Below are positions 1 to 64,000 of a stretch of DNA of 64,000 nucleotides, one piece after another. The stretch covers positions 9,920-73,919 of the forward strand of contig JAEUTB010000188.1 of the NCBI GenBank assembly GCA_016787995.1. Direction: 5' to 3'. This DNA comes from Flavobacteriales bacterium. GTDB taxonomy: Bacteria > Bacteroidota > Bacteroidia > Flavobacteriales_F > PHOS-HE28. Numbering within the stretch: the stretch's first letter is position 1; each line of letters begins with the position of its first letter. The translations under genes were made by a program, and so were the position numbers. The notes beneath the pieces were generated by a model. The model did no database searches, was not told where the DNA came from, and saw only the letters and a list, made by a program, of their open reading frames with translations.

Positions 1-100
1 AGTGTGGCGGAGAGATTGAGCCAGGCATTCTGGGGAAGAATTCCGAGTAGCCTCGGAGCCACACGCATTTCCGTTCTTTGGTGCGGGCACCATTGCTGCT

Positions 101-670
101 ATGGACCATTACAGCACCCTCGGCTTAACACACATGGCCGACACGGCCGCGATCCGTGCAGCCTATCGGGCATTGGCGAAGGTGTACCACCCGGATGTGA
201 GCAAGCTTCCGGATGCGCATGAGCGATTCGTCGCCATAACCGAAGCATATGAAGTACTAAGCGATCCATCGGCACGGGACCGGTATGATCGTACACGCCA
301 GAGCCCGAGCCCGAAGCGAGCCTCGCCGCAGAATGAAGCTCGCTATGCGCGTGCCACCGAAGCCCGGCAACGAGCAGCGCGCGAACATGCGGAGCAGTAC
401 ACACGCATGCGGTACGATCAATTCGATCAGTACGCATTCGATACCGTTGCGGGATATCTCGTGCCGAAAGTGCTCGGGTGCTTCGGCATCGCGATCGTTG
501 CATTGGTGTTATTCGCGCTGCTCTTGATTATCCGCGAAGCGTTGGATCTGCCTGCATTCTTCGTGATGCTGGGGATGATGGTCGTGGTGGGATTGAGCGG
601 CTGGGCAAGCGCCACTTTCGATGTGTGGCACAATGAACGTCAAGTGCGGAAGAAGATGGGCCGACGTTAG
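101..670 (+). CDS. J-domain (DnaJ-like) membrane protein
   Basis: N-terminal J domain with an HPD motif (DHYSTLGL...AYRALAKVYHPDV...AYEVLSDP). The C-terminus has two hydrophobic helices (VLGCFGIAIVALVLFALLLII, FFVMLGMMVVVGLSGWA). Confidence 0.85.
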   Translation: MDHYSTLGLTHMADTAAIRAAYRALAKVYHPDVSKLPDAHERFVAITEAYEVLSDPSARDRYDRTRQSPSPKRASPQNEARYARATEARQRAAREHAEQYTRMRYDQFDQYAFDTVAGYLVPKVLGCFGIAIVALVLFALLLIIREALDLPAFFVMLGMMVVVGLSGWASATFDVWHNERQVRKKMGRR

Positions 671-895
671 TAGTCAGCCTTCACCGCCTGCAATTTGTCA
701 CAAGCGTTGAAGTTGGCATGCCACTGACGCGGATCGCGCCACACACCGAAGGCCGAAGCCGCGCGCCGAGTATTGCATGGTTTTCTAGTTGGCAGTAGAG
801 TCTTGAACTTGCAGCGCTGCTGCCTGAAGGAAATTCGCCATGCGTACTATAACCAGCTCGGAAATGGCCTTGCAGTAGGGAGGGGTCTACATCCA

Positions 896-955
896 CTAAA
901 CGCCGCGCTCTTCGGCGTCCGTGGTACCGTTATCACATTTCTGATCGGCCATGCC
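896..955 (-). pseudogene. degenerate relic copy of the asnS 3-prime end (about 60 nt including a stop)
   Basis: The reverse strand reads GMADQK / NVITVPRTPKSAAF-stop, against the genuine asnS end GMGNIRDVIPFPRTPKSAEF-stop at 1976-2038. A 19-nt core ccgcgctcttcggcgtccg is identical at 903-921 and 1984-2002. An indel breaks the frame. Confidence 0.55.
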
Positions 956-997
956 AAGTGGAAGAGCAGGTCGGGCCGCTCTTCGCACGATGTTTGA

Positions 998-1951
998 CTA
1001 GCGTATCGCCGAAGCAGGCTCATCCAGCAACTGCGCTATGGCTCCGAGCACGGTGGCCAGTGCCAGAGCGCCGTGCCCTTTGCCGGAGCGCATCGTGCCA
1101 TCGGTCGCTGCCTCCGTCCAGAAGAACGTCCCGCTGCCGCTAAGGACCTCCACATGAACGGCAGCGCAGCCGAGGCTCTTCGCCATTGCGGTGAACCCTT
1201 CCTCCGAAAGAGGCCCGTCCACCACCACGAACGGCGTCTGCATGATCGTGCTTGCGCGTTCATGCAGGCTCTCCGGCTCGGTTGATGCGAATGAAGAAAG
1301 GGCCGATCGCACTTGATCGCTTGTCGTGTTGACGAAGATGGAGCGAACAAGACGCTCCGCGTGCAATCCATCTATGTCCTCGATCGCATCGACGGGCGGA
1401 AGAGCGATCCAGCAACGAAGCTCGGCGTCCTCCGCCCATCGCAGATCCTGCTGGTGGCCGCGGGCGATCCAGTGGTGAAAGCGGATGAATTCCGATCGCG
1501 TGGAGGCCTCGTCGAGTGCCCTGTCGGTGGCGCACCACCCGAGCTGGTCGCGACCGTGGCGATGCAGCTCCGCCTCCAACGTGCGACCAGCATAGAATGC
1601 GGCCAACGCGAACTCCACTTGATGCCGATCCGATAGCATGCTGTACGTCCAGCCCCCTGCTGCCTGTGAAAGCGCGCGGATCAAGAGCGGGTCCCATGCT
1701 GTGGGCGCGGAACTGAACTCATGCATCAACGTGGCAGGATCGAAGGCGTTCGTTGGAATGGGATCGTTGCACACGAAAGCTCGTGAGCCCGGATGCGCTT
1801 CGAGCAAGTGCGTGAGCGTTGGAAAAAGCTCGCCGCTCCTATGGTTCGTAGTGCTGAGCACGCGCCACCGTTGTGCGCTGAAGTACTGTTCCAGCAAGCC
1901 ACTGAACTCGTTCAAGCCGCAATGCGGAAAGATGGAAACCTGCTCTCTCAT
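998..1951 (-). CDS. hypothetical protein (317 aa), no motif recognised
   Basis: Long ORF filling the space between asnS and the asnS 3-prime relic. It starts 25 nt after the asnS stop on the same strand. No family could be assigned by eye. Confidence 0.6.
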   Translation of the reverse strand: MREQVSIFPHCGLNEFSGLLEQYFSAQRWRVLSTTNHRSGELFPTLTHLLEAHPGSRAFVCNDPIPTNAFDPATLMHEFSSAPTAWDPLLIRALSQAAGGWTYSMLSDRHQVEFALAAFYAGRTLEAELHRHGRDQLGWCATDRALDEASTRSEFIRFHHWIARGHQQDLRWAEDAELRCWIALPPVDAIEDIDGLHAERLVRSIFVNTTSDQVRSALSSFASTEPESLHERASTIMQTPFVVVDGPLSEEGFTAMAKSLGCAAVHVEVLSGSGTFFWTEAATDGTMRSGKGHGALALATVLGAIAQLLDEPASAIR

Positions 1952-1975
1952 TGCCGGGCCAACTGGGCTTTACTC

Positions 1976-3427
1976 TCAGAACTCCGCGCTCTTCGGCGTC
2001 CGCGGGAAGGGGATCACATCCCGGATGTTCCCCATGCCCGTCACGAACAGCACGAAGCGCTCCAGGCCGAGGCCGAAGCCCGCGTGCGGCACGGTGCCGA
2101 AGCGGCGCGTATCCAAGTACCACCACAGTTCGTCGGCGGGCACGTGCATCTCCTTCATGCGCGCTTCGAGCACATCCAGGCGTTCCTCGCGCTGACTTCC
2201 ACCGATGATCTCGCCGATGCCGGGGAAGAGCACGTCCATGGCGGCCACGGTGGTGCCCTTGTCGCTGTAGCCGAAGTCGCCGGGGCCGTTGGTGCGCATG
2301 TAGAAGGCCTTGATCTTGCCGGGGTAACCGGTCACGATCACCGGCTTCTTGAAGTGCTTCTCCACCAGGTAGCGTTCGTGTTCGCTCTGCAGGTCGATGC
2401 CCCATTCCACCGGGAACTGGAACTGCTTCTTCTGGTGCGGCTTGCTGCGCAGGAGGATCTCGATCGCGTCCGTGTAGGTGATCCGCTCGAAGGGGTTCAC
2501 CAGCACGAAGTTCAGGCGGTCGATGAGACCCATCTCCGCGCGTTGCTCCTTCGGCTTGGTGGCCTCCTCTTCCTTCAAGCGCGCATCCAGGAACTGCAGG
2601 TCGTCCATGCTGTTCTTCAGCACACGGGCGATGAGGTGCTTGCACAGGCCTTCGGCGAGGTCCATGTCGCCCGCGAGGTCCATGAAGGCGGCCTCGGGCT
2701 CGATCATCCAGAACTCGGCGAGGTGGCGCGCGGTGTTGCTGTTCTCGGCGCGGAAGGTGGGTCCGAAGGTGTAGACCTTGCCCAACGCGAGCGCGGATAG
2801 TTCGGCTTGCAACTGGCCACTCACGGTGAGACGTGATTCGGCACCGAAGAAGTCCTCCTTGAAGTCCACTTCACCGGCCTCGTTCAGCGGCGGGTTCTTC
2901 GCATCCAAGGTGCTCACGCGGAACATCTCCCCCGCACCCTCCGCATCGCTGGCGGTGATGATCGGGCTGTGGAAATAGTTGTAGCCGAGGCTGTCGAAGT
3001 ACTCGTGGATGCCGAAGCTGACCTGGTGGCGGATGCGGAAGATGGCGCTGTAGGTGTTGGTGCGGAAGCGCAGGTGGGCGTTCTCGCGCAGGAACTCCAG
3101 GCTGTGCTTCTTGGGTTGGATGGGATACTTCTCCGCATCGCTGTCGCCCAGCACTTCCACATCGGTCACCTGCATCTCCACGCGTTGGCCGCTGCCTTTG
3201 CTCTCCACGATCAGCCCGGTACACTTCACGGCCGCACTGGTGGTGAAGCGTGCACGTGTGGCGGCATCCACCTGTTCCTGATCGATCACGCACTGCAGGT
3301 TGCGGATGGTGCTGCCGTCGTTGAGGGCGATGAAGCGGTCGTTGCGGAAGGTGCGCACCCAGCCGGCCACGGTAAGGGTGGTGCCGGTGAGGGCGCTGTC
3401 GTCGAGGACGGACTTGATGGGGGTCAT
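1976..3427 (-). CDS. asnS: asparaginyl-tRNA synthetase
   Basis: Class II aaRS motifs FRAENSNTARHLAEFWMIEPE and GFGLGLERFV, plus an N-terminal OB fold (GWVRTFRNDRFIALNDGS). The start is placed at ATG 3427 (MTPIKSV) rather than the track start at 3460. Confidence 0.95.
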   Translation of the reverse strand: MTPIKSVLDDSALTGTTLTVAGWVRTFRNDRFIALNDGSTIRNLQCVIDQEQVDAATRARFTTSAAVKCTGLIVESKGSGQRVEMQVTDVEVLGDSDAEKYPIQPKKHSLEFLRENAHLRFRTNTYSAIFRIRHQVSFGIHEYFDSLGYNYFHSPIITASDAEGAGEMFRVSTLDAKNPPLNEAGEVDFKEDFFGAESRLTVSGQLQAELSALALGKVYTFGPTFRAENSNTARHLAEFWMIEPEAAFMDLAGDMDLAEGLCKHLIARVLKNSMDDLQFLDARLKEEEATKPKEQRAEMGLIDRLNFVLVNPFERITYTDAIEILLRSKPHQKKQFQFPVEWGIDLQSEHERYLVEKHFKKPVIVTGYPGKIKAFYMRTNGPGDFGYSDKGTTVAAMDVLFPGIGEIIGGSQREERLDVLEARMKEMHVPADELWWYLDTRRFGTVPHAGFGLGLERFVLFVTGMGNIRDVIPFPRTPKSAEF

Positions 3428-3576
3428 GGAAGTGCGCTGGGGCGTATCGCCGTGGAACAATTCGGCGCAAAGATGGAAAGCCTTGCCGTAAGGGGATCAT
3501 CCTAGCGCGGAAGGCGGCTCGGGATATGAGCGATGCCTCTATCCGGATCTCGTCCGAAAGCGTGACGTTCCGCGGA

Positions 3577-5097
3577 TCAGCGCTCGATGATGACTTTCAA
3601 ACAGCCATCAACCCAGCGTACGGTGTACCATCCAGGGGCGAGGTCCCGCAAGATCCGCGACAGGGCCTGGCCTTCGGGCATGGTCCATTGCATCACCATA
3701 CGTCCGGAGGCATCCACCAACTGCAATGGGAGTTCCGTGTCGCTATCCGTGCGCTGGATGGTGAACGCGCCGTTGTTCGGGTTCGGGTGAAGGTTGATCG
3801 CCGCCTTTTCGGTGAAGGTCACCGGAACGGCCTGTGAGTAGCTGGTGGTACCGTCAAGATCGGTCTGGCGCAAGCGGTAGTAGCTGGTGCCGGTGTAGGG
3901 CGCTGGATCATCGAAGGTGTAATGCAGTACCGTATTGGAATTGCCGGCACCGGCCACGGTCCCGACCGGTTCGAATGAAATGGCATCGCGGCTGCGTTCC
4001 ACGGTGAAGAAGTCATTGTCGCGTTCGCTGCCCGTGGCCCAGGTGCAGTGTGTGTAGGAGTTGTCCAGCGCTTGTGCTTCGAACGCGACGAGCTCGATGG
4101 GCAGGGGCGTGGCATCGTAGGCCATGGCCCAGATGTGTTCATCCTCGGGGTTGATCAGATCACTGAAGGGCACCGATGGCACCTGCACCTGGCGCAATAC
4201 GGGGTTTGTTTGAGAGGGAAGTGGTGGTTGCCAGGTACCCGATGTTTCCAGCCATCGTTGAGCGCGTATCGGACCCGCACCCAGGAAAGCGTCGTCGGCC
4301 GGGGCGTGGCTCAACAGCAGTGTTCCGGTGAACGCGGCGTTGGGAAGATCGGTAAGCCAGAAACGGTTCACAGTGTTGGCGCTGTTGTCGGCCACGGATG
4401 TACCCGCCATGTGCAACACGGTCTCATTCGTCGTTACCGGATACGGCATGTTGTTCACCGCTGTGGGATACGTGGCCACGGCGAGCAGGGTATTGGCAGG
4501 GAAGGCCGCGCCTGGGGTGAAGGAAAAAGGAAGGATCGTACCAGCCGCGTTGCTGAAGGGGATCGTATGTGCGCCGACATCGGCCCCCAGGGCCCAAATG
4601 AATCGACTGAGAAGGTCGGTGCTTTCGCTGCGCACGCTACCCCCGTTGTCCAGTACTGCGGTGCTGGCCGGGTTGAACACGGTGAAGGAATGTCCGTTCA
4701 GTCGAAGCACGGCTCCAAGATCCACCGTGCCGTTCGCTGCCGCAACCCTTCCGGCCATGGCATCCAGCAGCAGCGTCTTGTCGCCACCGGTGATCACCAG
4801 GTTTCGGAAATCGGTGATGTCCGCACCGGTGATGTCCTGCGCACCACCGTACAGCACGACCGAGCCGGTGCTCGTTGCCGTTGTGGCCGATCCTCCGCTG
4901 CTGTTGTCCCATTCGCCTTCCACCCGCACGCTGCCGTTGTTGGCGAAAAGCGCCGCTGCGTTCAGATGTACATCACCTTCCACCACGAGTTGCGTTCCAG
5001 TGTTCACCACGATGCTGACGGCCGATGCCTGGAAGACCGATTGGGCGTGGGTCCCATCACTTGCAACCACTGCCGTGATGAGGTGGAAGAGCAGCAT
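3577..5097 (-). CDS. secreted protein with T9SS C-terminal sorting domain
   Basis: The C-terminus LHPNPNNGAFTIQ...GWYTVRWVDGCLKVIIER is typical of a Por/T9SS CTD. A signal peptide follows the internal ATG at 5097 (MLLFHLITAVVASDGTHAQ). The track's upstream extension looks non-coding. Confidence 0.8.
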   Translation of the reverse strand: MLLFHLITAVVASDGTHAQSVFQASAVSIVVNTGTQLVVEGDVHLNAAALFANNGSVRVEGEWDNSSGGSATTATSTGSVVLYGGAQDITGADITDFRNLVITGGDKTLLLDAMAGRVAAANGTVDLGAVLRLNGHSFTVFNPASTAVLDNGGSVRSESTDLLSRFIWALGADVGAHTIPFSNAAGTILPFSFTPGAAFPANTLLAVATYPTAVNNMPYPVTTNETVLHMAGTSVADNSANTVNRFWLTDLPNAAFTGTLLLSHAPADDAFLGAGPIRAQRWLETSGTWQPPLPSQTNPVLRQVQVPSVPFSDLINPEDEHIWAMAYDATPLPIELVAFEAQALDNSYTHCTWATGSERDNDFFTVERSRDAISFEPVGTVAGAGNSNTVLHYTFDDPAPYTGTSYYRLRQTDLDGTTSYSQAVPVTFTEKAAINLHPNPNNGAFTIQRTDSDTELPLQLVDASGRMVMQWTMPEGQALSRILRDLAPGWYTVRWVDGCLKVIIER

Positions 5098-5348
5098 CCG
5101 GGTCCGGCCCCACCGGTGTGGTTGACACGCGCAGGGCATCGCCCGGGTGATCGCTTGTTCCAGCGTTCGTGGAAGTACCACCGTCCCGAGCGGCGCGCGT
5201 GTGGGAGCGGACCTCTGGCGCATGGTCGCAAGTTTCAACCAGCCATTGGGTGCGTTCAATACCATACAAGTGGTACTGGTCTTTCCAGGCGCGCGCAAGT
5301 CGAGGTGCGCTGCTTAGGCGTGAAGCCGGGCGGCCAACTGGCGGGTGC

Positions 5349-6002
5349 CTAGGCCCCGGGGTACACCTTCTTCACAGCGTCGTGCCGGCTGCTCACCTGG
5401 AGTTTTTCGTAGATGTTGCGGATGTGTACACGCACCGTACCGATGCTGATGCCCCCCTTTTCAGCGATCTCCTTGTACATCAGCCCTGCGGCAAGCCCAT
5501 CCACGATCTCTCGCTCCTTCGCAGTTAGCTGCTGATCGCTGATGGATGCACGCGCCTGCCCTTGGAAGCTGGAGACCACCAGGCGTGCGATGGCCGGGCT
5601 CATGGGCGAACCCCCTTGCACCACCTCGTGTATCGCAGGCACGAGTTCTTGTGCGCTCAAGCTCTTCAGCAGATACCCGGTGGCTCCGGCGCAGAGGGCT
5701 TGGAAGATGTAGTTCGGATTCTCGAAGACGGTGCTGATGATGAATTGCACCTGGGGGTTCAAGGGCTTCGCTCGTGCCACACAATCAATCCCGTTCACCC
5801 CGGGCATGTTGATGTCCATCACCACCACATCCGCCTCTACCCCGGTGAAATCCTTCAAGAACGTTTCGCCGTTGGGATAGGCCTTGATGAAGCGGATCGA
5901 CGCATCGTCGGAGAGGATCCTGCGTAAGAGGTCACGGATCTCCCGATCATCCTCCACGACCATCACACGCACGTCTTTTCGCATGGCTCCGGAAGGGTTC
6001 AT
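5349..6002 (-). CDS. NarL/FixJ-type response regulator (REC + LuxR HTH)
   Basis: REC domain (VMVVEDD...VVVMDINMPGVNG...) and a C-terminal LuxR-type HTH (LTAKEREIVDGLAAGLMYKEIAEKGGISIGTVRVHIRNIYEKL). Its ATG overlaps the kinase stop (ATGA at 5999-6002). Confidence 0.9.
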   Translation of the reverse strand: MNPSGAMRKDVRVMVVEDDREIRDLLRRILSDDASIRFIKAYPNGETFLKDFTGVEADVVVMDINMPGVNGIDCVARAKPLNPQVQFIISTVFENPNYIFQALCAGATGYLLKSLSAQELVPAIHEVVQGGSPMSPAIARLVVSSFQGQARASISDQQLTAKEREIVDGLAAGLMYKEIAEKGGISIGTVRVHIRNIYEKLQVSSRHDAVKKVYPGA

Positions 6003-7816
6003 TTCAGTGGCCCATGAGCGTGTAATGCGGTGCCTTTGCCGGGCGCGCTGGTGATGGTGAGCGAGCCACCATGCTGCCTCATTCGGGCGGGCATGTTCGC
6101 CAGACCATTGCCACGTCCGCGTGCTTGTTCGGGATCGAAGCCAACGCCGTCATCATCCACGCGAAGTTCGAAGGTATCGGTCCGGAGCTCCATCTTCACG
6201 CGCACCGACTTGGCGTGCGCGTACTTGAGGATGTTGTTGAAGCACTCGTTCAGCACCAGGTGAAGATCGCGCTTCAGTGCGGGTTCCATCTGGGCTTCAG
6301 TTCGAAGGGCGCGCAGGTCCAGTTCATGGTGGATGCCATTGTCGCCGAGCAGCCGCTGCGAAAGATCGCGCACATGGTCCAGCATGCCTTGGTGAGTGTC
6401 TTGTTGGGGATCCACGGCCCACACCACATCACAGAGGGCGCGGCTCACGTGTTTTGCGTGTTCGCTGATCCGGGTGAATGATCGGCCGGCCTCCGCCGCG
6501 TCGTGGGAGCGTTGCGAGGCGACCCCGCTGAGCAAGGCGATCTTGGTGAGGGTGGCTCCGATATCGTCGTGGATATCGCGTGCGATACGTGTGCGCACCA
6601 GTTCGGCCTCACGCTGCTTCTCGCTCCTGACCAGTTCGGCCTGTGCTTGGTGCAGCGCCTGGTTGGCTCTGCTCTTCGCTCGGTAGGAGCGGTACCACAC
6701 CAGGGCGAGCAACACGCCGAGCACGCCAATGGCGAATGCCGCCCATTTCTGTGAGCGCTGTTTATCGGCTTCGGCCCGTGCCAGTGCCATGGTCTTCTCA
6801 TGTGCGAAAGTGGCCCTGGCCTTTTCGGTGGCGCGTACCTTCTCCAGATCCATGTCGGTGACATACGCATCCATGGCCAGTGCCTGGTCGATGAACGCGT
6901 CGGTCATCCGCCCGGCGTTCGCATCCACCAGGGAGCGCAACGATCGCAAGTGGTACACCGCGTTGAATTCGTCCATCCCCTGGGCAAGTGTGATGGCACT
7001 ATCCAGCATGTGGATCGCTCGTGCTCCTTCGCCGAGCCTCAACATCATTCGGGTTTCGCCAACCACCCAGCGAACATATTGCGAAGGATCCTCGATGCGC
7101 GGAAGCAGCCTGCCAGCAAGGCGCTGCACGGAATCCGCTTCCCGCCAGCGCCTGGCCTTGAACAAGCCTTCACCAAGGTTCACCAGGTTGTTCACGAGGT
7201 GGTGTACGTCCCCCTGGGCTTCATAGAGATCTCCTGCCTTCGTGTGCCAATGGATCGAACTGTCCAGTTGATGCTGGTCGCCATAGAGCACGCCAAGCTC
7301 GTGGTAGCAGTTCGCCAGATCCGGTCCCGGCGGCAGTTCCTGCAGCAGGTAGATGGCCTTCAATACCATATCCATCGCCCCACTCCGGTCTTCTACCTGC
7401 CGCAATGCGAACCCTTGATAGGAAAGCGCGGCCGCCATGTCCTTGATGATCCGCTGCTGCTCGGCGAAGCGGTACATCTGCTGGAAGGCCACGATGGAGG
7501 AATCGAAGCGGGATGCGGTGTACCACCCCATGCCGCGTATGCGCCACAGTTGAACGCGCCAGAATCCAACGCGCGGATCCGTCGTCTGGTCGTTCTCCAG
7601 TCGTTGCAACCCGCTCTTCGCGAAATGGGCCACGCTGTCCGGGTTGCCCAGGCGGAAGTGGGCCCGGGCCAGGTAGTAGGCTGCTCGCGCGAAGCTCGTG
7701 TCATGCGCGGCCATGCGCAGTTCTCGGCGCAGGCTATCCACTTCTTGCGTGGCGCCGTTCAGCGCGGCGATCAACGCGCACGGAAGGAGGAGGCTTCGAA
7801 GGATGGGGCGTACCAT
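5999..7816 (-). CDS. TPR-repeat sensor histidine kinase (HisKA_3 / HATPase_c)
   Basis: Signal peptide, a long TPR-like helical-repeat region, and one TM helix (WAAFAIGVLGVLLALVWY). H-box RIARDIHDDIGATLTKI. ATPase motifs NNILKYA, DDGVGF, GNGLANM. Confidence 0.9.
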   Translation of the reverse strand: MVRPILRSLLLPCALIAALNGATQEVDSLRRELRMAAHDTSFARAAYYLARAHFRLGNPDSVAHFAKSGLQRLENDQTTDPRVGFWRVQLWRIRGMGWYTASRFDSSIVAFQQMYRFAEQQRIIKDMAAALSYQGFALRQVEDRSGAMDMVLKAIYLLQELPPGPDLANCYHELGVLYGDQHQLDSSIHWHTKAGDLYEAQGDVHHLVNNLVNLGEGLFKARRWREADSVQRLAGRLLPRIEDPSQYVRWVVGETRMMLRLGEGARAIHMLDSAITLAQGMDEFNAVYHLRSLRSLVDANAGRMTDAFIDQALAMDAYVTDMDLEKVRATEKARATFAHEKTMALARAEADKQRSQKWAAFAIGVLGVLLALVWYRSYRAKSRANQALHQAQAELVRSEKQREAELVRTRIARDIHDDIGATLTKIALLSGVASQRSHDAAEAGRSFTRISEHAKHVSRALCDVVWAVDPQQDTHQGMLDHVRDLSQRLLGDNGIHHELDLRALRTEAQMEPALKRDLHLVLNECFNNILKYAHAKSVRVKMELRTDTFELRVDDDGVGFDPEQARGRGNGLANMPARMRQHGGSLTITSAPGKGTALHAHGPLK

Positions 7817-7817
7817 A

Positions 7818-8849
7818 TCAGCCGAACCTGGTGGAGTAATCGTTGAGGTCGAGAAGTAGACGTTGCTCGCGCAAGTTGAGTGATCCTGCTCTTGTTATGT
7901 GTTTGATCAGTTCCAGGGCCGCGATGTTGGCCATGATGGCATTGCTTGCGGCCATGGTGGGAGCGATGCTGCGGGCGTTGAACGCGGCGATGTTCTCCGG
8001 TTGCGCATCGATCAGGTCTCCCCACGAACTGAAGAGTTCCTCGTAGCTGCGTGTATCCGGGCCCAACAAGGGGCCGATCAAACCCTGCGTGCTCATGTAG
8101 CCGCACTTGATCACGTGGTAGTTGAACGCGATGCGTGCTTCGCTGATCCAGTTCACCAGTTGTACGGGTTTGTCGGCGCTCAGAACGATGTGTCGCACTC
8201 CGGGCTGGGCGTTCATCAGGGCATTCCACGCTGCCGCGGTGCTCACGAACATCTCGTGCACGATCACCTTGCAGCCCGGGGCGATGCGCAGGATGCCGTC
8301 GCGCGCAGCCTCCACTTTGGCCCTGCCCGTATCGCTGGCGCCGAACAGGATCTGCCGGTGCAGATTGCTCTCTTCCACCAGGTCTCCATCCACCAGCACC
8401 AACGAGCCGATGCCTGCTGCCGCAAGTGACTGCGCCATCTGGTGGCCGATACCACCCATGCCGAGGATGAGCACCTGTGCGTCGGCCAATCGCTGTTGCC
8501 GGGCCAGGGACCCAAGGTGGTCGCTAACGGGCTCCAACGCATCGAAGAGGAGCAGTTGCCGATCGAAACGAACGTCGCAGCTGGTCTTCGGGTCGAAATG
8601 TTCGATGAGCTTCAGGGCTGAAAGACGGTCCATCAGTCTATCGATCATTGCCGGGGGAACATCAAGGCGCTGTGCCAGTTCGGCTCTGGCCCGCTCTTTC
8701 GTCGGTGCGTCGCTCAGTACGACAAGCAGCTCCTCGAACGCACGGCCTGCGGGTAGCGAAGCTTCGTCGTCAAGGTCCCTCACCACACGGATGAGTTCTC
8801 CTTCTTGCAGGAAGCGCAAGTGTCGTTTGAATCTCACGTGCCGGTGCAT
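7818..8849 (-). CDS. ThiF/MoeB/MccB-family E1-like adenylyltransferase with N-terminal RRE/peptide-clamp-like domain
   Basis: E1 ATP loop LILGMGGIGHQMAQSLAAAGIGSLVLVDGDLVEESNLHRQ, then GRAKVEAA and SADKP. The first roughly 95 aa resemble a PqqD-like winged-helix RRE. Only 3 isolated Cys, no CxxC pairs. Its stop lies 1 nt before the kinase ATG. Confidence 0.8.
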   Translation of the reverse strand: MHRHVRFKRHLRFLQEGELIRVVRDLDDEASLPAGRAFEELLVVLSDAPTKERARAELAQRLDVPPAMIDRLMDRLSALKLIEHFDPKTSCDVRFDRQLLLFDALEPVSDHLGSLARQQRLADAQVLILGMGGIGHQMAQSLAAAGIGSLVLVDGDLVEESNLHRQILFGASDTGRAKVEAARDGILRIAPGCKVIVHEMFVSTAAAWNALMNAQPGVRHIVLSADKPVQLVNWISEARIAFNYHVIKCGYMSTQGLIGPLLGPDTRSYEELFSSWGDLIDAQPENIAAFNARSIAPTMAASNAIMANIAALELIKHITRAGSLNLREQRLLLDLNDYSTRFG

Positions 8850-8892
8850 GGATCGAGTTTACGGATCTTGCGATGGCACCTGTCGTACCCGC

Positions 8893-9054
8893 TTAGTTGC
8901 GATCCCATCCGCCGCGCTTGGGCGCGCCGTGCGCCTTGTCAGGCGCTGGCTGAACGGTCTCTGGTTTCTTCGGCTCATCGGCCTGGTTCGATCGCGCTGG
9001 CACGGGGGTACTGTTGATGCCCATGAGGAAAGCGATGAAAGCGATGGGGTTCAT
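8893..9054 (-). CDS. candidate precursor peptide (53 aa; 43 aa from ATG 9024) ending in C-terminal Asn
   Basis: Reads MNPIAFIAFLMGINSTPVPARSNQADEPKKPETVQPAPDKAHGAPKRGGWDRN-stop, on the same strand and 43 nt upstream of the E1-like gene. Support is positional only; no homology is claimed. Confidence 0.4.
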   Translation of the reverse strand: MNPIAFIAFLMGINSTPVPARSNQADEPKKPETVQPAPDKAHGAPKRGGWDRN

Positions 9055-9223
9055 GGTGAAGGGGTTTGTTGGGCAAAAGTGCGCGAGCACATAAAGGTCT
9101 CGCCATACCATGTGGATGGTATGCTGTCGTTCTACCGGTTGATCGAGGTGCGCCTATGATGAAGATGGTATGGCGTGTGTGCAGAGGGTCGAGGAACCTT
9201 TGGCCCTTCTACCCGAACAGGCC

Positions 9224-10654
9224 ATGATACGCGCGATCCTGATCACTCTTTCCATCGTTCATGCTGCAACATCCTGTATCGGGCAGAACGTCGGGATCAA
9301 TGCGAACGGCGCAGCGCCGAATGCAAGCGCCCTGCTCGATATCGATGGTAGCGCGATCGTGGGTCCCAAGCGCGGACTGCTCATTCCGCGCGTGACCACC
9401 ACCGAGCGCTTGGGCATCGTGGCACCGGCCACGGGTCTGCTGGTTTTCGATACCTCCTTCCTGGAATTCTGGTTCTTCGATGGCCTGGTGTGGGTGCCGC
9501 TGAACAACGGGCGAGCGTGGCGCACGAGCGGCAATGCCGGCATCGTTGGTGGCACACATTTCATCGGTACCACGGACGCCGCACGCCTGGACTTCCGTGT
9601 GAACAATGAACCGAGCGGCCACCTGGGCCATTTCTTGCGGAGCACAGCGTTCGGATATCGCTCCGGCGCATCCATCGTTAGTGGACAACGGAACACGTTG
9701 ATCGGTGCTCACGCTGGCGAACTATGTACCACGGGCTCTTACAACACGGCGGTCGGTTCGCACAGTTTGGAGACCAACACGACGGGCAGCTCCAATGTGG
9801 GCATCGGTGTATTCTGTTTGCAGAATAGTACCACCGGCTCAGGCAACACCGCTGTCGGGAACGAGTCCCTTACCAGCAATACAACTGGATACCGGAATTC
9901 GGCCGTAGGCGAGTCCGCTCTGCTGGACAACACTACGGGAGCGTATAATGTTGCTTTGGGTTCGTCTGCGTTAGCGAACAATACAACGGGCAACGACAAT
10001 ACGGCGATCGGCAGCGGCGCTGGTGATCAGAACATCACGGGGAACGGGAACGTCGCCATTGGGCATCAAAGCGGACCCGTCTGGTCTGGTCTACAGAATA
10101 CTACGAACTTGGGTCCGCAATGCTACACGTATGCGGACAACGCTGTGGCCGTGGGCTATGTTGCGCAGGCAGAAGGCGGCAACAGTATGGCGCTAGGGTA
10201 TGGCTCACGAGCGGTGGGTGCCAATAGCACGGCCATCGGTCAAACCGCGCTGGCGCTATCCCCCAATAGCCTGGTCCTGGGCGGCACCGGTGCGAACGCG
10301 GTCAGTGTGGGGATCGGCGTGTCGGCGCCATCGGCTACCTTGGAGGTGAACGGCTACACCAAACTGGGCTCCGACGCACCTGCGATCCGGACGAAGAAGA
10401 TCACCGTGAACACGCCCACCTCACAAGGAGCGGTGCTTTGGATACCCCACGGCGTCATCGGTAACCGGATCCTCTCCGTGCAACTGATGGTAGAATACGC
10501 TGCGGGGCAATTCGTGCCGGACAATTACGCCTTTACGGGCTATTACCTACGATGGACGATCACTGGAGCGAACATCGCTGTGGAGACCGTTGCGGCGTCA
10601 TCGGCAAATGTCCTGAACAAACCCATGAAGGTGTTCATCACCTATGAGCAGTAG
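9224..10654 (+). CDS. secreted tail-fibre/adhesin-head-like repeat protein
   Basis: Signal peptide from ATG 9224 (MIRAILITLSIVHAATSCIGQ). NVGINANGAAPNASALLDI lead-in. Many NT-A-[VI]-G repeats similar to YadA-head/Hep_Hag repeats. Paralogous to the central part of ORF 15505-18471, but it lacks the S74 domain. Confidence 0.75.
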   Translation: MIRAILITLSIVHAATSCIGQNVGINANGAAPNASALLDIDGSAIVGPKRGLLIPRVTTTERLGIVAPATGLLVFDTSFLEFWFFDGLVWVPLNNGRAWRTSGNAGIVGGTHFIGTTDAARLDFRVNNEPSGHLGHFLRSTAFGYRSGASIVSGQRNTLIGAHAGELCTTGSYNTAVGSHSLETNTTGSSNVGIGVFCLQNSTTGSGNTAVGNESLTSNTTGYRNSAVGESALLDNTTGAYNVALGSSALANNTTGNDNTAIGSGAGDQNITGNGNVAIGHQSGPVWSGLQNTTNLGPQCYTYADNAVAVGYVAQAEGGNSMALGYGSRAVGANSTAIGQTALALSPNSLVLGGTGANAVSVGIGVSAPSATLEVNGYTKLGSDAPAIRTKKITVNTPTSQGAVLWIPHGVIGNRILSVQLMVEYAAGQFVPDNYAFTGYYLRWTITGANIAVETVAASSANVLNKPMKVFITYEQ

Positions 10655-10663
10655 GGGCACGTT

Positions 10664-11247
10664 TCACTTCGCTTCCGCTGCGGTACCTGTCGGGTGGAGC
10701 GCAAGTACGCGCATTTTCATCGCTTCCAATTCCGCACGCACTTCCAACAACTGCTCCTGTTGCTCCTGCACTGCTTTTACCAAGGGCACCACGAACTGCT
10801 CGTAGCCGATGGTGTAGTGATCGGTCGGTACTCTTGGCCGATGCACACCGGAGAATTCATAGCCCAGTGCGATCGCGAGGCTGTCCACTTCCTGGCCAGG
10901 AAGCCGGTTTGCCTAACGTTTGGAGCGTTGGCCATGGCCTCGGCGTATGCGCGTTGTTCCTCCGCGTCCGCACTGTCGCGCATGTGCTTGGCCACACCGT
11001 TGAAGTCGTGGAACGCCGCGATGTCGAACCTGTACGTGACCGGTCGTAGTGCGTTGATGAATGCAAGTCCTGGGACATCCTCGCGCACGTCGTTCTTGAA
11101 GCGCGAATCGCTGATGTTCTGCCACGCACCGTACCCCCCGGCGAGGTTGGTGTTGTACAAGGGATCGCCGAACCGGATGACGTTGGCGGCCGTGCTCACC
11201 GTGTTGTAACCAACGGCCGTTCGACTGTTGCCGCTTCCGCGCGGCTG
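10664..11247 (-). pseudogene. 5-prime-truncated, frameshifted relic of a tail-fibre-like gene (Peptidase_S74 chaperone domain)
   Basis: The open frame begins at the codon right after the FG-GAP gene stop (QPRGSGNSRTAVGYNTVSTAANVIRFGD...SDSRFKNDVREDVPGLAFINALRPVTYRFD). It continues in another frame (DSLAIALGYEFSGV...[22 protein letters not shown]). There is an apparent 1-nt deletion near 10895 (GGCC where GGGCC would restore GFLAQEVDSL). It aligns to the C-terminus of ORF 15505-18471. Confidence 0.6.
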
Positions 11248-14200
11248 TCAGCGCTTGATCACGCGTTCGGCGGCCAGCACCTCGCCTCCATCATTGAGGA
11301 GCAGCAGGGTATAGGCGCCCGTGGGCAAGGAAGCCAGGGAGATGGGCGTTGGCGCTTCTGCAATGGACAACGAACCACTGCGCACCATGCGGCCCTGGTC
11401 ATCGATCACGGTGTACTGAACAACCTCGTCGCCCATGGCAGCCGCATCGACCCGGATGAGGTCCTCGGTAGGATTGGGGAAGACCCGTATCGTGTTCGAG
11501 ATACACGTTACGCTGGCCGTAGGGAGCGTGGTGCTCTGGCCATCCAGGTCGAACTGCAAGAGGCGGTAGTAGAGCACGGCCGCTGGTGTGGGCGCGGGAT
11601 CATGGTGAGCATAGTCCACCTGTTGATGGCTGTGGCCAGCTGCTGTTACCTGGCCGATATCCGTCCAGTGGGAACCATCCGCGCTGCGTTGCACCACGAA
11701 GTGGCTGCTGTTCTCTTCGCTGGCGGTGGTCCACGCCAATTGCACCGTACCGTTCGAACAGGTCGCATCGAACCACAGCAGCTCCACCGGCAGGGGCACG
11801 TTGTTGTGCGTGCCCAGCCCGTCGAGGTAGCCGGGCATATAGCGCCATGGCCCGAAGACCTGGCCTGTTATGGCTGTGGCAAGATCGAAGCGCACGCGGG
11901 CGCGCACCTTCGTGGCGGTGATCCCCGTTCCGCCACCGGGTTTGCCGATCAGGTTCTTCAGCTCCACGCCGGCCACAGCACCGGGGTTGAAGGTGGCCTG
12001 CTCGGCCGTGTGCGCGGTGCTGTTGTTCACAAGGCCATTGCTGCCGGTGCTGAAGGCGGCACCCTGGATCCGGGTCTCCCAGACGAGTTTCGTTCTCGTG
12101 CGGCCCAGGAAGGGGCGTGCGAACAGCCCCGCCCCGAATTGCGGGATGGGGATGTTCGCTGCAGTGATCGGTGTGCTCAGGTCCGTCTCGTAGAGCCTGA
12201 AGTGGCCTCGGGCAAGGTCTGAGCTGGTATTGCCGAAGTGGACGACGGCGATGTTCGACGTGTATTGACCGATCAACAGATCGCTGTACCCATCCCCGTT
12301 CACATCACCCGCACCAGCCGCGCTGTGCGAGCCACTGCCAAAGATGGTCAGGTCCGGCAAGTTGGTGGGCGCCCCGAAAATGGGGCCACCCAGTCCCCAT
12401 TGCCCACCGAAGTAGATCCTGGCCCCCACAGCGCATTCACTGACCACCACATCGCTGTAACCATCGGCGTTCAGATCGCCCGCGCTGGCCACCGTGGCGC
12501 CGTAGAAGCCCCCTCCGCCCAGGAAGGAGCTCCAAGATGGAGCGATCGACACACCAGCGGGACCACCGTGATGGATGTACGCCTGGAAGCCCATCCGCGC
12601 CATGATCACATCGCTGTAGCCATCCCCGTTCACATCGCCGACGCCACTGGCACAGGCCCCGCTGTGGGGGTTCGAGCCGAAGCGCTGGCCTACGAGAGTA
12701 TGGTTGAAAATGGAGGCGGGCAATGCGGGCAATCCCCCTGGTCCGCCATGGAAGATCACCACCCGGCCCCGGTCCGAGTTGAAGCCACCTGCACCGATGA
12801 TCACGTCGCTGTAGCCGTCGCCGTTCACATCGCCCGCGCCATCCACGCCTTCGCCGTAATTGCTGTTCGGCAGGTGCGGTGCGTCGAAGGGCGCCGAGAT
12901 CCAATCGGGTGTGGCGCTGAGCCCTGCGGGGCTTCCGTGGTACACCATGGCACGGCCTGCACCGGTGTTGTATCCCGGGTGCCCGATGATGACATCGGCA
13001 TAGCCGTCGGCATTCACATCGCCCGCGCAGCTCACACTGAAACCGAAGCGGGTGTTCACCGTGCCAGAAACCGTCCAGTTCGGTGCAGCCGACAGTCCGG
13101 CGGACGAGCCGTGGTAGACATGCACCGTACCTCCTTGCTCAGCCCCGATGATGACGTCGCTGAAACCATCGCCGTTCACGTCGCCCGCGCCGGAGACGCA
13201 GTACCCGAAGCCGGCGATCGCCATCTGGATGTATGTTCGGTCAGGCACGAGTGAGGTGCCCGCCAGAGACCCGTAATGGACGTATGCTCTATTTCCGCCC
13301 GGTGCACCGATGATCACATCGCTGTATCCATCGCCATTGACATCGCCAGCACTGGCCACGGTCCTGCCGTAGGCTGATGAACCAACGGGCCCCGGGAGCA
13401 CGCGATCGGCCGTGTTGCTGATGGACGCGGCTGCACCGGGATAACACCGCACACGTCCCTCGTTGGTGAGGGTACCATCGTGGAATTGGGCACCAACGAT
13501 CACATCGCTGAAACCGTCGCCGTTGAAGTCTCCTGCACTGGCCACGCTGCGTCCGAAGCGGGCATTCGCTTGGAACCCGGACAGGCTCGTGGGCACTGCA
13601 CTGATGCCGGTGGACATGCCCAAGAACAGGTCCACTTCTCCACCGCTCGAGTGTAGCGGTGAACCGGACAACACATCGGCGTAACCATCGCCGTTCACAT
13701 CACCCGCACAAGCCACGCTGCTGCCACGCTGTTCACCAGCAAAGTCCGGTTCAAGGGTCTGGTGAACGATGGTCAAGCCCGAGGCACTTCCGCGCGCGAT
13801 CTGGATACGGCCTTCGTCCGTTTGACCGCCATCCCAAAGCGGTGTACCCACCACCACATCGCTGTACCCATCGTTGTCCACATCGCCGGCGCTGGACACG
13901 CTGGTGCCAGCATTGGCGCTGGCCTGGTCGCTTTCCGCGGTCCAGTGCGCGGCCGTCAGCAGACCGGTGGCGCTGCCCAAGTGCACCACCGCCCGTCCTT
14001 CATCGGCCTGGCCGTTGTCGTAGAGCGGTGCGCCGTAGATGATGTCGCTGTATCCATCACCGTTCACATCACCGGCGCATGCCACGCTGGCTCCGGCGTT
14101 CGCACCGTCCTGGTTGCCTTCGGTGAGCCAGGTGACCGAGCTGGGCAGTCCGGTAGCGCTCCCGTGGAAGACGAAGACCCTGCCTTCGTTGGTGTTGCCC

Positions 14201-15432
14201 GAGTCGAAGAACGGTGCTCCGAAGATGATGTCGCTGTATCCATCGCCGTTCACATCGCCGGCACAGGCCACGCTGCGCCCCAGATAGGACGTGGCCTGAT
14301 CGCGCTCGTAGGTCCAGTTCGGCGTGGCCGAGAGCCCACTGCTGCTGCCCTGGAACACGTAGACACGTCCCTCATCGGTCTGGCCGTTGTCCAGGTAGGG
14401 CGCGCCAACGATCACATCGCTGTAGCCATCGCCGTTCACATCGCCGGCCGTGGATACGCAGTACCCGAACTGCGCCGATGCGGAATTGGATTCATAGGTC
14501 CAGCTGGGGGTTGTGGCTGGCCCCGAAGCGCTGCCATGGTACACCACCACGCGGCCTTCATTGGTCTGGCCGTTGTCGTAGAGATGATGCCCCACGATGA
14601 TGTCGCTGTAGCCGTCGCCGTTCACATCACCAGCGGACGCTACGCTCCAGCCGAACTCGCTGTTGGATTGTCCGCCGTCCATGGTCCACACCGGTGTGGT
14701 CACCAGTGGATCCACGGTCACGGGGTAGTGGGCCAACGCATCATCCACGGTGATGCGGATGGTATCACCGCTCAGGGTCATCTGTGCGGGCAACGTATCG
14801 CCATCGGCGTCCCAAACGCACAGTTCGCTGTAGCGAAGGACCTTGACCGATCCGGCGTTGGTGAACGAGATCGAGTTCTGGCCATCATCCGTGGGGTGAA
14901 GGCCACCGGCCACGGACAGGAACAGTTCCACAGGTCCGGTGCCGTGCAGGCGCTCATGCAGGATGAAGTTCTGCCGGATGCCTTCGGCGGTGTTCACATG
15001 CTCCACATCGAAAGGGCCGTGCCGCGCCAGCGTGCGCTGTTCCGATCGCTCCACCTCGGGCGTGGTCACCGGAAGGAACCGATCATCGGAGCGGCTTACG
15101 CGATCCAACAATATGGACACGGACCATGGCGCCTCCCCTTCACCTGTGGGCGAAAGGAGCATGCCGTCGTTCCGAATGGAGGCCTTCAGCCCTTGCGGAT
15201 CGGTCCACTCCACGTTCTTGGTCGACGAAGCACTGACCGACCGTTCCTCCCCGGCTGGCAACACGGGCAGGTCGCGCTGCGCTGCCAAGTGTTCTGACCG
15301 GTCTTGTTGAAGTGGATCCGGTTCCTCGGTCACGCCCCGCAGGGCCGGTGCTGCCGTTCTGGTGCATGCGGTCAATGCCAACAACAGCCCTGTCGACCAA
15401 AGCAACGAACTCAGAGATGATCGCGGGCGCAT
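11248..15432 (-). CDS. FG-GAP/VCBS (integrin-alpha-like) repeat protein with T9SS C-terminal sorting domain
   Basis: Lipoprotein-type signal (LLLALTAC). Fourteen copies of the GD[VFL][ND]xDG[YF][SA]D motif. C-terminal VFPNPTEDLIRV...GAYTLLLLNDGGEVLAAERVIKR. Confidence 0.9.
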   Translation of the reverse strand: MRPRSSLSSLLWSTGLLLALTACTRTAAPALRGVTEEPDPLQQDRSEHLAAQRDLPVLPAGEERSVSASSTKNVEWTDPQGLKASIRNDGMLLSPTGEGEAPWSVSILLDRVSRSDDRFLPVTTPEVERSEQRTLARHGPFDVEHVNTAEGIRQNFILHERLHGTGPVELFLSVAGGLHPTDDGQNSISFTNAGSVKVLRYSELCVWDADGDTLPAQMTLSGDTIRITVDDALAHYPVTVDPLVTTPVWTMDGGQSNSEFGWSVASAGDVNGDGYSDIIVGHHLYDNGQTNEGRVVVYHGSASGPATTPSWTYESNSASAQFGYCVSTAGDVNGDGYSDVIVGAPYLDNGQTDEGRVYVFQGSSSGLSATPNWTYERDQATSYLGRSVACAGDVNGDGYSDIIFGAPFFDSGNTNEGRVFVFHGSATGLPSSVTWLTEGNQDGANAGASVACAGDVNGDGYSDIIYGAPLYDNGQADEGRAVVHLGSATGLLTAAHWTAESDQASANAGTSVSSAGDVDNDGYSDVVVGTPLWDGGQTDEGRIQIARGSASGLTIVHQTLEPDFAGEQRGSSVACAGDVNGDGYADVLSGSPLHSSGGEVDLFLGMSTGISAVPTSLSGFQANARFGRSVASAGDFNGDGFSDVIVGAQFHDGTLTNEGRVRCYPGAAASISNTADRVLPGPVGSSAYGRTVASAGDVNGDGYSDVIIGAPGGNRAYVHYGSLAGTSLVPDRTYIQMAIAGFGYCVSGAGDVNGDGFSDVIIGAEQGGTVHVYHGSSAGLSAAPNWTVSGTVNTRFGFSVSCAGDVNADGYADVIIGHPGYNTGAGRAMVYHGSPAGLSATPDWISAPFDAPHLPNSNYGEGVDGAGDVNGDGYSDVIIGAGGFNSDRGRVVIFHGGPGGLPALPASIFNHTLVGQRFGSNPHSGACASGVGDVNGDGYSDVIMARMGFQAYIHHGGPAGVSIAPSWSSFLGGGGFYGATVASAGDLNADGYSDVVVSECAVGARIYFGGQWGLGGPIFGAPTNLPDLTIFGSGSHSAAGAGDVNGDGYSDLLIGQYTSNIAVVHFGNTSSDLARGHFRLYETDLSTPITAANIPIPQFGAGLFARPFLGRTRTKLVWETRIQGAAFSTGSNGLVNNSTAHTAEQATFNPGAVAGVELKNLIGKPGGGTGITATKVRARVRFDLATAITGQVFGPWRYMPGYLDGLGTHNNVPLPVELLWFDATCSNGTVQLAWTTASEENSSHFVVQRSADGSHWTDIGQVTAAGHSHQQVDYAHHDPAPTPAAVLYYRLLQFDLDGQSTTLPTASVTCISNTIRVFPNPTEDLIRVDAAAMGDEVVQYTVIDDQGRMVRSGSLSIAEAPTPISLASLPTGAYTLLLLNDGGEVLAAERVIKR
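12223..14670 (-). repeat. coding tandem array of 14 FG-GAP-like repeat units
   Basis: Counted from the translation (for example SAGDVNGDGYSDIIVG, TAGDVNGDGYSDVIVG, ... GAGDVNGDGYSDLLIG), spanning about aa 255-1070 of ORF 11248-15432. Confidence 0.85.
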
Positions 15433-15504
15433 GGCAGTGCAGGACCGGTCCGATCCGGGTGCAAGCTCCGCGTAGACACAGCGCGGGGCAATAACCCGTG
15501 CGGG

Positions 15505-18471
15505 TTAGCGTCGCTCCAGCTCTGCGATGCGCTTCTCCAGCCGTTCGATGATCGCTTGCTGCTCTTGCACCGCTTTCACCAGGGGTACTACGAATTCGGC
15601 GTAGCGCAGACCGTAGAGATCCTGATCGTTCTTCGGTTCGTCTACACCACTGAAATCGAAGCCGGTCTCGTTGGCGACCTTCTCCACCTCCTGGGCGATG
15701 AAACCCGTATAGCGAATGGCCGCCTGCTCGCTGCTGCTTTGCTCCGCATCGTTGTCGTCCGTGGGCAGCACATTGCCATCCTTGTCCTTCGTTACACCTT
15801 CTTTGCGGAAGGCGCGGAGTTTTGACACATCGTAAGTGTAGGTCACCGGTCGAAGCTTCAGAATGAAATCCAGCCCTTTGACATCGGATCTCACCTGCTG
15901 TTTGAATCGTCCATCGCTCACGGTGGTCCATCCCACCTGACCACCGATGCTGGTGACCAAGGAGTTGCCTACACGCACCATGTTGGTGGCCGTTGGCCGT
16001 GCATCGTATCCGAGGGCGGTGGTGTTACCGAAGCCGTTCGCCGACGGACCCGCGGTGCGGCCGATAGCCGTGTTGTTATGACCGGTGCTGTTGTTCTCGA
16101 GCGCATTGAAACCGATCCCGGTGTTGTAGCGAGCCGATGTCAGAGCCCCTCCGGCGCTGAAGCCGAGCGCCGTGTTGTACTCGCCGTTACCAGCGGTCTG
16201 GCCAAGTGAATAGGCGCCGACGGCCGTATTGCCTGCGCCAGTGGTATTGGAGGTCAGCGCACCGGTACCCACGCCCGTATTGGATGTGCCACTCGAATTG
16301 CTGGTCAGTGTGAACGAACCAACAGCGGTATTGTCCGATGAGAGCGAATTGCGCAAGGTGTTGTAGCCCACCGCGGTGCAGTTGAGGCCTGAGATGTTCG
16401 CGAACATCGCCTTGCTTCCGACGGCCGTGTTGTAGTAGCCGTCCGGGACGGGGATCTTCCCACCAGGTAGAGCGAGGCCATCGGCATTGTTGTACAATGC
16501 GCTATCGCCGATGGCCACCAGATTGCCCCGGTTGTTGTTGCGCCGCAGGGCATGCACACCGACCGCAACATTGGAATAACCGATGGTGTTGTCCGCAGCA
16601 GCATTCGCCCCAACGGCCACGTTGTTCGATCCCGTGGTGGTAAGCAAAGTGCCCAGGCCCACGGCCGTGTTCTGGGTGCCACCGTTCCCGCTGAACATGG
16701 ATAGTGCGCCCACTGCCGTGTTGGAAGTGCCGGTAACGGAAGATCGCAACGCACCTGCACCGACCGCGCAATTGCTGGAACCCGAGGTCAGGTTTGTGAG
16801 CGCAGCGGCTCCGATGGCTGTATTCGTGCCCCCTGTTGTAACGGTGTCCAACGCGTTCGATCCCACTGCGGTGTTGTCCGCTGCCGTGGAATAGCGTAAC
16901 GCAGCTTTGCCAACGGCCGTGTTACTTGTGCCGGTGGCGTTCGCCATGGCTTGGTGTCCGAAAGCGGTAAGTGCCGTGGACGGGCTCACCCACCCCGCGC
17001 GCTGGGCGTTCACCCGCATCTCCAACGCCACGTTGTCCGTGGTGCCGATGAAATTGGTGCCCGCTATCGTGGCCGCGTTGCCCGTCAATGCCCAGCCGTT
17101 CGCGCTCCCAGCGGGTCCTTGAGGTCCTTGGGGGCCGATCAGTGATGTGCCCGTGCCCCAACCACCTGCGGTCTTCGGGCCGAAGATGGCATCGCTCGTG
17201 GTGTTGATGTAGAAGTCACCCAGCGCACCGATTCCGACCGCTGGATCGGTGGTGCCGTTCAGCACGGACTTACCATCCGCACCGTTCGTTCCATTGGTAC
17301 CCGGAGTTCCTTGTGGGCCTGTTGCACCAGTAGGGCCAGCAACACCTTGTGGACCTTGTGCACCGGTAGCCCCGTTGGCACCGGGAGGGCCTTGTGCTCC
17401 AACTGCACCAGTAGCGCCCTGTGGACCTTGAGGACCAGTAGCACCCGCAGTACCAGTAGGACCTTGCGGCCCCTGTGGCCCCACAAGCGATGTTCCGACG
17501 CCCCAGCTACCAGCTGTCTTCGGGCCGTAGATCATATCGCTCGTGGTGTTGATGTAGAAGTCGCCGTTGGCACCGAGGGCACTTGCCGGTGCCGTCGTTC
17601 CATTGAGCACGGTGCGGCCGTCAGCACCTGCGGCCCCGGTCGCGCCTGTGGCTCCGGTCGCCCCTTGCTGGCCCGCTGGCCCTGTGGCGCCCGTGGCACC
17701 GGTAGCACCGGCAGGCCCCGTGGCTCCTTGTGGCCCCGCAGGTCCTTGCGGCCCGGTCGGCCCTTGAATGGAGCCGACATTCTCCCATGTATTGGTGTTG
17801 TTGCTCCACACATACAGGCTGCCGTTCACCAGGTAAGCATCACCGGGGTCGCCCGTACCAGGTAGTTGGTTCACGTTGGTGAGCGAGCCGAGGATGGTCA
17901 CCCCGGTCCCATCCGCACCTGCGGGTCCTTGCGGCCCTGCAGGTCCTTGGGCACCTTGCGGCCCCTGTGGTCCTTGCGCACCTGTGGCGCCGGTCGGTCC
18001 AGTAGCGCCGGCGGGCCCGGTTGCGCCTGTCGCTCCGGCGACCCCCTGCGGACCTGGAGGGCCTGCAGGACCTATCGGCCCGGGTGTGTTGCTGGTCTCT
18101 GCGAACAAGGCGTACGGCACGCTCATCAGTTGTGTGGTGCCCATCGGTGTCCCGTTCACGCTAGTGCGGACGAACCAGGGTCCATTGCTCCAATCGATAC
18201 TGGCGAACGAGCCACTGACCACCGTGCCACCGCCGATCGCCACGTTGGCCAGGCCGAAGGTGTTGGTGGTCACCGCATGGTTCTCGTTGTACACCACGGT
18301 GCCGCTACTGCTGCCTTGCAGCACGGCGATGCCCAGCGTCGCGGCGGTGTTCGCTTGAATTGTACCACTTGCATCGCGCAGGATCGCTTGGTAGTTGATG
18401 CGTTGCGGTGCTTGTGCCCACACGGCCGTAGCGAGTGCGAAGGCGAAGAGGAGGGAAACGGACTTCTTCAT
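15505..18471 (-). CDS. collagen-like, tail-fibre-domain protein with C-terminal Peptidase_S74 intramolecular chaperone domain
   Basis: Signal peptide [20 protein letters not shown]. Four G-X-Y tracts. NT-A-V-G head-like repeats. C-terminus [30 protein letters not shown]...[10 protein letters not shown]...[30 protein letters not shown], as in endosialidase/tail-fibre chaperone domains. Confidence 0.9.
17272..18081 (-). repeat. collagen-like G-X-Y triplet-repeat tracts (coding)
   Basis: aa 131-189, 237-286 and 331-400 of ORF 15505-18471 are uninterrupted GXY (for example [58 protein letters not shown]). A short fourth tract lies at 17107-17136. Confidence 0.9.
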
Positions 18472-18474
18472 GGC

Positions 18475-18945
18475 TTAGTGGGTGATGGAGATCTTGAAGG
18501 ACTTCAGGGTGGTATCGTTGCCGAGCACGCGCAGGATGTAACCTCCGCTGGCGTAAGCTTCCATGTCGAGATCGGTGATCGAGGATGTGATGCGTCCTTC
18601 GTTCACCAAGCGTCCAGCAGCGTCGTGCAGGAAGTATTGCTGTGCGTTCGCGGCGTCTTCACACGCGATGTGCAGGGTGTGCGATACCGGGTTCGGGTAC
18701 ACGTTGATGACGATCGTGTTTGCCGGGGAGTCATCTACCAGGGTGGTGATGTCCGCCCAGGGTTGCTGAAAGCCTTGGGTGAGAACCACGTTGTTGGCGC
18801 CCGCCGTGGCGATCACCGGTTCACCGATGGTGTAGGTGATACGGGTCGCGGCATCGGCATGATGCCCGCCACCTCCGGAGACTACGGTCTGCGCAGTCCC
18901 GGCGATCGGAGCTGCGAGCGGAAGGAGAACGAGTAGGGATCGCAT
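18475..18945 (-). CDS. small secreted protein with T9SS C-terminal sorting domain
   Basis: Signal peptide MRSLLVLLPLAAPIAGTAQ. C-terminus VYPNPVSHTLHIACE...GGYILRVLGNDTTLKSFKISITH. Its stop is 3 nt before the collagen-like gene ATG. Confidence 0.75.
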   Translation of the reverse strand: MRSLLVLLPLAAPIAGTAQTVVSGGGGHHADAATRITYTIGEPVIATAGANNVVLTQGFQQPWADITTLVDDSPANTIVINVYPNPVSHTLHIACEDAANAQQYFLHDAAGRLVNEGRITSSITDLDMEAYASGGYILRVLGNDTTLKSFKISITH

Positions 18946-19017
18946 GGTACTTCGCTTTGGATGATGCGAAGTACCCGGGTTGCCGAGCGCGCATCAATAC
19001 CCCATGCGTAGTACATC

Positions 19018-21054
19018 CTACCTCACTTCCACAAGGCCGGGCATTTCAACGATACGGGAAGAGCCGCCATCAGCATACACGGCTTTCACGGCATAGCGGT
19101 AGCTACCGTTACCGGGCACGCGAACGTCGGCGAAGGTGGTCGCGTCCGATCCGGCCGAACCCACCGTGTTGGCCATCGCGCCGTTCTTGGAGCGGTAGAT
19201 CACATAGTGCTTCACCGGTCTGGTCGGTGGCACCCAGCTCACTTGTATGACATCATCGACCACCACTGCTTTTACCGCTTCGGCCGAAGGATGCTCCGGG
19301 CGCTGCGGAATGCGCACTTCCAAGGGCACCGAACGTGGCGATCGGTTGCCGGCGCTATCCACGGCCTGCATCAGGTAGGTGTATGCTGCGGCAGCCGTCA
19401 CCGTTCGATCGGTCCAGGTGCGCGGCTGTTCACTGGCATTCCAAGCGACCACCTCGCGCCATGTGGTGTCCACAGGGGATCGACGCAGCAGAACGTGCCT
19501 TGCAACGTCATCGTTGCTACTGGGGATGAAATGGATCACCACTGCACTGTCGTTCACCGCATAGCGCTCGATAACTGGGGCGACCGGTGCCACCTGGTCC
19601 GGCTTCACCAGATGGAGAACCGCGCTGAGTGGGCTATGGTTGAAGTTCCTGTCCACTGCCACCACCTTGTAATAGATGTGCTTGGTGAGCGTGCGCAGTG
19701 GAATGGTATCGTGGAACACGGTGTCCTGCTGAGGTTCGGGAGAAAGGTTGTTGAAGTTGTGATCGGCGGCGTTGGCGAAGAAGACACGGTAGCCCAACAG
19801 GTCCTGCTCTTTCCCCCATGGCCAATGGACCGTCACCACGCCAGCGGTGTCTATGCTTCCCTTCAGGCCGATGGGTGGTGCGGGCGCGACGGAATCCGCA
19901 AGCACACCATATCCGCTCAAGGAAACGGAGGCGTTGCCTGCGGTATCCACGGCCCACACCCTAAAATGGTTCTCGCCGATCAGGAACGAGGAGGTGTCCG
20001 TGAATTGCCGGGTGGAAGGTGGTAGCAGGTCCCGGTGCAAGGGCTGGTAGGCAGCATTGGTATGGTAGGTCTTCTCCACGCGGAATCCTTTCAGATCCGC
20101 AGTAGTTCCGGGCTGATCCCAATACACCACCAGCTTGCCCTGCTCATCGTTCACGCGCCGCATCACTGGGTTCGGTGGCGCGGTGCGATCACGGCCCATC
20201 GCGGTCACCACTGGAGCCTCACTGCTGATCATCCCGAAAGGCGTGATGCCCAGCACCCTGTACTGGTAGGGAACATAGTCGCGAGTGATGGTGGTGTCCG
20301 TATACGCATGATGCGTGGCCGCACCGCGTTCATTGTCCATGGGTACGAAGGGCACATCGTTCAAGCGCTGCCAGGCACCGGTGCCTTGTCGGCGTTCGAT
20401 CCAAAAGGCGCTGAATGAACTCTTCACCTGCTCGCGCTCCCAGCGCAGGGTGATGGTGTGTTCCTTCTCCTGCACGCTGAGCGCGGGCCCATGCGGTATG
20501 GTATGCGCACCGTCTTTCCGGTCGATGGCGATCATGGCCGTGTCCGCTTGTTGGGGGTCCAGTGTGATCAGCCGGTACAGGTAGTAGCCGGTCGCGCTCA
20601 CGTTCTTGTCCACCCAACGATAGCCAAGTGCATCGGCGATCTCGGGATCGATATCGGCATACAACGCACACAGCGACCAGCGCATGGTGGCCTGGTCGGC
20701 GGCGTCCATCTGCGCGCGCACATCACCGGTGTTGGGTCGCATATCATCACCATGGAGGGCTTGTGCGATGATAGGTGCATGGCTATTGGCGGCGAGGTGT
20801 TGTTTCAATGCCTCCAAGGACATTGGTTTGAGCGTGTCGGCATTCAGTCGTTGGACCTTCCGCTCTGGAGTGGACACGTCCACACGTTCGATACGGCAGC
20901 CGTAGCGGTTGAAGCGCTCCCAAGCCTGTACGCTGCTCGGTGCCCAGCGTACGATGACGGAATCAGCGGTATTGAAGGCCGTGGTCTGTAAGCTTTGACC
21001 GGCGACCGTTCGGCAAAGTGCGAAGCAGAGGAAGGCAAGGATGGAAGGGCGCAT
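19018..21054 (-). CDS. secreted multi-FN3-like domain protein
   Basis: Signal peptide (MRPSILAFLCFALCRTVAGQ). Five or six modules with FN3-type tyrosine-corner patterns (YYLYRLITLD, YQYRVLGITPFG, HFRVWAVDTAGN, YYKVVAVDRNFN, YTYLMQAVDSAGN, YRYAVKAVYADG). The ATG at 21054 is preferred over the track's TTG at 21060. Confidence 0.75.
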   Translation of the reverse strand: MRPSILAFLCFALCRTVAGQSLQTTAFNTADSVIVRWAPSSVQAWERFNRYGCRIERVDVSTPERKVQRLNADTLKPMSLEALKQHLAANSHAPIIAQALHGDDMRPNTGDVRAQMDAADQATMRWSLCALYADIDPEIADALGYRWVDKNVSATGYYLYRLITLDPQQADTAMIAIDRKDGAHTIPHGPALSVQEKEHTITLRWEREQVKSSFSAFWIERRQGTGAWQRLNDVPFVPMDNERGAATHHAYTDTTITRDYVPYQYRVLGITPFGMISSEAPVVTAMGRDRTAPPNPVMRRVNDEQGKLVVYWDQPGTTADLKGFRVEKTYHTNAAYQPLHRDLLPPSTRQFTDTSSFLIGENHFRVWAVDTAGNASVSLSGYGVLADSVAPAPPIGLKGSIDTAGVVTVHWPWGKEQDLLGYRVFFANAADHNFNNLSPEPQQDTVFHDTIPLRTLTKHIYYKVVAVDRNFNHSPLSAVLHLVKPDQVAPVAPVIERYAVNDSAVVIHFIPSSNDDVARHVLLRRSPVDTTWREVVAWNASEQPRTWTDRTVTAAAAYTYLMQAVDSAGNRSPRSVPLEVRIPQRPEHPSAEAVKAVVVDDVIQVSWVPPTRPVKHYVIYRSKNGAMANTVGSAGSDATTFADVRVPGNGSYRYAVKAVYADGGSSRIVEMPGLVEVR

Positions 21055-21056
21055 GA

Positions 21057-24000
21057 TCAAGGTGCTGTTTGCATGACGCCGCTGCCCGGCGGTGAGAGCG
21101 GTGAGTGGCTCACGGGTGCCACTGGACCCAGCGTGTGGTTGAACACCGCTTCGCCGTAGCTAACCGCCGCCTGCTGGTTCCAGTCGGTGAAGGGCATGCA
21201 TGTGGGTGGAGGGTGGAAGCTGAAGCGCACGCGGTAGTTGCCACGATAGGCGCGCTTGAACCCGGAGTTCTGGAAGCGGATGACCATGCTGCGGAGGGGC
21301 TCGGGCATCAGGCCGAAATACTCGGCTGGCGGTGGTGGCGCCTGCAGGGGGCCACAGTTCGCGATGACGTCGGCCGTGATGGTGAGCAACCGTTGATGGT
21401 CGTTGCGCACCACGATGGCCGTGGTGTGGTCCAGCCGCACGGATGCTGTAGAGGCCCCGGCGCTTACTGCGAGGTTGTTCGTGTTCTGGGCCACAAGGCC
21501 ATTGGCGGGTAACGGCACGGTCTCGTCTGGTGTGAGCGGCTGTCGGGTCGGGTTTCCAACGCGCCATTTCACTGTCTGGAACGGTGGGATCCCCGGAGCG
21601 GAAGGTGTATCGCTGTAGCGTGGTACACCGAATGCGTTATAGGTGACACTGCGCATCAGATCGATGGAGCTGCAATTGCGTGCTTCGATCTCCGCGTAAT
21701 AGTCATACAACACGGGGTCGCTCCACTGCACGGACCATGCATCGGTCAACGCATCGCTGAGAGAGATCAGCGGGGGTAGAACGAAGCTGGTGTTCTGGGG
21801 TGAGGTATAGCCGTTGACATCGAACACATCGAAGGACTCACCTTGGAGATCCGGGCGCAGCGTTTCCCTGGGTGGTGTTGCGCCATCGCTTTCGAGGAAG
21901 GTGGTGTTGTTGGTGAGCGCGGCCGCCTTGGCAGCGATAGTGTTGTGCGCCGATGTGCGGAAGTAATAGGTGAAGAGCAGCTTCTCGTTCGGCCTCACGG
22001 AGTACCCGGTCAACCTTCGCTGCCGAAGGTGGAAGGTGTGGCCTTGTTGACTGGTGGTGCTCGTACTGCTGGATGCGGTGGACATCATGCCCAGGTCGGC
22101 CAACGGGATGTACGCTTGTGGCCCGGTGCCGGACTGCACCAGACTATCCCGGTATATCACCTGCGCCACATAGGTCTTGCTGTTCAGCAATTGCGGCAAT
22201 GCGAAGGAGAGCGTGGTCGGTGTGTTCTCGTCCAGGTAAGGCGCAATGGGGCAGGTGATCGTTGGCCCGCCGGCGAGCGGTGTCAACATCATCTTGTAGA
22301 TCCGGACCCGGCCCGCTACCGCCTGTCCGAAGATCGCATCCTGCCCGGACAGATCGGCCTTGCAATGGATGATCGCGGAGCGGCATTCGTCCTGAAGCAC
22401 ATAGCGTTGGCCGATGAAGGGATACGTGTACAGCAGGTCCTGTTCGCGGATCTCTTTCAAACCTTCGCCGGTCTTGAACGTGACGGTGGTGTCCCAAATG
22501 GCCTGCTCACCTTGGGTGATCGCCGTTGCCCAAACACCTTCACTGTTGCGCTCTTCTGCACGCAGCCGCACGTTGAACGTGTATCTGGTCAGTGGGTCGA
22601 GGTAACGAGAGGGGATGACCAGGACTTGATCCTTCGAAGGAGCTATCGACTGGGTGGTCTGCTGTTCGGTACCCGACTTCTTCAAACTGACACCATCGAG
22701 CACCAATCGGAACGTACGCCAGTATGAGCTTCCATTGGAGCGATATTCCTTCATGTTGAACGGTGTGTCGAGCTTCATGTTCAACGCTACTTCACAATTC
22801 GCGCCCACATCCACGGGAGTGCTGCCAGGTGTGATGCCGTCGTTGTGTCGTGGAGTGATGTCGCCGATGGGATCAAGACCTGCTAAAGCGCCCGCACCGA
22901 AATCGTCACATGGGTGGCCCGCGGAGAACGGGAAGTTGAACGATCCGTCGATCATTCCGCCCAGGATGCTGTAGCGTCCGCCCACTTCGCCCCGCACCCA
23001 GTTGGGGTCGGCGAAGCCTCCTTGCAGTAGGGCTGCGGCGGCGATATTCATGATCTCGAAATCGCCCTCGGCGAACCACACGTCCACATGCAGGCTCACA
23101 CTTCCGCCCAGGTAGGCGAACACCTGACCGGTGGCGTAGAATCCCGCAATGCCTGGATCGGCGATGCCCTCACAGGTCATGTTGGCGGCTGAAACGAAGG
23201 CCATGTCGAAGCCCAAGCCCGCTTGCAATTGCATCCGCAAGAGGTAGAAGTCGAACTTCTGATCCAACGCGCCACGTGCCCCGAAGGCGATGCCATTGGC
23301 TTCATCCACGCCCGCAGGCCAGTTGAAGTCGGTGTTGCCGAGCAACGCGAGCACGGCGGCTGAGTCCGGTGGCAGCGGGTCGGGGAGTCCTTTGCCTACC
23401 ATGAAATAGCTGGTGGTGGAGAACAGACCGAGGAAGTCCAGCCCCACCGGCGTTTGCGGTGTGCCCACGAAGAGGTGCCAGGTATCGGGCGTGATCAACA
23501 ATTCGGCCGCGCCTGCCAGGTCATCCGGTCCGGTCCCCGCGACAAGGCCGCTGCCAATGGTTACCTTCATGGCGAAGTTGGCCTGGAAGACGTCATTGGG
23601 GAAGTCGAAGGTGATCTCCGCGCTGCCACGAATGGGCACGTAGGTGCGATCGTTCCGTTCGCTCATCATGTACACGTTGCCGTTGAGGAAGGCAGTGTTC
23701 ACGCCACCGCTTTCGCTGAAGGACATGCCAGCTGTGAGATCGCCATTGTACGCGCGACCACTGGCGCCATCGCCGAAGATGACGGTGGCCTGGAATCCGA
23801 AGCTGATGGCGGCGTCGGGTACGAACCGGATGCTGGTGAGCGTGAGGCCCGGCGTGTATTCGTCATCATCCTGAGCGGCGACCGTCGCTTGTGTCACCTG
23901 TTGTGCGCTCGGCAGGTCAGTGGTCCGGCGCATATGGTACCATGCACCACCACCGAAGCCGTACACGTTGAACGGTTGCCCGGGTGAGAAGCCACCCTCC

Positions 24001-27000
24001 TTCGCGAACATGGCATCGGCGTACCAGTAACGCATGCTGTTCACCGTTCCGAATTGCGCAGCGGCACGCACTTGCAAAGCCCCTTTCATGAACCAGGCGT
24101 TCACCAGCCCGTTGATGCCGTTGCCATAGACGGGATCATCGTGGTACCAGCGTAGGCCACCGATGATCTTCACCGCACCGGTCTCGCCGGTCACACCGAT
24201 CGAATCCAACTCGATGCTGTGATGGCCCCATTGGTGGATGGCCGTGGTGTTGAGCTGCCCGAGCACCACGATGCGCGTGGTGGCCACGAAGATGTTGGTC
24301 TGCCCGCTCAGGTCCAGGTTGATATCGAACCCGATCCCGGCCATCACGCCCCCTTCGGAATTGCGCCGTTCGGTGGTCACCCGGGTGATGCTCACCGGGA
24401 ACCCGCCGGAACTTCCGCCGGAGCTGTCTTCCTCGTCATCCAATTCCGGACTGTCATCCGCCAGGAATTTCTGCGGGCTCACGAGCGAGAATACACCGCT
24501 CTGGTCCACGTTCGTGTACGGGTCGTTGGTCTGGAAGTAGAGTTGTTGGAAACCGATGTCGCGGAAATTGATCTTCAGTTGAGCGGGTGCGTTCACATCG
24601 ATGCTCAACTTCCCGTTCAGTTCGGCCCGCGCGCTGTTGCCGGTGCTGGCATCGCCGAAGATGGCGCGCACGGTGCTGGTTTCGTAAAGCTCGGCGTGCG
24701 CCACGTACATCGGCACGTTCAGCGTACCATCCGGGTGCAGCAGGAATTCCATGCGCACATCCTCCGTCTGCGGATCGTGCTGGATCATACCGGTGTACAC
24801 GAGCAACGTATCGGTGAAGGGCATCTTGATGCGTCCTTTGAATCCGCCCTGGCTGAAGGTGTTCACCACGATGTCCATCTGCAACGTGTCGAGCGAGAAG
24901 CCCCAACCATCGAGGTTGCCTTCGTTGGCGTCGAGGATATTGGCCACTTTGAACTGCGCCGAAACACCTGTTCCGAACTCGTAGATGAAGTCGTCCACCT
25001 GCGCGGTGACGCGACCGGTGCCTTGGAAACGTTCGATGGTCGGTGGCAGGCGCAGCATGGTGCGTTCCACGTACACGCCGGTCCACGCGGGATCCACGGT
25101 GCCATCCTCCTGCATGTGCGCGCTGGCCAGGAAGTGTGCAGGTGGCAACTGCATATCCGGTGGGTTGGTGTAGCTCGCCAGATCGAGCCACGCTTCCTGG
25201 ACATCGAATCCCCAACTCTTCGCCTCGTTCAGATGGAAGGCCGTGTTCATGTCCATGCGACCCATGAGACCACCACGTCCGGTGCGCACACGTAGCGCAC
25301 CGATCACTTTACGCGGTCCATCTTCGCCGTTCGCGAGGTCTTCGCGTAGCTTCTCACGGCTGAAGCGGTATTCCGCATCGAACGTCACTGCACGGAAGCC
25401 GTTGCAGTCCCACGCCACGAAGGTGCCGCTGTCCTGTACGGTGGTGAAGCCGTCGGAGAAGCGGGCGCCTTTGAACTTCAAGGTGTCGTCGCCGAGGTCG
25501 ATGTTAAGGTCGCTCAGTAGGTAGAGCGTGGCCTCTTCGGTGAGGTCGCCGAAGCCGCCTGGGTGGAAGGGCATCGCCATGTTGCCCAAGCTGAGCGAGG
25601 TGCCCAGTTCATGCACGGGTAAGGACATGCCTGCGTTCATCCGCGCGATGGTGTCCGTGAACTGCATGCCAAGGATGCCGATGACCACGCGACCGATGCC
25701 CGGTACTTCCTTGTCCACGCCGAGCGGCAACCCCATGGGTGCGGCACCGCTGAATTGGCTGATCAAACGGCCGGCGGTATTCAGGTAGTCGTCCAACGCC
25801 TGCGCAGCTTGCGGACTGAAGCCCGCTGCCAACGAGCCACCTTGGATGAAGGCCGGCGGGATCACGCCTTCGTTGTCGTACAATGCGTTCACTTCGCCTT
25901 GGTACAGCCGTTTGTTCGCGTTGATGAGCGCCTGACTGAATCGGACACGGAGCAGCGCGTCCATCACTGGCACGGAGATCAAACCTTCGCCTGAAGCCAT
26001 GTTGCCAGCCCCGTGCAGGATGCTGGTGATGCGCATGTGGAACTTGCCCACCTGCACCGTGTCGCCCACTTGGGTGGTGTTCACGGCGTTTCGCTCAAGG
26101 ATGGGTGTGGGTGCGCGTCGGCTTTCGGCCAGGCATTCAGCCGCCGGTATCTCCTCTTCCTCAGCCGTTCCGCCGCCACCACCTTCACCGTCCTCAGGCT
26201 CTCCGATGCTGAAGCTGTAGGTGGGGCCGGCGCGATAATGGGCGCTGAACTCGTTGTTGTGGTCGATCACCCACACGATGCGCCAGTAGTAGGTGCCTTC
26301 CGCGTTCGGTGTGAAATCGAAGGTGATCTCCTTGTAGAATTCGGCGAGCATGCAGGGGAGGTCGCAACTGCCGTTGAGCAGGCTCAAAGTACTCCCGACC
26401 CGTTCGCTATGGGTGGCTTCGGTCTGGTTGAAATCAGCGGTCCTCGAGACGTCGATGCGCCAGCGTTGGTAGATGCGTCCGTCGGTCTGTGTGCTCAGGC
26501 CATCCACGTTCTGAATGATCGCGAAGGGAGGAAGCAAGCTCACCGGTGGTTCGGCGGTCTTGAAGCGCAAGGGCACAGCGGCGAAGCCGGTCTCTTCAGG
26601 GTTACCGCCGTTGCGCGGCAGCACGGCTTGGTGAGCAGGGCTGAGCATGCGTGGCGTTCCCATGCCGGTGGCGAACCCTCCATCGATGTATCCGCTGATG
26701 GGATCACCGTTGTCGGGGCTCAGCGTGATCTGTGCGTTCATCAAGTGTTCCTCGCCGCTCTCGAAGTACATCACGCCCTCTTCTCCAGGCCGTTTGTACA
26801 CGTTGATGTGGCGCGCTTGGTCCTCGGTCACAGGGGTGCCAAGCACATCCTCCTGCGACTCGCGCGGCCCATCGGCCCAGATCACCTCGCGTTGGTAAGT
26901 GGCTTGTTCACCGCCCACGTGGATCAACGTGAGCTCGCTATTGAACTGTGTGATGTCATCGCGGTAGGGATCGAAGCGGGCTACGATGGGCAGGAAGTCC

Positions 27001-27938
27001 CAGGGGAGTGTATCACCAACGACAGGAAAGGCGAAGGAGAAACCGGCATCACCGCTCCACGTGAAGGTGCAGGGCTCGGACCAGCCATCGTTCTGGAACA
27101 CATGCACTCCGCTCACGTCCACCGCGCGCACGTACCACGCGTACCGACGACCGGTCAACAACGCGGGCATGAGCTGTGTATACAGCACCTGCGCATTCAT
27201 CACATCATCCTCCCAGACCGGATCATTGGAGCTTTGCAAAGCCGACAGCGGATCGATGGCGTTCTCCTCTGACAGCAGTACGAGTTTGAAGTGGTACTGC
27301 ATGTTGGCCCCCATCGGCGGACCGGAGGGTAGGATCCAGTTGAAGAGCAGCGATTGGGGCTGGGCACCCTGCACCATTTGGTCGCATGCCGGAGCGAGCA
27401 ACTGTGGCGGTGGGGGATAGGCCACGGTGAATACATTGGAGCAGCCATCGCTGGGCGCACCTGCACTCAGTGGGGCGTTGGTGAAATAGTCGAACGCTTG
27501 GAGGCAGATCTGGTATTCACCTTCCGGGAGGAGCCCGAGCCGGATATCCTCTTCGGTGATGCCGGTGTACTGGAGTTGGCCGCCTGCATTGGAAACGAAG
27601 GGTTGTAGGTCGGTGCCCGAGATCGCGGTGAACCCGACCGGGACATTGAGCGGTGGAGCGTTCCACGGCTGGCCACCCTCGATGGTGACCGAGATGCTGC
27701 CATCCATGGTGCTGATGGAACCAGCGAGGTAGATATCGTGCGCAACGGCTCCTGGCAGATCGTTGTGGATCAAGACCGAGATCTGCTGCGGGTTCTGGAA
27801 GTATTGTACGTAGCTCGCGGTGTACGGCGGGTTCACCGTGGTGCTCAACGTCAGCGGGTTCAGCTGAGCGCGCACGCCGATGATGGTGAGGAGCGTGAGA
27901 GCGGTCAGCGAAGAGCGCAAGGCGGATCGGTGGGCCAT
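21057..27938 (-). CDS. giant (2293 aa) secreted protein of unknown function
   Basis: Uninterrupted ORF. Signal peptide (LTALTLLTIIGVRAQ). N-terminal Ig/FN3-like modules (YAWYVRAVDVSG, YYWRIVWVID). Acidic Gly/Glu linker GEPEDGEGGGGGTAEEEE. A long beta-rich remainder. No T9SS CTD and no catalytic motif recognised. Confidence 0.85.
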   Translation of the reverse strand: MAHRSALRSSLTALTLLTIIGVRAQLNPLTLSTTVNPPYTASYVQYFQNPQQISVLIHNDLPGAVAHDIYLAGSISTMDGSISVTIEGGQPWNAPPLNVPVGFTAISGTDLQPFVSNAGGQLQYTGITEEDIRLGLLPEGEYQICLQAFDYFTNAPLSAGAPSDGCSNVFTVAYPPPPQLLAPACDQMVQGAQPQSLLFNWILPSGPPMGANMQYHFKLVLLSEENAIDPLSALQSSNDPVWEDDVMNAQVLYTQLMPALLTGRRYAWYVRAVDVSGVHVFQNDGWSEPCTFTWSGDAGFSFAFPVVGDTLPWDFLPIVARFDPYRDDITQFNSELTLIHVGGEQATYQREVIWADGPRESQEDVLGTPVTEDQARHINVYKRPGEEGVMYFESGEEHLMNAQITLSPDNGDPISGYIDGGFATGMGTPRMLSPAHQAVLPRNGGNPEETGFAAVPLRFKTAEPPVSLLPPFAIIQNVDGLSTQTDGRIYQRWRIDVSRTADFNQTEATHSERVGSTLSLLNGSCDLPCMLAEFYKEITFDFTPNAEGTYYWRIVWVIDHNNEFSAHYRAGPTYSFSIGEPEDGEGGGGGTAEEEEIPAAECLAESRRAPTPILERNAVNTTQVGDTVQVGKFHMRITSILHGAGNMASGEGLISVPVMDALLRVRFSQALINANKRLYQGEVNALYDNEGVIPPAFIQGGSLAAGFSPQAAQALDDYLNTAGRLISQFSGAAPMGLPLGVDKEVPGIGRVVIGILGMQFTDTIARMNAGMSLPVHELGTSLSLGNMAMPFHPGGFGDLTEEATLYLLSDLNIDLGDDTLKFKGARFSDGFTTVQDSGTFVAWDCNGFRAVTFDAEYRFSREKLREDLANGEDGPRKVIGALRVRTGRGGLMGRMDMNTAFHLNEAKSWGFDVQEAWLDLASYTNPPDMQLPPAHFLASAHMQEDGTVDPAWTGVYVERTMLRLPPTIERFQGTGRVTAQVDDFIYEFGTGVSAQFKVANILDANEGNLDGWGFSLDTLQMDIVVNTFSQGGFKGRIKMPFTDTLLVYTGMIQHDPQTEDVRMEFLLHPDGTLNVPMYVAHAELYETSTVRAIFGDASTGNSARAELNGKLSIDVNAPAQLKINFRDIGFQQLYFQTNDPYTNVDQSGVFSLVSPQKFLADDSPELDDEEDSSGGSSGGFPVSITRVTTERRNSEGGVMAGIGFDINLDLSGQTNIFVATTRIVVLGQLNTTAIHQWGHHSIELDSIGVTGETGAVKIIGGLRWYHDDPVYGNGINGLVNAWFMKGALQVRAAAQFGTVNSMRYWYADAMFAKEGGFSPGQPFNVYGFGGGAWYHMRRTTDLPSAQQVTQATVAAQDDDEYTPGLTLTSIRFVPDAAISFGFQATVIFGDGASGRAYNGDLTAGMSFSESGGVNTAFLNGNVYMMSERNDRTYVPIRGSAEITFDFPNDVFQANFAMKVTIGSGLVAGTGPDDLAGAAELLITPDTWHLFVGTPQTPVGLDFLGLFSTTSYFMVGKGLPDPLPPDSAAVLALLGNTDFNWPAGVDEANGIAFGARGALDQKFDFYLLRMQLQAGLGFDMAFVSAANMTCEGIADPGIAGFYATGQVFAYLGGSVSLHVDVWFAEGDFEIMNIAAAALLQGGFADPNWVRGEVGGRYSILGGMIDGSFNFPFSAGHPCDDFGAGALAGLDPIGDITPRHNDGITPGSTPVDVGANCEVALNMKLDTPFNMKEYRSNGSSYWRTFRLVLDGVSLKKSGTEQQTTQSIAPSKDQVLVIPSRYLDPLTRYTFNVRLRAEERNSEGVWATAITQGEQAIWDTTVTFKTGEGLKEIREQDLLYTYPFIGQRYVLQDECRSAIIHCKADLSGQDAIFGQAVAGRVRIYKMMLTPLAGGPTITCPIAPYLDENTPTTLSFALPQLLNSKTYVAQVIYRDSLVQSGTGPQAYIPLADLGMMSTASSSTSTTSQQGHTFHLRQRRLTGYSVRPNEKLLFTYYFRTSAHNTIAAKAAALTNNTTFLESDGATPPRETLRPDLQGESFDVFDVNGYTSPQNTSFVLPPLISLSDALTDAWSVQWSDPVLYDYYAEIEARNCSSIDLMRSVTYNAFGVPRYSDTPSAPGIPPFQTVKWRVGNPTRQPLTPDETVPLPANGLVAQNTNNLAVSAGASTASVRLDHTTAIVVRNDHQRLLTITADVIANCGPLQAPPPPAEYFGLMPEPLRSMVIRFQNSGFKRAYRGNYRVRFSFHPPPTCMPFTDWNQQAAVSYGEAVFNHTLGPVAPVSHSPLSPPGSGVMQTAP

Positions 27939-27942
27939 GGCA

Positions 27943-29676
27943 CTAGGTCTTGGGTTGGAACACGAACACGTAACCGGCCAGCAGGCGTATCTCGGTGAAT
28001 TCGCGGGAGGCCACGAACGTGGTACTGTTCAACAGGCCGTTCACCGTGAGTTGAAAGCGATGCATCGCCGTTACGCGGTACTGCCAAGTGGTGTTGGCGT
28101 TCACGGTATTGCCCGCGTTGGCGCCATCCTGCAGGGCGGCGTTCCATGAAGCGGAGAGCGCACCGGTGAGCCTTTGCCTGGCCATGGTGCGGGAGATCCC
28201 GAATGTGGGCCCTACGAGGATGTAGGTGCTGCTGACCGAGGTGTTGCGGCTGAAGTTGATGCCCCCGTTCACCGAAAGGTTATCTGCATTTCGGGTGCGA
28301 TTGAGGAAGAGGTTGCCATAGATCACTTCATTCTCGGCGGTGGCGAAGGTGTTGTAGGGATTGAGGTCCTGCAGTTGTTGCAGGCCACCGGTGAGGCTGA
28401 TGGTGAAGGTGCGCTGGCTGTTGGTGCGCACATACCGCTGCGAAAGCGTCATGCTCCGGTTCACCTGTGCTACGCGGAACGTATCGCTGAGCGCGCGCAG
28501 ACCGGCTTGTTGTTCAATGCCGTAGTTGCTGAGGTTGATATCCGCACCGTACGTGCGTGAAGGGTTCCAGCTCACGTTGGCCGAGCCGATGCGACGGACC
28601 GAGGTGGCCATTTTGCGGCCGCTCAAGTTGTCCTGCTGCTGGCCGTAGCTGCCGCTCAGACGTAGTTTGTTCTTCCACAGGCGGAGGCTCGGTGCAACGG
28701 TGATGGCGCGCAGATCGGCCGCTTGGTAGTAGGCGCCGAGCGAACGGTAGTCCGGATCCACTTGCTTCACTTCGCCACGCAAGCTGAAGATCTTGTACGC
28801 ATAGGTGAGGGAGGTGTGGCCGGCGAACAACAGCTTCGCACCCAGGCGCGGGTTGAAGACGCCCTGCAAGGAAGCGGGCACATCGGTGGCCACGATGGCT
28901 GGTGCGCGCAGGTCCTCGTTCATGGCGCTGCCTCCTGCATCGAATTGCCAGGTGATGCGTTTGCCTAGAGCGAGTCTGCCGCTAACACCGAGCGCCACGT
29001 TCTGTTTAGGTGCCGATGCGGGATCGTTGCTCACCACCTCGGGAATGGAGGTGGTGTCATCCTCGGCCTGGAAGACCATCACATCGAAGTAGTTCCGCCG
29101 GTTGCCTACACCCACCTTGACACCGTAGCCGGTGCGTTCGTAAGCCGGCCGTGGTGCGATGGAGGCGAGCGTGTCCTGCGCCACCGGCTTGTTGAAGCGG
29201 CCGTAGAACGCGGCGAAGCGGAACCCCTTCGGCTCCAACTCCACGCCTGCGCCGAAGAACTGCACGCCGGCCATGGTGTACGGGTTGAAACGAATGCTGC
29301 GGTAGCCCAAGTGCAACTTGGCCCACTTGTAATAGGGGCTCATGCCATAGCGGTTGAAGGGCTGGGTCCACGTGCGCTGTTGCGAACCCACGTTGAAGCT
29401 CACCGGCACCTGCCAGCCATAGAGGCTCAGGGTAACAGCACCGGTGGTGTTCCACCAGAAGGGCTCGTTGCGCGGGGTGCCGTCACCGCTGTAGAAGTAG
29501 GGCCCGCCCATCACCGAAAGGCTGCCGTTGACCCGCACCGGCTTCTCCTTGCCGATGGCGCCCAGGTCCTGTGCGGTAACGCTCAGCACCATGGCCCAAG
29601 GGAGGAGCGCGGCTAAGAGGTGGTGCAGCGGAAGACGGTACATGCTGGCCTTGGTGGACGTTCCACGCTTGGCCAA
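27943..29676 (-). CDS. predicted outer-membrane beta-barrel protein (uncharacterised family)
   Basis: Signal peptide (LLAALLPWAMVLSVTAQ). Gly/aromatic-rich sequence with alternating amphipathic strands throughout (YGVKVGVGNRRNYFDVMVFQ, LTVNGLLNSTTFVASREFTEIRLLAGYVFVFQ). No POTRA or plug motif seen. Its stop is 4 nt before the giant gene ATG. An alternative start lies at 29643. Confidence 0.6.
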   Translation of the reverse strand: MAKRGTSTKASMYRLPLHHLLAALLPWAMVLSVTAQDLGAIGKEKPVRVNGSLSVMGGPYFYSGDGTPRNEPFWWNTTGAVTLSLYGWQVPVSFNVGSQQRTWTQPFNRYGMSPYYKWAKLHLGYRSIRFNPYTMAGVQFFGAGVELEPKGFRFAAFYGRFNKPVAQDTLASIAPRPAYERTGYGVKVGVGNRRNYFDVMVFQAEDDTTSIPEVVSNDPASAPKQNVALGVSGRLALGKRITWQFDAGGSAMNEDLRAPAIVATDVPASLQGVFNPRLGAKLLFAGHTSLTYAYKIFSLRGEVKQVDPDYRSLGAYYQAADLRAITVAPSLRLWKNKLRLSGSYGQQQDNLSGRKMATSVRRIGSANVSWNPSRTYGADINLSNYGIEQQAGLRALSDTFRVAQVNRSMTLSQRYVRTNSQRTFTISLTGGLQQLQDLNPYNTFATAENEVIYGNLFLNRTRNADNLSVNGGINFSRNTSVSSTYILVGPTFGISRTMARQRLTGALSASWNAALQDGANAGNTVNANTTWQYRVTAMHRFQLTVNGLLNSTTFVASREFTEIRLLAGYVFVFQPKT

Positions 29677-29724
29677 AAGTGCCTGCGCCGTGCTGGCCCG
29701 GCAATACCCCGTGTGTAGTACGCG

Positions 29725-30363
29725 CTACCGCCCGGGGTAGACCTTGCGCACGGCCTCCATACGCCCGTTCACCTGCAGTTTGCTGTAGATGCGCCGCACG
29801 TGCACACGTACGGTCTCCGTGCTGATACCCGCTTTGGCGGCGATCTCTTTGTACTGCAATCCGGAGGCGAGGCCATCGAGCACTCCTTTCTCCCGGTCGG
29901 TGAGCAGCTCGTCGTTGATCTGTTGCCGGGTCTCCTGCTGGAAGCTGCTCACCACCAAACGAGCGATGGCGCTGTTCATGGGCGATCCTCCTTTGTGGAT
30001 GTCGTGGATCGCTTCGAGCAGTTCTTCGGTGGTGGTGCTTTTCAACAGGTAACCCGTGGCACCGGCACAGAGGGCCTGGAAGATGTAGGCCGGGTTCTCG
30101 AAGATGGTGAGCATCAGGTATTGTACCTCGGGCTTCACCACCTTGGCTTCGCGCACGCAATCGATCCCGCTCTTACCGGGCATATTGATGTCCATCAGCA
30201 CCACTTGCGCCGTGAGCTCTTCGATGTGTTCCAGGAACGCATCGCCACTGGCATACGTGCGTACGAGTTGAAGCCCATCGGCCCGTTCGATACGGCGACG
30301 TAGCAATTCGCGCAGTTCATCATCGTCCTCAACGATGACGATACGGACCGGGGCGCTTGCCAT
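29725..30363 (-). CDS. NarL/FixJ-type response regulator (REC + LuxR HTH)
   Basis: Paralog of 5349-6002 (IVIVEDDDELRELLRRRI...VVLMDINMPGKSG...LTDREKGVLDGLASGLQYKEIAAKAGISTETVRVHVRRIYSKL). ATG 30363 is preferred over the track's TTG at 30396. Confidence 0.9.
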   Translation of the reverse strand: MASAPVRIVIVEDDDELRELLRRRIERADGLQLVRTYASGDAFLEHIEELTAQVVLMDINMPGKSGIDCVREAKVVKPEVQYLMLTIFENPAYIFQALCAGATGYLLKSTTTEELLEAIHDIHKGGSPMNSAIARLVVSSFQQETRQQINDELLTDREKGVLDGLASGLQYKEIAAKAGISTETVRVHVRRIYSKLQVNGRMEAVRKVYPGR

Positions 30364-30392
30364 GTGGGCAAGATAGCGTTTCCCGCTGGATA

Positions 30393-32243
30393 TCAAGTGT
30401 TGAGGGCAAGGTCCAGCTGGAGCCGGGTGCCCTTGGTACCATCCAAGCTCAAGCGTGCACCGATGCGTTCCGCACGTGCCCGCATATTGGACAGACCATG
30501 ACCACTCGCCTGTTCCTTGTCGCCCATTCCTTTGCCATCATCCTCCACCACCAGGCGAATGGACCGTTGGTCGGTACGCATCACCACCCCGATGTGCTCC
30601 GCCTTGGCATATTTGATCGCATTGTTCAGCCCTTCCCGCAGGATGAGGTAAACGTCCCTTTTCGTTCCTGGATCAAGGGTCACATCGGGCCCTTCGTGCA
30701 CGCAGTCTATCGTGTACTTGACGTGGCTCCATTCGAGCATCCGTTCAGCATGGGCACGCACCCGTTCGGTAAGCCCGGCGAGCGAGTCGTGGTGCGGGTC
30801 TATGGCCCAAACGATATCGCCGAGCGAACGATTGGCTTCGGCAGCGACACGTTCGATATCCCGTGCGGTACGTGCCAGCGCAACGGGATCGTTCTTCAGT
30901 ACGATGCCCACCTCACTGCTCAGCATGGCGAGTTTGGTAAGGTCGCTGCCGAGTTGATCGTGCACGTCGCGGGCGATACGGGTGCGCACTTCGGACGCTT
31001 CACGTTCCTTTTCGCTGATGATCAATTGCTCCTGTGCGCGCACCAGTTCTTCATTCTTAGCGCGCATGGCAAGGGCGCTACGTGCGCTGTTGCGGTAGAG
31101 GCCGAACCCGAGCGCGGCGATGACAAGAAGTAGACCGCCGCCGAGCAGTGCATTGCGCTTCTTTCGCTTTTCCTCAGCCAGTTCAGCGGCCACCCTCTCG
31201 GCCTCGCGTTCCTGCTCCGCCTTCATACGCACTTCGGTGATCGCCTGTGTCTTTTCGATATCGAGGTCGTTCGTGTGAGCTGTTCGGGCTTTGTCCAGAT
31301 AGGACAAGGCCTGTGCACTTTCTCCGGTGGCGCTTGCCACCAGCGCGAGCAGTTCGTAGGTACGGGATCGGTACTCGTTGTTCTCCAATTCAAGGGCGAT
31401 GCGTTCGGCTTCCAGCAGTATCGAACGCGCCTCTTGATACTTGCCGACGCCACAAAGGGCTCGTGCCAACTGACCGAGGTAGATGCACCGTTGGCCGAGA
31501 TTCTCATCGTTCCGGAGCTCCGAGGCGGCCATTCGCAAGTAGTGCAAGGCACTGTCGAAGCGCTCCTCTTTCATGTGGATCTCGGCGATGTCCATGCGGC
31601 ACAGCGCTGCATGGTTGAGGAGCTCCATACGCTCGTAGATGCCGAGTGTCTTGCGTTGGATGAGCAATGCGCTATCCCGGTCCGCCTCATCGAAGAGGAT
31701 GGTCCCGAGTCCCGAATAGGTGTTGGCCAGGTTACCATCCTCGGGCAGCTTGTCCAGGATGGCCAGCGCTTGGAGCGTGAGTGATTTCGCGCGGGGGATG
31801 TCGTCCGTGGCGCGGAACTGATAGGCCTGGTAGTTCATGGCGGCCGCCCGCAACTTCAGATCGCCCATGCGCTCGGCCACACGTTCCATGGTGGTGAAGG
31901 CCGCCAAGGCTTCGGCATACCGACCGGCATAGTGGTGGGCGACCCCTTCGAGCTTCGCGGCTTGCAAAGCGCGCTGGTCCAGCAGCCTCTTGTCACCGCC
32001 GTCGTCGATGGCATTGATCGCGTCGGCAGCGAGGCGCGCTGCCCTGTACGATCGTTCCGTTTCGCCGGTGGCCACCCACGCTTTCGCACTGTCCAACAGC
32101 TGATCGACCCGCACGGTATCGGCCCATCGGCCCGCCTTTCCGTTCGCGGGGAAAAGCGACTCCACTGCGATGTGGGTACTGTCCTGTGCAAGGACTGATG
32201 CTGCTGTGCAAAGCAGGAACAGGACAGGAGCGAGCATCCTCAT
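30393..32243 (-). CDS. TPR-repeat sensor histidine kinase (HisKA_3 / HATPase_c), array member 1
   Basis: Signal peptide from ATG 32243 (MRMLAPVLFLLCTAASVLAQ). TPR-like region, one TM helix. H-box RIARDVHDQLGSDLTKL. ATPase motifs NNAIKYA, DDGKGMG, GHGLSNM. Confidence 0.9.
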   Translation of the reverse strand: MRMLAPVLFLLCTAASVLAQDSTHIAVESLFPANGKAGRWADTVRVDQLLDSAKAWVATGETERSYRAARLAADAINAIDDGGDKRLLDQRALQAAKLEGVAHHYAGRYAEALAAFTTMERVAERMGDLKLRAAAMNYQAYQFRATDDIPRAKSLTLQALAILDKLPEDGNLANTYSGLGTILFDEADRDSALLIQRKTLGIYERMELLNHAALCRMDIAEIHMKEERFDSALHYLRMAASELRNDENLGQRCIYLGQLARALCGVGKYQEARSILLEAERIALELENNEYRSRTYELLALVASATGESAQALSYLDKARTAHTNDLDIEKTQAITEVRMKAEQEREAERVAAELAEEKRKKRNALLGGGLLLVIAALGFGLYRNSARSALAMRAKNEELVRAQEQLIISEKEREASEVRTRIARDVHDQLGSDLTKLAMLSSEVGIVLKNDPVALARTARDIERVAAEANRSLGDIVWAIDPHHDSLAGLTERVRAHAERMLEWSHVKYTIDCVHEGPDVTLDPGTKRDVYLILREGLNNAIKYAKAEHIGVVMRTDQRSIRLVVEDDGKGMGDKEQASGHGLSNMRARAERIGARLSLDGTKGTRLQLDLALNT

Positions 32244-32320
32244 GGTCGGTGGTCGGATCTTACACGTCGGATGCAACGAAGATCCAACTTCATTCCGATC
32301 GTGGAAATAACCCACGAGGG

Positions 32321-34432
32321 TTAAGCGGGCGATAGGTCCACGCGGAACCGTATGCATGTTCCTGATCCGGCATCGCTGGCAATGGTCAATGAGCCGCCGA
32401 TGTGTTCAGCCCGATGGCGCATGTTCTCGAGTCCATGACCGCTTTTGGGTGCGCCGCTCATACCAATGCCATCATCGCACACCTCGAACTGCACGAACGA
32501 AGCGGATGTCTTGAAGACCACACGGATGTGTTCTGCCTTCGCGTATTTGATGGCGTTGTTCAGGGCCTCGCGGAGGATCAAATAGATATCGCGTTTGGTG
32601 GCAGGGTCCAAGGATGTGTCGGGCCCTTCATGCCTACAGTCGATGGTATGGGCCACATGGCTCCACAGGAGCATACGTTCACAATGCGCACGAACGCGTT
32701 CGGTGAGTCCCGCCAGCGAATCGTGATGGGGGTCCACGGCCCATACGATGTCGCCAAGTGAGCGGTTCGCTTCAGTGGAAACGCGTTCCATGTCTGCGGC
32801 CAATTCGGAAAGCGCCGTCGGGTCCTCGTTGGCCAAGGCCTTCGCTTCACTGCTTAGCAGGGCGAGTTTCGTGAGGTCGCTACCCAATTGGTCATGTACA
32901 TCACGAGCGATGCGCGTTCGCACTTCGGCGGCTTCGCGCGCGCGTTCACTCACTACCAGTTTCTCCTGGGCGGCTTCGATGGCGCGTTTGGCCCTCGTCG
33001 TGTACCGCATGCGCACCCACGCCGCGGATCCCAGCACAGCAGCGATCACCAGCAAGGCCAACAACCAGGTACGTTGTTCCCGGTGTCTCGCCTCGGTCCG
33101 TGTTCGTTCGGCCACATGGCGTAGGCTGTCCGTTTCCGCCGCGCGCTCATAGGCGTACTTGAACCCGCTGCGCAACAATTCGCGCTGGTTCTCTTCGCGG
33201 AGGATGCTGTCGTTCAGCAGCACGACGCGCTCGTGCACCGTTAGTGCTTCTTGCCAGCGACCGAGCGCCTTCAAGGCCGCATATCGCGCAGCGGCAGCAT
33301 CGCGCTGCAGGTTCAGTTCCTCGGCGCGTGCTGCGGCGCTGTCGGCGGCCACGGCCATCGCGAGCGCAAGGGCTGGTTCACCTGTCCGTAGGAGCACATT
33401 GCTCATCCCCACGAGTGCATTGCTCAACCCGTATGGCAGGTCTTCTTCCCGGGCCATCACCACGTTCTGCTCGAAGAGCGCCTTGGCTTCACTGGTCCGG
33501 TGTTGTGCGAGCAGAAGCGTTGCCAAGCGGTTGCGCACGTTCACCAGTCCGTGGTGGTCGCCGATGGCCAGTCTGATCGCTTCGCTACGGCGGTAGGCTT
33601 GCCTCGATCCGGTGGTATCGCCCAGTTCTTCGAGGCACGAACCGATCTCCTCTAGTTGCGTGCCCAATTGATGCTGATCGTCGAGTTCCTCCGCCATCGC
33701 TGCGGCACGACGGTAGTATCCGAGCGCCTCGTTCCAGTCGCTTTGGTTGAGGTACAGGCCGCCGAGGTTAGCCAGCGAGGTGCAGATGCCGCGCTTGTTG
33801 CCTAGCAGCTCCTGGATGTGCAGGCTCTGTTGGTAGAGGTCCACGGCCTTGCCATGGTCGCCGCGGAGCATCTGCACGCGTCCGATGGCGTTGAGGTCGT
33901 TGGCGATGCTCGCGCTATCCGCCAGGCGCTCGTGGAGGGCCAAGCCTTCTTGATAGAGCGTGAGCGCGGAATCCAGATCCCCGAGGAAGGAGAGCATACT
34001 GCCCATGTTGCTGATCACGTCGGCCTGTCCTTCGGCATCGCCATTGCGCCGATGGAGAGCAAGCGCCGTGTCATAATGCAACAGGGCGGTCCGCATATCG
34101 CCGCGCACGTACCATACGGCGGCCAGGAGCTCGCTCGCTCGAGCGACGAAGACCGGGTTGTTGCGTTCACGTGCATCGTGCTGCAGTTGAAGTCCGAGGG
34201 CGTACGCACTATCCGGATCACTGAACAGGAAGCCGTCCCAGACCAGGTCGTAGTACGCCCTGAAGCGGATGCTGTCCGGCTGTGCCGCATCGTTGGCGAG
34301 CGTGCGTAGCGAGTCGATGCCGGTTTGGGAGAATGATGGTGCACCGAGCAGGATGAGCGCACCCGCTATCCAAGATCGCAGTCCGGTCGATGCGGTCAGT
34401 CGTGGCATCCGTACTTCAGGCCAATGGAGCAT
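32321..34432 (-). CDS. TPR-repeat sensor histidine kinase (HisKA_3 / HATPase_c), array member 2
   Basis: Same architecture as member 1, with H-box RIARDVHDQLGSDLTKL. An alternative ATG at 34408 (MPRLTAST...) would remove the 17-nt overlap with the upstream kinase. Confidence 0.9.
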   Translation of the reverse strand: MLHWPEVRMPRLTASTGLRSWIAGALILLGAPSFSQTGIDSLRTLANDAAQPDSIRFRAYYDLVWDGFLFSDPDSAYALGLQLQHDARERNNPVFVARASELLAAVWYVRGDMRTALLHYDTALALHRRNGDAEGQADVISNMGSMLSFLGDLDSALTLYQEGLALHERLADSASIANDLNAIGRVQMLRGDHGKAVDLYQQSLHIQELLGNKRGICTSLANLGGLYLNQSDWNEALGYYRRAAAMAEELDDQHQLGTQLEEIGSCLEELGDTTGSRQAYRRSEAIRLAIGDHHGLVNVRNRLATLLLAQHRTSEAKALFEQNVVMAREEDLPYGLSNALVGMSNVLLRTGEPALALAMAVAADSAAARAEELNLQRDAAAARYAALKALGRWQEALTVHERVVLLNDSILREENQRELLRSGFKYAYERAAETDSLRHVAERTRTEARHREQRTWLLALLVIAAVLGSAAWVRMRYTTRAKRAIEAAQEKLVVSERAREAAEVRTRIARDVHDQLGSDLTKLALLSSEAKALANEDPTALSELAADMERVSTEANRSLGDIVWAVDPHHDSLAGLTERVRAHCERMLLWSHVAHTIDCRHEGPDTSLDPATKRDIYLILREALNNAIKYAKAEHIRVVFKTSASFVQFEVCDDGIGMSGAPKSGHGLENMRHRAEHIGGSLTIASDAGSGTCIRFRVDLSPA

Positions 34433-36449
34433 CCAAGCGGATCAAGGTACCACCTCCGGCCTCACTGGCAATGACCAGATCGCCGGCCAAGCGATCGGAC
34501 CGCTCCTTCAGATTGCGTAGCCCGTTGCCGGTCCGCAACGCACCCGGAACATGGAAGCCCACCCCATCATCCTTGACCTGGATCCGCACCCGCTCCTCCC
34601 GTGCGGTAAGGTCCACTTCGATCATCGAGGCTTGGGCATATTTGATCGCGTTGTTCAATGCTTCGCGTAGGAAGAGGTATAGATCACGCTTGCGGGCTGG
34701 ATCGATGTGGCGGTCGCGCCCCTCCAACACGCAATGGACACGATAGGCGACCCCACTTCGTGCGAGCATGCGTTCCGCGAACTGTTTCGAACGATCCGCC
34801 AGACCGATCAGGCTATCATGTTCGGGATCAACGGCCCAGACGATGTCGCTTAACGATCGGCCGGCTTCATGGGCCACGCGATCGATGTCCGCCACCAGTT
34901 GCGGTACGGAGGCTGGATCATCCTTCAAGCTGGCCTGCACCTCGCTTCCAAGTAGGCTGAGCTTGGTGAGGTCACTTCCAAGCTGATCGTGCACATCACG
35001 TGCGATGCGTGTGCGCACTTCGGAAGCTTCCCGTTGTTTTTCCGCCGAGATCAGTCGTTCCTGCGCTTCCAGCACCATCGCATTCGCCTGGCGTTGTGAG
35101 CGCCATCGGAGCCAGAACGCGGTTGCGGCACCCACCGCGGCGCATGCGAGGGCGATCAAGAGCCAGCGTTGATTACGCTCCCGATCGGCTCGGTAGGCCT
35201 GGATGATGCCTTCGCTACGCAACGTCTCCGCTCGCCCGATGCTGTCTCGCACTTCTTTTTCCCGGAATGCAGCCAGCAACAGCTCTTCCCGCCCGCTCAT
35301 GGCGGCCACACTGTCCTTCAGAACGGTCCACACCTCGGTCAGGCGCAGGGCGTCGGCCGTACGGCCCTGCTGTTTGTACAGCTCTTTGAGCTTGCCAGCC
35401 GCATATAGCATGGAGCCTTCGTCGCCCAGTTCGCGCGCCACGCCCACGTAGCTGTTCTCCGATGCCATTCGGAACCCCTCCAACAGCCGGTTTTCGGCCT
35501 CCTGTGTACGACCAAGTCGCCACAGGCCTTCACCGATGAGTACCGTACACGCGCAATGCGCCGCGTCATCGTCCATCCGGCCAGCCAGTACCTCGCATTG
35601 TCGTGCGCGTCGGACGCCCTCTTCCACGCGTCCTTGTCCGTACAACAAGCGCACCAAGGGCACGAGCGTAGGCAAACTGTCCCATGCGTTGTCCGTCCGC
35701 GCTGCTGTGATCAAACCCTTCAGCAGCAAAGCCTCTGCGGCCGATGTGTCGCCTTGTAGCAGCGCGAGATCGGCGCGTTCGTTCAATACCGCGATACTGT
35801 CTACCGGAGAGGTGGCGCGCACGGAGTCCAACAAGGCCGATGCCCTCTCGGTCTGTTTGCGCTGCACGGCGCATCGTGCCAGGTGGACGATGGCTTGCGT
35901 ACTGAGCCGAGCGTCGTTCAGTGCTTCGGCAATGGCCCGTTCCCTTCCGAACGCCTCCACGGCGCGAGTCCACGAGCCGGTCACCTGATAGACCAGACCG
36001 AGCGCATCCCAACATTCTCCCACGGCTCGTTGGTGGCCAACGGCCTGGAATTCCTCCATGGCCGCCTGTAGGGAGGCCAATGCGAGCGGGATGTTGCGGG
36101 CGAACTTGGCCCGGTAACCGGTGAAGAAGTGGAAGGCCCCGCGCGCATGGCGGGCGCGCTGGCGCACAGCCGCTTGCGGATGTAGCAGGAGTTCAGCGCT
36201 CAGCGGATCCAGTCGGTGGAGGTAAGGCAAGGCGCGGTCCGAAGTGGTCCAGGACTCCACTGCCCAAATGAGCAGGCGCAATTGCAACGTGTCTTTCTTC
36301 TGCGGATCGAGCAGCGGCGTGATCGAATCCAAGCGCGCGGCGTTCTCCTGTGCCTGGGAGGAGGAGGCCGGAACGCACGATGCTAGAACGGTGAATACGA
36401 GCGCTTTCCGCATCGGGTCAAAAGTGGTGCCTCTTCTCGGCTGCAGCAA
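34416..36449 (-). CDS. TPR-repeat sensor histidine kinase (HisKA_3 / HATPase_c), array member 3
   Basis: Same architecture, with H-box RIARDVHDQLGSDLTKL, NNAIKYA, DDGVGF, GNGLRNL. Alternative ATG at 36413 (MRKALVFTVLASC). Confidence 0.9.
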   Translation of the reverse strand: MLQPRRGTTFDPMRKALVFTVLASCVPASSSQAQENAARLDSITPLLDPQKKDTLQLRLLIWAVESWTTSDRALPYLHRLDPLSAELLLHPQAAVRQRARHARGAFHFFTGYRAKFARNIPLALASLQAAMEEFQAVGHQRAVGECWDALGLVYQVTGSWTRAVEAFGRERAIAEALNDARLSTQAIVHLARCAVQRKQTERASALLDSVRATSPVDSIAVLNERADLALLQGDTSAAEALLLKGLITAARTDNAWDSLPTLVPLVRLLYGQGRVEEGVRRARQCEVLAGRMDDDAAHCACTVLIGEGLWRLGRTQEAENRLLEGFRMASENSYVGVARELGDEGSMLYAAGKLKELYKQQGRTADALRLTEVWTVLKDSVAAMSGREELLLAAFREKEVRDSIGRAETLRSEGIIQAYRADRERNQRWLLIALACAAVGAATAFWLRWRSQRQANAMVLEAQERLISAEKQREASEVRTRIARDVHDQLGSDLTKLSLLGSEVQASLKDDPASVPQLVADIDRVAHEAGRSLSDIVWAVDPEHDSLIGLADRSKQFAERMLARSGVAYRVHCVLEGRDRHIDPARKRDLYLFLREALNNAIKYAQASMIEVDLTAREERVRIQVKDDGVGFHVPGALRTGNGLRNLKERSDRLAGDLVIASEAGGGTLIRLDAPLA

Positions 36450-36559
36450 TAACCCGCTCAGGTTAGATCATGCCACATCGCGTTCATCCAGCTCGGTCAC
36501 CACTCATCACAATGGAAACATTATTCAGTGCAAAACGTTTCCAGTGTGTTCGGATCGCC

Positions 36560-36567
36560 ATACGTTT
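36560..36567 (+). promoter_or_regulatory. candidate Bacteroidetes -7 promoter box (TAcgTTTG)
   Basis: Matches the TAnnTTTG consensus, 37 nt upstream of the TetR ATG at 36605. No clear -33 element was seen. Confidence 0.3.
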
Positions 36568-36604
36568 GCACCCCGATCCGAAAAGGATCACCTGGAGAAC
36601 GGCC

Positions 36605-37219
36605 ATGGAGCCCAAGAAGAAGGACATCCTGGAGCAAGCGCTGAAGTTGTTCATGCGCTTCGGTGTCAAGAGCATGACCATGGATGATGTGGCCACACAG
36701 CTCCGCATCAGCAAGAAGACGCTTTACGAGCATTTCTCCGACAAGAACGACCTGGTGGAGCAAGTGGTGATGGGGGTGTGCAAGCACCACCGTGTCACGA
36801 TCGAGGCTATTTGTGAGCGCGGGCTTAACGCCATCGACGAGAACCACGAGATCACCAAGTTCATCGTGGCGCAGATCGGCGGGGTGCACCCCAGCGTGCA
36901 GTTCGATCTGCAGAAGTACCACCCGAAAGCATGGTCCATCCTGGACGAGACCGAGCGCACTGATATCTACCGCTGCGTGAGCACCAACCTGAAGAAGGGG
37001 CTCAAGGAAGGCCTCTATCGGGATGATCTGGATGTGGAGGTGATCACGCGCCTGTACATCGCCCGCATGGATGCCACGTGGGATGGCCAGGTCTTCCCGC
37101 AGGACCAGTTCAACATCAGCGAAGTACTTTGGAAGCACTTCGAATACCACATCCGCGGTATCGCCAGCAAGAAGGGGCTGGACTACCTGGAGAAGAAAGT
37201 GAAGAAAGAACGACCATGA
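36605..37219 (+). CDS. TetR/AcrR-family transcriptional regulator
   Basis: N-terminal TetR HTH (ILEQALKLFMRFGVKSMTMDDVATQLRISKKTLYEHFSDKNDLV). Start at ATG 36605. Its stop overlaps the next ATG (ATGA). Confidence 0.85.
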   Translation: MEPKKKDILEQALKLFMRFGVKSMTMDDVATQLRISKKTLYEHFSDKNDLVEQVVMGVCKHHRVTIEAICERGLNAIDENHEITKFIVAQIGGVHPSVQFDLQKYHPKAWSILDETERTDIYRCVSTNLKKGLKEGLYRDDLDVEVITRLYIARMDATWDGQVFPQDQFNISEVLWKHFEYHIRGIASKKGLDYLEKKVKKERP

Positions 37220-38550
37220 GATCAATAGCGATCACCATCAGCCTGGCCATGGCCACCACCCTGGCCGCCCAAGGTCCTGTGAGCCTTAGCCTGCAACAGG
37301 CCCTGGACCTGGCCGCCAAGCAGAGTTATGCCGTGCAGGCCAGCGAGCTTGAGGCGGAGAAGTCGCGCGCCAAAGTGAAGGAGATCACGGCCATCGGTCT
37401 GCCGCAGATCAATGGCGAGGTGCAGCTCCAGAACTTCATCGATGTGCCCACGCAGCTGATCCCGAATTTCTTCTCGCCACCCGGCACCGGAGGTCCGGAG
37501 TTCATCGCCGCGCAGTTCGGTCTGCCTTGGAACGCCAGCGCGGGCGCCACCTTGTCGCAGCTCATTTTCGATGGTAGCTACATCATCGGCCTAAAGGCGA
37601 CCAAGGCTGTAGCCGAGCAGAGCCAGCAGGAATTGGAGAAGGCCGCTGCCGACGCCCGTAACCAAGCCGCGAAAGCCTACTTCGGTGTGCTCAGTGCGGA
37701 AGAAGGTGCACGGTTGGCCGGAGAGGGTATTCCCTTGCTGGAGAAAAGCCTGATGGAGGTCGGTGCCATGCGCGATGCGGGTTTCATGGAATCCATCGAT
37801 GTGGATCGTATCACCATCCAACTGGAACAGGCCAAGACCTTACAGCGCAGCTTCCAGCAACAGGCCGCCGTGGCGCGCATGATGCTCGCACTCGCCTTGG
37901 GCATTCCGCAAGGAACTCCCATCACGTTGACCGATGACCTGAACAAGATCCTGAGCGATCCGAATGAGACGGCGTTGAGCGAGATGGCATTGGAACCCGC
38001 CAGCCACATCGAGCAACAGGTCGCCGAGAACATCGTGTTGCTCTCCGACCTTCAGCGAAAGAACGAGCGCAGCAAGGCGCTGCCATCACTGGGCGGCTTC
38101 GTATCGCACCAGCAGGTGTGGAACGGGCCGGACTTCGATCCCGGAGGCACCTATCCGTTCTACCCCACCACGTTGTGGGGCCTCAAGCTCACGGTGCCCA
38201 TCTTCAGCAGCACCAGCCGTATCCAGAAGGTGAAGCAGGCCAGCCTGGCCCTGAAGCAGGCCGAGGTGAACCGCACCGCCACCACCGAACGCTTGAAGGT
38301 GTTCGCGGAACAGAGCCGCACACAGGCGCGCACGGCGTATGACAACTTCAAGACCGAAGAACGGAGCATGGCGTTGGCCAAGAGCATCTTCGATCGTACG
38401 AGCATCAAGTTCACGGAAGGTGCCGCAGCCAGTTTCGAGCTCACCCAAGAGCAAGGGAACTACCTCATGGCCCAACAGACGTACATCCAACGCGTGATCG
38501 AATTGCTGATGGCGCGTGCCGACCTGCGCAAAGCGCTCGACCTCTACTGA
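37216..38550 (+). CDS. TolC-family outer-membrane efflux protein
   Basis: Signal peptide MRSIAITISLAMATTLAAQG. SLQQALDLA lead-in. Two-fold helical-repeat pattern typical of OEP/TolC. Confidence 0.85.
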   Translation: MRSIAITISLAMATTLAAQGPVSLSLQQALDLAAKQSYAVQASELEAEKSRAKVKEITAIGLPQINGEVQLQNFIDVPTQLIPNFFSPPGTGGPEFIAAQFGLPWNASAGATLSQLIFDGSYIIGLKATKAVAEQSQQELEKAAADARNQAAKAYFGVLSAEEGARLAGEGIPLLEKSLMEVGAMRDAGFMESIDVDRITIQLEQAKTLQRSFQQQAAVARMMLALALGIPQGTPITLTDDLNKILSDPNETALSEMALEPASHIEQQVAENIVLLSDLQRKNERSKALPSLGGFVSHQQVWNGPDFDPGGTYPFYPTTLWGLKLTVPIFSSTSRIQKVKQASLALKQAEVNRTATTERLKVFAEQSRTQARTAYDNFKTEERSMALAKSIFDRTSIKFTEGAAASFELTQEQGNYLMAQQTYIQRVIELLMARADLRKALDLY

Positions 38551-38572
38551 ACCACCCTCTGCATAACCGAAG

Positions 38573-39727
38573 ATGAAGAACATCCTTCTACCCCTTACAA
38601 TAGCCGCACTGCTCGTCGCTTGCGGAGCAGCCGCGCCGGAAGGCGAGATCGGCCAGAAGAAAGCCGAGTTGGAAACGCTGAAAGCGAACTACAAGGAGCT
38701 GGCTTTGCAGATCAAGGACCTTGAGACCTGGATCGCCGCGAATGACAGTAATGCCGTGCGCAACTTGCCCGTGGTCACCGCTCAGCCCTTGGCCATCGGT
38801 CCGTTCACGCACTACGTGGATGTACATGGCACGGTGCGCGCGGATCAGGCGGCTGCCTTGTACTCGGGAGGTGGTCGAGTGCGCCGCATCCTGGTGAGCC
38901 CAGGTGATCGTGTGCGTACCGGGCAGCTGATCATCAGCATAGACAACGACCTGGCCGCGGAGCAGATCCAACAAGCAGAAGCTGCCTACGAGCTGGCGCG
39001 TACCGCCTTCGAGAAACAGCAGCGCCTGTGGGACCAGAGGATCGGCAGCGAAATGCAGTTCCTCCAAGCCAAGAGCCAGAAGGAACAGGCCGAAGCCGGT
39101 CTGGCGGCCGTACGTGAACAACAGCGGCTCACGAATATCACCGCCCCCTTCGATGGTACGGTGGACGATATCATGGTCCGCGTCGGCGACATGACCAGCC
39201 CGATGCAGCCTGCTGCGCGCGTGGTCAATCTCAGCGGTGTTCAGTTGGAAGCCGATGTGCCCGAAGGCTATCTGCGCACCGTGCGTTCCGGCGCTCCGGT
39301 CAAGGTGTACTTCCCATCGGTGGGGGATACCCTCAGCGCGCAGTTGGACCATGTAGGCCAGTTCATCGACCCCAGCAACCGCACCTTCAAGGTCACCGTA
39401 CGGGTGCCCAAGGGCGAGGAGATGATGCGTCCGAACCTGCTCAGCGACATCAGCATCCAGGACTATCACACCGATAGTGCGCTGGTGTTGCCAAGCCGGG
39501 CCGTGCTGCAGGATGTGAATGGCAACAATTACATCTACGTGCTGGACCGCGGTACGGGCGACGAAGCCAAGGCCCGCAAGGTGTTGGTGAACCGTGTAAG
39601 CGAATACAAAGGCCGCCTGAGCGTAACGCCGGCGGAACCCGGTGGACTGAAAGGTGGCGAGATGATCGTGGATGAAGGCGCCAAGAACGTGAGCGACGGT
39701 CTGGCCGTACGTATCGCGAACAATTGA
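38573..39727 (+). CDS. RND efflux periplasmic adaptor (membrane fusion protein)
   Basis: Lipoprotein signal (LTIAALLVAC), coiled-coil hairpin, and barrel-sandwich/beta-barrel pattern (ITAPFDGTVDDIMVRVGDM) of the HlyD_D23 family. Confidence 0.85.
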   Translation: MKNILLPLTIAALLVACGAAAPEGEIGQKKAELETLKANYKELALQIKDLETWIAANDSNAVRNLPVVTAQPLAIGPFTHYVDVHGTVRADQAAALYSGGGRVRRILVSPGDRVRTGQLIISIDNDLAAEQIQQAEAAYELARTAFEKQQRLWDQRIGSEMQFLQAKSQKEQAEAGLAAVREQQRLTNITAPFDGTVDDIMVRVGDMTSPMQPAARVVNLSGVQLEADVPEGYLRTVRSGAPVKVYFPSVGDTLSAQLDHVGQFIDPSNRTFKVTVRVPKGEEMMRPNLLSDISIQDYHTDSALVLPSRAVLQDVNGNNYIYVLDRGTGDEAKARKVLVNRVSEYKGRLSVTPAEPGGLKGGEMIVDEGAKNVSDGLAVRIANN

Positions 39728-39734
39728 TCAGAAC

Positions 39735-42700
39735 ATGAGCACCAACGATATCGAGAAGGACCTGCACGGGCCGGAACGTCAGTTCGCCATCACCACTTGG
39801 GCGGTGAACAACCGCACTACGGTGATCGTGCTCACGATCTTGATCTGCATCCTCGGCATTCGAGCCTACTTCGTGATGCCCAAGGTGAGCTTCCCGGATG
39901 TGGTCACCCCCGAGGTTTTCATCGCCACACCGTACAACAGTAGTTCGGTGGTGGACATCGAGAAGCTCATCACCAAGCCCATCGAGAAGGAGCTCAACAC
40001 CATCACCGGTGTCGATGAGATCAAGAGCACCAGCGTGCCCAACTTCAGCTCCATCCACATCAAGTTCGATTACAGCGTAACCCCCACCGAAGCATTGCGC
40101 AAGGTGAAGGATGCGGTGGACAAGGCACGCGGTGATGCCAATTTCCCGACCGATCTGCCCGCCGAGCCGAACGTGTTCGAGATGAACTTCTCCGAACTGA
40201 TGCCGGTGATGAACATCAACCTGAGCGGCGACTACCCGATGGAACAGCTCCACGAGTACGCCAAGCACTTGGAGGACCGCATCGAAGACCTGTCGGAGAT
40301 CAACAAGGTGGAGATCCGTGGTGTGCCCGAGCGGGAGGTGAAGGTGAGCGTGGACCTGGCCTCCATCGAGGCGCTTCAACTGAACTTCGACGACATCGCC
40401 AATGCGTTGCGAAGTGAGAACCTGACGATGAGCGGCGGCGACATCCTCACCAAGGACCAACGCCGGAGCGTGCGCGTGATCGGGGAGTTCGTGGACATGG
40501 AGCAGATCCGGAACATCGTGGTGAAGAACGAAGGCCAGCGCGAAGTGCGTCTCCGCGATGTGGCGGATGTGACCTTCGGCTTCAAGGAGCCCGAGAGCTT
40601 TGCCCGGGAATATGGCAAGAGCGTGGTGATGTTGGATGTGATCAAGCGTGCCGGCGAGAACCTGCTCGACGCCAGTGACAAGATCAACGCCATCATCAAG
40701 GAGGATCATGGCACGGTGCTACCCAAGGACCTGAACATCTCCCTCACCAGCGACCAGAGCGATCAAACGCGTGTGAGCGTGGATGAGCTGATGAACCACA
40801 TCGTGCTTGGTGTGATCCTCGTCGTGGGGGTATTGATGCTCTTCCTGGGCTTGCGCAACGCGCTCTTCGTCGGTCTCGCGATCCCCATGTCCATGTTCAT
40901 CTCCTTCACGCTGCTCAACGCGTTCGGGGTCACCTTGAACATGATGGTGCTCTTCGCGCTTATCCTCGCCTTGGGCCGCTTGGTGGATGATGGTATCGTG
41001 ATCGTGGAGAACATCCACCGTCACATGACCAACGGCGAACCGGCCCTCAAGGCTACCCGATTAGCCGTGGGCGAGGTGACCATGCCGATCATCGCCGCCA
41101 CTACGGCCACGGTAATGGTCTTCGTGCCCTTGTTGTTCTGGCCGGGTATGATGGGTGAGTTCATGAAATACCTGCCGATCACGTTCATGATCGCCCTGGC
41201 CAGCTCGCTCTTCGTAGCCCTCGTGGTGAACCCTGCGTTGGCTTCCAAGTTCATGAAAGTGGAGGAGGAGCACATGCCTACGAAGAAGATGTGGCGCCTG
41301 GCCATCATCCTGACCATCGTGGGCGCTGTTGTGGGGGCACTGGGAGCAGGGGCGCAGAGCAAAGGCCTATTCGGTCTCGGCATGCTCACGATCTTCTTCG
41401 GTGTCATGGGTGTGGCCAACGAGAAGCTTTTCGTCCCCGCCGCCAACTGGTTCCAATACAAGTGGCTGCCTCGACTGGAGGCTCGCTACGAACGGTTGCT
41501 GCGTTATGCGCTCGTGAAACATCACCCGCGCACCTTCCTCTTCGGGACCTTCGGCCTGCTGATCCTGGTGATCGTGGCGCTGATGTTGTTCCCGGTGCCG
41601 AGCGTGTTCTTCCCCACCAACCAGCCCCAGTTCATCAACGTGTTCATCGAGGCACCCATCGGCACGGACATCCTGAAGACCGACAGTGTGACACGCCTTG
41701 TGGAAGCACAAGTGATGAAAGTGGTGAACACCCCCGAATACCTGGAGGTGCGCGAGGTGAAGAACGACCAAGGAGAAGTGGTGGGTACCGATACGGTGAA
41801 CTTCCTGGTGAACTCGGTCATCGCCCAAGTGGGTGAAGGCACCAGCGACCCAGGGAGTCAGGAAGTGGAACTGAGCGCAACGCCCCACAAGGCGCGGATA
41901 CAGATCAACTTCGTGAAGTTCGCCGACCGCCATGGGATCAACACGAACGATGTGCTCGCGCGTCTGCAGCAGAACGTGGTCGGCTATCCCGGCGTGGTCA
42001 CTACCATCGCCAAGAACGCCGATGGTCCGCCGGTGGGCAAACCCATCAACGTGGAGATCCGCGGCAAAGAGATCGAAGGGCTGTTGGATGAAGCGGAGCG
42101 CGTGAAGAAGTTCATCGAAGACCGCAACGTTCCCGGTGTTGAGGCATTGCGTATCGACATCGACCGTGCCAAACCCGAGATGCCCATCGTGATCGACCGG
42201 GAGAAGGCGCGTCGGTTGAACGTGAGCACCTACCAGGTGGCCGATGCCATCCGCACGGCGCTCTTCGGCAAGGAGGTGAGCACGTTCCGGATCGAAGGTG
42301 ACGACGATGACTACGAGATCAACGTACGCCTGAAGGATGAATATCGCTACGACACACAGCGGATCATGGACATGCGCATCACCTTCCGCGACATGCTCAC
42401 CGGTCAGATCCGTCAGGTGCCCATCAGCGCCGTGGCGAAGGAGGAGTACCGCACCACCTTCAGCGCGATCAAGCGCAAGGATCTGGACCGGGTCGTGCAG
42501 GTGAGCAGCAACGTGATCGCCGGCTACAACAACAACGAAGTCGTGCAGCAGATCAAGGACGAAATGGCCAGCGGCTTCGAAGCCGATGACCGTTACGCCA
42601 TGCGCTTCACCGGTGAACAGGAGGACCAGGCGAAGGACCAAGGCTTCCTGGGAATGGCTTTCCTGGTGGCCATCTTCGTGGTGTTCCTCATCATCGTGGC

Positions 42701-43319
42701 ACAGTTCAACAGCATCAGCTATCCGGTGATCGTGATGAGCACCGTGGTGTTCAGCACCATCGGCGTGCTGCTCGGACTGGTGGTCTTCCGCATGGAGTTC
42801 GTGGGTCTCATGACCACTTTGGGCATCATCTCCCTCATCGGCGTGGTGGTGAACAATGCGATCGTCCTCATGGACTTCGCACGGCTCCTGTTCCAGCGGG
42901 CACAACGCAAGTTGGGGCTGGATGAGAACACGATCATCCCCATCGAGGAGAGCCGGGAAGCGTTGATCATCGCGGGTCACACGCGACTACGTCCGGTACT
43001 GCTCACCGCGGTAACGGCCGTGCTGGGTTTGTTACCCCTGGCCATCGGGCTCAACTTCAACTTCTTCACGCTCTTCAGTGAACTGGACCCGCATATCCAC
43101 ATGGGTGGCGACAACGTGGTGTTCTGGGGCCCGCTCTCCTGGGCGGTGATCTTCGGCCTCATCTTCGCCACCTTCCTCACCTTGATCATGGTGCCGGTGA
43201 TGTTGCTGATCGTGATGAAGATCAAACACCGCAGGCAGTGGAAGCGCCAGTTGCGCGCCCAGGCCGCAACGGCTACGCCAGGTATTACACCCAACACGTT
43301 ACGTCCGGGTACCATCTGA
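39735..43319 (+). CDS. RND-family efflux permease (AcrB/CzcA-like)
   Basis: 12-TM two-fold architecture with two large periplasmic loops. Conserved stretches FAITTWAVNNRTTVIVLTILI, GRLVDDGIVIVENI, VVVNNAIVLMDF. Confidence 0.95.
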   Translation: MSTNDIEKDLHGPERQFAITTWAVNNRTTVIVLTILICILGIRAYFVMPKVSFPDVVTPEVFIATPYNSSSVVDIEKLITKPIEKELNTITGVDEIKSTSVPNFSSIHIKFDYSVTPTEALRKVKDAVDKARGDANFPTDLPAEPNVFEMNFSELMPVMNINLSGDYPMEQLHEYAKHLEDRIEDLSEINKVEIRGVPEREVKVSVDLASIEALQLNFDDIANALRSENLTMSGGDILTKDQRRSVRVIGEFVDMEQIRNIVVKNEGQREVRLRDVADVTFGFKEPESFAREYGKSVVMLDVIKRAGENLLDASDKINAIIKEDHGTVLPKDLNISLTSDQSDQTRVSVDELMNHIVLGVILVVGVLMLFLGLRNALFVGLAIPMSMFISFTLLNAFGVTLNMMVLFALILALGRLVDDGIVIVENIHRHMTNGEPALKATRLAVGEVTMPIIAATTATVMVFVPLLFWPGMMGEFMKYLPITFMIALASSLFVALVVNPALASKFMKVEEEHMPTKKMWRLAIILTIVGAVVGALGAGAQSKGLFGLGMLTIFFGVMGVANEKLFVPAANWFQYKWLPRLEARYERLLRYALVKHHPRTFLFGTFGLLILVIVALMLFPVPSVFFPTNQPQFINVFIEAPIGTDILKTDSVTRLVEAQVMKVVNTPEYLEVREVKNDQGEVVGTDTVNFLVNSVIAQVGEGTSDPGSQEVELSATPHKARIQINFVKFADRHGINTNDVLARLQQNVVGYPGVVTTIAKNADGPPVGKPINVEIRGKEIEGLLDEAERVKKFIEDRNVPGVEALRIDIDRAKPEMPIVIDREKARRLNVSTYQVADAIRTALFGKEVSTFRIEGDDDDYEINVRLKDEYRYDTQRIMDMRITFRDMLTGQIRQVPISAVAKEEYRTTFSAIKRKDLDRVVQVSSNVIAGYNNNEVVQQIKDEMASGFEADDRYAMRFTGEQEDQAKDQGFLGMAFLVAIFVVFLIIVAQFNSISYPVIVMSTVVFSTIGVLLGLVVFRMEFVGLMTTLGIISLIGVVVNNAIVLMDFARLLFQRAQRKLGLDENTIIPIEESREALIIAGHTRLRPVLLTAVTAVLGLLPLAIGLNFNFFTLFSELDPHIHMGGDNVVFWGPLSWAVIFGLIFATFLTLIMVPVMLLIVMKIKHRRQWKRQLRAQAATATPGITPNTLRPGTI

Positions 43320-43335
43320 CCCCAGCGACCTTGAA

Positions 43336-43374
43336 GCAAGAAGCGCGGCCAACAAGGCCGCGCTTCTTGCTTTT
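43336..43374 (+). terminator. rho-independent terminator after the RND operon
   Basis: Perfect 15-bp stem gcaagaagcgcggcc / ggccgcgcttcttgc, 5-nt loop, followed by tttt. Begins 17 nt after the RND stop. Confidence 0.7.
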
Positions 43375-43404
43375 GGGCTATCCTGTGCTGCGGGCTCCCG
43401 CGCC

Positions 43405-43719
43405 TCACACTTTCGCCGTCTGCTCCAGCAATTGCCGCTGCGCCTCAGGGTCCATGTTCACCACGGGAAGGGCATGCATGCGCACCAGATCGCTGCCGAG
43501 CAGGTCCATGGCCGTGCGTTCGAGATCGCGGTAGAGCAGGGCTTTGCTCATGCCTTGGAGCAGGAGCTGACTGCTTCGATGCAAGCGGCCGTCCACCCGG
43601 GTGAGCTCTTCGTGGTCGGTGTCCAGCGTGGGGAACAGCAGGAGATGTTTCTCCATGAGCACGGCAGCGAGCTTTTCAGCGGCGGCGACCGTGCGGGTCT
43701 GGAAGGTCACGTGGATCAT
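43405..43719 (-). CDS. small hypothetical protein (104 aa), last gene of the ABC/HlyD/TolC operon
   Basis: ORF starting 9 nt after the TolC stop on the same strand. No signal peptide. Only a vague CutA-like alpha/beta pattern, so it is left unassigned. Confidence 0.5.
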   Translation of the reverse strand: MIHVTFQTRTVAAAEKLAAVLMEKHLLLFPTLDTDHEELTRVDGRLHRSSQLLLQGMSKALLYRDLERTAMDLLGSDLVRMHALPVVNMDPEAQRQLLEQTAKV

Positions 43720-43728
43720 GGGGATGGG

Positions 43729-45156
43729 TTAAGGACGCCAGGCCTGCCACAGGATACCGGCTTCGTGGTCCAGGCTGAAATACGATTTGCGAAGGCGTGC
43801 TTCAAGATCGACCTGTCTAATGCGCGCATCGATCAGCGGCACCTCGCGGGCGTTCACCAGGAACAAGGAGCTCTCACCGGCGTTGAAGCGTTGATTCTCC
43901 CCAGCGAGCAGGCGTTCGTTGTTCACCACCATGTTCGCTCCCAGCTGCACCTGGTCGCCGAACACGGCGATGTCGTTCACGCGCTCGCGGATGCGGTTGC
44001 GGATGCGCAAGCGATCGCGTTCCAGGCCGAGGTCGGCATCGGTCAGGCGCAACCGGGCGATGGTGAGTTCGCCCCGCTCGCGGCGAAGGAACAACGGCAC
44101 TTGGAAGCCCACGCCGAACTGGTGGCCTTGTTGCAGCAGGCCCACGCCGGGTTCGTTGTTGAGCGCGCCGCCGTCGCCGAGCCACTGGTACTTCAGGTCC
44201 AACTCGGGTTTCAGCATCTCGCTGCGTAGGCGGCGGTCCACCTCCAGCTGTTCGATGCGCGCGGTGGCTTGCGCGAGCAACGGGTGTTGCACCAAGGCGC
44301 TATCGATGGTGGCCTCGTTCAGTGCGGGCGCAGGAGGGGAGAAGAGATCGCTTCCATCGGGCAGTGTCCCGGGGGCGAGCTCGAGCGGGCGTTGAGCCGC
44401 ATCCCACAAATGGTTGCTCAGGCGCAGGCCCGCGTTGCGGAAGTTGAGCGCGGCCTGCTGTTGGCGCATTTGTCGATCCTGCAGTTGGATGTACGCTTCG
44501 AGCGTGTCGATCGCGGGTCGGTCGCCGCCGCGCCAGCTGCCGCGTACGGCCTCCAAACGGATGCTGGCCAAGGCCACTGCGGTATCGCTCACCTGCAATG
44601 CCCGGTACGCGGCCACCCAGTCGGTATGGTCGTTCAGCGCTTGCAGGAGCAGGTCGTTCAACAGTTGCACCTGCTCGGCTTCGGTGGCGCGCTGGTAGGC
44701 CTGCGCACGGCGCAGCGCGGCTCTTCGCTGATCGATGAAGAGCCCTTGTCCCAGGCTGATGCTGCCACCGACCTTCAGCAAGCCATCATCGGGAGTGCTG
44801 GCTTGTGGATCCAGGAATTGCCCGGCGTTCTCCTGGAAGGCTGCGAACAATTCCACGCCGTACCACGTGGGCACCTTCAGGCCCGCATCGAAGAGCTGGA
44901 AGTAGTTCTTCTCATCGAAGGTCTTCTCGTCGTAGTTCGCTGTGGCTTTTGGATCGAAGCCGCCGCGCGCACTGCGCACGCTGGCCGCCCCGAGTTCGGG
45001 TCGCAAGGCGGCCTGGCGAGCCATGGGGTGGTTCTCCAGCACGATGCGCACGAAGGCCTCGCGGGTGAGCACGGGGGGCACCTGCGCCTGCGTGGAGGCC
45101 CCGAGCATCACCGCGACCAACACGGACCACCAACGAGAGGGAAGCCTGCCCATCAT
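43729..45156 (-). CDS. TolC-family outer-membrane protein
   Basis: Signal peptide (WWSVLVAVMLGASTQAQ) and an OEP repeat pattern. Overlaps the HlyD stop by 4 nt. Confidence 0.85.
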   Translation of the reverse strand: MMGRLPSRWWSVLVAVMLGASTQAQVPPVLTREAFVRIVLENHPMARQAALRPELGAASVRSARGGFDPKATANYDEKTFDEKNYFQLFDAGLKVPTWYGVELFAAFQENAGQFLDPQASTPDDGLLKVGGSISLGQGLFIDQRRAALRRAQAYQRATEAEQVQLLNDLLLQALNDHTDWVAAYRALQVSDTAVALASIRLEAVRGSWRGGDRPAIDTLEAYIQLQDRQMRQQQAALNFRNAGLRLSNHLWDAAQRPLELAPGTLPDGSDLFSPPAPALNEATIDSALVQHPLLAQATARIEQLEVDRRLRSEMLKPELDLKYQWLGDGGALNNEPGVGLLQQGHQFGVGFQVPLFLRRERGELTIARLRLTDADLGLERDRLRIRNRIRERVNDIAVFGDQVQLGANMVVNNERLLAGENQRFNAGESSLFLVNAREVPLIDARIRQVDLEARLRKSYFSLDHEAGILWQAWRP

Positions 45157-46520
45157 TCCTTCTTATTCGCCTTGTCCTCTGCTTTCGTTTCCTCGGCAGC
45201 CGCAGCGTAGAGGTCGGGCGGGAAGCCGTTGACCTGTCGCCACAGTTCGTACCAGATGGGTACATCGCTCATCAGGGCGAAGCCGACCGCACCACCACCC
45301 ACGCGCAGGGCCGTAGGCCACTCTTGATCGGCCTTGTCGGGGCCCACCAGGATGCGGTACTTGCCATTGGGGCTGATGAAGTTGTCGATGGCCACCACGG
45401 TGCCCCCGAAGGTGCCGTAGCTGCTGTTGGGCCATCCGCTGAACACGATGCTGGGCCACCCGTCGAAGATGAAACGCACCTTCTGGCCTGCGGTGATCAG
45501 GGGCATGTCCATCGGGCGTACGTAGAGTTCCACGGCCAGGTCGAAACGTGCGGGCATCACGCTCACCAACGGGTCGCCTTCCTTCACCGTTTCGCCCACC
45601 CCGGTGACGATGGCCTTGGTGATGTAGCCGCGCTGCGGAGCGGTGACGTAGTAGTTGCCTGCACGCACCGTGTAGTTGGCCAGGTCCACCTGCATCTTGC
45701 TCACCTCGCCTTCGGTGGTGTACATCTGGCTCATGCTCGCGAACTTCTCGCTCTCCGCCTTGCTTAGCTTATCGCGGTAGTCGTTGCGTATGCCGTTCAC
45801 TTCAAGCTGCGCGTTGAGCAGTTCGTTGCGCGCGTCGAGCAATTTGTTGCGCGCATCGATGAGCGTTGCGTTCGCTCGCTGTTGCGCAACCTGGCGGCGT
45901 TCGAGTTCCACCTTGCTGATGAGACCTTCCTTGAACTGTTGTTCGCCGCGGAGGTACTGGTCATCGGCCACCTTGATCTCCGTTTCGGCGGCCACCACGC
46001 GGATGCTGTCGCTTTGCAATTTGAAGCGCGCCTGCTGGATCTTGTTCTGTGCCTGTTCCAGTTTGATGCGCAAGCCCGCCGTCAACGCATCGATCTGTGC
46101 ATCCAGCGCATGCACCTTCTCCTCGTAGCTCTTGGTGGTCAGCTCCTTCGCAGTGATCTGTTGTTGCGTGCGTTCCAGGAGCTGTGGATCGAAGTACTCG
46201 GGTTTCACCTCGCTCAACCGCAGGATGGTATCGCCCTTCTCCACCAGCTGTCCTTCGCGCACGAACCACTCTTCCAATCTTCCCGGAATGATGCTGTGGA
46301 TGGTCTGTGGACGTTGATCGGGGGTGAGGCTGGTGACGGTGCCTCGCGCGCGGATGTTCTGGGTCCAGGGAAGGAACATGCCTGCCAGCACGACCAGGCA
46401 GATCGCGATGAGCCAGCGGGAGAAGAGGTCGGTGGCACGCGCCCGGCCTATGGTGCGGAAACACGTGAACGTGCTCCTATTGAGCACGGGCACCGGGTTC
46501 TGTGGGCTGAGATCGAGCAT
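45153..46520 (-). CDS. HlyD-family secretion/membrane-fusion protein
   Basis: N-terminal TM helix (WLIAICLVVLAGMFLPW), long coiled coil, and a C-terminal beta domain (VTAPQRGYITKAIVTGVGETVKEGDPLVSVMP). Confidence 0.85.
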   Translation of the reverse strand: MLDLSPQNPVPVLNRSTFTCFRTIGRARATDLFSRWLIAICLVVLAGMFLPWTQNIRARGTVTSLTPDQRPQTIHSIIPGRLEEWFVREGQLVEKGDTILRLSEVKPEYFDPQLLERTQQQITAKELTTKSYEEKVHALDAQIDALTAGLRIKLEQAQNKIQQARFKLQSDSIRVVAAETEIKVADDQYLRGEQQFKEGLISKVELERRQVAQQRANATLIDARNKLLDARNELLNAQLEVNGIRNDYRDKLSKAESEKFASMSQMYTTEGEVSKMQVDLANYTVRAGNYYVTAPQRGYITKAIVTGVGETVKEGDPLVSVMPARFDLAVELYVRPMDMPLITAGQKVRFIFDGWPSIVFSGWPNSSYGTFGGTVVAIDNFISPNGKYRILVGPDKADQEWPTALRVGGGAVGFALMSDVPIWYELWRQVNGFPPDLYAAAAEETKAEDKANKKE

Positions 46521-46529
46521 GGTCTATGA

Positions 46530-48191
46530 CTACGCGGTCCGTCCGTTGCGCAAGTGAATGGTGCGTGAGCAACGCTGCTGCACCCAGGGGTCGTTGCTCA
46601 CGATCAGCAGTGTCCAGGGTCGCTCGGGCGCGGTGATCCAGCCGAGCAGTTGTTCGCGGTCGTGTACCTCCCAATCCTGCAGGCTGTCCTCCAGCAGGAT
46701 CATGCGTGGGCTGCCAGCGATGGTGCGGGCTTGCACGATGCGTTTCACCAGGCTGCGGGGAAGACGGGCACCCTGTGGGTCGAGTTTCGTGAGAAGGCCA
46801 TCGGGGAGCAGGGCCAGTCGTTCCATGAGCCCTGTGACACGGCAGGCTTCGATGATCTGTTCTTCGGTGATCCAGGAACGACCCACGGCGATGTTGTCCA
46901 TCACCGTGCCGGTGAAGACATCCTCATCGCTCAGGCTATCACCGATCAACGAGCGCACATGCTCAAGGTCGAGGCTGTTCACTGGATGACCGTCCAACTG
47001 CAAGCTGCCTTCCGTAGGGGCTATGCCGCCACCCAGGATGCGCAGCAAGGTGGTCTTGCCCGATCCGTTGGTGCCGCTCAGGCACACCTTCTCGCCCGGG
47101 GCCAGGTGCAGGTTGATGCCGGCGAGCACCGACCGTTCGTTCCACTTGGAGGTGAAGCCCAGGTCGATCGCATGCACCTCAAGGCCCTTGTTCGGATCCT
47201 GGGAGAGCGGGGTAAGGCCGCCGGTCCGTTCCAGTTCGATGTCCGTGACCTGTCCGATCTTCTCCAGCGCGGTCAGCACATCGTATACCGTGGCGATGTT
47301 GAGGATGATCTTCTCCACGGCGTTGATCATCAACAGGATCACGATCTCGGCGGCCACGAACTGACCCAGGTTCATCTGTTCGTTGATCACGAGCAGACCG
47401 CCCAGTGCGAGCAGCCCAAGGGTCACCACCACCTTGAACACCACCATGGCCGAATACTGGCCCAGCAGGATGCGGAAGTGCTTGCGGCGCGCGCCCACGT
47501 AGTGCTCCACGAGCTTGTCGGTGCGGTCGATGGGCAGGTCGGTGGTGCCCACCATCTTGAAGGTGTCCTGACTGCGCCCCAGCTCCTCCAGCCAGAAGGC
47601 CACCTTGTACTTGTAGGAGCTCTCCTCCAGGCTGGTGGCCAATCCACGCTTTCCGGTGAATCGGAAGATGAGCGCGAGTAGCAATAGGAGCAAAAGGCCG
47701 AACACGATGAAGAAGGGGTGGTAGATGGCGAGCAGGATGATGCAGAGGATGATCTGTAACACGGCGAGCGGAAGATCGAGGAGCAACTTGGCCAGCCCCT
47801 TCTGCACACTGATGGTATCGAAGAAGCGGTTCACCAGCTCGGGCAGGTAGCGCCCCCCGGCGGCCTCGAAGTGGATGCGCGGCAGGCGGTAGGCGAATTC
47901 CAGGGCGCTACGGGCGAACAGCCGCTGTTGGATGTTCTCCGCCAAGGCCAGCTGCATCACCTGCAGGGCCCCGGTGAATCCCACGCCGATGGTGACGAAG
48001 GCGATGAGCACACCCCAGCTGGTGGCCACCTGGCCGCCGCTGATCAGGTTGATGATGGCCTGCACGCCCAGGGGCAGGCTAAGGCTGATGGCCCCGCCCA
48101 CCAAGGCGTAGAGGTAGATGTGGCCGATCTCGCGCTTGTCCACCTTCAACAGGCGGCCCAGGCGTTGCCAGGGGGTGATGGGGTCCATCAT
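46530..48191 (-). CDS. ABC transporter, fused permease/ATPase (exporter type, no peptidase domain)
   Basis: Six-helix TMD followed by an NBD with Walker A LSGTNGSGKTTLLRIL and Walker B RMILLED. The signature motif is degenerate. Confidence 0.9.
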   Translation of the reverse strand: MMDPITPWQRLGRLLKVDKREIGHIYLYALVGGAISLSLPLGVQAIINLISGGQVATSWGVLIAFVTIGVGFTGALQVMQLALAENIQQRLFARSALEFAYRLPRIHFEAAGGRYLPELVNRFFDTISVQKGLAKLLLDLPLAVLQIILCIILLAIYHPFFIVFGLLLLLLLALIFRFTGKRGLATSLEESSYKYKVAFWLEELGRSQDTFKMVGTTDLPIDRTDKLVEHYVGARRKHFRILLGQYSAMVVFKVVVTLGLLALGGLLVINEQMNLGQFVAAEIVILLMINAVEKIILNIATVYDVLTALEKIGQVTDIELERTGGLTPLSQDPNKGLEVHAIDLGFTSKWNERSVLAGINLHLAPGEKVCLSGTNGSGKTTLLRILGGGIAPTEGSLQLDGHPVNSLDLEHVRSLIGDSLSDEDVFTGTVMDNIAVGRSWITEEQIIEACRVTGLMERLALLPDGLLTKLDPQGARLPRSLVKRIVQARTIAGSPRMILLEDSLQDWEVHDREQLLGWITAPERPWTLLIVSNDPWVQQRCSRTIHLRNGRTA

Positions 48192-48269
48192 GGGCGCAAA
48201 TATAGTAATACTATAACGTCAAATAGGACTACTAAGTTCGTCGATGGTGTTACTATATTTGCGCCCATG
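48189..48269. promoter_or_regulatory. perfect 20-bp inverted repeat forming a symmetric bidirectional promoter/operator
   Basis: CATGGGCGCAAATATAGTAA (48189-48208) is the exact reverse complement of TTACTATATTTGCGCCCATG (48250-48269). Each arm ends in the ATG of one divergent gene and contains TAtaTTTG (right arm 48254-48261), matching the TAnnTTTG -7 box. Confidence 0.6.
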
Positions 48270-48938
48270 GTCCGTTACCTGATCGAGCCCGACCCCGGAC
48301 TCGCGCTCCGCGATGTGAACAGCCCCACCGGCGGTCGCATCCTGCACGAAGGTATCCACCTGATGGACGAGCTCGGCTTGGAGGCCTTCACCTTCAAGAA
48401 GCTCGCCGATCGCATCGGCTCCACGGAGGTGACGGTGTACAACTACTTCGCCAACAAACAACGGCTGCTGCAGTACTATTACCAGGTGTATTGGCTCTGG
48501 TTGGCCATGCACTGCGAGCAGGAAGGTCGCCTGCTCAAGGACCCGTACGAACGCCTCTGTGGCGACATCCGCGTGCTCTGTGGCCTCTGGGATACCGACC
48601 ACCGGGCGGGCCAGTTCGATCCGCAGCTCCTGCGCAAGCTGGTGGTGAACGAAGGCGCCAAATCCTTCCTCCACAAGAACGTGGATTCGGACAACGAGCT
48701 CATGCTCTTCAAGCCGTACAAGGACCTCTGCGGGCATATCGCCAGTGAGGTGAAAGCGTGCGCGCCGCGTCTGCGCACGGCCCGCTCCTTCGCCACCACC
48801 TTGGTGGAGATGTCGCATTCCCTGGAATTCGCCATGGAGCACTTGCCCGCCCTCACCGAACTCAGCGTGAAGCAGGACCGCAAACAGCTGTCGGCGTACC
48901 TGATCGACCTCGCGGACCGCTACGTGAACGGCCGCTGA
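48267..48938 (+). CDS. TetR/AcrR-family transcriptional regulator
   Basis: HTH ILHEGIHLMDELGLEAFTFKKLADRIGSTEVTVYNYFANKQRLL. Start at ATG 48267. The track's longer ORF (from 47871) is antisense to the ABC gene. Confidence 0.8.
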   Translation: MVRYLIEPDPGLALRDVNSPTGGRILHEGIHLMDELGLEAFTFKKLADRIGSTEVTVYNYFANKQRLLQYYYQVYWLWLAMHCEQEGRLLKDPYERLCGDIRVLCGLWDTDHRAGQFDPQLLRKLVVNEGAKSFLHKNVDSDNELMLFKPYKDLCGHIASEVKACAPRLRTARSFATTLVEMSHSLEFAMEHLPALTELSVKQDRKQLSAYLIDLADRYVNGR

Positions 48939-48948
48939 GCGCCTGGCT

Positions 48949-49797
48949 TCATCCTATGGCGGCCACTGCCAGCACCGGGCATTCCGCCTGGCGCAGTACG
49001 CGTTCGGTGGTGTTGCCACGCATGGCATCCAGGAAACCCTCGTGGCCTTTGGTGGCCATCACGATCAGGTCGGCGTTGGTGTGCGATGCCACCTGCAGGA
49101 TCATGCGTTCCACATCGCCACTCACCACGAGGTGCTCCGTGTGTACGCGCTGGGCAGGTGGCAGTTCGGGTCTCGGTGCGCTGCCCTGATCGCCTACATG
49201 CAGCAGGGTGATGTGTACGCCTGCAAGGCCCAGCTGCTGCGCCAGGCGCACGACGAGCTCCACAGCGTGTTGCGGATCGGGATCATTGGCCACGGGTATC
49301 AGGATCCGCCGCAGGCGCACAGCACCGGTCGCAGGGTCCACGAAACCGGGCCTGTCGTGTGGCACGAAGAGGGTGGGCGTGGCGCTGCCCCGCGCCAGCG
49401 GCTCGGCCACGCGTTTGTGCAACCACGCGGTGCGACCGTTGTGCTGGTGTGTGGCCAGCACGATCAGGTCGGCCGGGTGGCGGTCGAGGTAGTCCAAGCA
49501 GGCCACCACGGGGTCTTCGCCTTCGGCCAACACCTTCTTCACACCCAGACCCAGGGCCATCAGTCCATCCATATCGTGCGCACCGCGGATCAGGCCCCAT
49601 TCCGCCAACTTGGTGCGCACCTGCGGCAGGGTGGCTGCGCTCAGGTCATCCGCGTCATTCACATGCATCAAGGTGAGCCGCGTGTGTGCGGCAGTGGCCA
49701 GGCGCAAGGCGTGCAAGAAGGCGGTGGCACTGCCCGCGCTAAGGTCGGTGGGGTGGAAGATGTGCTGCATCACCGAAAGGTGCGCGGCGCACACCAT
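48949..49797 (-). CDS. tandem universal stress protein (UspA family)
   Basis: Two Usp domains (ILIPVANDPDPQHAVE...; C-terminal ATP motif MATKGHEGFLDAMRGNTTERVLRQAECPVLAV). Alternative start at 49770 (MQHIFHPTD). Confidence 0.85.
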   Translation of the reverse strand: MVCAAHLSVMQHIFHPTDLSAGSATAFLHALRLATAAHTRLTLMHVNDADDLSAATLPQVRTKLAEWGLIRGAHDMDGLMALGLGVKKVLAEGEDPVVACLDYLDRHPADLIVLATHQHNGRTAWLHKRVAEPLARGSATPTLFVPHDRPGFVDPATGAVRLRRILIPVANDPDPQHAVELVVRLAQQLGLAGVHITLLHVGDQGSAPRPELPPAQRVHTEHLVVSGDVERMILQVASHTNADLIVMATKGHEGFLDAMRGNTTERVLRQAECPVLAVAAIG

Positions 49798-49848
49798 TGG
49801 CCGGCTGACGAACGACAGTCGGCCGGTGGTGTGCGCCGTGTCGCTGCT

Positions 49849-50733
49849 TCACTCCTTGATGAAGCGCGTCACCTGCGCCGCACCTTCCCCTTCCTGCACC
49901 AGCAGGTAGGCGCCCGGCAGCAACGCTTCGGTATCCACCACCGTGCTGGTGGGGCTGGTGAAGCGGCCTTCGGCCACGGTGCGGCCTTGCAGGTCCACGA
50001 TGCGCCAGGGTCCACTGGCGGTGGGCTGCACCACCAACCGATCGTGGCAGGGTACGGGGTGTACCACCAGGCGCGCATCGTTGCGCTCGTCCACCCCCAC
50101 GTTGGCCGGTGGGCCCACGGCCAGGATCACGCCATTGCGCACCAGGAGCAGGGGCACAAGAGGGTCGGTGCGCCACATGGCCACTTCGCCACTGGCGCTC
50201 AGCATCAGCGCCACCTCGTTGAAGGTGCCCACCGGGGTGATGGCCGTGCCGGAACCTGCATACGTCCAGGTGACGGAACCGCTGCCCGCCGTACCGGCCC
50301 AGCTATCCGAGAACCAGTTGCCGAAGTTCAAGGGCAAGCCCATCACCATCAGGGGGTCGGTGTACACGTTCGGTTCCTGGGGAACATCGGTGGCCAACAT
50401 CTCCAGGTACGGGGTCAGTTGCAGGTAGGTATAGTTATCACCCAGTGCACCCATGGCCATGTGCCAGACGAGGTCGGCCTCCGGATAGGTGCTGGCATAG
50501 GGCGTGCCGGCGGCGGGCCGGTGGGTGAAGGTGCCGATGTCCAGCAGGGTGGCCGTGGAAAGGTCCCACACCTGGTTCGCGCCCGGCGTGGGGTCCTCGG
50601 ACTGGCCTTGGGAGGTGACCACGTAAAGGCGATCGGTGAAGGTGCCCGTGGGCAGCATGCTCGCGGTGATGGTGGGCTGGGCCTGTGCCAAGGAGGCCAC
50701 CAGCAGGGCGGGAAGGGTAAGGGTCCGGGTCAT
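49849..50733 (-). CDS. secreted protein with T9SS C-terminal sorting domain
   Basis: Signal peptide from ATG 50733 (MTRTLTLPALLVASLAQAQ). C-terminus VHPVPCHDRLVVQ...GAYLLVQEGEGAAQVTRFIKE. Confidence 0.75.
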   Translation of the reverse strand: MTRTLTLPALLVASLAQAQPTITASMLPTGTFTDRLYVVTSQGQSEDPTPGANQVWDLSTATLLDIGTFTHRPAAGTPYASTYPEADLVWHMAMGALGDNYTYLQLTPYLEMLATDVPQEPNVYTDPLMVMGLPLNFGNWFSDSWAGTAGSGSVTWTYAGSGTAITPVGTFNEVALMLSASGEVAMWRTDPLVPLLLVRNGVILAVGPPANVGVDERNDARLVVHPVPCHDRLVVQPTASGPWRIVDLQGRTVAEGRFTSPTSTVVDTEALLPGAYLLVQEGEGAAQVTRFIKE

Positions 50734-51000
50734 GCGGTAGGGTGAAGGCACCCCGCTGGGCCATGCAACGGCGCATGGTACCCCGGAGCACCGTGGGTAC
50801 ATCGGGAAGGGGGTGGGGATGTGAACAGGGCCCTCAACTTTCAACCCACACACCGCGCACCACCTTGGCCAGGCCGTGACGCGTCGTTGTCCGGTGAATT
50901 CGTGACCCGGAGGTATGCAGAGAAGCATCCGCGCAAAACGGAGAAGGAAAGCCGCAGGTAGTATGGTGAGACTTCTACACGGAAGGCCGTAAGGCACAAA

Positions 51001-51032
51001 GCAAAGGACCCCGGCTTCCCGGGGTCCTTTGC
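51001..51032. other. perfect 14-bp stem-loop in a 348-bp non-coding gap
   Basis: gcaaaggaccccgg cttc ccggggtcctttgc. It lies between two divergent gene starts, so its function as a terminator is unclear. Confidence 0.3.
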
Positions 51033-51081
51033 TTGGGTCACGGTTGGGCGCATCACTAAATCCAACATCTTCGCATGAGCC

Positions 51082-51813
51082 ATGGCCGCCACACACTACA
51101 AGATCGCCAATTGGGGTGACCCTGTCGGAGAGGGCGTTTCGGATTCACAGTACATCAATGTGACCGGTATCGCCAAGACCAATTCGCCAGCCGAACCAAA
51201 CATCGTGGCGAACGAGTACATCTGTGCGCGCCTTGCAGCAGCGGTTGGGCTACCAGTGCCACCTGGGTTCCTGGTCAAGAAGGACGATGAGCCATGGTTC
51301 GTGTCGATGGATTTCAACCTGGCCGGGGACGTGCTGCCGCCGATCATTCCCCAAATCCTGCTGGCACGCAAGCCTGAGCTGTGCGCTGGGATCGTTCTCT
51401 TCGACGCTTGGATCCTGAACCCGGACCGCCATGCCCGGAACCTGGCGCACGATACCACCACGGACGCCGTTATCATCTTCGACCATTCCCGAGCCCTCAT
51501 GCCCACCGATCTTCCGCAGCGGCAGTACGCCGAGGCCATGGTGGACAAGCCAGCCATTGGCGCTCACTGCTTGGGTACCATACTAAAGGACGCCAGCACC
51601 TTCAAATACTGGCATCAGCGCATCCTGGCCGTGGCCGAGCACCAGATCACGGATGCCCTGAACGATGCGGCTGAAGTTGGCCTTGAACCCGGCAACGTGC
51701 ATTTCTTCCGCCAATACCTCTTGGATCGGCGCCAGCGTTTGCCAAAGATTGTTGCCAATAACCCTGGGGCCTTCCCCAGTCTTACCTTAGGGACCCTCCC
51801 TTGGACACCATGA
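51082..51813 (+). CDS. HipA-like / PI3-4-kinase-fold protein kinase (uncharacterised subfamily)
   Basis: Catalytic-loop-like FDAWILNPDRHARNLAHD (DRHxxN, as in the HipA C-terminal domain and lipid-kinase fold). About 240 aa, no HTH partner upstream. Confidence 0.6.
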   Translation: MAATHYKIANWGDPVGEGVSDSQYINVTGIAKTNSPAEPNIVANEYICARLAAAVGLPVPPGFLVKKDDEPWFVSMDFNLAGDVLPPIIPQILLARKPELCAGIVLFDAWILNPDRHARNLAHDTTTDAVIIFDHSRALMPTDLPQRQYAEAMVDKPAIGAHCLGTILKDASTFKYWHQRILAVAEHQITDALNDAAEVGLEPGNVHFFRQYLLDRRQRLPKIVANNPGAFPSLTLGTLPWTP

Positions 51814-52661
51814 CCGAGCGCGTCCAATACCTCATCGCCCAGTACCAGGCCGACCCCTTGCGCAAGGAGCCCCGCAATGTGGGGGTGATCGCACGCATGG
51901 ACGGACGGACCCTTGCCCGCTTCATGGGCGAAAAGGAAGACGGCCGAATCGACGGACGGGAATTGCGATGGATGAGCTTCCCTGATGTTTATCGCCAGTG
52001 GGTATTCTTCTGGCGCGAGTCGGGGAATTCTGTTGCCCACTTGGAGCAGCTCCTCGCTTCCAATAAGGGCAACTACGGGCTGGTGCGCGGGGGTAAGGTG
52101 TCCGATATAGGCAGCGACAGCCTAGAGCAAGTGGTGGACCACCTCTTCACCCGCTTCGTGAGCGGTGGATTCGCTGAAGCCATGCGCACAGTGGACCAGA
52201 TCACGGTACCGAGCAGGAAGTTGGAGAACGCGATCGAGATCGAGCTACTTGGCATGGACATCCTCGTGGAGGATGATATGCCCAAAGAAGGCGTGAAGCA
52301 TCCGGTACGCCGCAAACATGTCGTGCAAGGCCGCAGAGAGGTTCCTTTCACTCCAGCCTTCTCCCAGGAGAATGGGGCGCTGTGGCTGATCGAGACCTTT
52401 GACTTTACAGGGCCGAAACAACGCCCACTCTTTGAGCATGCCGGCTTTACGGCATACATGTTCAGCGATATCCGCAAAGCACGAGGCACATCCAAGGTTC
52501 AAGCCATCTCCGTGCTGAAGACGGACCCCGAGGCCGAAGAGAGCAAGCATATTGCCAATAGCAGGAAGGTACTCCTGAACGAGGGCGAAGTGGTCGATTG
52601 GAACGACGAGGTCCAACGCAAGGCCTTCCTCGAAGAGCGCCGCCATGTGGCGGTTGGCTGA
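51810..52661 (+). CDS. DUF3037-like protein (uncharacterised), translationally coupled to the kinase
   Basis: ATG 51810 overlaps the kinase stop (ATGA). The N-terminus VQYLIAQYQADPLRKEPRNVGVIARM resembles the DUF3037 signature as I remember it. The rest is unassigned. Confidence 0.55.
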   Translation: MTERVQYLIAQYQADPLRKEPRNVGVIARMDGRTLARFMGEKEDGRIDGRELRWMSFPDVYRQWVFFWRESGNSVAHLEQLLASNKGNYGLVRGGKVSDIGSDSLEQVVDHLFTRFVSGGFAEAMRTVDQITVPSRKLENAIEIELLGMDILVEDDMPKEGVKHPVRRKHVVQGRREVPFTPAFSQENGALWLIETFDFTGPKQRPLFEHAGFTAYMFSDIRKARGTSKVQAISVLKTDPEAEESKHIANSRKVLLNEGEVVDWNDEVQRKAFLEERRHVAVG

Positions 52662-52729
52662 CGTTTTGCATCCGCTAGTCCTCAGGTATCTGAGCACCGT
52701 GGATTGAAGTCTCACCTCCGTCAGCCCGG

Positions 52730-53578
52730 TCACCCCAGCGACTTCATTCCCTTGAGCAGCGCTACGATTTGATCATGGTGTCGCGCGAATGCTGGATCAA
52801 TGACTGTGCTGGGAATTGGACTAGGATCCATTTTCTCAAAGACTATGATGCCATATGGCTTGCCGGCATCAGTGTTGTTGAACCGGTACACATAGAACGA
52901 AGTACTGTGCATGTTCATCTTGGTCAATACATCATCTGTAATTGAGCAAGCCTTCTTCATGTATGCCCTGTAGCTCGATCCGTTACCCTTCCATACCGGG
53001 ATGCCGCTATCAATGAACGGCGAGCTTGACCACCCCTTCGCTATGAATCCCTCATTGACGGGATATTTAGGTCGACCTCGCTTGCCGTGCAGCGGATTCT
53101 GGGCTTCTCGGCCAACGAGTACGAAGTGATCATCGATATAGCGATATAGGCTTACGCGACCTTGGCCACCGGCTGAATCGAAGAACTCCTTGAAGCAGTA
53201 CTTAATCGTTGTGCTGCAAAGTTCGAAGTAATCACGGCGCGTTGCCTCCACCTTCTTTCTTGACTGTTCCAATTCAGCTTCGAGTACCAAAAATGATGTC
53301 ACTTTCGACTTCTCAATACCGGAAATAACAATTCCAATAGCACCCAGTATGACACCTGATGCTGTTAGGACAGGGTTCATCTGCTTCCAACTATATCCGA
53401 ACATCACGATTGTATCGAGATCCGACTTAGTGTCTGCAAGCAGCCATACGTAGCCACCAGAAATGGTGAACAACTCTGCTCTGAGGCGCTTCAGAAAGTC
53501 GCGAACAGGGGCAATCATCCATGCGATGAAAATTGCTAGAGCATAGAGAAGTATGTATAAAATCTGTTCCGTCATCAT
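52730..53578 (-). CDS. membrane protein with cytoplasmic GAF-like domain (uncharacterised), distal gene of the R-M operon
   Basis: At least two TM helices (ILYILLYALAIFIAWMIAPV, VLTASGVILGAIGIVISGI), a coiled segment, and a C-terminal alpha/beta domain with a weak GAF-like pattern (GRVSLYRYIDDHFVLVGRE...GKPYGIIVFEK). Visibly more AT-rich than its surroundings. Confidence 0.6.
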   Translation of the reverse strand: MMTEQILYILLYALAIFIAWMIAPVRDFLKRLRAELFTISGGYVWLLADTKSDLDTIVMFGYSWKQMNPVLTASGVILGAIGIVISGIEKSKVTSFLVLEAELEQSRKKVEATRRDYFELCSTTIKYCFKEFFDSAGGQGRVSLYRYIDDHFVLVGREAQNPLHGKRGRPKYPVNEGFIAKGWSSSPFIDSGIPVWKGNGSSYRAYMKKACSITDDVLTKMNMHSTSFYVYRFNNTDAGKPYGIIVFEKMDPSPIPSTVIDPAFARHHDQIVALLKGMKSLG

Positions 53579-53763
53579 TCTCTGCTATTTGACCCATACT
53601 TAATAGGCACCTCCGCCGCCATCCCCAACCCCACCTTCTCCTCCGCAGGTGTCACGTCGAGCGGAGCCGAGACGCGCACCTGCCCGTTCATCAGCAGCGG
53701 CAGCAACCAGTCCCGCAGCGGCGGGAGCTCCTGATCACCACAATATGACCCTGATGTTGTCAC
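53575..53763 (-). pseudogene. orphan HsdS C-terminal tail (relic of the original hsdS 3-prime end)
   Basis: Encodes ELPPLRDWLLPLLMNGQVRVSAPLDVTPAEEKVGLGMAAEVPIKYG. Compare the HsdS internal segment ELASLRDWLLPLLMNGQVRVAEAEEKVG...GLAMAAEPQTPYG. Confidence 0.6.
53609..53730. repeat. direct repeat copy 1 (hsdS CR2/tail coding sequence)
   Basis: The 57-nt block 53674-53730 differs at 3 positions from 54478-54534. Additional shared blocks: ctccgccgccatc.ccaaccc and caccttctcctccgc. Confidence 0.8.
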
Positions 53764-55769
53764 TTCCCTATTTTGGACTTAACCGGCTTAGCTCCGCCCG
53801 TAGGCACCAGACAATTTTCCCGCAACCACTTCAGCCCCCATTCCCACTCACTGAACTCAATGTCCATCTTATGCTCATGCCACTCGGCTGATGCAGCGAT
53901 GAAGATATTCTTTTCCGAAGTCGGTTTGCCGTCCTTCAGCAAGTCGTTCCAAGCCGAATAGAGCGTGGCGACCACCTCGCAACGTTCCGTCCTCAGGGGC
54001 TTCATGAGGCGCACAATGCGCTCTGCTTCTGCGAGGTGACTTCCAAGCAAGGTCTCTGCTCGTTTCACTGCAACGCCCACATTCGGGCCGCTGTGATATT
54101 GATACATGATACCACCCGAACGCAGATCCTTTTCCTCGACAATCCCCCAACGGTGACGCTGCATCAGCGACTCAACCGCTCTTCGGCTCTTGATATCAAC
54201 GGGGCCCGCCGCATCGCGGATCGCATCCCTCCGATGGTCGTTTCCAAGATGGCCTTCAAGGATGTGCTCGATCTTCTCAGCCTTGGTGCGACCTAGCCGG
54301 TGATCTTTGTTGGATACATGTACCACCCATGCGTTAATGGCAGCACGGTCTTCCAGTGCGAATGTGAGCGGCGCTGGCTTGCCGTACGGTGTTTGTGGCT
54401 CCGCCGCCATCGCCAACCCTTCGGTCGCCGAAGCCCTGGGCGAAGGCGTACCCACCTTCTCCTCCGCCTCCGCCACCCGCACCTGCCCGTTCATCAGCAG
54501 CGGCAGCAGCCAGTCCCGCAGCGACGCGAGCTCCCGGTTCTGAGCCTCGAGTTTCCGCTGCTCATCGAACATGGGTCGCGCGATCTTCTCGAATGCGCTG
54601 ATCACTTCCTTATCGGCCAGGACGACCTTCAAGCCGAACAGATCATCCTTGCCAATGGCGCCGAAGGTGGTGCCTGCCGTATCGCGGCGTTGGAAGATCT
54701 GCTCGAAGTACTTCATCACCTCGTAGAGGTAGGCAATGGCTCCATGCTTGCTGTTGAGGGCAGCCAGACCACGACCAATGGCACAATCTTCAAAGGCCAC
54801 GTTCATGGTGCCAACAGGGGCTCGTACACTGAGCAGAATGTCCTCAGACTTGGCGCGGCGAGTAGGCTGGGTCGTGAACATGCGGGTAAGTGGGAAGCGT
54901 GTTCCAAAGTCCGTTGACCCTTGAAAGAAAATGCTACCCTCACCGGAATCGTTGTAGGATGAACCGGGCGGTGATTGCCCCATCGTAATCGTGGCAATAT
55001 CACTGAGTACTCCGGCTCCCCACCCCTCCGGCACCTCCCGCTTCAGCTCCGCGTTGTACACCATGGGCCCGCCGCTGCTCTTGTAGGGCTTGCCTTCCAG
55101 CTTTGGCTTGCCCAGGCGCTTGGCCTGCACGGTGCTCATCGGGAAATCGAACTGCACGAACCAGTAGTCGTACAGCAACTTGGCCATGGCCACCAGCTCC
55201 GCGTTGATCCGCTGGTTCAGCGTGATCTTGGCGTCTAAGGCGGAGAGGACGGAGGCGATGCGCTTCTGTTCGTCAAGCTCAGGGAGCCGTACCGGGAAGT
55301 CGGGAAAATCCGCGATGGGTAATCGATCAACCGTTGCGCCAACGATCGTGTTCCGCTTGACAACGCCGCGCCATTCGTCGCTGAAGAAGTAGTAGTACAA
55401 GAACTCGGGATCGGCCTTCTTGCGATCAACCCTGATCAAAGCCATCCTACGACCCAGACAACAGCGCAGGTCCTCGGGTATTAGGGCGTATCGATTCAGG
55501 GTCGCCTCATAAGAGAACACAATGTCGTCCTTTCTAGGCAGCACGCGTTTGGTCCATCGAGGGAACTCTCCTTCAGCAATGTGCCTAACCGATGAAAGGT
55601 CAAGACGACCATCCTCAGTGATGTTCTTGATGCCCAGGAATACAGGCCCTTCGACCGATGGTGTCGGTGTGGCATGTGGTCCATCATAGACCCCTTCCGC
55701 GAGCCAGCTGATCGTACGATGTTGCCAGTTCTGCCGCATAGGAACTACCTCGTCAACAACTGCCTTCAT
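53760..55769 (-). CDS. hsdS: type I R-M specificity subunit with about 235-aa non-canonical C-terminal extension
   Basis: Two TRD/conserved-region halves (...VPEGWGAGVLSDIATITMGQSPPGSSYN..., ...LRDWLLPLLMNGQVRV). The ORF then continues in frame for about 235 aa unrelated to HsdS. TGATG overlap with hsdM. Confidence 0.85.
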   Translation of the reverse strand: MKAVVDEVVPMRQNWQHRTISWLAEGVYDGPHATPTPSVEGPVFLGIKNITEDGRLDLSSVRHIAEGEFPRWTKRVLPRKDDIVFSYEATLNRYALIPEDLRCCLGRRMALIRVDRKKADPEFLYYYFFSDEWRGVVKRNTIVGATVDRLPIADFPDFPVRLPELDEQKRIASVLSALDAKITLNQRINAELVAMAKLLYDYWFVQFDFPMSTVQAKRLGKPKLEGKPYKSSGGPMVYNAELKREVPEGWGAGVLSDIATITMGQSPPGSSYNDSGEGSIFFQGSTDFGTRFPLTRMFTTQPTRRAKSEDILLSVRAPVGTMNVAFEDCAIGRGLAALNSKHGAIAYLYEVMKYFEQIFQRRDTAGTTFGAIGKDDLFGLKVVLADKEVISAFEKIARPMFDEQRKLEAQNRELASLRDWLLPLLMNGQVRVAEAEEKVGTPSPRASATEGLAMAAEPQTPYGKPAPLTFALEDRAAINAWVVHVSNKDHRLGRTKAEKIEHILEGHLGNDHRRDAIRDAAGPVDIKSRRAVESLMQRHRWGIVEEKDLRSGGIMYQYHSGPNVGVAVKRAETLLGSHLAEAERIVRLMKPLRTERCEVVATLYSAWNDLLKDGKPTSEKNIFIAASAEWHEHKMDIEFSEWEWGLKWLRENCLVPTGGAKPVKSKIGK
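54409..54534. repeat. direct repeat copy 2 (inside hsdS)
   Basis: Partner of 53609-53730, offset 804 nt. Together they bracket the C-terminal extension module of HsdS. Confidence 0.8.
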
Positions 55770-57388
55770 CAGTTCACGTGTAGCGTCGAAAGGCCATCAA
55801 GGATGGCTTTATTCAAGGCAGCCCCCTGTTCGAACATGCCCTGGAGCCTTTTCTCGCGTATATCAACTTCTTGCCGGAATTGAGCTTCGGTGATGTCCTC
55901 GTGATTCAACTTAATCTCGAAGTACTGGCCAGCACTGAATGAGTAGTTCTTGGCCTTGATATCCTCATAAGATACCACCACTGCGAAGTCGTCAACAGTT
56001 TGGTGCCTGTTGAATGTGGTGATGATGAGGTCCTCCTCAGTTGGGGACAGCAAGGTCTTTTGGTTCTTGCCATCCTTTACAGTCGTCCCCAACTTGCTGG
56101 CATCCATCAGTACGATGTCACCCTTGGTGTTCGCCTTGTCCAGAAAGAGCACGCTCACATTGGTGCCCGTGGTGGCGAAGATGTTGCTGGGCATGCCCAC
56201 CACACCGCGCAGCATGCGCCGCTCCACCAATTGCTCACGGATCTTCTTGTCGATCCCGCTCTGGGCGGTCACAAAGCCGGTGGGTACCACAATGGCCGCC
56301 TTGCCCTTAGGCCCCAGCATGTGCATGATGTGCTGGATGAAGAGCAGGTAGATGGCCATCTTATCCTTCTCCTTAGTGGGCACGTTGGGAATACCGGCGA
56401 AGAAGCGGTCGGTGTTGGCCTTGTTGTCCAGCTCGTCCCGGTAGTCGCTGAAGTCGAGCTTGAATGGCGGGTTGCTCACGATGTAGTCGAAGCGCTCCGG
56501 CCAACTGCCCCCCGAATAGGGGTGGCGGATGGTATCCCCTTGGATGATGTTCGGGATGGAGTGCACCAGGTTGTTCAGGACCAGGTTCAGGCGCAGCATG
56601 CTGCTGCTCTTCTGGCTGATGTCCTCGGCGTAGAGGCTGCATTGCTTCTCCCCAATGGCGTGGGCCAGGCTCATGAGCAGCTGGCCCGTGCCCGCACTGG
56701 GGTCGTAGCAGGTCACGTCCTTCACCGGCCCATCCACCAGAATGGCGGCCATGATCTTGGCGATGGCGTGCGGGGTGTAGTACTCGGCGTACTTGCCGCC
56801 GCCGTCCTTGTTGTAGTCCTTTATCAGGTACTCGAAGATGGTGGCGAAGAAGTCGAACTTCTGGGTGAAGATGGCCTCGAAGCTGAAGGGCACCAGCTTG
56901 TTCACGATGGCCCGGCAGAAGGCATCCCGCTTGGTGGGCGAGGTGATGAACTGGCTGAGCGCATCGAAGAGGATGATCTTTTCGCCGGTCTCCTCCTTCA
57001 CGCTGAAGATGTCCGTGTTCTTGACGGCGATGGCGTGCAGCGTGTCGTCGAAGAGCTTGTGGAACTCCTCCCGGTTCTGGTTGTTGTAGAGGTAGGTGAG
57101 CGTGTGCTCGCGCTCCAGCTTGGCGCAGTCCGGCCCCAGGCGGTGCAGCAGCTTCGCGTAGTCCTTGTCGCTGTATCCCGCAGCCACCTTCTCCCAATCC
57201 TCGGCCTTGGCCAGCTTGGGGTCCAGCTGCTTCACCTCGTGGGCGAACTTGTCGTTCAGGAACTTATAGAGGAATGCCTGCGTGATGATCTTGTACTCGT
57301 TGCCGTCGTTGCCCAGCCCGTAGCTAGCGCACACGGCCTTCAGTTCATCGATCAGCGCCTTGGTCTTGGTGTTCAGGTCGGTCACCAT
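55769..57388 (-). CDS. hsdM: type I R-M N6-adenine DNA methyltransferase subunit
   Basis: HsdM N-terminal domain, AdoMet motif YDPSAGTGQLL, catalytic VSNPPFKLDF. The ATG at 57388 overlaps the hsdR stop (ATGGTGA). Confidence 0.95.
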   Translation of the reverse strand: MVTDLNTKTKALIDELKAVCASYGLGNDGNEYKIITQAFLYKFLNDKFAHEVKQLDPKLAKAEDWEKVAAGYSDKDYAKLLHRLGPDCAKLEREHTLTYLYNNQNREEFHKLFDDTLHAIAVKNTDIFSVKEETGEKIILFDALSQFITSPTKRDAFCRAIVNKLVPFSFEAIFTQKFDFFATIFEYLIKDYNKDGGGKYAEYYTPHAIAKIMAAILVDGPVKDVTCYDPSAGTGQLLMSLAHAIGEKQCSLYAEDISQKSSSMLRLNLVLNNLVHSIPNIIQGDTIRHPYSGGSWPERFDYIVSNPPFKLDFSDYRDELDNKANTDRFFAGIPNVPTKEKDKMAIYLLFIQHIMHMLGPKGKAAIVVPTGFVTAQSGIDKKIREQLVERRMLRGVVGMPSNIFATTGTNVSVLFLDKANTKGDIVLMDASKLGTTVKDGKNQKTLLSPTEEDLIITTFNRHQTVDDFAVVVSYEDIKAKNYSFSAGQYFEIKLNHEDITEAQFRQEVDIREKRLQGMFEQGAALNKAILDGLSTLHVN

Positions 57389-60300
57389 GGCGATCGTCCG
57401 TGGAATTCGTTCATGTATTCGCGCAGCACGCAAGCGTTGATGATATCGGCCCCGGCGGGGTCCCAATCCAGTTTCTGCTTGTCCAGCGCGCTGGTCACCA
57501 GCTTCATCAGCATCTGTCCGAAGTAGGCCTCGTTCGCCAGCAGCTTACTGTTGCCGCTCACCTGCGCATCGGCCTCCCGCTTCACGTCCATCAGCAGGGC
57601 GTTCACCTGGCTCTCGCGCTGGCTGATGTCGCCGCGCTCCAGGATCCGCTTATGCACCACTGCGAACTTCCGGTCGTGCTCATACTTGGCCTTCAGCAGG
57701 TCGTTGCGGCGGTTCAGCTCGGCCACCTTGTCGTGGATTCTGCGCAGCTCGCCGATGTTGGCGGTCATCTCCTCCTGGCCTACCTCATCCAGGTTCTTGC
57801 GGTCGAAGAGGCGCTTCAGTTCCTCGTACAGACTGATGAACTCCGGGTCCTTGGGGTCGAAGTTGGCGGCCAGCGCTTCGCGGGTGCGGCGCAGGGTGTT
57901 CTTCAGCTCGTCAGCGATGCGCAGTTCGTCCTCGCTCACCTTGCGGAACAGGAAGAGCACGTTCTCCAGCGCCACGTTCAACAGGTTGGTGCTGTCCACG
58001 TTGTTCTGCACCGCGTCCTTCAGGTTCAGCAGGTCCAGGTGCCGGGCGGCCTCGTTGTGCAGGGTGGCCAGTTTGCGGAAGTCCAGCCGGTCCACCAGTT
58101 CATAGTGGCCGAGCAGCCGCATCAGGTTGTACAGGCTGCGAGCGTTCTCCAGCGCCTTCTTGATCCCCAGCATTTCCCTACGGTCCTGGATCTGGCTGAT
58201 CTGCTGGCTGAAGACCTCGGCGTTGCTGAGGTCGAAGCGGAAGAGACGCTCCTGGATGTCGGCCAACTCGGCCTCGATCTCCTCCTTGCTCTTGAACAGG
58301 CTGCTGTACGTGCCCATCTCGTCGCCCAGCTCGGCTTGCAGCTCCTCGAAGTAGGCCTTGTTGGTGGCGTCGAACTCCTTGGTGATGTCCGCGAAGTCCA
58401 CCACATAGCCGTAGCGGTGCTTCTTGTAGGTGCGGTTCACCCGGGTGAGGGTCTGCAGCAGGTTGTGGCTCTTCACCATGCGGGCCAGGTACAGCTTCTT
58501 CAGCCGTGGCGCATCGAAGCCGGTGAGCAGCATGTTGTACACGAAGAGCAGGTCGATCTGGCCGCCCTTGAAGTTCTCCACCTCCTCGTCCCGCGCCTCC
58601 TTGTCGCCCACATCGTGCAGGATGAGGCTTGCTGTGAGCTTGCGCTTGTGGCGGGTGGTATAGTCGCCATAGCTCGCGGCGGGCTCGGCGGCGATGGCGT
58701 AGTCCGCCACCGTTTCCAGCGTGCGCAATTGCGGGTTGTACTTGGCCTTGAACACCTCCAGCAGCTTCTCTGCCTGCTCGCTGCTGTCGCACACCACCAT
58801 ACCCCCGATCGAGTGGTCGTCCAGTCGTTGGCGGCTCTTCACGAAGTCCTCCACGATGTAGTCCAGCAGCGGTTCCACGAACCGGGCATGGGCATACACG
58901 AGCTTTTTGTTGCCGCTGCCCTTCAACACCTCCAGTTCCTCCAGGGTCTTCTTCAGCTGCACCTTGTAGCCGGTCTCGATGCCTTCCCGGATCAGCTTCA
59001 GGGTGTAGCCGTCGGCGATGCTCTGGTTGTAGTAGTACTTGTGGATGTAGTCGCCAAAGAGGGCCTTGCTGCTGCGGTCCTCACCAATCAGCGGCGTACC
59101 GGTAAGGCCGATCATGATGGCATCGCGGTCCGCGTTCACCAGGTTCGCGAGGAAGCTGCCCTTGGGGTCGTAGCTGCGGTGTACCTCGTCCAGGAAGAAC
59201 ACGCGCTGGGTCTTGATGGCGTAATCGCCGCCTTTGATCACATCCGTCTCCTCCTTGAACTTCTGGATGTTCACCACGGTGATCTCGCGATCCCCGCGGT
59301 CGTTGTGGACGGCACCTGGCTTGCTGAAGTCCTTCACCATCTCGTCGCGCGAGTTCACCACATGCACCTTCAGCCCGCGCATGGTGAACTCCCGCTTGGC
59401 CTGTTTCAGCAGGTCCAATCGGTCCACGATGAAGAAGAATTTAGGCACGATGCCCTTGCCCTGGAAGTAGTCCGTCAGGTACTGGACGTTGTAGTAGGCC
59501 AGCGCGGTCTTGCCGCTGCCCTGCGTGTGCCAGATGATGCCCCTCTTCACTCCCTTCTCCAACTTGGCCTCTATGGCCTTGGTGGCGAAGAACTGCGGGT
59601 AGCGCATGATGTGCTTCTCCACGCCCTTCTCGGCGCGCACGTACGCAATGCAGTACTTCAGCACCGTGGCCAGTCGCTCCTTGCTGCACAGCGAGGTGAG
59701 GATGCGGTTGGTGGGCGTGCCCGGGTGCTTGTTGGTGCCGAACTCCGGCGAGTGCTTGATCACCGCCAGGTTGTTATCCTTCAGCACCAGGTCCTCCAAG
59801 GTGCCGTCCTCAGGCTGCAGCAGGGTAGTAAGGTCAAGCTGCTCCTCTTCCCGGAAGCGGTTGAAGTGGGCGCTGCCATACGAAGCGGTGGCATAGAAGG
59901 CCCCTTGGATGGGTTCGATGTCCTCCGGGTCGTACTCCATGTTATTGGAGAAGACCAGCAGCTGGGTCAGGTTGATGAAGCGCCGGAACTTGGCGTTCTT
60001 GAACCGGGTGTCGATACGGTCGCGCTCTTCAAGGATACCCTGGTGATTGTTCGGCTTCTTCACCTCGATGAAGGCCAGCGGTATGCCGTTCAGCAGCAGC
60101 GTGATGTCCGGCCGGAACTCATCCTCCCCGTTCTTGTAGGTCAGCTCTGTGACCACATGGTAGCTGTTCCGGCTCGGGTCCTTGAAGTCGAAGAGCTTCA
60201 CCCCCGATGCCGAGATGAGCTTGGTGTAGAAGGCCTGGCCGAGGTCCTCGTTATCCAGTACCAACTTCACCGCCTCCAACTCCCGCTTGATATCGTCCTT

Positions 60301-60465
60301 GGACAGCTCCGGGTTCAAGCGCCCCACGCTCTCCAGGAAGATGTCCGTGAAGATGTTCGTTTCCGCATCCCATATGGCCTTCCTGAGCGGCAGGTACGTG
60401 TAGCCCAGCCTGCACAAGTGCAGGATAGCGGGGAGCTTCACGCGGGTGTTCTCGTTGAAGGCCAT
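57382..60465 (-). CDS. hsdR: type I R-M restriction endonuclease/translocase subunit
   Basis: N-terminal PD-(D/E)xK (RPDITLLLNGIPLAFIEVKK). SF2 helicase motifs HTQGSGKTALA and FFLDEVHRS. C-terminal helical domain. Confidence 0.95.
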   Translation of the reverse strand: MAFNENTRVKLPAILHLCRLGYTYLPLRKAIWDAETNIFTDIFLESVGRLNPELSKDDIKRELEAVKLVLDNEDLGQAFYTKLISASGVKLFDFKDPSRNSYHVVTELTYKNGEDEFRPDITLLLNGIPLAFIEVKKPNNHQGILEERDRIDTRFKNAKFRRFINLTQLLVFSNNMEYDPEDIEPIQGAFYATASYGSAHFNRFREEEQLDLTTLLQPEDGTLEDLVLKDNNLAVIKHSPEFGTNKHPGTPTNRILTSLCSKERLATVLKYCIAYVRAEKGVEKHIMRYPQFFATKAIEAKLEKGVKRGIIWHTQGSGKTALAYYNVQYLTDYFQGKGIVPKFFFIVDRLDLLKQAKREFTMRGLKVHVVNSRDEMVKDFSKPGAVHNDRGDREITVVNIQKFKEETDVIKGGDYAIKTQRVFFLDEVHRSYDPKGSFLANLVNADRDAIMIGLTGTPLIGEDRSSKALFGDYIHKYYYNQSIADGYTLKLIREGIETGYKVQLKKTLEELEVLKGSGNKKLVYAHARFVEPLLDYIVEDFVKSRQRLDDHSIGGMVVCDSSEQAEKLLEVFKAKYNPQLRTLETVADYAIAAEPAASYGDYTTRHKRKLTASLILHDVGDKEARDEEVENFKGGQIDLLFVYNMLLTGFDAPRLKKLYLARMVKSHNLLQTLTRVNRTYKKHRYGYVVDFADITKEFDATNKAYFEELQAELGDEMGTYSSLFKSKEEIEAELADIQERLFRFDLSNAEVFSQQISQIQDRREMLGIKKALENARSLYNLMRLLGHYELVDRLDFRKLATLHNEAARHLDLLNLKDAVQNNVDSTNLLNVALENVLFLFRKVSEDELRIADELKNTLRRTREALAANFDPKDPEFISLYEELKRLFDRKNLDEVGQEEMTANIGELRRIHDKVAELNRRNDLLKAKYEHDRKFAVVHKRILERGDISQRESQVNALLMDVKREADAQVSGNSKLLANEAYFGQMLMKLVTSALDKQKLDWDPAGADIINACVLREYMNEFHGRSPW

Positions 60466-60552
60466 TGTGTGGCCGCAAAATACGGGTCACCCCCTCAAGA
60501 GTAAGGCTCTGGTTAAGCCATCGCTGCGATTTTTGCATTTTGCACCGTTCCC

Positions 60553-61080
60553 ATGCACCGCCTCACCTTCCTTCGCACCCTTCTCGGCAGCCCGGCCCTG
60601 CTCACCTTGCCGCCGTTGGAACTGCTCGGCACCGCGGAGCAGGATCGTTTGGCGTGGACGAAGGACTGCCATCAACTTTTCGTGTACGATGGGTTCGTAC
60701 GCGGTTTTCAATACCATGCCGGTCCGCAGGTGATCGGCCAAATGAAGGCGCGCGACGAATTGGATCTGGTGCGCGAATACGATAACGAACACGACCCCGA
60801 TGCGGTGGCCGTGTATTGGCAAGGGCAGAAGCTGGGGTACTTGGCCATGTTCGAGAACAGGGCACTGGCCAACCTGATCGATCACGGGATGTTGCTGGCC
60901 GCCTACGTGGCTTACACCGCGCCGGAGCTGGAGCCTTGGGAGCAGTGCTTCATTGCGGTGGAGCTGTTGGTGCCTGCCAACGACAGTTTCGATACATACC
61001 TCGTGCATTACTTGCAACGCCGCGATGCGGGTTTCAAGCAGCACCAGCATTATGGTGGCGAGAAGGAAGGCTCGGGGTGA
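60553..61080 (+). CDS. HIRAN-domain protein
   Basis: FVRGFQYHAG...DELDLVREYDNEHDPDAVAVYWQGQKLGYLAMFENRALANLI matches the HIRAN pattern. Divergently transcribed from hsdR across an 87-bp gap. Confidence 0.7.
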   Translation: MHRLTFLRTLLGSPALLTLPPLELLGTAEQDRLAWTKDCHQLFVYDGFVRGFQYHAGPQVIGQMKARDELDLVREYDNEHDPDAVAVYWQGQKLGYLAMFENRALANLIDHGMLLAAYVAYTAPELEPWEQCFIAVELLVPANDSFDTYLVHYLQRRDAGFKQHQHYGGEKEGSG

Positions 61081-61290
61081 CTTTTCGCAAAGCCCGTGTG
61101 GAATGCACGCGCACGCCCTGCCGGATCAGCACGACCCTGCCGCAAGCTGTACGCTTACGGGTACAGGGTGCGCGGGCTGTCCACGGCTTGCGCGCCTGCC
61201 TGCGGTAGGCAGGGTCGTACCCAACTCGGGGAGCTTGTGCGGCGTGCCCGTGCGAGTTGGGCTGCGACTTAGCCGTGGCGGCTTTTTGGC

Positions 61291-61318
61291 TCCACCTTTT
61301 TGCCGTCAAAAAGGTGGA
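61291..61318. terminator. 11-bp stem-loop between convergent genes (candidate terminator)
   Basis: tccaccttttt gccgtc aaaaaggtgga, 49 nt downstream of the nuclease stop. No clear U-tract beyond the stem itself. Confidence 0.35.
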
Positions 61319-61366
61319 AGGACATGCTTCAAGAGCGCAGCCCGCCGTACTCGTCGGTACAGCTGA

Positions 61367-62263
61367 TCACCACACCACCCCCGCATCCTCCTCCTCTTCC
61401 AACGCCTCTTGCACGCTGGTGGGCAGGGCATCGAGCAGGTCCAGGCCGGTGCTTTGTTCGATCGCGTCCACCGTGGTGCGGTAGGCGTACCAAGGCTGGG
61501 CGGTGGCGCTGGCGCTGTTGGGCATGTCCACGGCGATCACACGGGCGCCTTCGGTGCTGATGCGTTCCAGGTCGTTGCTGTCGTCGGGGATGATCACGAG
61601 CACCTTCCAGAAGCGGGCGGGCACGGCGATGGCGCCGCCGGCGAGGTGGGTGGTGAACACGCCTTGCGCGTTGGTGCCCCCGTTGCCGTAGCCACCGGCG
61701 ATGGTGTAGATCTCGTAACCGTCAGCGATGAGGTCGCGGGCGAAGGCCTCGAGTTGGAACCAGGTGTCCTGGTTCATGTCGGGCGCTTGGGGTGCGATGT
61801 TGGTGAGCAGGAAGGTGGCGGCGTTGTCGGCATCGGAGGCGTCGCGATCATCGCTGGGGCAGAGATGGCCGCGGTCGAAACCGGTGCCGCTGTAGGCGAA
61901 GGTGCTAACGGCGTAGAAAGAGGCGGGCAGCAGCGGGTCGGGTTCGAAACAGTCGCAGCGTTCGGCGCTGCCTTTCCACGCGGCGCTCAGGTGCCAGCTT
62001 ACCCAGCGGGCCTGGCCGCGGCTGTTGTCGTAGCCTGCGGTGAATTGCGGGTGAACGATCAGGTAGTTGTTGGCGGCCACCACGTTGGCGATGGCGCCGC
62101 TGGGATTGCCCAGGGCCATGTTGTCGCCGCGGGCGTTGTCGCTGGTGGGCGTGGGCTCGGGGTCGGGCTCGGGGATCTCCACCTCCTTCTGGCAGGCGGC
62201 GAAGAGCAGCACGGCGGCCAGCAGCAGCGGCGCGCGGGAACGCGAATGGGGAGAGCGGAACAT
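61367..62263 (-). CDS. secreted DNA/RNA non-specific endonuclease (NucA/EndoG beta-beta-alpha-Me family) lipoprotein
   Basis: Lipobox LLAAVLLFAAC. Catalytic GFDRGHLCPSDDR (DRGH motif) followed by NIAPQ. Confidence 0.85.
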   Translation of the reverse strand: MFRSPHSRSRAPLLLAAVLLFAACQKEVEIPEPDPEPTPTSDNARGDNMALGNPSGAIANVVAANNYLIVHPQFTAGYDNSRGQARWVSWHLSAAWKGSAERCDCFEPDPLLPASFYAVSTFAYSGTGFDRGHLCPSDDRDASDADNAATFLLTNIAPQAPDMNQDTWFQLEAFARDLIADGYEIYTIAGGYGNGGTNAQGVFTTHLAGGAIAVPARFWKVLVIIPDDSNDLERISTEGARVIAVDMPNSASATAQPWYAYRTTVDAIEQSTGLDLLDALPTSVQEALEEEEDAGVVW

Positions 62264-62451
62264 GGGGTCGGGAGAGGGACCGGGTTAAAGATCGGTGATC
62301 CGGGAGTGGGTCGGTTGGTGGTGGGTCGGTTGTGCGGCTACGAGGGGTCTGGTCAGGGCGGACGGGCTGGTCCATGGAAATCGCCTGCCTTCAGCACCAA
62401 CACGGATGATCGCCTATATTATCATCCGCCGATCGACGAAAAATCCGACAC

Positions 62452-62871
62452 ATGCTCCTTCACCTTCCCATGCCTCATACCATGCTCTCCTTCGCGGCCG
62501 TGCAGGCCGAGTGGGCCGATACGCTGGACCGCATCAACCAGCTCTGCCCCGTATTGCGTGCCGCCGAAGCGGTGCGACCGGACAAGTTCGCGTACATCAT
62601 CATCGATCAGGTGCACGAAGACCAAGTGCCCGCCATCGAGCGCATCCTCTTCGGCAACCTCTTGTTGCGGCCCTTGCAGCGCATCGAGGATCGGGGCACC
62701 ATCGAGTTCCAAGCGGATTGGTTGTGGAGCTGGCGCAAAAGCGTACCGTGGAGTTGCGCGCGCACCAGCTGGGTCAACCGCCTTTTCCCCGATGCGCCTG
62801 AGCGCAGCTACGTGTACCGCTTCGATCTGGTGTCGGTTGACCTGAGCAGCGAGCGCGACGAAGCGGTGTAG
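62452..62871 (+). CDS. hypothetical protein (139 aa; alternative start 62482)
   Basis: ORF with coding-like composition. No motif recognised. Confidence 0.45.
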   Translation: MLLHLPMPHTMLSFAAVQAEWADTLDRINQLCPVLRAAEAVRPDKFAYIIIDQVHEDQVPAIERILFGNLLLRPLQRIEDRGTIEFQADWLWSWRKSVPWSCARTSWVNRLFPDAPERSYVYRFDLVSVDLSSERDEAV

Positions 62872-62931
62872 CCGATTTCATGGTTTTCCATGATTGTGCC
62901 GAGCGGTTGATCGGGGGTGCTTTGCTGAACG

Positions 62932-64000
62932 ATGTTCGGCGCAGGATATAGGTTGGTCTGTCGTTCAGTAGTACTGGTATCGCTGCTCCGGTGTGGCTTG
63001 CTCCTTTCAGCCAACGATCTTGTGGTGAGCCCGGCCACCTTGGTGGATGGCGACCTGAGCGATGGCTTGGTGTTCGTGCAGTTCGACATCGGTTGGCAGA
63101 ACAGTTGGCGGGTGAGCACGGCCCCCAACAACTGGGATGCGGCGTGGATATTCATCAAGTTCAGGGCAGGGGCCTCCGATCCGGTGCTCGCAGGTGCTAG
63201 CAGCGCAGGTGCGACGATCACCTTGCCGAGCACCGCGTTGCTGCGCGTGGGCATGCCGATCAACTTGGTATCCGGAACAGGTACGCTCGCCCCCGCCACG
63301 GTGATCACGGCCATCACCTCCGCCACCACCATCACAGTGAACCTTACTCCTTTCGTAGCGCTGAGCGGCGCCACCCTGCGCTTCGATCGGATCTGGGAAC
63401 ACGCGCACCTGGGCAACAGCGCGACGCACAGCTCACCTGCGGGCACCACCATCACCGTGGGCTGTGCGGATGCGTTGCTGGCCTATTCATCCACGAACCC
63501 GGGAGTTGGTGTGTTCATCCATCGGTCGGTGGATGGCACCGGAGCCTTCTCGGCACCGGGCTGCCAGTTGCAATGGCTGCACGGCGCACAGGGCATCGCC
63601 ATCGGCACGGCGCTGGAAGTGTGCGTGCACGCGGTGGAAATGGTGCTGGTACCCACGGGCAGTTATTACATGGGTGGCACCGGAGTCTGGGCTTTCCGCA
63701 ATGGATCGAGCGGTACCACGCCCCGGCAGATCACCTCCGAGGGCGCTGTGTCCTATACCGGTCCGCTTACCGTTGGGTTCTCCTATGGCGGAGCTGGTAA
63801 CGGGAGCGATCTCGGATCGGGTTTCCCGAAGGGTTTCGAAGGTTTCTATTGCATGAAGTATGAGCTTTCGCAGAGCGAATACGTGGCCTACTTGAACAAG
63901 CTGACCCGGGTGCAACAAGCCTTGATGGTGGCCACCAACGTTCTGCCGGGGGTGACAAGTGTGGCCAACCGCTACGTGATGTCGAACAGCGCCACCGTGG
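62932..64000 (+). CDS. SUMF1/formylglycine-generating-enzyme-fold domain protein (GldJ/GldK-like), 3-prime partial
   Basis: An open frame from ATG 62932 (stop at 62926-62928 upstream) to the window end. It is absent from the ORF track because it has no stop. Hydrophobic N-terminus MFGAGYRLVCRSVVLVSLLRCGLLLS. MVLVPTGSYYMGG and FYCMKYELSQSEYVAYLN match the FGE-sulfatase domain lead-in. Confidence 0.7.
   Translation, partial: MFGAGYRLVCRSVVLVSLLRCGLLLSANDLVVSPATLVDGDLSDGLVFVQFDIGWQNSWRVSTAPNNWDAAWIFIKFRAGASDPVLAGASSAGATITLPSTALLRVGMPINLVSGTGTLAPATVITAITSATTITVNLTPFVALSGATLRFDRIWEHAHLGNSATHSSPAGTTITVGCADALLAYSSTNPGVGVFIHRSVDGTGAFSAPGCQLQWLHGAQGIAIGTALEVCVHAVEMVLVPTGSYYMGGTGVWAFRNGSSGTTPRQITSEGAVSYTGPLTVGFSYGGAGNGSDLGSGFPKGFEGFYCMKYELSQSEYVAYLNKLTRVQQALMVATNVLPGVTSVANRYVMSNSATV

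Follow-up and report, generated by a model that had tools for sequence, protein, structure and literature searches.

Within the 64,000-nucleotide stretch of DNA that we analysed (the window), a short peptide gene and a gene for an E1-like enzyme are followed on the same strand by genes for a histidine kinase and a response regulator. This arrangement raises two questions: do the four genes form one functional unit, and, if so, does the kinase respond to the peptide that the enzyme is predicted to modify?

Gene order and its conservation

The four genes are consecutive on the minus strand:

8893..9054, minus strand: precursor peptide, 53 aa: a hydrophobic leader at the N-terminus (MNPIAFIAFLMGIN), then a variable spacer rich in Pro, Lys and Glu, then the invariant C-terminal core RGGWDRN
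7818..8849, minus strand: E1-like enzyme, 343 aa, with an N-terminal RRE/peptide-clamp domain fused to a ThiF adenylation domain
5999..7816, minus strand: sensor histidine kinase, 605 aa, with a signal peptide, a TPR superhelix of about seven repeats (predicted extracytoplasmic), one TM helix, a DesK-type HisKA_3 DHp domain and HATPase_c
5349..6002, minus strand: NarL/LuxR-type response regulator, 217 aa, with REC and a GerE helix-turn-helix

The peptide TAA (8895-8893) is separated from the E1 ATG at 8849 by 43 nt, the E1 TGA (7820-7818) and the kinase ATG (7816) are 1 nt apart, and the kinase TGA and regulator ATG share 4 nt (ATGA, 6002-5999). These values reproduced every coordinate, gap and overlap of the tight spacing described in an earlier, sequence-only reading of the locus, and its assignment of an E1 enzyme, a TPR histidine kinase and a LuxR regulator agreed with the Pfam domains: E1 has ThiF (2e-36), the kinase has TPR, HisKA_3 and HATPase_c, and the regulator has Response_reg and GerE. 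No minus-strand terminator-like site was found within the four-gene operon, and RNA structure in the peptide-E1 spacer was not significant (z = 0.2).

The order peptide(s)-E1-kinase-regulator, with E1 thereby linked to the two-component genes, recurred in 19 (86%) of the 22 related loci taken from MAGs of Bacteroidota, at E1 identities as low as 38%, so the arrangement is not due to chance; further metagenome contexts showed the same order. At the E1-kinase junction, eight of the nine loci of the high-GC clade had a 1-nt gap and the remaining one had an overlap. Linkage of the peptide and E1 to two-component genes spans Bacteroidota classes, and clustering of all ORFs from 23 loci returned a conserved set of E1, kinase and regulator only. 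Three Saprospiraceae-type loci contain peptides and E1 but are missing the kinase and regulator. Judged by these comparisons, the whole module, from peptide(s) and E1 to TPR kinase and NarL-type regulator, is inherited as one compact unit.

The peptide gene lies upstream of E1 in every locus, in one to four tandem copies. Among 101 non-redundant database members, all annotated "hypothetical" and belonging to a family that has no name, the C-terminus was GGW-(D)-x-N in every case, with Trp at position -4 (three residues ahead of the C-terminal residue) and Asn as the terminal residue in 101/101. Across 40 copies in 20 loci, synonymous codons varied at the invariant residues, and position -2 differed among paralogues of a single locus. 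On this comparative evidence, the peptide gene is real, and what unites its family is a hydrophobic leader followed by a variable spacer and a C-terminal GGWDxN that does not change. Its start, by the same kind of evidence, is ATG 9054: a longer ORF from 9111 was rejected, as a promoter box lies between 9111 and this ATG and relatives start at the same Met.

A candidate operator at the peptide promoter

The region upstream of the peptide gene and the flanks of the operon contain the following features:

9074..9081, minus strand: -7 promoter box of the Bacteroidota type (CACTTTTG), 24 nt 3' of the palindrome and 19 nt 5' of the peptide ATG
9106..9121, no strand: operator site 1, palindrome TACCATCCACATGGTA (TACCAY-N4-RTGGTA), presumed binding site of the NarL/LuxR-type regulator
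9155..9173, minus strand: distal conserved box CCATACCATCTTCATCATA, with an extra TACCATC half-site about 50 nt 5' of the palindrome, kept in 8 of 9 high-GC-clade loci
9170..10654, plus strand: divergent gene for a YadA-head-like repeat protein, tail-fibre-like, a recurrent neighbour of the module
5260..5275, no strand: operator site 2, palindrome TACCACTTGTATGGTA, 73 nt past the stop codon of the regulator gene; a degenerate -7-like box follows 24 nt further downstream
3577..5097, minus strand: secreted protein with a T9SS C-terminal sorting domain (Por_Secre_tail; likely start ATG 5097)

The consensus of the Bacteroidota -7 promoter box is TAnnTTTG. The palindrome preceded the first peptide gene in each of the 17 loci that have the kinase and regulator and for which upstream sequence is available; it was absent in the three loci that lack the kinase and regulator (L015-L017). 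The box and its distance of 23-24 nt from the palindrome were kept in both clades, while the half-sites co-varied with clade (TACCAT or TACCAC). Allowing up to one mismatch, three matches to the palindrome were observed in the window against 0.15 expected, and the composite of palindrome and -7 box occurred only once genome-wide, at the peptide promoter. The distal box may also take part in regulator binding. We propose that the phosphorylated regulator would bind the palindrome, centred near -45, and turn the promoter on; positive autoregulation of the operon through the regulator would then follow, because the kinase and regulator ride on the peptide transcript.

Site 2 is among only four exact palindromes in the 3.3-Mb genome. 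The equivalent position was also occupied in six further loci (L001, L007, L011, L013, L018 and L022), three of which (L011, L013 and L022) have a perfect TAnnTTTG box 23 nt from the site. This second operator would bring adjacent secreted surface proteins under control and is the reason for placing the secreted protein at 3577..5097 in the regulon, as a probable second target of the regulator. Homologues of this protein are encoded after the regulator in two loci (L001 and L007) and between the peptides and E1 in three others (L018, L027 and L028). The YadA-head-like family was found beside a copy of the operator in seven loci, where it is transcribed away from the peptide promoter or comes immediately after site 2; in the window, regulation of the gene at 9170..10654 is uncertain because no matching -7 box is present on its side of site 1.

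These data bear on the most deflationary account of the locus, in which a common type of TPR kinase/regulator pair happens to sit 3' of E1, the small ORF is spurious, and the arrangement has no functional meaning. Kinase/regulator pairs of this type are frequent in the genome, which carries 11 HisKA_3 kinases and 13 NarL-type regulators. However, gene order was kept across classes with junctions of 1 nt or an overlap, the presence of the operator correlated perfectly with that of the regulator, and the peptide showed codon-level purifying selection. Moreover, the regulators of all modules form one clade (support 88/93), the split of which mirrors the split in E1. The comparative data refute chance adjacency with a spurious ORF, and we consider it exceedingly improbable. 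Conversely, the earlier claim that the peptide/E1 pair is tied to two-component genes is strongly supported by linkage across classes, by a regulator tree that mirrors E1 and by a palindrome that tracks the presence of the kinase and regulator.

Fold and predicted chemistry of the E1 enzyme

The AF2 model of E1 (pLDDT 91.7) matched MccB over its full length in Foldseek (about 350 columns; TM 0.79) and also matched PaaA (TM 0.75), with profile E-values of 1.4e-44 and 1.9e-35, respectively. MccB D214 and Y239 have their aligned counterparts in E1 residues D226 and Y251, which are invariant in 26 family members; in MccB, Asp214 (Mg) and Tyr239 (two successive adenylations) are critical (PMC12596934). 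By its modelled structure and alignment, E1 is an RRE-ThiF enzyme of the MccB/PaaA fold that retains the Mg-binding Asp and the catalytic Tyr. The CxxC motif of MccB is absent from the E1 family, which instead has an invariant Cys249; this residue shares a strand with the catalytic Tyr, precedes it by two positions and corresponds to an Ala in MccB.

One of the closest known systems is microcin C biosynthesis (MccA/MccB). The two systems share the RRE/peptide clamp with ThiF, the full-length fold, the catalytic Asp and Tyr, and an Asn-terminated precursor encoded directly 5' of the enzyme. Long-precursor variants are found in Synechococcus and Yersinia pseudotuberculosis, and the long (~55 aa), tandemly duplicated, Asn-terminated MccA peptides of Synechococcus are validated substrates (PMC4010828). 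Unlike microcin C, the operon described here has no MccC exporter and no MccD/E/F genes, an invariant GGWD precedes the Asn, a two-component system is embedded, and the host belongs to the Bacteroidota.

In the proposed mechanism, the leader would dock on the RRE and E1 would adenylate the terminal Asn at its carboxylate. Resolution of this adenylate would proceed either by the MccB route, through a succinimide to a nucleotide joined to the C-terminal (iso)Asn by an N-P bond, or by intramolecular attack. We regard the first route as close to an even call. The second, in which the attacking group could be the invariant Trp(-4), at a spacing found in IndF substrates, is also a realistic candidate, held a little more loosely. 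The catalytic Tyr cannot separate the two chemistries because IndF may share it.

IndF, which acts on IndA to make an indolylamide RiPP in Streptococcus pneumoniae, and EnfB of enterofaecin are likewise ThiF-like enzymes with an RRE that act on the peptide C-terminus. On their model, E1 would be a C-terminal macrocyclase or ligase that makes no nucleotide conjugate: the indole N of Trp(-4) would attack the Asn acyl-adenylate, or a thioester on Cys249 would pass to another nucleophile. Either route would yield a small cyclic WDxN head group. The invariant Trp is consistent with this, as its position (and position only) is shared with IndA (NWYFI) and enterofaecin precursors (WWxxx); variation at -2 among same-locus paralogues fits a ring residue that tunes specificity, and the family-invariant Cys near the catalytic Tyr points the same way. 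However, the BLASTP alignment to IndF covered only 78 residues, in the ATP-binding core, and scored 54.7 bits, with an IndF sequence that was machine-read from the PMC12150305 supplement and may contain errors, whereas similarity to MccB reached 95-156 bits across more than 200 residues. In addition, the last residue of IndF- and EnfB-type substrates is hydrophobic but varies, and it is the succinimide route of MccB that specifically accounts for an invariant terminal Asn (PMC12596934). Overall, we see a macrocyclase or ligase as quite possible, short of probable.

What the kinase may sense

Hydrophobic segments in the kinase are limited to residues 1-20 and 355-378, and its AF2 model places 14 TPR-type helices at 39-322, N-terminal to the single TM helix; this predicts an extracytoplasmic location for the TPR part, as the sequence-only reading had proposed. 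Foldseek matched the kinase core to DesK and the sensor to the peptide-binding TPR domains of LGN/Pins, a fold that appears compatible with peptide binding and is no evidence of binding in itself. The kinase had a weak match to NF053520, and NCBIfam matches of the pair were to UhpB, LiaS and NarL-type models. With HisKA_3 and HATPase_c in one protein and REC and GerE in the other, the pair is a DesK/NarL-class two-component system. The same layout of signal peptide, TPR, one TM helix and kinase core is seen in FimS of the Porphyromonas gingivalis FimS/FimR system and in other periplasmic-TPR kinases of Bacteroidota, and the output of FimS/FimR apparently includes cell-surface proteins, as it probably does here. 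FimS, in contrast, has no linked peptide or E1 gene, and the system described here combines a NarL/GerE-type regulator with a DesK-like kinase core.

The sequence-only reading had suggested that the modified peptide is the ligand of this kinase. In characterised RiPP operons that include kinase and regulator genes, those for nisin and subtilin among them, the molecule sensed is usually the operon's own product. The sensor also resembles, at the level of models, peptide-binding TPR superhelices. In lactic acid bacteria, enterofaecin-type ThiF RiPP clusters carry histidine kinases and response regulators, one of them CitB/NarL-type, and have been proposed as quorum-sensing systems (bioRxiv 10.1101/2024.05.13.593846). 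These clusters qualify the earlier statement that such an organisation has no precedent: it stands for MccB-type and Bacteroidota loci in the literature searched, where this operon of uncultured Bacteroidota has no earlier description, but not for ThiF RiPP clusters at large. Their main types differ in having AgrC-like polytopic kinases and LytTR regulators, and IndF/EnfB clusters carry transporters and a protease, neither of which is linked to the operon here.

Several observations count against the peptide as ligand. No exporter, protease or immunity gene was linked to the module by ORF clustering in 23 loci or in the Pfam-annotated contexts; the latter also contained no transporter, acetyltransferase, S66 peptidase or HIT gene, and no C39 export peptidase was found in the 12 E1-positive genomes of the order. 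The Saprospiraceae-type loci, which lack the kinase and regulator, suggest that the product is useful independently of the kinase. Finally, the sensor domain is poorly conserved among loci while the peptide core is invariant, the opposite of the pattern expected for co-evolving pheromone/receptor pairs.

The last two of these observations fit a different account, in which the kinase reads an extracytoplasmic cue that has nothing to do with the peptide, for instance surface contact or the state of the envelope, and the RiPP is pure output made together with surface proteins and without product feedback. The RiPP would then be an antibiotic, toxin or other effector, for example a microcin-C-like peptidyl-nucleotide delivering an aspartyl-adenylate mimic, as the invariant terminal Asn and an enzyme closest to MccB would suggest. 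The kinase/regulator pair could simply be a recruited regulator since its type is common in the genome: the TPR/HisKA_3 kinases form a large paralogous family, mostly not linked to peptides, and the nearest paralogous regulator serves three kinases without peptides. The patchy distribution of the module, in 12 of 132 genomes of the order, is typical of accessory natural-product clusters. However, a cell that makes an aspartyl-tRNA-synthetase poison would require an MccC-like exporter as well as MccE/F/H-like immunity, and neither was found in any locus; the neighbouring asnS is a single-copy housekeeping gene rather than a resistant duplicate. Nor does a Trojan-horse carrier peptide need an invariant Gly-Gly-Trp-Asp, and the precedent of characterised RiPP operons with their own kinase and regulator also argues against output alone. 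We therefore treat output without feedback as a serious contender that falls short of probable.

As the closing step of the circuit we tentatively favour, by analogy, an extracytoplasmic TPR superhelix that senses either the module's own product or the effects of that product; that the modified peptide itself is the ligand is plausible and is held with less confidence. The resulting logic would be that of agr (AgrD-AgrB-AgrC-AgrA) and nisin, in which precursor, modifier, kinase and regulator share one operon, a regulator site (inferred here) lies 5' of the precursor, and a second promoter alongside drives effector genes, to which site 2 may be likened. The likeness is one of function and not of homology, since none of the four proteins is homologous to those Firmicutes systems, in which there is no counterpart to a predicted periplasmic TPR sensor on a HisKA_3 kinase in a two-membrane cell; nor was an export or processing function found at the loci here.

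What is new at this locus is a palindrome that keeps a set spacing to the peptide promoter's -7 box and tracks the presence of the kinase and regulator. Together with the conserved gene order, it suggests, as the rather probable reading, an MccB-like RiPP operon governed by a two-component switch of its own that is autoregulated, and, if the closing step is true, the logic of the circuit would be analogous to agr or nisin autoinduction.

Organization and conservation of the module

The sequence-only reading proposed that a peptide/E1 pair is joined to a sensor kinase and a regulator in one operon. We confirmed four tightly packed minus-strand genes; the first two junctions are gaps of 43 nt and 1 nt, and at the third the genes share 4 nt (ATGA):

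9054-8893, minus strand: precursor peptide gene, 53 aa, C-terminal RGGWDRN; no Pfam or NCBIfam match
8849-7818, minus strand: E1 gene (MccB-like ThiF enzyme), 343 aa; Pfam ThiF
7816-5999, minus strand: sensor kinase gene, 605 aa; Pfam HisKA_3, HATPase_c, TPR
6002-5349, minus strand: regulator gene (NarL/LuxR type), 217 aa; Pfam Response_reg, GerE

No terminator-like site was found on the coding strand of the operon. We ruled out that an attenuator or terminator separates peptide and E1 genes, since the spacer contains no such site and folds no better than shuffled sequence (z = 0.2). The window genome, a 74%-complete MAG, carries a single copy of the module.

The same reading had called for a neighborhood survey. 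Scanning the E1 family alignment against one genome per GTDB species yielded 22 loci, each in a Bacteroidota MAG (Flavobacteriales, Bacteroidia, or Saprospiraceae), and the four proteins of the window operon served as tblastn queries to call gene order. Of these loci, 19/22 show peptide(s)-E1-kinase-regulator, among them loci with E1 identity as low as 37-41%. Within the high-GC clade, E1 and kinase genes are separated by a 1-nt gap in eight of nine loci and overlap in the remaining one. All-against-all clustering of every locus ORF identified E1, kinase, and regulator as the only widely conserved ORFs; no recurring transporter, protease, or immunity gene emerged from this clustering, in agreement with Pfam-annotated metagenome contexts. 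The module is patchy in the window's order, occurring in 12/132 genomes.

Several loci depart from the common layout. On metagenome contigs L025 and L026, two tandem TPR kinases lie between E1 and regulator (11300-15373). In three loci (L018 and metagenome contigs L027 and L028) a T9SS-cargo gene separates the peptides from E1; L027 and L028, whose variant regions are 6915-9618 and 10360-11925, also hold a second, divergent set of regulator, TPR kinase, and S74 protein. Peptides and E1 occur without kinase or regulator in the GTDB loci L015-L017 and on contig L029, all Saprospiraceae-type. In two of these (L016:986-5299 and L029:5414-9683), the peptide genes are divergent from a large CHU_C/T9SS surface protein gene, which is followed by a sigma-54-type response regulator gene; upstream of these peptide genes, no -24/-12 promoter could be clearly made out.

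The neighboring asnS gene (window 1976-3460; L007:10124-11584) encodes proteins 94% identical between the window MAG and that of L007, whereas the module proteins of the two genomes are merely 48-82% identical (peptide 51%, E1 60%, kinase 56%). This contrast may reflect an ordinary rate difference; alternatively, the module may have diverged at an accelerated pace or undergone allelic exchange. A role for asnS as a resistant target copy was ruled out, as the gene is single-copy in the genome and shows plain synteny in a close relative.

The precursor peptide and its E1 enzyme

Forty peptide copies from 20 loci share a three-part build: a hydrophobic N-terminus (MNPIAFIAFLMGIN or M-I-T-E-T-L-L-I-F-L...), a variable spacer of about 30 residues, and a core that ends in invariant GGWDxN immediately before the stop. 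At the invariant positions these copies use all four Gly codons, GAT and GAC 20:20, and AAT and AAC 21:19, and the genes end in all three stop codons; this free synonymous codon use indicates constraint on the protein rather than the DNA. A profile search of 5.8 billion proteins returned 101 non-redundant members, all from Bacteroidota, each annotated "hypothetical" and none with a Pfam domain. The tail is nearly invariant among them (GG, W, and N each 101/101; D 100/101). Arg occupies position -7 in 77 members and Gly in 19; R, G, H, Y, L, or A stands at position -2, which differs among the 2-4 paralogues of a single locus.

Two other readings of the tail were ruled out. Gly-Gly does not mark leader cleavage by a PCAT, because the C39 peptidase domain (PF03412), present in 7/132 genomes of the order, occurs in 0/12 of those carrying E1. 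A ubiquitin-like reading of ...LRGG fails since the peptides are too short and too low in complexity for a beta-grasp fold, linked E2 and JAB genes are absent, and E1 has a RiPP recognition domain.

The nearest solved proteins to E1 are MccB (profile E-value 1.4e-44) and PaaA (1.9e-35). In its AF2 model (pLDDT 91.7), the N-terminal domain is a beta-sheet plus three helices; MccB (TM 0.79) and PaaA (0.75) align over the full length, whereas ThiF, MoeB, and UBA5 align with the C-terminal domain only. MccB residues Asp214 and Tyr239 are critical for its double adenylation (PMC12596934), and the E1 residues aligned with them, D226 and Y251, are invariant across the family. The two enzymes also differ: CxxC of MccB is replaced by SYEE in E1, and MccB has Ala where the E1 family has an invariant Cys249. 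This Cys lies in the motif K-C-G-Y-M, two residues ahead of the catalytic Tyr on the same beta-strand; a thioester intermediate could form on it.

E1 may well use MccB-type chemistry, at close to an even chance: its greater likeness to MccB and the invariant terminal Asn of the peptides point that way. The rival route is cyclization. IndF forms an indolylamide in which Trp is joined to the C-terminal carboxylate three residues on (PMC12150305), and the peptide core has an invariant Trp at that spacing; however, the terminal Asn is also invariant, the likeness of E1 to IndF is confined to the ATP-binding core, and by sequence comparison E1 is clearly closer to MccB. With Trp so placed, cyclization keeps a substantial but minority probability. 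No residue deciding between the two chemistries was identified by sequence comparison. Relative to microcin C, E1 agrees with the MccB family in structure and active site and the peptide in its terminal Asn, but the locus does not match in exporter or immunity genes. As this match fails, we term the locus MccB-like rather than a microcin C cluster.

Putative operator and dedicated switch

Putative operators of the regulator flank the operon, and the following elements were recognized in the sequence:

9106-9121: palindrome site 1, TACCATCCACATGGTA, upstream of the first peptide gene
9074-9081: Bacteroidota-type -7 box, CACTTTTG, exactly 24 nt beyond site 1 and 19 nt before the peptide ATG
5260-5275: palindrome site 2, between the regulator gene and a T9SS-sorted protein gene

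A sigma-70 promoter scan gave no match, as is expected for Bacteroidota, and in its place the analysis relied on the conserved TAnnTTTG-type box. In each of the 17 loci that carry kinase and regulator genes and include upstream sequence, the layout is the same: TACCAY-N4-RTGGTA is followed after 23-24 nt by (T/C)AnnTTT(G/A), with clade-specific half-sites (TACCAT/ATGGTA or TACCAC/GTGGTA). None of the three loci without two-component genes has this layout. NarL-family dimers usually bind 7-2-7 or 6-4-6 inverted repeats. The palindrome centers near -45, which suggests an activator role.

Exact palindromes number four in the genome and two of these flank the module operon, while the composite palindrome-plus-box motif occurs once genome-wide, at the module's peptide promoter. 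Neither of the remaining two has a -7 box, and one of them is located within an ORF. A near-palindrome with one mismatch (37145-37160), inside a TetR-family gene, was taken as chance; the region 36470-38550 encodes this TetR-family regulator followed by a TolC-like outer-membrane efflux protein. A second site is present in seven loci, where it precedes the T9SS-sorted family or a tail-fiber-like S74 protein, with a perfect TAnnTTTG box at 23 nt in three of them. Separately, minus-strand ORF fragments at 10664-11199, directly after an FG-GAP gene, contain YadA-head-like repeats and a Peptidase_S74-type chaperone segment and look like a decayed tail-fiber-like paralogue of the 9170-10654 gene family.

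Regulators from every module group in a single clade (88/93 support), and its deep split matches the one in E1. Because the palindrome and box are present with the regulator and absent without it, and this single clade mirrors E1, the two-component pair is, on comparative sequence grounds, a dedicated and co-inherited part of the module. We infer that the circuit is positively autoregulated, since kinase and regulator are encoded on the transcript that they appear to activate. The sole non-module member of the clade is the window's own paralogue at ~29.7-30.4 kb. It is the closest paralogue (58%) of the module regulator and belongs to a cluster (29725-36449) in which it follows three tandem TPR/HisKA_3 kinases, the closest paralogues of the module kinase (33-37%). 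This cluster holds no peptide or E1 gene and looks like a duplicated, peptide-less offshoot of the module switch.

What the kinase may sense, and its significance

In the kinase, only residues 1-20 and 355-378 form hydrophobic segments. In its AF2 model (pLDDT 83.6), 14 TPR-type helices span 39-322 and are followed by one long membrane-spanning helix ahead of the DHp and catalytic domains. Both lines uphold the prediction that the TPR part lies outside the cytoplasm. Its nearest structural matches are the peptide-binding TPR superhelices LGN/Pins.

We consider it quite possible, though short of an even chance, that the kinase senses the module product, directly or indirectly. The resemblance to LGN/Pins favors this, as does the operon logic shared with agr and nisin-type circuits. 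In lactic acid bacteria, too, ThiF-type RiPP clusters occur in linkage with kinase/regulator genes, and it has been proposed that they are quorum-sensing systems (bioRxiv 10.1101/2024.05.13.593846). Against product sensing, there is no export route, with C39 peptidase in no E1-positive genome; Saprospiraceae-type loci keep peptide and E1 without the kinase; the core motif is invariant whereas conservation within the kinase is lowest in the periplasmic domain, which has few invariant residues; and TPR/HisKA_3 kinases form a large paralogous family in the window genome. We rate a response to an unrelated cue as nearly as likely. The whole could form a Bacteroidota-native peptide autoinduction (quorum-sensing-like) circuit, a reading that we regard as possible but less likely than not. 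In such a circuit the MccB-type E1 would modify a ribosomal peptide at its C-terminal WDxN, and the head group formed in this way would reach the periplasm, where the co-encoded kinase would read it through its TPR superhelix; the regulator would then activate the operon and adjacent surface-protein genes, and the 2-4 paralogous peptides, unlike at position -2, would serve as separate signals.

ThiF/MccB-type RiPP enzymes are known from Proteobacteria, Cyanobacteria, and Firmicutes. A full-text literature search found no paper joining ThiF, RiPP, and Bacteroidota in this sense, and two 2025 reviews of ThiF-type RiPPs mention neither Bacteroidota nor histidine kinases or two-component systems. 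The earlier view that such a locus has no precedent therefore stands for the ThiF/RiPP/Bacteroidota literature searched, but must be tempered by the kinase/regulator links in lactic acid bacteria. The family comprises ~100 non-redundant peptides and ~40 enzymes, exclusively from uncultured Bacteroidota and annotated as "hypothetical" or "ThiF family". Judged from its genes, what is new is the precursor family, the enzyme subfamily, the embedded TPR-kinase/NarL switch, and the defined operator.

GGWDxN is an unusually sharp substrate motif that is open to experiment, and the short E1 should be easy to reconstitute. Regulatory sites are poorly mapped in this phylum, and the module also offers a predicted operator, paired with a promoter, for a NarL-type regulator. 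If the product does not feed back on the kinase, the module remains new MccB-like chemistry or an antibiotic lead with a dedicated switch. If it does, this would be a rare case of ribosomal-peptide signaling via a periplasmic TPR sensor in a two-membrane bacterium, and would provide the first ligand class for the very large, uncharacterized family of Bacteroidota TPR/HisKA_3 kinases.

Follow-up and report, generated by a model that had tools for sequence, protein, structure and literature searches.

Three genes are packed on the minus strand of the window (the whole 64,000-nucleotide stretch analysed here), and they encode a predicted outer-membrane beta-barrel of 566 aa (27943–29643), a giant protein of 2293 aa (21057–27938), and a multi-FN3 protein of 678 aa (19018–21054). 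The spacers measure 4 nt between barrel and giant and 2 nt between giant and FN3 genes. All three ORFs and both junctions were found where a first-pass annotation of this DNA had placed them. Specifically, the barrel TAG, tgcc, and the giant's ATG occupy 27938–27945, and behind the giant's TGA come 'tc' and the FN3 ATG at 21054, with a TTG at 21060 overlapping the stop. The FN3 gene starts at ATG 21054, which gives the 678 aa. The upstream gene had been described as a 577-aa barrel ORF; the barrel prediction held but the length did not, as the start is almost certainly ATG 29643 and not TTG 29676, because 566 aa fits the 562–574 aa of its homologues. TTG 29676 falls within a conserved promoter-like ACTTTTGG box. 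The tight packing is not due to chance, as dozens of independent genomes show this layout.

Sec-type signal peptides (a basic and hydrophobic stretch with an A-x-A pattern) can be read directly from all three translations, as had been claimed, with putative cleavage contexts of SVTA/QD, GVRA/QL, and TVAG/QS (slash at the cut). For homologous triads, Jana et al. (PMC7073777) list SignalP and Phobius predictions in their Supplemental Data 1. None of the three proteins matched a type A or type B T9SS C-terminal domain (CTD) at E ≤ 0.1 in Pfam or NCBIfam, and two neighbours (18475–18945 and 11248–15432) carry Por_Secre_tail, in line with the earlier description.

The secreted FN3 partner (Pfam fn3, E 5.8e-8) has ~6 FN3-like modules as judged by eye. 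In most loci where the DNA extends far enough, the giant is followed by a protein of this kind (~660–740 aa), and the neighbourhoods of TANFOR genes are enriched in FN3 (COG3401; P = 1e-56; PMC7073777). Beyond its stop lies the minus-strand gene of a 156-aa T9SS-CTD protein (18475–18945), whose place immediately behind the triad is conserved in the Flavobacteriales clade, with homologues of 35–68% identity at this position in 12 related loci. Next on the same strand is a 988-aa collagen-repeat/Peptidase_S74 fibre-like protein (15505–18471; Pfam), also kept downstream in the clade: homologues of its N-terminus occur at 9 related loci, in every case where the retrieved DNA extends that far.

The barrel protein and the architecture of the giant

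The AlphaFold2 model of the barrel (mean pLDDT 79.9; 38-sequence alignment) has ~26 long antiparallel strands, the first of them directly behind the signal peptide; POTRA and plug domains are absent from the model, as the first-pass annotation had suspected. Foldseek against the PDB agrees on a large outer-membrane-type barrel: 50 of the 50 matches listed were outer-membrane barrels or barrel-containing complexes, including MtrB (the best, E 9e-8, TMq 0.48), PapC/FimD, LptD, and TonB-dependent transporters. The top matches (MtrB, PapC/FimD, LptD) are barrels that sheathe or pass polypeptides. At the sequence level the barrel matched nothing in Pfam, NCBIfam, or the PDB, and it belongs to an unmodelled family; at least 567 stretches of species-representative genomes hold confirmed relatives. 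Its most conserved motif is QPFNRYGMSPYYKWAKLHLGYRS (aa 94–116). None of 38 family members matched PorP/SprF (PF11751). PorP/SprF barrels are far smaller than one of ~26 strands, and the 566-aa protein is about twice as long as PorP/SprF proteins.

Two groups of known systems are close in shape. MtrCAB and LptD-LptE likewise pair a ~26-strand barrel with a partner, encoded by its own gene, that occupies the lumen (26-strand MtrB around MtrA in the three-component MtrCAB), but the triad has no sequence relationship to them, no haems, and no LPS-transport components, and the likeness is in size and shape only (TM < 0.5). Chaperone-usher systems also encode an Ig/FN3-fold accessory alongside their pore. 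However, our barrel has no usher family match and lacks a plug and the N- and C-terminal domains of ushers; in place of a two-domain PapD-like chaperone there is a multi-FN3 chain of 678 aa; and the cargo is a single giant instead of polymerising pilins.

The giant had been described as starting with Ig/FN3-like modules and continuing without a nameable motif; its head (aa 1–294; 27057–27938) carries a TANFOR match (TIGR02542, NCBIfam, E 7.8e-9) that is sub-threshold, at 35.6 bits against a curated cutoff of 67. This head consists of the signal peptide, an invariant V-x-PPY at the mature N-terminus, a TANFOR-like domain (~aa 30–170) with invariant Cys145 and Cys166, and an FN3/Ig-like domain (aa 178–294). 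The giant is thus related to the TANFOR class. The beta-rich modules that follow (aa 295–610; 26109–27056) have no family match and are restricted to closer relatives, an HMM of this part being absent from Cytophagales-type giants. They end in the acidic Gly/Glu linker noted previously, GEPEDGEGGGGGTAEEEE (aa 579–596; 26151–26204).

The next ~1200 aa form an all-beta core (aa 611–1800; 22539–26108) modelled as nearly all long beta-hairpins (pLDDT 75.6, pTM 0.41). Foldseek gave weak likeness only to LptD, ApoB100, SlpA, and teneurin (TM 0.05–0.24), the first two matching best at E about 1e-7, with TM too low for a fold assignment. The core constitutes a large separate family: at E ≤ 1e-3 there are 1994 cluster representatives, in which it sits at varying offsets within proteins of ~400 to 5511 aa. 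The remainder (aa 1801–2293; 21057–22538) comprises beta-rich modules, a Ser/Thr-rich linker, and a Cys-containing C-terminus whose columns are conserved across the subfamily; its HMM occurs in the same loci as the core, and it has no Pfam/NCBIfam match, toxin domain, or T9SS CTD. Searches for SprA, TamB/AsmA, TpsA/TpsB, usher, RHS, and T9SS-CTD families gave no match at E ≤ 0.1, so that none of the families named beforehand as contrary evidence (SprA, TamB/AsmA, a known adhesin) turned up. The giant also lacked matches to AsmA, DUF490, and LptD families and to PDB sequences.

Co-conservation of the three genes

An HMM of the head (giant aa 1–300) was found in 75 of 83 related loci; of the 8 without it, 7 have too little downstream DNA. 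Of the 76 loci with enough DNA, 75 thus have the barrel next to a giant that shares this ~290-aa head; they span Flavobacteriales, Cytophagales, Chitinophagales, Bacteroidales, and Ignavibacteria. The co-conservation that the first-pass annotation had predicted is thus borne out by synteny, and the three genes are functionally coupled. Gene order is sometimes permuted while the triad persists: one locus is divergent (L001), and in two (L085 and L089) the barrel is downstream and can be several genes from the head. That the three are unrelated secreted proteins adjacent by chance we consider scarcely credible, and effectively refuted, given adjacency in several orders and a second phylum that survives permutation and body replacement.

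The head is the sole part common to all barrel-linked giants. Their bodies differ (e.g., a Dyadobacter-type giant of 2490 aa and a 4200-aa DUF285/LRR body) and the triad is still kept, so head and body are modular. Three MAGs hold two paralogous triads each (L016/L033, L019/L035, L018/L036); for the first two pairs, the copy with the barrel closer to that of the window also has the closer giant. Overall, the trio is best explained as a widespread envelope module of Bacteroidota and Ignavibacteria.

A rival reading makes the giant an envelope bridge or lipid-handling sheet that would stay in the periplasm, with the long amphipathic hairpins of its core making up a TamB/AsmA/LptD-like groove docked on the barrel, and serve outer-membrane homeostasis. 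The hairpins of the core, its best matches to LptD and ApoB100, and an LptD-like partner of ~26 strands are in line with this, but TM values of 0.05–0.24 justify no fold assignment and the AsmA, DUF490, and LptD families are absent. In addition, the N-terminus resembles a cleavable signal peptide (SignalP data for homologues agree) and not an inner-membrane anchor, the bodies are interchangeable, and paralogues coexist within one genome. Sensory two-component control and the presence of TANFOR proteins in only 5.8% of RefSeq Bacteroidetes genomes (PMC7073777) are atypical of a housekeeping lipid transporter. We regard this function as very unlikely. Still, the weak LptD/ApoB100 likeness of the core would also fit a lipid-facing or envelope-spanning sheet, which is a point against the export or anchoring that we favour below.

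TANFOR polymorphic toxins of Bacteroidetes have been catalogued by Jana, Salomon & Bosis (2020; PMC7073777), with architecturally equivalent genes of Dyadobacter, Spirosoma, Runella, and Fibrisoma among them. The giants of five of our loci (L043, L054, L055, L060, L070) are in Supplemental Data 1 of that study, each with an unannotated ~550–565-aa upstream protein with a signal peptide, and the founding Tannerella forsythia TANFOR proteins are listed with the same upstream pattern. The first-pass annotation had proposed a candidate uncharacterised system. Because the TANFOR head and equivalent genes were already catalogued, this does not wholly hold for the class of the giant; it does hold for the barrel and the three-gene module, which that paper does not mention.

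The window's subclass resembles the catalogued toxins in being a large Sec-signal protein with an N-terminal TANFOR domain and then an FN3-like domain, with FN3 and T9SS-cargo genes nearby. It differs in its sub-cutoff match, the absence of a toxin domain and of an immunity gene, and its conserved C-terminus. Moreover, in the rows of the published catalogue covered here, the gene immediately upstream of the toxin-bearing entries (from Flavobacteriaceae and a few other taxa) encodes a PKD lipoprotein or a SprB-like T9SS protein and not a barrel (PMC7073777); the head is therefore not always next to a barrel.

The giant could still, like other TANFOR proteins, act as an effector against bacteria or eukaryotes through a toxin domain that has escaped recognition, delivered by the barrel and FN3 proteins, which would be compatible with the export that we favour below and would differ on function. 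The many toxin fusions in the TANFOR class (PMC7073777) are consistent with this, as are the variable offset of the core, which suggests modular cargo, and a 175-aa gene directly after the giant in L089 that is a candidate immunity gene. Nonetheless, we consider an effector function distinctly unlikely: Pfam and NCBIfam found no toxin domain in the window's giant or 17 relatives, the C-terminus is conserved across the subfamily instead of polymorphic, and the gene directly downstream is the FN3 partner.

Proposed export or anchoring at the outer membrane

Our preferred reading, which we hold with about even confidence, is a dedicated barrel-based module that exports or anchors TANFOR-headed giants under an adjacent two-component system. 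Sec would take all three proteins across the inner membrane, and the 566-aa protein would become a plug-less outer-membrane barrel that engages the giant's head (V-x-PPY, TANFOR, FN3-like) as a docking element. The barrel may then thread the giant out, or its lumen may keep the head as an anchor (cf. MtrB/MtrA and LptD/LptE). Either way, the variable body (in the window, the core followed by further beta-rich modules) would reach the cell surface or vesicles. The multi-FN3 protein would be an obligatory accessory, possibly a periplasmic escort, stalk, or co-displayed subunit. Export would be in keeping with TANFOR-headed proteins elsewhere that carry nucleases and anti-eukaryotic toxins, which must leave the cell (PMC7073777), and with the 3078-aa T. 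forsythia TANFOR protein detected in a vesicle proteome (PMC10682907). Some clusters that contain the barrel also hold proteins with the core but no TANFOR head (L085), which weakens the case for docking by the head alone.

Two-partner secretion follows a similar logic, with a barrel gene next to a giant Sec-dependent beta-rich protein of which only the N-terminal ~250–300 aa are conserved and the bodies vary and may include toxins. TpsB, however, has 16 strands and two POTRA domains, whereas the triad barrel has ~26 strands and no POTRA or Omp85 signature; TPS-domain and haemagglutinin-repeat matches are absent, and the triad has the third, obligatory FN3 partner.

The export route may be independent of T9SS. 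The rival account, which we judge rather unlikely, is that the giant exits via type IX secretion and the barrel is a cargo-specific anchor or adaptor, not a channel, tethering the giant or neighbouring T9SS adhesins as PorP/SprF serves SprB-type adhesins. SprB-SprF, like other T9SS type-B cargo with cognate PorP/SprF barrels, is likewise Bacteroidota-specific and pairs each giant surface protein with its own adjacent barrel gene. SprB-like genes are frequent neighbours of our module: SprB-repeat proteins adjoin it in L085, L086, and L089, and the arrangement in L085, with the barrel immediately behind a SprB-like gene, is like the sprB-sprF order. T9SS-cargo genes flank the triad in the window and other loci; according to Jana et al. 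(PMC7073777), who speculated that T9SS exports TANFOR proteins, the surroundings of TANFOR genes are enriched in SprB repeats and Por_Secre_tail, and T9SS occurs in >95% of TANFOR-encoding genomes. On the other hand, the three proteins have no CTD of either type, the 38 barrel members have no PF11751 match and ~26 strands far exceed PorP/SprF, and the element conserved with the barrel is N-terminal, in contrast to C-terminal T9SS signals. Given the persistent adjacency of T9SS-cargo genes to the triad, T9SS may nevertheless be involved.

Regulatory context

The triad lies, as originally described, downstream of a two-component system, which is on the same strand: a NarL/LuxR-type response regulator (29725–30396; Response_reg and GerE) and three tandem TPR, HisKA_3, and HATPase histidine kinases (30393–36449; individually 34416–36449, 32321–34432, and 30393–32357), all assigned by Pfam. 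Linkage to a LuxR-type regulator and a TPR kinase recurs in 23 of 74 related loci, where the next gene upstream, on the same strand, is an orthologue of the regulator; many related loci have TPR kinase homologues upstream of the barrel.

Between regulator and barrel is a candidate operator, GTACTACACACGGGGTATTG (29702–29721, minus strand), which forms an imperfect inverted repeat of the pattern TACYAC-N4-GKGGTA. Exactly two copies of the 20-mer are present in the window versus 0.01 expected, the second, GTACTACGCATGGGGTATTG (18995–19014, minus strand), lying between the FN3 stop and the next gene. The promoter-like ACTTTTGG box (29673–29680, minus strand), 30 nt before the barrel ATG, resembles the Bacteroidetes -7 element TAnnTTTG, which we take it to be. 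TTGCTTTG or ACTTTTGG is kept at equal spacing in related loci, and the -7-like box and operator are kept at the same place in 14 of the Flavobacteriales clade. Judging from these motifs, the adjacent response regulator probably binds the operator, and control of the module by this two-component system through the conserved operator is the best reading. A Bacteroidetes-type promoter would thus drive expression behind a NarL-like inverted repeat, which the LuxR-type regulator, signalled to by the three TPR kinases, would bind. The same candidate operator also precedes the next gene, which encodes the 156-aa T9SS cargo.

Gene anatomy and the predicted barrel

The region of interest is a run of minus-strand genes in a window of ~61% G+C. 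The three ORFs lie there as described in the first-pass annotation: a barrel gene (27943-29643), a giant gene (21057-27938, 2293 aa), and an FN3 partner gene (19018-21054, 678 aa). Their junctions are also as reported, with the barrel TAG followed by tgcc and the giant ATG, and the giant TGA followed by 'tc' and the FN3 ATG at 21054 (the alternative TTG overlaps the stop). The barrel ORF, however, has to be cut from the 577 aa first proposed to 566 aa with its start at ATG 29643, because its homologues measure 562-574 aa and the TTG at 29676 (29674-29676, minus strand) that starts the listed ORF falls within a conserved promoter-like ACTTTTGG box. A LuxR/NarL-type response regulator (29725-30396) and three TPR/HisKA_3 kinases (30393-36449), all on the minus strand, were found upstream of the triad, where they had been noted.

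Judged by eye, the N-termini of all three proteins fit the Sec signal peptides proposed for them. That of the giant reads MAHRSALRSSLTALTLLTIIGVRA|QL in translation, a Sec signal peptide pattern with cleavage site, and SignalP and Phobius calls for homologues of the giant are tabulated in the TANFOR catalogue (Jana, Salomon and Bosis 2020, PMC7073777). With regard to the T9SS C-terminal domain (CTD), its claimed absence from the triad held for the known CTD types: neither type A (TIGR04183/PF18962) nor type B (TIGR04131) matched any of the three proteins at E <= 0.1 (Pfam, NCBIfam), while the neighbours at 18475-18945 and 11248-15432 were positive.

The AlphaFold2 model of the 566-aa protein (38-sequence alignment, mean pLDDT 79.9) agrees with the earlier suggestion of a beta-barrel lacking POTRA and plug. 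Specifically, the model shows ~26 long antiparallel strands, a count that rests on this model, starting at residue 36 directly after the signal-peptide helix, with no separate N-terminal domain. All 50 Foldseek matches listed from the PDB were outer-membrane barrels or complexes containing one, headed by MtrB (E 9e-8, TMq 0.48), with PapC/FimD ushers, TonB-dependent transporters, and LptD ranking after it. Because the listed matches comprise only such structures, the 566-aa protein is, as modelled, a large outer-membrane barrel. It belongs to neither the Omp85/TpsB nor the usher type. It had no Pfam or NCBIfam match, the 38 family members likewise had none in Pfam, and PDB sequences gave no match to the barrel by either single-sequence or profile comparison. 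The most conserved stretch in the family alignment is QPFNRYG.SPYYKWAKLH.GYRS (aa 94-116). We consider it a candidate functional loop because its first residues sit in a part of the model (residues 93-100) with low confidence.

Co-conservation of the trio and modularity of the giant

Scanning species-representative genomes for the pattern of the barrel alignment confirmed relatives at no fewer than 567 stretches, and those listed come from Flavobacteriales, Cytophagales, Chitinophagales, Bacteroidales, and Ignavibacteria, among others. Of 83 related loci examined, 75 contain the head as detected by an HMM of giant aa 1-300; seven of the other eight do not extend far enough downstream. The sole true exception is a Chitinophagales MAG (L075), which has T9SS-cargo genes after the barrel instead of a headed giant: at 9953-17906 of this locus, the barrel-family gene has as neighbours four T9SS-CTD proteins that carry cohesin/dockerin and beta-helix domains. 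That the three genes are not co-conserved, one of the refuting conditions named in the first-pass annotation, was thus decisively contradicted. Its observation was confirmed and its interpretation is partly supported, but the giant does have a nameable motif. The head of the giant matches the TANFOR model TIGR02542 over aa 34-155 (E 7.8e-9), although at 35.6 bits this is below the NCBIfam cutoff of 67 bits.

In gene order, the ORF sizes are ~550-570 aa for the barrel, 1400-2660 aa for the giant, and 660-740 aa for the FN3 protein, and some Cytophagales have an additional ~350-aa gene in between. All three families are kept where the order is permuted (L089: giant, 175-aa gene, FN3, barrel), where the giant has a 4200-aa DUF285/LRR body (L087), and where the barrel is divergent (L001). 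The L085 cluster comprises, in order, a LytTR two-component system, a 344-aa protein, a core protein without TANFOR head, the FN3 partner, an SprB-like T9SS protein, and a barrel-family member, the last being three genes away; the 344-aa protein did not match the head HMM. Three MAGs each contain two paralogous barrel-giant loci (L016/L033, L019/L035, and L018/L036). For L016/L033 and L019/L035, whichever copy has the barrel nearer to that of our window also has the nearer giant, which suggests cognate pairing; for the third pair, the downstream part of L018 is too short for this comparison. Given the recurrence of the three families across loci, in permuted orders and with swapped bodies, they form a functional unit.

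HMMs of the giant's parts showed that the head is universal, whereas only some lineages have the ~1200-aa core and the C-terminal region. Unrelated bodies stand behind the same head in Dyadobacter, Fibrella, Larkinella, and some giants of Ignavibacteria and Bacteroidales. A second body type is represented by giants of 2100-2660 aa sharing only the ~290-aa head (L039, L043, L056, L057, L059, L064, L067, L068, L077-L081, L083). These bodies match neither the core nor a Pfam family, except that the one scanned (L039) had a CarboxypepD_reg domain as its sole match. Conversely, the core family (1994 cluster representatives) includes ~1460-aa proteins composed of signal peptide, core, and C-terminal region without TANFOR head (P0228 of L085, P0222 of L084, P0235 of L086), as well as a protein longer than 5000 aa (P0189). 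No Pfam or NCBIfam family was found in the head-less or much longer members P0192, P0222, P0223, and P0226. The all-beta core alone amounts to ~2000 cluster representatives with no assigned fold.

In the giant itself, the head is followed by beta-rich modules and then by an acidic linker (aa 579-596). The core (aa 611-1800) was modelled from 36 sequences (pLDDT 75.6, pTM 0.41) as almost all long beta-hairpins. The final 490 aa are also beta-rich; they contain Cys and are conserved across the subfamily alignment. Comparison of eleven segments by hhalign gave no internal repeats above 50% probability. LptD, ApoB100, SlpA, teneurin, and usher folds were considered for the core and rejected, their Foldseek TM-scores of just 0.05-0.24 being too low for assignment. 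A rival explanation is that the giant serves as a periplasmic bridge or lipid-handling sheet, for which the long hairpins would be suitable. Yet TamB/AsmA bridges have an N-terminal inner-membrane anchor whereas the giant's N-terminus looks cleavable, neither AsmA nor DUF490 was found in the giant or its relatives at E <= 0.1, and TamB/AsmA structures are absent among the 50 Foldseek matches listed for the core.

The TANFOR class and the proposed export module

The giants are already catalogued; the barrel family, the obligatory trio, the toxin/non-toxin split, and the conserved operator are not described in the searchable literature. Its sole substantive TANFOR paper (Jana, Salomon and Bosis 2020, PMC7073777) catalogues 339 TANFOR-headed proteins, predicts a Sec signal for 87% of them, and reports that many end in nucleases or other toxins. 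If RPS-BLAST behaves alike, the giant's TIGR02542 match would fall within the thresholds of that study (E < 1e-7, >= 90 aa). Homologues of the giant at 37-38% identity carry the JGI label 'TANFOR domain-containing protein', and Pfam gave nothing useful for the giant. By its sequence, the giant appears to belong to the published class only through the weak head domain, with the toxin and immunity features of the class absent.

A cryptic toxin is a rival reading of the giant, given how many TANFOR proteins end in toxins. However, no toxin domain was found in the giant or 17 relatives (Pfam, NCBIfam), and the gene directly downstream is the FN3 partner rather than an immunity-like gene; for both reasons, and with its C-terminus conserved, the barrel-type TANFOR subclass does not strictly qualify as a polymorphic toxin. 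Among the toxin-bearing TANFOR rows examined in Supplemental Data 1 (PMC7073777), the gene immediately upstream is mostly that of a PKD lipoprotein or SprB-like protein. Other rows list an unannotated upstream protein of ~548-566 aa with signal peptide, in Dyadobacter, Spirosoma, Runella, Fibrisoma, and for the founding four-TANFOR proteins of Tannerella forsythia; here the first or second gene downstream usually encodes an FN3 or ~660-aa protein. Five of these rows are loci that we fetched independently with the barrel query (L043, L054, L055, L060, L070). The main text of the paper does not mention the barrel or a conserved upstream outer-membrane protein.

The reading that we consider best supported is that of a dedicated module whose barrel would export or anchor TANFOR-headed giants. 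Docking on the barrel would fall to the giant's conserved head, the FN3 protein would be an accessory, the adjacent two-component system would act as the switch, and the route would be independent of the T9SS. An extracytoplasmic fate has indirect support because TANFOR toxins must leave the cell and the T. forsythia TANFOR protein has been identified in a vesicle proteome. The export route was left open in the published catalogue, with T9SS offered as speculation (PMC7073777), and we found no follow-up on it in the searchable literature. It is possible, though we consider it rather doubtful, that barrel, TANFOR head, and FN3 partner constitute an unrecognised T9SS-independent outer-membrane secretion/display pathway of Bacteroidota and Ignavibacteria, in which a new family of plug-less ~26-strand barrels recognises the N-terminal ~290-aa module and exports interchangeable giants including polymorphic toxins. 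If true, such a pathway would explain the exit of TANFOR toxins from the cell.

The rival reading of the barrel is that of a T9SS-linked anchor. FN3, SprB, PKD, and T9SS-CTD domains are enriched around TANFOR genes (PMC7073777), and the module recalls the Bacteroidota habit, seen with SprB and SprF, of giving each giant adhesin a barrel of its own. However, PorP/SprF (PF11751) was not matched by any of 38 barrel-family members at E <= 0.1, a result at the level of sequence families. The triad proteins likewise had no match to the SprA family, SprA structures are absent among the 50 Foldseek matches listed for barrel and core, and the SprA/Sov translocon is a 36-strand barrel as opposed to ~26 strands in our model.

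Among known systems, the export or anchoring module is nearest in logic to two-partner secretion and to the plug-and-barrel complexes MtrCAB and LptDE; it falls outside these, and outside SprB/SprF, by their defining sequence and domain tests. Two-partner secretion uses an Omp85-type 16-strand barrel with POTRA and a TPS domain on the cargo, whereas the triad has a ~26-strand barrel (as modelled) and no such domain: ShlB, Bac_surface_Ag, POTRA, and haemagglutination-domain families gave no match at E <= 0.1, and the barrel model has no periplasmic N-terminal domain. There was no family match to the chaperone-usher features, namely the usher PF00577, which has a plug and N- and C-terminal domains, and a PapD-like chaperone, and the fold likeness to PapC/FimD is generic (TM 0.28-0.37). 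RHS repeats were not matched in the giant or its relatives, and the likeness of the core to a teneurin/RHS cocoon is weak (Foldseek probability 0.28, TM 0.07-0.08). Membership in the SprA, TamB/AsmA, TpsB, usher, PorP/SprF, and RHS families was rejected on these absent family matches. Against the PDB, the three proteins and alignments A1, A2 (giant), and A4 (giant head) gave nothing beyond fn3 noise in sequence and profile searches; Pfam and NCBIfam gave no informative family beyond weak TANFOR and fn3 for the three proteins, 18 giant relatives, and 38 barrel relatives. A repeat homologue search with the giant alignment added almost no sequences, its reach being limited by the word prefilter.

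What is gained is a candidate that is concrete and can be tested: a barrel family that is conserved and has no Pfam or NCBIfam model. At several hundred species-representative sites, the barrel adjoins a TANFOR-headed giant and FN3 partner or is a few genes removed from them; sites of this kind occur in the culturable Dyadobacter, Spirosoma, and Runella, and probably also in the pathogen Tannerella forsythia. An exporter or anchor role of the barrel, if proved, would define a docking module usable for surface display and divide the TANFOR class into a toxin branch and a non-toxin one (structural or adhesive).

Operator-like element and flanking genes

The window has exactly two copies of a 20-nt element, GTACTAC[A/G]CA[C/T]GGGGTATTG, against an expectation of 0.01. 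Both are on the minus strand: one (29702-29721) separates the stop of the response regulator from the barrel ATG, and the other (18995-19014) separates the FN3 stop from the gene that follows, a small T9SS-CTD gene. Reading the upstream regions of related loci directly, we found the copy upstream of the barrel kept as TACYAC-N4-GKGGTA-TTG, an imperfect inverted repeat, in 14 loci of the Flavobacteriales clade (L004-L015, L028, L030). The repeat lies ~60 nt before the barrel ATG and is followed after ~20-25 nt by a TTGCTTTG or ACTTTTGG box. We take the repeat to resemble NarL-type sites and the TTGCTTTG/ACTTTTGG box to resemble the Bacteroidetes -7 box. The inverted repeat probably serves as the operator to which the adjacent LuxR-type regulator would bind; a LuxR regulator stands immediately upstream in 23 of 74 loci, distant Cytophagales included. 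A generic sigma-70 promoter and terminator scan was uninformative, with counts below the shuffled expectation.

In the Flavobacteriales clade, the block runs on beyond the coordinates of the first-pass annotation, through window 15505-18945 (minus strand). Within the L004-L015 and L028 set, a 156-aa T9SS-CTD protein after the FN3 gene is conserved in 12 related loci, and a 988-aa collagen-repeat/Peptidase_S74 fibre-like protein further downstream is present in at least nine.

A second, paralogous two-component pair (HisKA_3 kinase 5999-7816, LuxR regulator 5349-6002, minus strand) is followed by an operator-like site with one mismatch, TACCACTTGTATGGTATT, at 5258-5275, and then by a secreted protein. 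The same regulatory logic appears to be reused at 3577-7816 for another surface protein. The C-terminus of this secreted protein (ORF 3577-5298) looks T9SS-CTD-like by eye, it has no Pfam match at E <= 1e-5, and its true start is probably a Met ~68 codons into the listed ORF. This 573-aa ORF was rejected as a second barrel (BLASTP E 1.8). A fourth match to the operator pattern, also with one mismatch, lies at 37143-37160 (minus strand) inside the TetR-gene region and may be due to chance.

That TetR regulator accompanies a TolC/HlyD/AcrB-type efflux system (36470-43319, plus strand), and a second OEP/HlyD/ABC exporter set lies at 43729-48191 (minus strand). Elsewhere in the window are a YadA-head-repeat protein (9170-10654, plus strand) and a non-specific DNA/RNA endonuclease (Endonuclease_NS; 61367-62263, minus strand). 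A type I restriction-modification system (S 53760-55769, M 55769-57466, R 57382-60465) falls within a stretch of 53-57% G+C (52000-60500), compared with ~61% elsewhere, and this stretch may be a horizontally acquired island.

Follow-up and report, generated by a model that had tools for sequence, protein, structure and literature searches.

Layout of the locus

The window, i.e. the whole 64,000-nt stretch of DNA that was analysed (positions 9,920-73,919 on the forward strand of contig JAEUTB010000188.1, assembly GCA_016787995.1, from a Flavobacteriales bacterium), contains two adjacent and co-oriented genes, here called gene A and gene B (Table 1). Hereby, the ATGA at 51810-51813 is common to the stop of gene A and the start of gene B, which results in a 4-nt overlap of the 243-aa and 283-aa reading frames. 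The pair is preceded by a 348-bp gap with a structured RNA-like element that ends in a terminator-like hairpin (stem at about 50999-51034), followed by UUUGCUU; the hairpin lies 43-47 nt 5' of the kinase ATG. On the other side of the pair, the gene of a low-GC membrane protein is followed by hsdS, hsdM and hsdR, which form a type I restriction-modification (R-M) operon (53760-60465, minus strand) convergent with the pair. Neither the list of open reading frames nor a family search of the window revealed an HTH or HipB-type gene next to the two genes. The overlap, the gap with its hairpin, the lack of an adjoining HipB-type HTH gene and the order of an AT-rich transmembrane gene and hsdRMS had all been read from the letters by the first-pass annotation, and each of them was found as described.

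Table 1. Positions of the genes, domains and upstream element within the window
Feature	Positions	Strand	Details
Structured RNA-like element	50884-51039	+	156 nt, six helices in five stem-loops
Gene A, predicted HipA_2-family Ser/Thr kinase	51082-51813	+	243 aa
Gene A catalytic set	D115 codon 51424-51426	+	K32, E45, D108, N113, D115, R116, N120, D134, H135
Gene B, partner	51810-52661	+	283 aa; ATG at 51810, stop at 52661
Gene B N-terminal DUF3037-like domain	51810-52178	+	aa 1-123; remote homology and model
Gene B linker		+	between the two domains; disordered
Gene B C-terminal PD-(D/E)xK-fold domain	52212-52658	+	aa 135-283; model fold matches
Low-GC membrane protein, not part of the pair	52730-53578	-	282 aa, 48-50% GC; family unassigned
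hsdS	53760-55769	-	669 aa; Methylase_S, PADLOC Specificity_I 1.4e-101
hsdM	55769-57466	-	N6_Mtase 2.7e-61; start probably internal ATG at about 57391
hsdR	57382-60465	-	HSDR_N, SWI2_SNF2, ResIII

Among the neighbours, hsdS carries a C-terminal extension of ~230 aa without family assignment. A homologue of the membrane protein occupies the same position in the related loci L066/L067, and HNH and AAA ATPase genes are found there instead in L001.

The kinase and its partner

Gene A contains FDAWILNPDRHARN and matches Pfam HipA_2 (PF20613) with 40.8 bits at a cut-off of 27; its HipA_C score of 29.8 is slightly below the cut-off of 30.5, and phrog_3162 is matched at 7e-12. The AlphaFold model of the product is of high quality (pLDDT 91, pTM 0.89), and HipA, CtkA and HipT account for all of its best 30 PDB matches. 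The HipA-like kinase with a catalytic loop that had been proposed at first sight is thus supported by both the HipA_2 score and the fold matches. The similarity covers the HipA core only, without the HipA N-terminal subdomain. Within the catalytic set, K32, D108, N113, D115, R116, D134 and H135 are invariant in 31 diverse gene A homologues. D115 (in LNPDRH) aligns to D139 of DS-6A (in LNADR), i.e. to the residue exchanged in the DS-6A D139A mutant; mutation of a key predicted catalytic residue of DS-6A abolished defence (PMC13092281). In profile-profile comparison (hhalign), gene A is related to DS-6A with 97% probability and to kinases adjoining canonical DUF3037 genes with 96%. Judged by these matches and the model, gene A is predicted to encode the toxin, a compact HipA-family Ser/Thr kinase in which all catalytic residues are intact. 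A homologue of gene A is split in L008, a long-read metagenome assembly, which may reflect a sequencing error; this split kinase is the sole hint of toxin decay.

Gene B itself has no direct match in Pfam, NCBIfam or PADLOC (PDC-M66B included), and Pfam DUF3037 (PF11236) does not match it even at E<=10. An exhaustive representative search places gene B in a family of 658 cluster representatives at 50% identity, and PF11236 is matched by 10 of 72 aligned members. phrog_5137 is matched over the full length (8.7e-5). By hhalign, gene B aligns collinearly and along its entire length with a bona fide PDC-M66B set (columns 1-261, 88-90% probability, E about 2e-6) and with canonical DUF3037 over columns 5-122 (E 2.6e-4, 42% probability), reversed-alignment controls giving E values of 0.3-0.8. 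Two weak (1e-3), collinear matches connect the gene B profile with DS-6B. The DUF3037 resemblance suspected in the first-pass annotation hence holds at the level of profile-profile comparison and of the 10 family members, not as a direct Pfam match of gene B. On these alignments, gene B appears as a remote DUF3037 relative, linked to the validated systems by remote homology at about 16% identity; it is the predicted neutraliser or regulator. A PDB sequence search with the gene B profile gave nothing significant, and the source databases hold no informative names for members of the family. A DUF1828 protein adjoining the cassette in G011 was considered as a relative of gene B and dismissed, as it has no profile similarity to gene B.

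The structure model of gene B (pLDDT 91) consists of two domains, and the fold matches of the model comprise Can2, Card1, XisH, Mus81, MunI and other PD-(D/E)xK proteins. Pfam DUF1829 was not detected on gene B, the likeness of the C-terminal domain being one of fold only. No canonical D...(D/E)xK triad can be made out in this domain, and an invariant Gln occupies the position where the Asp would be expected; the conserved residues are H164, H180 (F in this protein), Q186, E195, D198, H210 and D220.

Distribution, neighbourhood and the upstream element

In all ~19 related loci that were fetched via either protein, kinase and partner are adjacent and co-oriented with the kinase first, and in most pairs the two genes touch or share a few bases. 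This pairing is far beyond chance, and the earlier belief that it recurs in other genomes proved correct for every locus examined. The cassette occurs in 2 of the 37 genomes sampled in the genus, and the gene B family was found in 0 of 400 other genomes of the phylum; neighbourhood statistics were therefore taken from metagenome contigs. Related pairs lie in the lysogeny module of the temperate Gordonia phage EMsquaredA, on one integrase-bearing element and in islands rich in toxin-antitoxin (TA) genes or carrying ubiquitin-like systems; in L006, other toxin-antitoxin genes adjoin the pair. A type I R-M operon is the neighbour in five loci (the window, L001, L048, L066 and L070), in convergent orientation. 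The siting beside defence genes that had been proposed from the letters is borne out by the R-M neighbours, and the phage and the integrase element add a mobile context; in this respect the locus is best regarded as ordinary, an accessory defence cassette within a variable or defence island.

L001, L048/L070 and L066/L067 keep the sequence of the RNA-like element 5' of their cassette. In the alignment 91.8% of cells pair, and compensatory changes are seen in 7 of 37 pairs, a value that 0 of 500 shuffles reached and for which slid controls gave 0-1. The G-U pairs favour the plus strand, and the single-sequence fold has a z of -4.1. Strong copies detected with a covariance model are restricted to 3 of the 61 genomes of the genus, namely those with the cassette; hereby, the model recovered diverged copies that a BLAST-type DNA search had missed. 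Weak covariance-model matches elsewhere in the genus do not adjoin kinases. An Rfam search returned no family at threshold, and an assignment as RsmY was rejected (26 bits vs a cut-off of 57 bits, with the GGA-in-loop pattern absent). No comparable element was found in the upstream regions of distant pairs. Conserved with the cassette in this subclade, the element probably regulates cassette transcription, and would act either as a leader/attenuator or as a small RNA.

Interpretation and comparison with known systems

Based on sequence, structure models and the analogy with tested relatives, we consider this locus to be a likely two-gene module of the HipAD (DS-6 / PDC-M66) kind, with a kinase toxin and its neutraliser, from a divergent clade. 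The earlier proposal of a toxin-antitoxin or anti-phage module is kept as the most plausible prediction, and the pairing of a HipA-family kinase with a DUF3037-like protein in the absence of HipB had been recognised correctly. The label "uncharacterised", however, has to be dropped. The pairing is that of the PADLOC phage-defence candidate PDC-M66, and HipA-like plus DUF3037 has been validated experimentally as DS-6/HipAD in E. coli (DeWeirdt, Mahoney & Laub, PMC13092281, where Brenes & Laub 2025 is cited) and as a stand-alone defence module of the Retron-Sda1 operon (PMC12548924).

By analogy with these tested relatives, gene A would phosphorylate an essential protein of the host and thereby arrest growth. 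Gene B, made right behind gene A via the ATGA overlap, would keep the kinase switched off, its DUF3037-like N-terminal domain most likely binding the kinase directly, and the PD-(D/E)xK-fold domain would most likely bind nucleic acid, serving autoregulation or the sensing of invaders. When a phage infects or the element is lost, the hold of gene B on gene A would be lifted; the freed kinase would then stop growth and the infection would abort. Toxicity, neutralisation, anti-phage activity, trigger and target are all inferred here from the relatives.

Alternatively, the pair may be a plain addiction-type TA that stabilises the island or a mobile element, or serves persistence, and that plays no part against phages. 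The architecture of the kinase toxin, akin to HipA, CtkA and HipT, would suit such a role, as would the accessory island, the integrase element and the temperate phage on which related loci reside and the toxin-antitoxin neighbours in L006. Yet the two tested relatives are both anti-phage (PMC12548924, PMC13092281), related loci repeatedly adjoin R-M and other defence genes, and stabilisation and abortive infection can coexist; we therefore regard a pure addiction role as unlikely. The nuclease fold of the C-terminal domain of gene B, together with its conserved polar cluster (H164, Q186, E195, D198, H210, D220), raises the further thought that the roles are reversed or shared, with gene B as nuclease effector or catalytic nucleic-acid sensor and the kinase as its regulator. 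In the Retron-Sda1 operon, however, it is deletion of HipA that abolishes defence and deletion of DUF3037 that is toxic (PMC12548924). Moreover, with a length of 127-131 aa, most DUF3037 partners of the class have no C-terminal domain at all although the kinase is retained, and the catalytic triad is not recognisable in gene B, with the invariant Gln in place of Asp, all of which makes reversed or shared roles very unlikely.

The convergent R-M operon in the window, L001, L048, L066 and L070 could also suggest that the pair is an accessory of its type I neighbour, e.g. a back-up triggered by failed restriction. Against this, the close homologues L071-L075 have no R-M neighbour and none was seen at L068 and L069, the distant L006, L010, L011 and Gordonia phage loci have none either, and the genes separating the pair from hsdS vary by locus. 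Because of these several homologous pairs, type I R-M is rejected as an obligatory partner, dependence on the R-M system in general appears extremely improbable, and the adjacency could be island hitch-hiking. A variant of the preferred kinase-toxin/neutraliser module would add the RNA as a third part in this Flavobacteriales subclade. Hereby, the 156-nt RNA would be a dedicated regulator, either as an attenuator-type leader gating the toxin operon or as an RNA bound by the nuclease-fold domain of gene B, and the C-terminal domain of gene B would be a nucleic-acid sensor, not a simple DNA-binding autoregulator. We hold this three-part arrangement to be doubtful; if true, it would represent a kinase-based abortive-infection switch under the control of an RNA element, which is undescribed for HipAD-type systems.

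With 658 partner representatives, a sister clade of considerable size stands beside the validated HipA-kinase/DUF3037 anti-phage system, the gene B family occurring in metagenomes, Flavobacteriales and one Gordonia phage. Since the Pfam, NCBIfam and PADLOC models miss this family, censuses of defence systems undercount the system, which adding profiles for the gene B clade would mend. Furthermore, some partners have the nuclease-fold domain and others lack it, and the same holds for cassettes and the upstream structured RNA; this natural variation can be used to dissect how DUF3037 and the nuclease-fold domain work.

Compared to PDC-M66, with a kinase as A and a DUF3037 protein as B, the locus shows the same two-gene architecture with proteins of the same size; in bona fide members of the same class (L044, L045), the kinase has 269-274 aa and the partner 280-281 aa. 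These members score 1e-35 to 1e-100 on the PDC-M66 models, whereas gene A reaches 8.7e-7 on PDC-M66A in the catalytic loop only (86 model positions) and the PDC-M66B model matches neither gene B nor three other members of its family. Given the loop-only match and the missing PDC-M66B match, PADLOC v2.0.0 would not call this locus. A tblastn search of a phage collection with bona fide PDC-M66B found nothing. Membership in PDC-M03 was rejected, as gene A matches PDC-M03A (4.5e-8) over only ~40 residues of the catalytic loop and its neighbour has no PADLOC match at all. Of 401 genomes of the class, 71 carry the canonical Bacteroidia pair (PF20613 + PF11236); it is absent from the genus of the window. 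As here, its HipA_2 kinase overlaps the downstream DUF3037 gene (30 of 30 canonical loci fetched in the class), whereas its partner is a single, strongly conserved (E about 1e-45) domain of 127-131 aa without the nuclease-fold half. With HipBA and HipBST, gene A shares the kinase fold and the catalytic loop, and like HipT and CtkA it comprises the core only. Unlike in those systems, there is no HipB HTH or HipS, and the partner, a member of an unrelated family, is encoded 3' of the kinase; a classical HipBA was rejected on the missing HTH neighbour and the missing HipA N-terminal domain. Unlike the Retron-Sda1 operon, the locus has no retron RT nearby.

The similarity to DS-6 is very low in sequence, the kinase profile matching DS-6A at 1.6e-12 over two short blocks, and DS-6B, a DUF3037 plus DUF1829 protein (PMC13092281), strongly matches Pfam DUF3037 whereas gene B does not. 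The hosts differ as well, E. coli for DS-6 and a high-GC Flavobacteriales bacterium here. For DS-6, AlphaFold3 predicts contacts between A and B and between B and DNA (PMC13092281). Both loci nevertheless open with a ~245-aa HipA-like kinase, whose gene overlaps that of a ~280-aa partner by 4 nt; both have an N-x-D-R catalytic loop, no HipB and a location on mobile or accessory DNA, and the predicted layout of gene B, with a DUF3037-like N-terminal and a PD-(D/E)xK-type (DUF1829-like) C-terminal domain, parallels that of DS-6B.

A HipA-type kinase gene and its overlapping partner

Re-examination of the ORFs and the sequence bore out the coordinates and features given in the first-pass annotation for the kinase gene (A) and its downstream partner (B), which are listed in the table together with neighbouring features. 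The stop codon of A and the start codon of B overlap, and 348 non-coding bases containing a long perfect hairpin lie 5' of A, with a divergently oriented secreted-protein gene on the far side. Downstream, the pair is followed by a membrane-protein gene of low GC content and then by hsdS, hsdM and hsdR on the minus strand. No HTH gene adjoins the pair.

Features of the cassette and its surroundings in the window
Feature	Coordinates	Strand	Remarks
Structured RNA-like element	50884-51039		156 nt, upstream of gene A
ORF A	51082-51813	+	243 aa; holds FDAWILNPDRHARN
A stop/B start overlap	51810-51813	+	ATGA
ORF B	51810 (ATG) to 52661	+	283 aa
Membrane protein	52730-53578	-	282 aa; GC 48-50%
C-terminal ~230 aa of HsdS	53760-54452	-	beyond two target-recognition domains
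HIRAN-domain protein and secreted DNA/RNA non-specific endonuclease	60553-62263		175 aa, divergent from hsdR; 297 aa, far side of the R-M operon

A is, as had been proposed, a HipA-like kinase: it scores above the Pfam curated cut-off for HipA_2 (PF20613; 40.8 bits vs 27) and narrowly below that for HipA_C (29.8 vs 30.5), and 24 out of 24 homologues from a 5.8-billion-protein collection carry the same precomputed Pfam assignment. Across 31 diverse homologues, which include bona fide PDC-M66A proteins (the kinases of PADLOC candidate PDC-M66, a HipA-like kinase plus DUF3037 protein) as well as kinases adjoining canonical DUF3037 genes, there is no variation at K32, D108, N113, D115, R116, D134 or H135 and almost none at E45. 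In HipA-type kinases the equivalent residues make up the ATP-binding Lys/Glu pair, the catalytic loop and the metal-binding Asp. The top 30 PDB matches of the AlphaFold model (pLDDT 91, pTM 0.89) are all E. coli or Shewanella HipA, Helicobacter CtkA or Legionella HipT, and HipT is also the first match of the A profile against PDB sequences (7.7e-4). Like HipT and CtkA, A at 243 aa consists of the kinase core only.

A remote DUF3037 relative with a nuclease-type fold

The earlier description of B as DUF3037-like captured a real, remote relationship, which is visible through family members and profile alignment and not as a direct database match. B itself matches no NCBIfam or PADLOC model and no Pfam family even at E<=10, and it is also missed when the whole genome is searched with the DUF3037 model of Pfam. 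A search of 1.84 billion cluster representatives yields a B family of 658 representatives at E<=1e-3, 83 of which reach E<=1e-30, nearly all of these being ~280 aa long and aligning end to end. Individually, 10 of 72 aligned members match PF11236 (best 8.7e-6). In hhalign, residues 5-122 of the family align with the entire domain of the class's short canonical DUF3037 proteins (E 2.6e-4), an alignment that includes the motif Y-x-I-x-x-Y-x-P-x-x-R-x-E-x-x-N-V-G-V. Two-domain proteins at other fetched loci are scored by PADLOC as PDC-M66B (L044, 2.8e-100; L045, 7.5e-35), and the small L044-L047 alignment is collinear with the B family over columns 1-261 (probability 88%, E 2.8e-6). Adding DS-6B, the partner protein of the anti-phage pair DS-6, raises the probability to 90%. 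Controls with reversed alignments and unrelated profiles give E values of 0.3-0.8 and probabilities <=0.2%.

In the AlphaFold model of B (pLDDT 91) a disordered linker connects two domains, 1-123 and 135-283. Nearly all matches from fold searches are PD-(D/E)xK proteins, among them the nuclease domains of Can2 and Card1, the arenavirus cap-snatching endonuclease, XisH, Mus81, MunI, BstEII, Shedu and phage 'PD-(D/E)XK nuclease' proteins. Residue conservation in the family does not readily reveal a canonical D...(D/E)xK triad; conserved instead are H164, H180, the invariant Q186, E195, D198, H210 and D220, the H180 position being Phe in the B of the window.

The suggestion that the pairing recurs was confirmed, with the kinase preceding the partner in every locus fetched. 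Searches via B retrieved a Flavobacteriales MAG (L001, 79/76% identity), a congener genome (G011, 70/59% identity), metagenome contigs L006, L007, L009, L010 and L011, and Gordonia phage EMsquaredA, whose genes 41 ('serine/threonine kinase') and 40 lie in the integrase/immunity region; searches via A retrieved L066-L075, in all of which a B-family gene lies directly 3'. In L008 (3254-3998) the kinase gene is broken into two frames of 101 and 135 aa, with an intact partner gene downstream, which could reflect toxin decay or a long-read assembly error. At canonical Pfam DUF3037 loci of the class, a ~265-aa kinase gene overlaps the DUF3037 start in 30/30 fetched, and the pairing occurs in 71 of 401 genomes. 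At the class-wide loci L014-L043 this canonical pair, whose DUF3037 protein has 127-131 aa, is unusually well conserved in sequence (E ~1e-45 over 118 positions), and in this it looks more like a pair under stable inheritance than like a rapidly evolving defence cassette.

Upstream element and genomic island

The hairpin noted in the first-pass annotation is the 3' end of a conserved element that aligns with the cassette-upstream regions of L001, G011/L070 and L066/L067. Its fold comprises six helices; 91.8% of cells pair, and compensatory changes are seen in 7 of 37 pairs, a level reached by 0/500 shuffles, while slid controls give values of 0-1. Since only four distinct sequences contribute, this is suggestive, short of conclusive. 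G-U pairs place it on the kinase strand, its 3' end lies 43-47 nt before the kinase ATG, and a scan for sigma-70-type promoters found no promoter-like site in between. In L001 and G011 the conserved non-coding sequence continues upstream for ~130 nt more than it does in the window. With a covariance model, strong copies are found only in the three cassette-carrying genomes of the genus and none upstream of more distant pairs, and no Rfam family matches at threshold. We interpret the element as either a small RNA of this subclade's cassette or its leader/attenuator.

Of 37 genomes sampled from the genus, 2 carry the B family; among 400 others from the phylum, none does. GC content is ~0.66 upstream, drops to 0.57-0.60 across the cassette and reaches 0.48-0.50 in the gene that follows. 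A type I R-M operon adjoins the pair in the window, L001, G011 (L048), L066 and L070, separated from it by a TM protein, HNH + AAA ATPase or DUF3644 depending on the locus; it is absent at the close homologues L071-L075 and at L068 and L069. Other contexts include a tyrosine-integrase element (L068), an ImmA-like regulator and UvrD helicase (L075), PIN and PemK toxin genes with a transposase (L006), and an adjoining Multi_ubiq/Prok-E2/ThiF cluster (L008). L066 shares its left flank (ABC exporter, TetR, Usp) with the window and has extra genes before the cassette, which marks this as a variable island whose place in the chromosome is fixed.

Several neighbours were recorded in passing. The membrane protein has no family match in Pfam, NCBIfam, PADLOC or PHROGs, and a homologue lies between the pair and hsdS in L066/L067, not in L001. 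HsdS of the window has 669 aa, its last ~230 residues having no Pfam match, and its homologues in L001, L048 and L066 have 451-490 aa. In the L048 island (11513-14749) a DUF1828 protein gene lies directly 5' of the RNA element, and a second HipA_2 kinase gene (13045-13863) is followed by an overlapping 315-aa ORF without Pfam match, which may represent a further kinase pair, of a different type.

Relation to HipAD and PDC-M66

The earlier interpretation named the right kind of system; its novelty is outdated, relatives having recently been validated, and the pairing of a HipA-like kinase with DUF3037 can no longer be called uncharacterised, as it was tested both in the Retron-Sda1 operon and as DS-6. 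In the former, defence against phage Bas51 disappeared when the kinase was deleted, loss of the DUF3037 gene proved toxic, and the retron parts were not needed (PMC12548924). DS-6, first found by Brenes & Laub 2025, was validated and renamed HipAD; it combines a HipA-like kinase (DS-6A, 249 aa) with a DUF3037 + DUF1829 protein (DS-6B, 275 aa), a catalytic mutation in DS-6A abolishes defence, and contacts of B with both A and DNA were predicted with AlphaFold3 (PMC13092281).

By analogy with these relatives, A is most likely a growth-arresting kinase restrained by B, and infection or loss of B would most likely release A, so that the infection aborts. Pairing with the kinase is also seen for the short canonical DUF3037 partners, which have no C-terminal domain at all; this points to the DUF3037-type N-terminal domain as the putative neutralising part of B; the nuclease-fold domain would be an add-on for nucleic-acid binding, serving autoregulation or sensing. 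A known, recently validated defence/toxin-antitoxin system gains a variant.

In DS-6 the kinase gene likewise comes first and overlaps its partner by 4 nt, exactly as in the window, and the mutated residue D139, the Asp of LNADR, has its counterpart in D115 of LNPDRH in A. The kinase profile of the window clade finds DS-6A at 1.6e-12 (97% in hhalign); for the partner profile, the match to DS-6B reaches only 1e-3 and falls into two collinear pieces. The locus agrees with HipAD/PDC-M66 in its architecture, its order of genes and its catalytic equipment and is a divergent variant of this kind, with both proteins, B especially, beyond the reach of present Pfam and PADLOC models.
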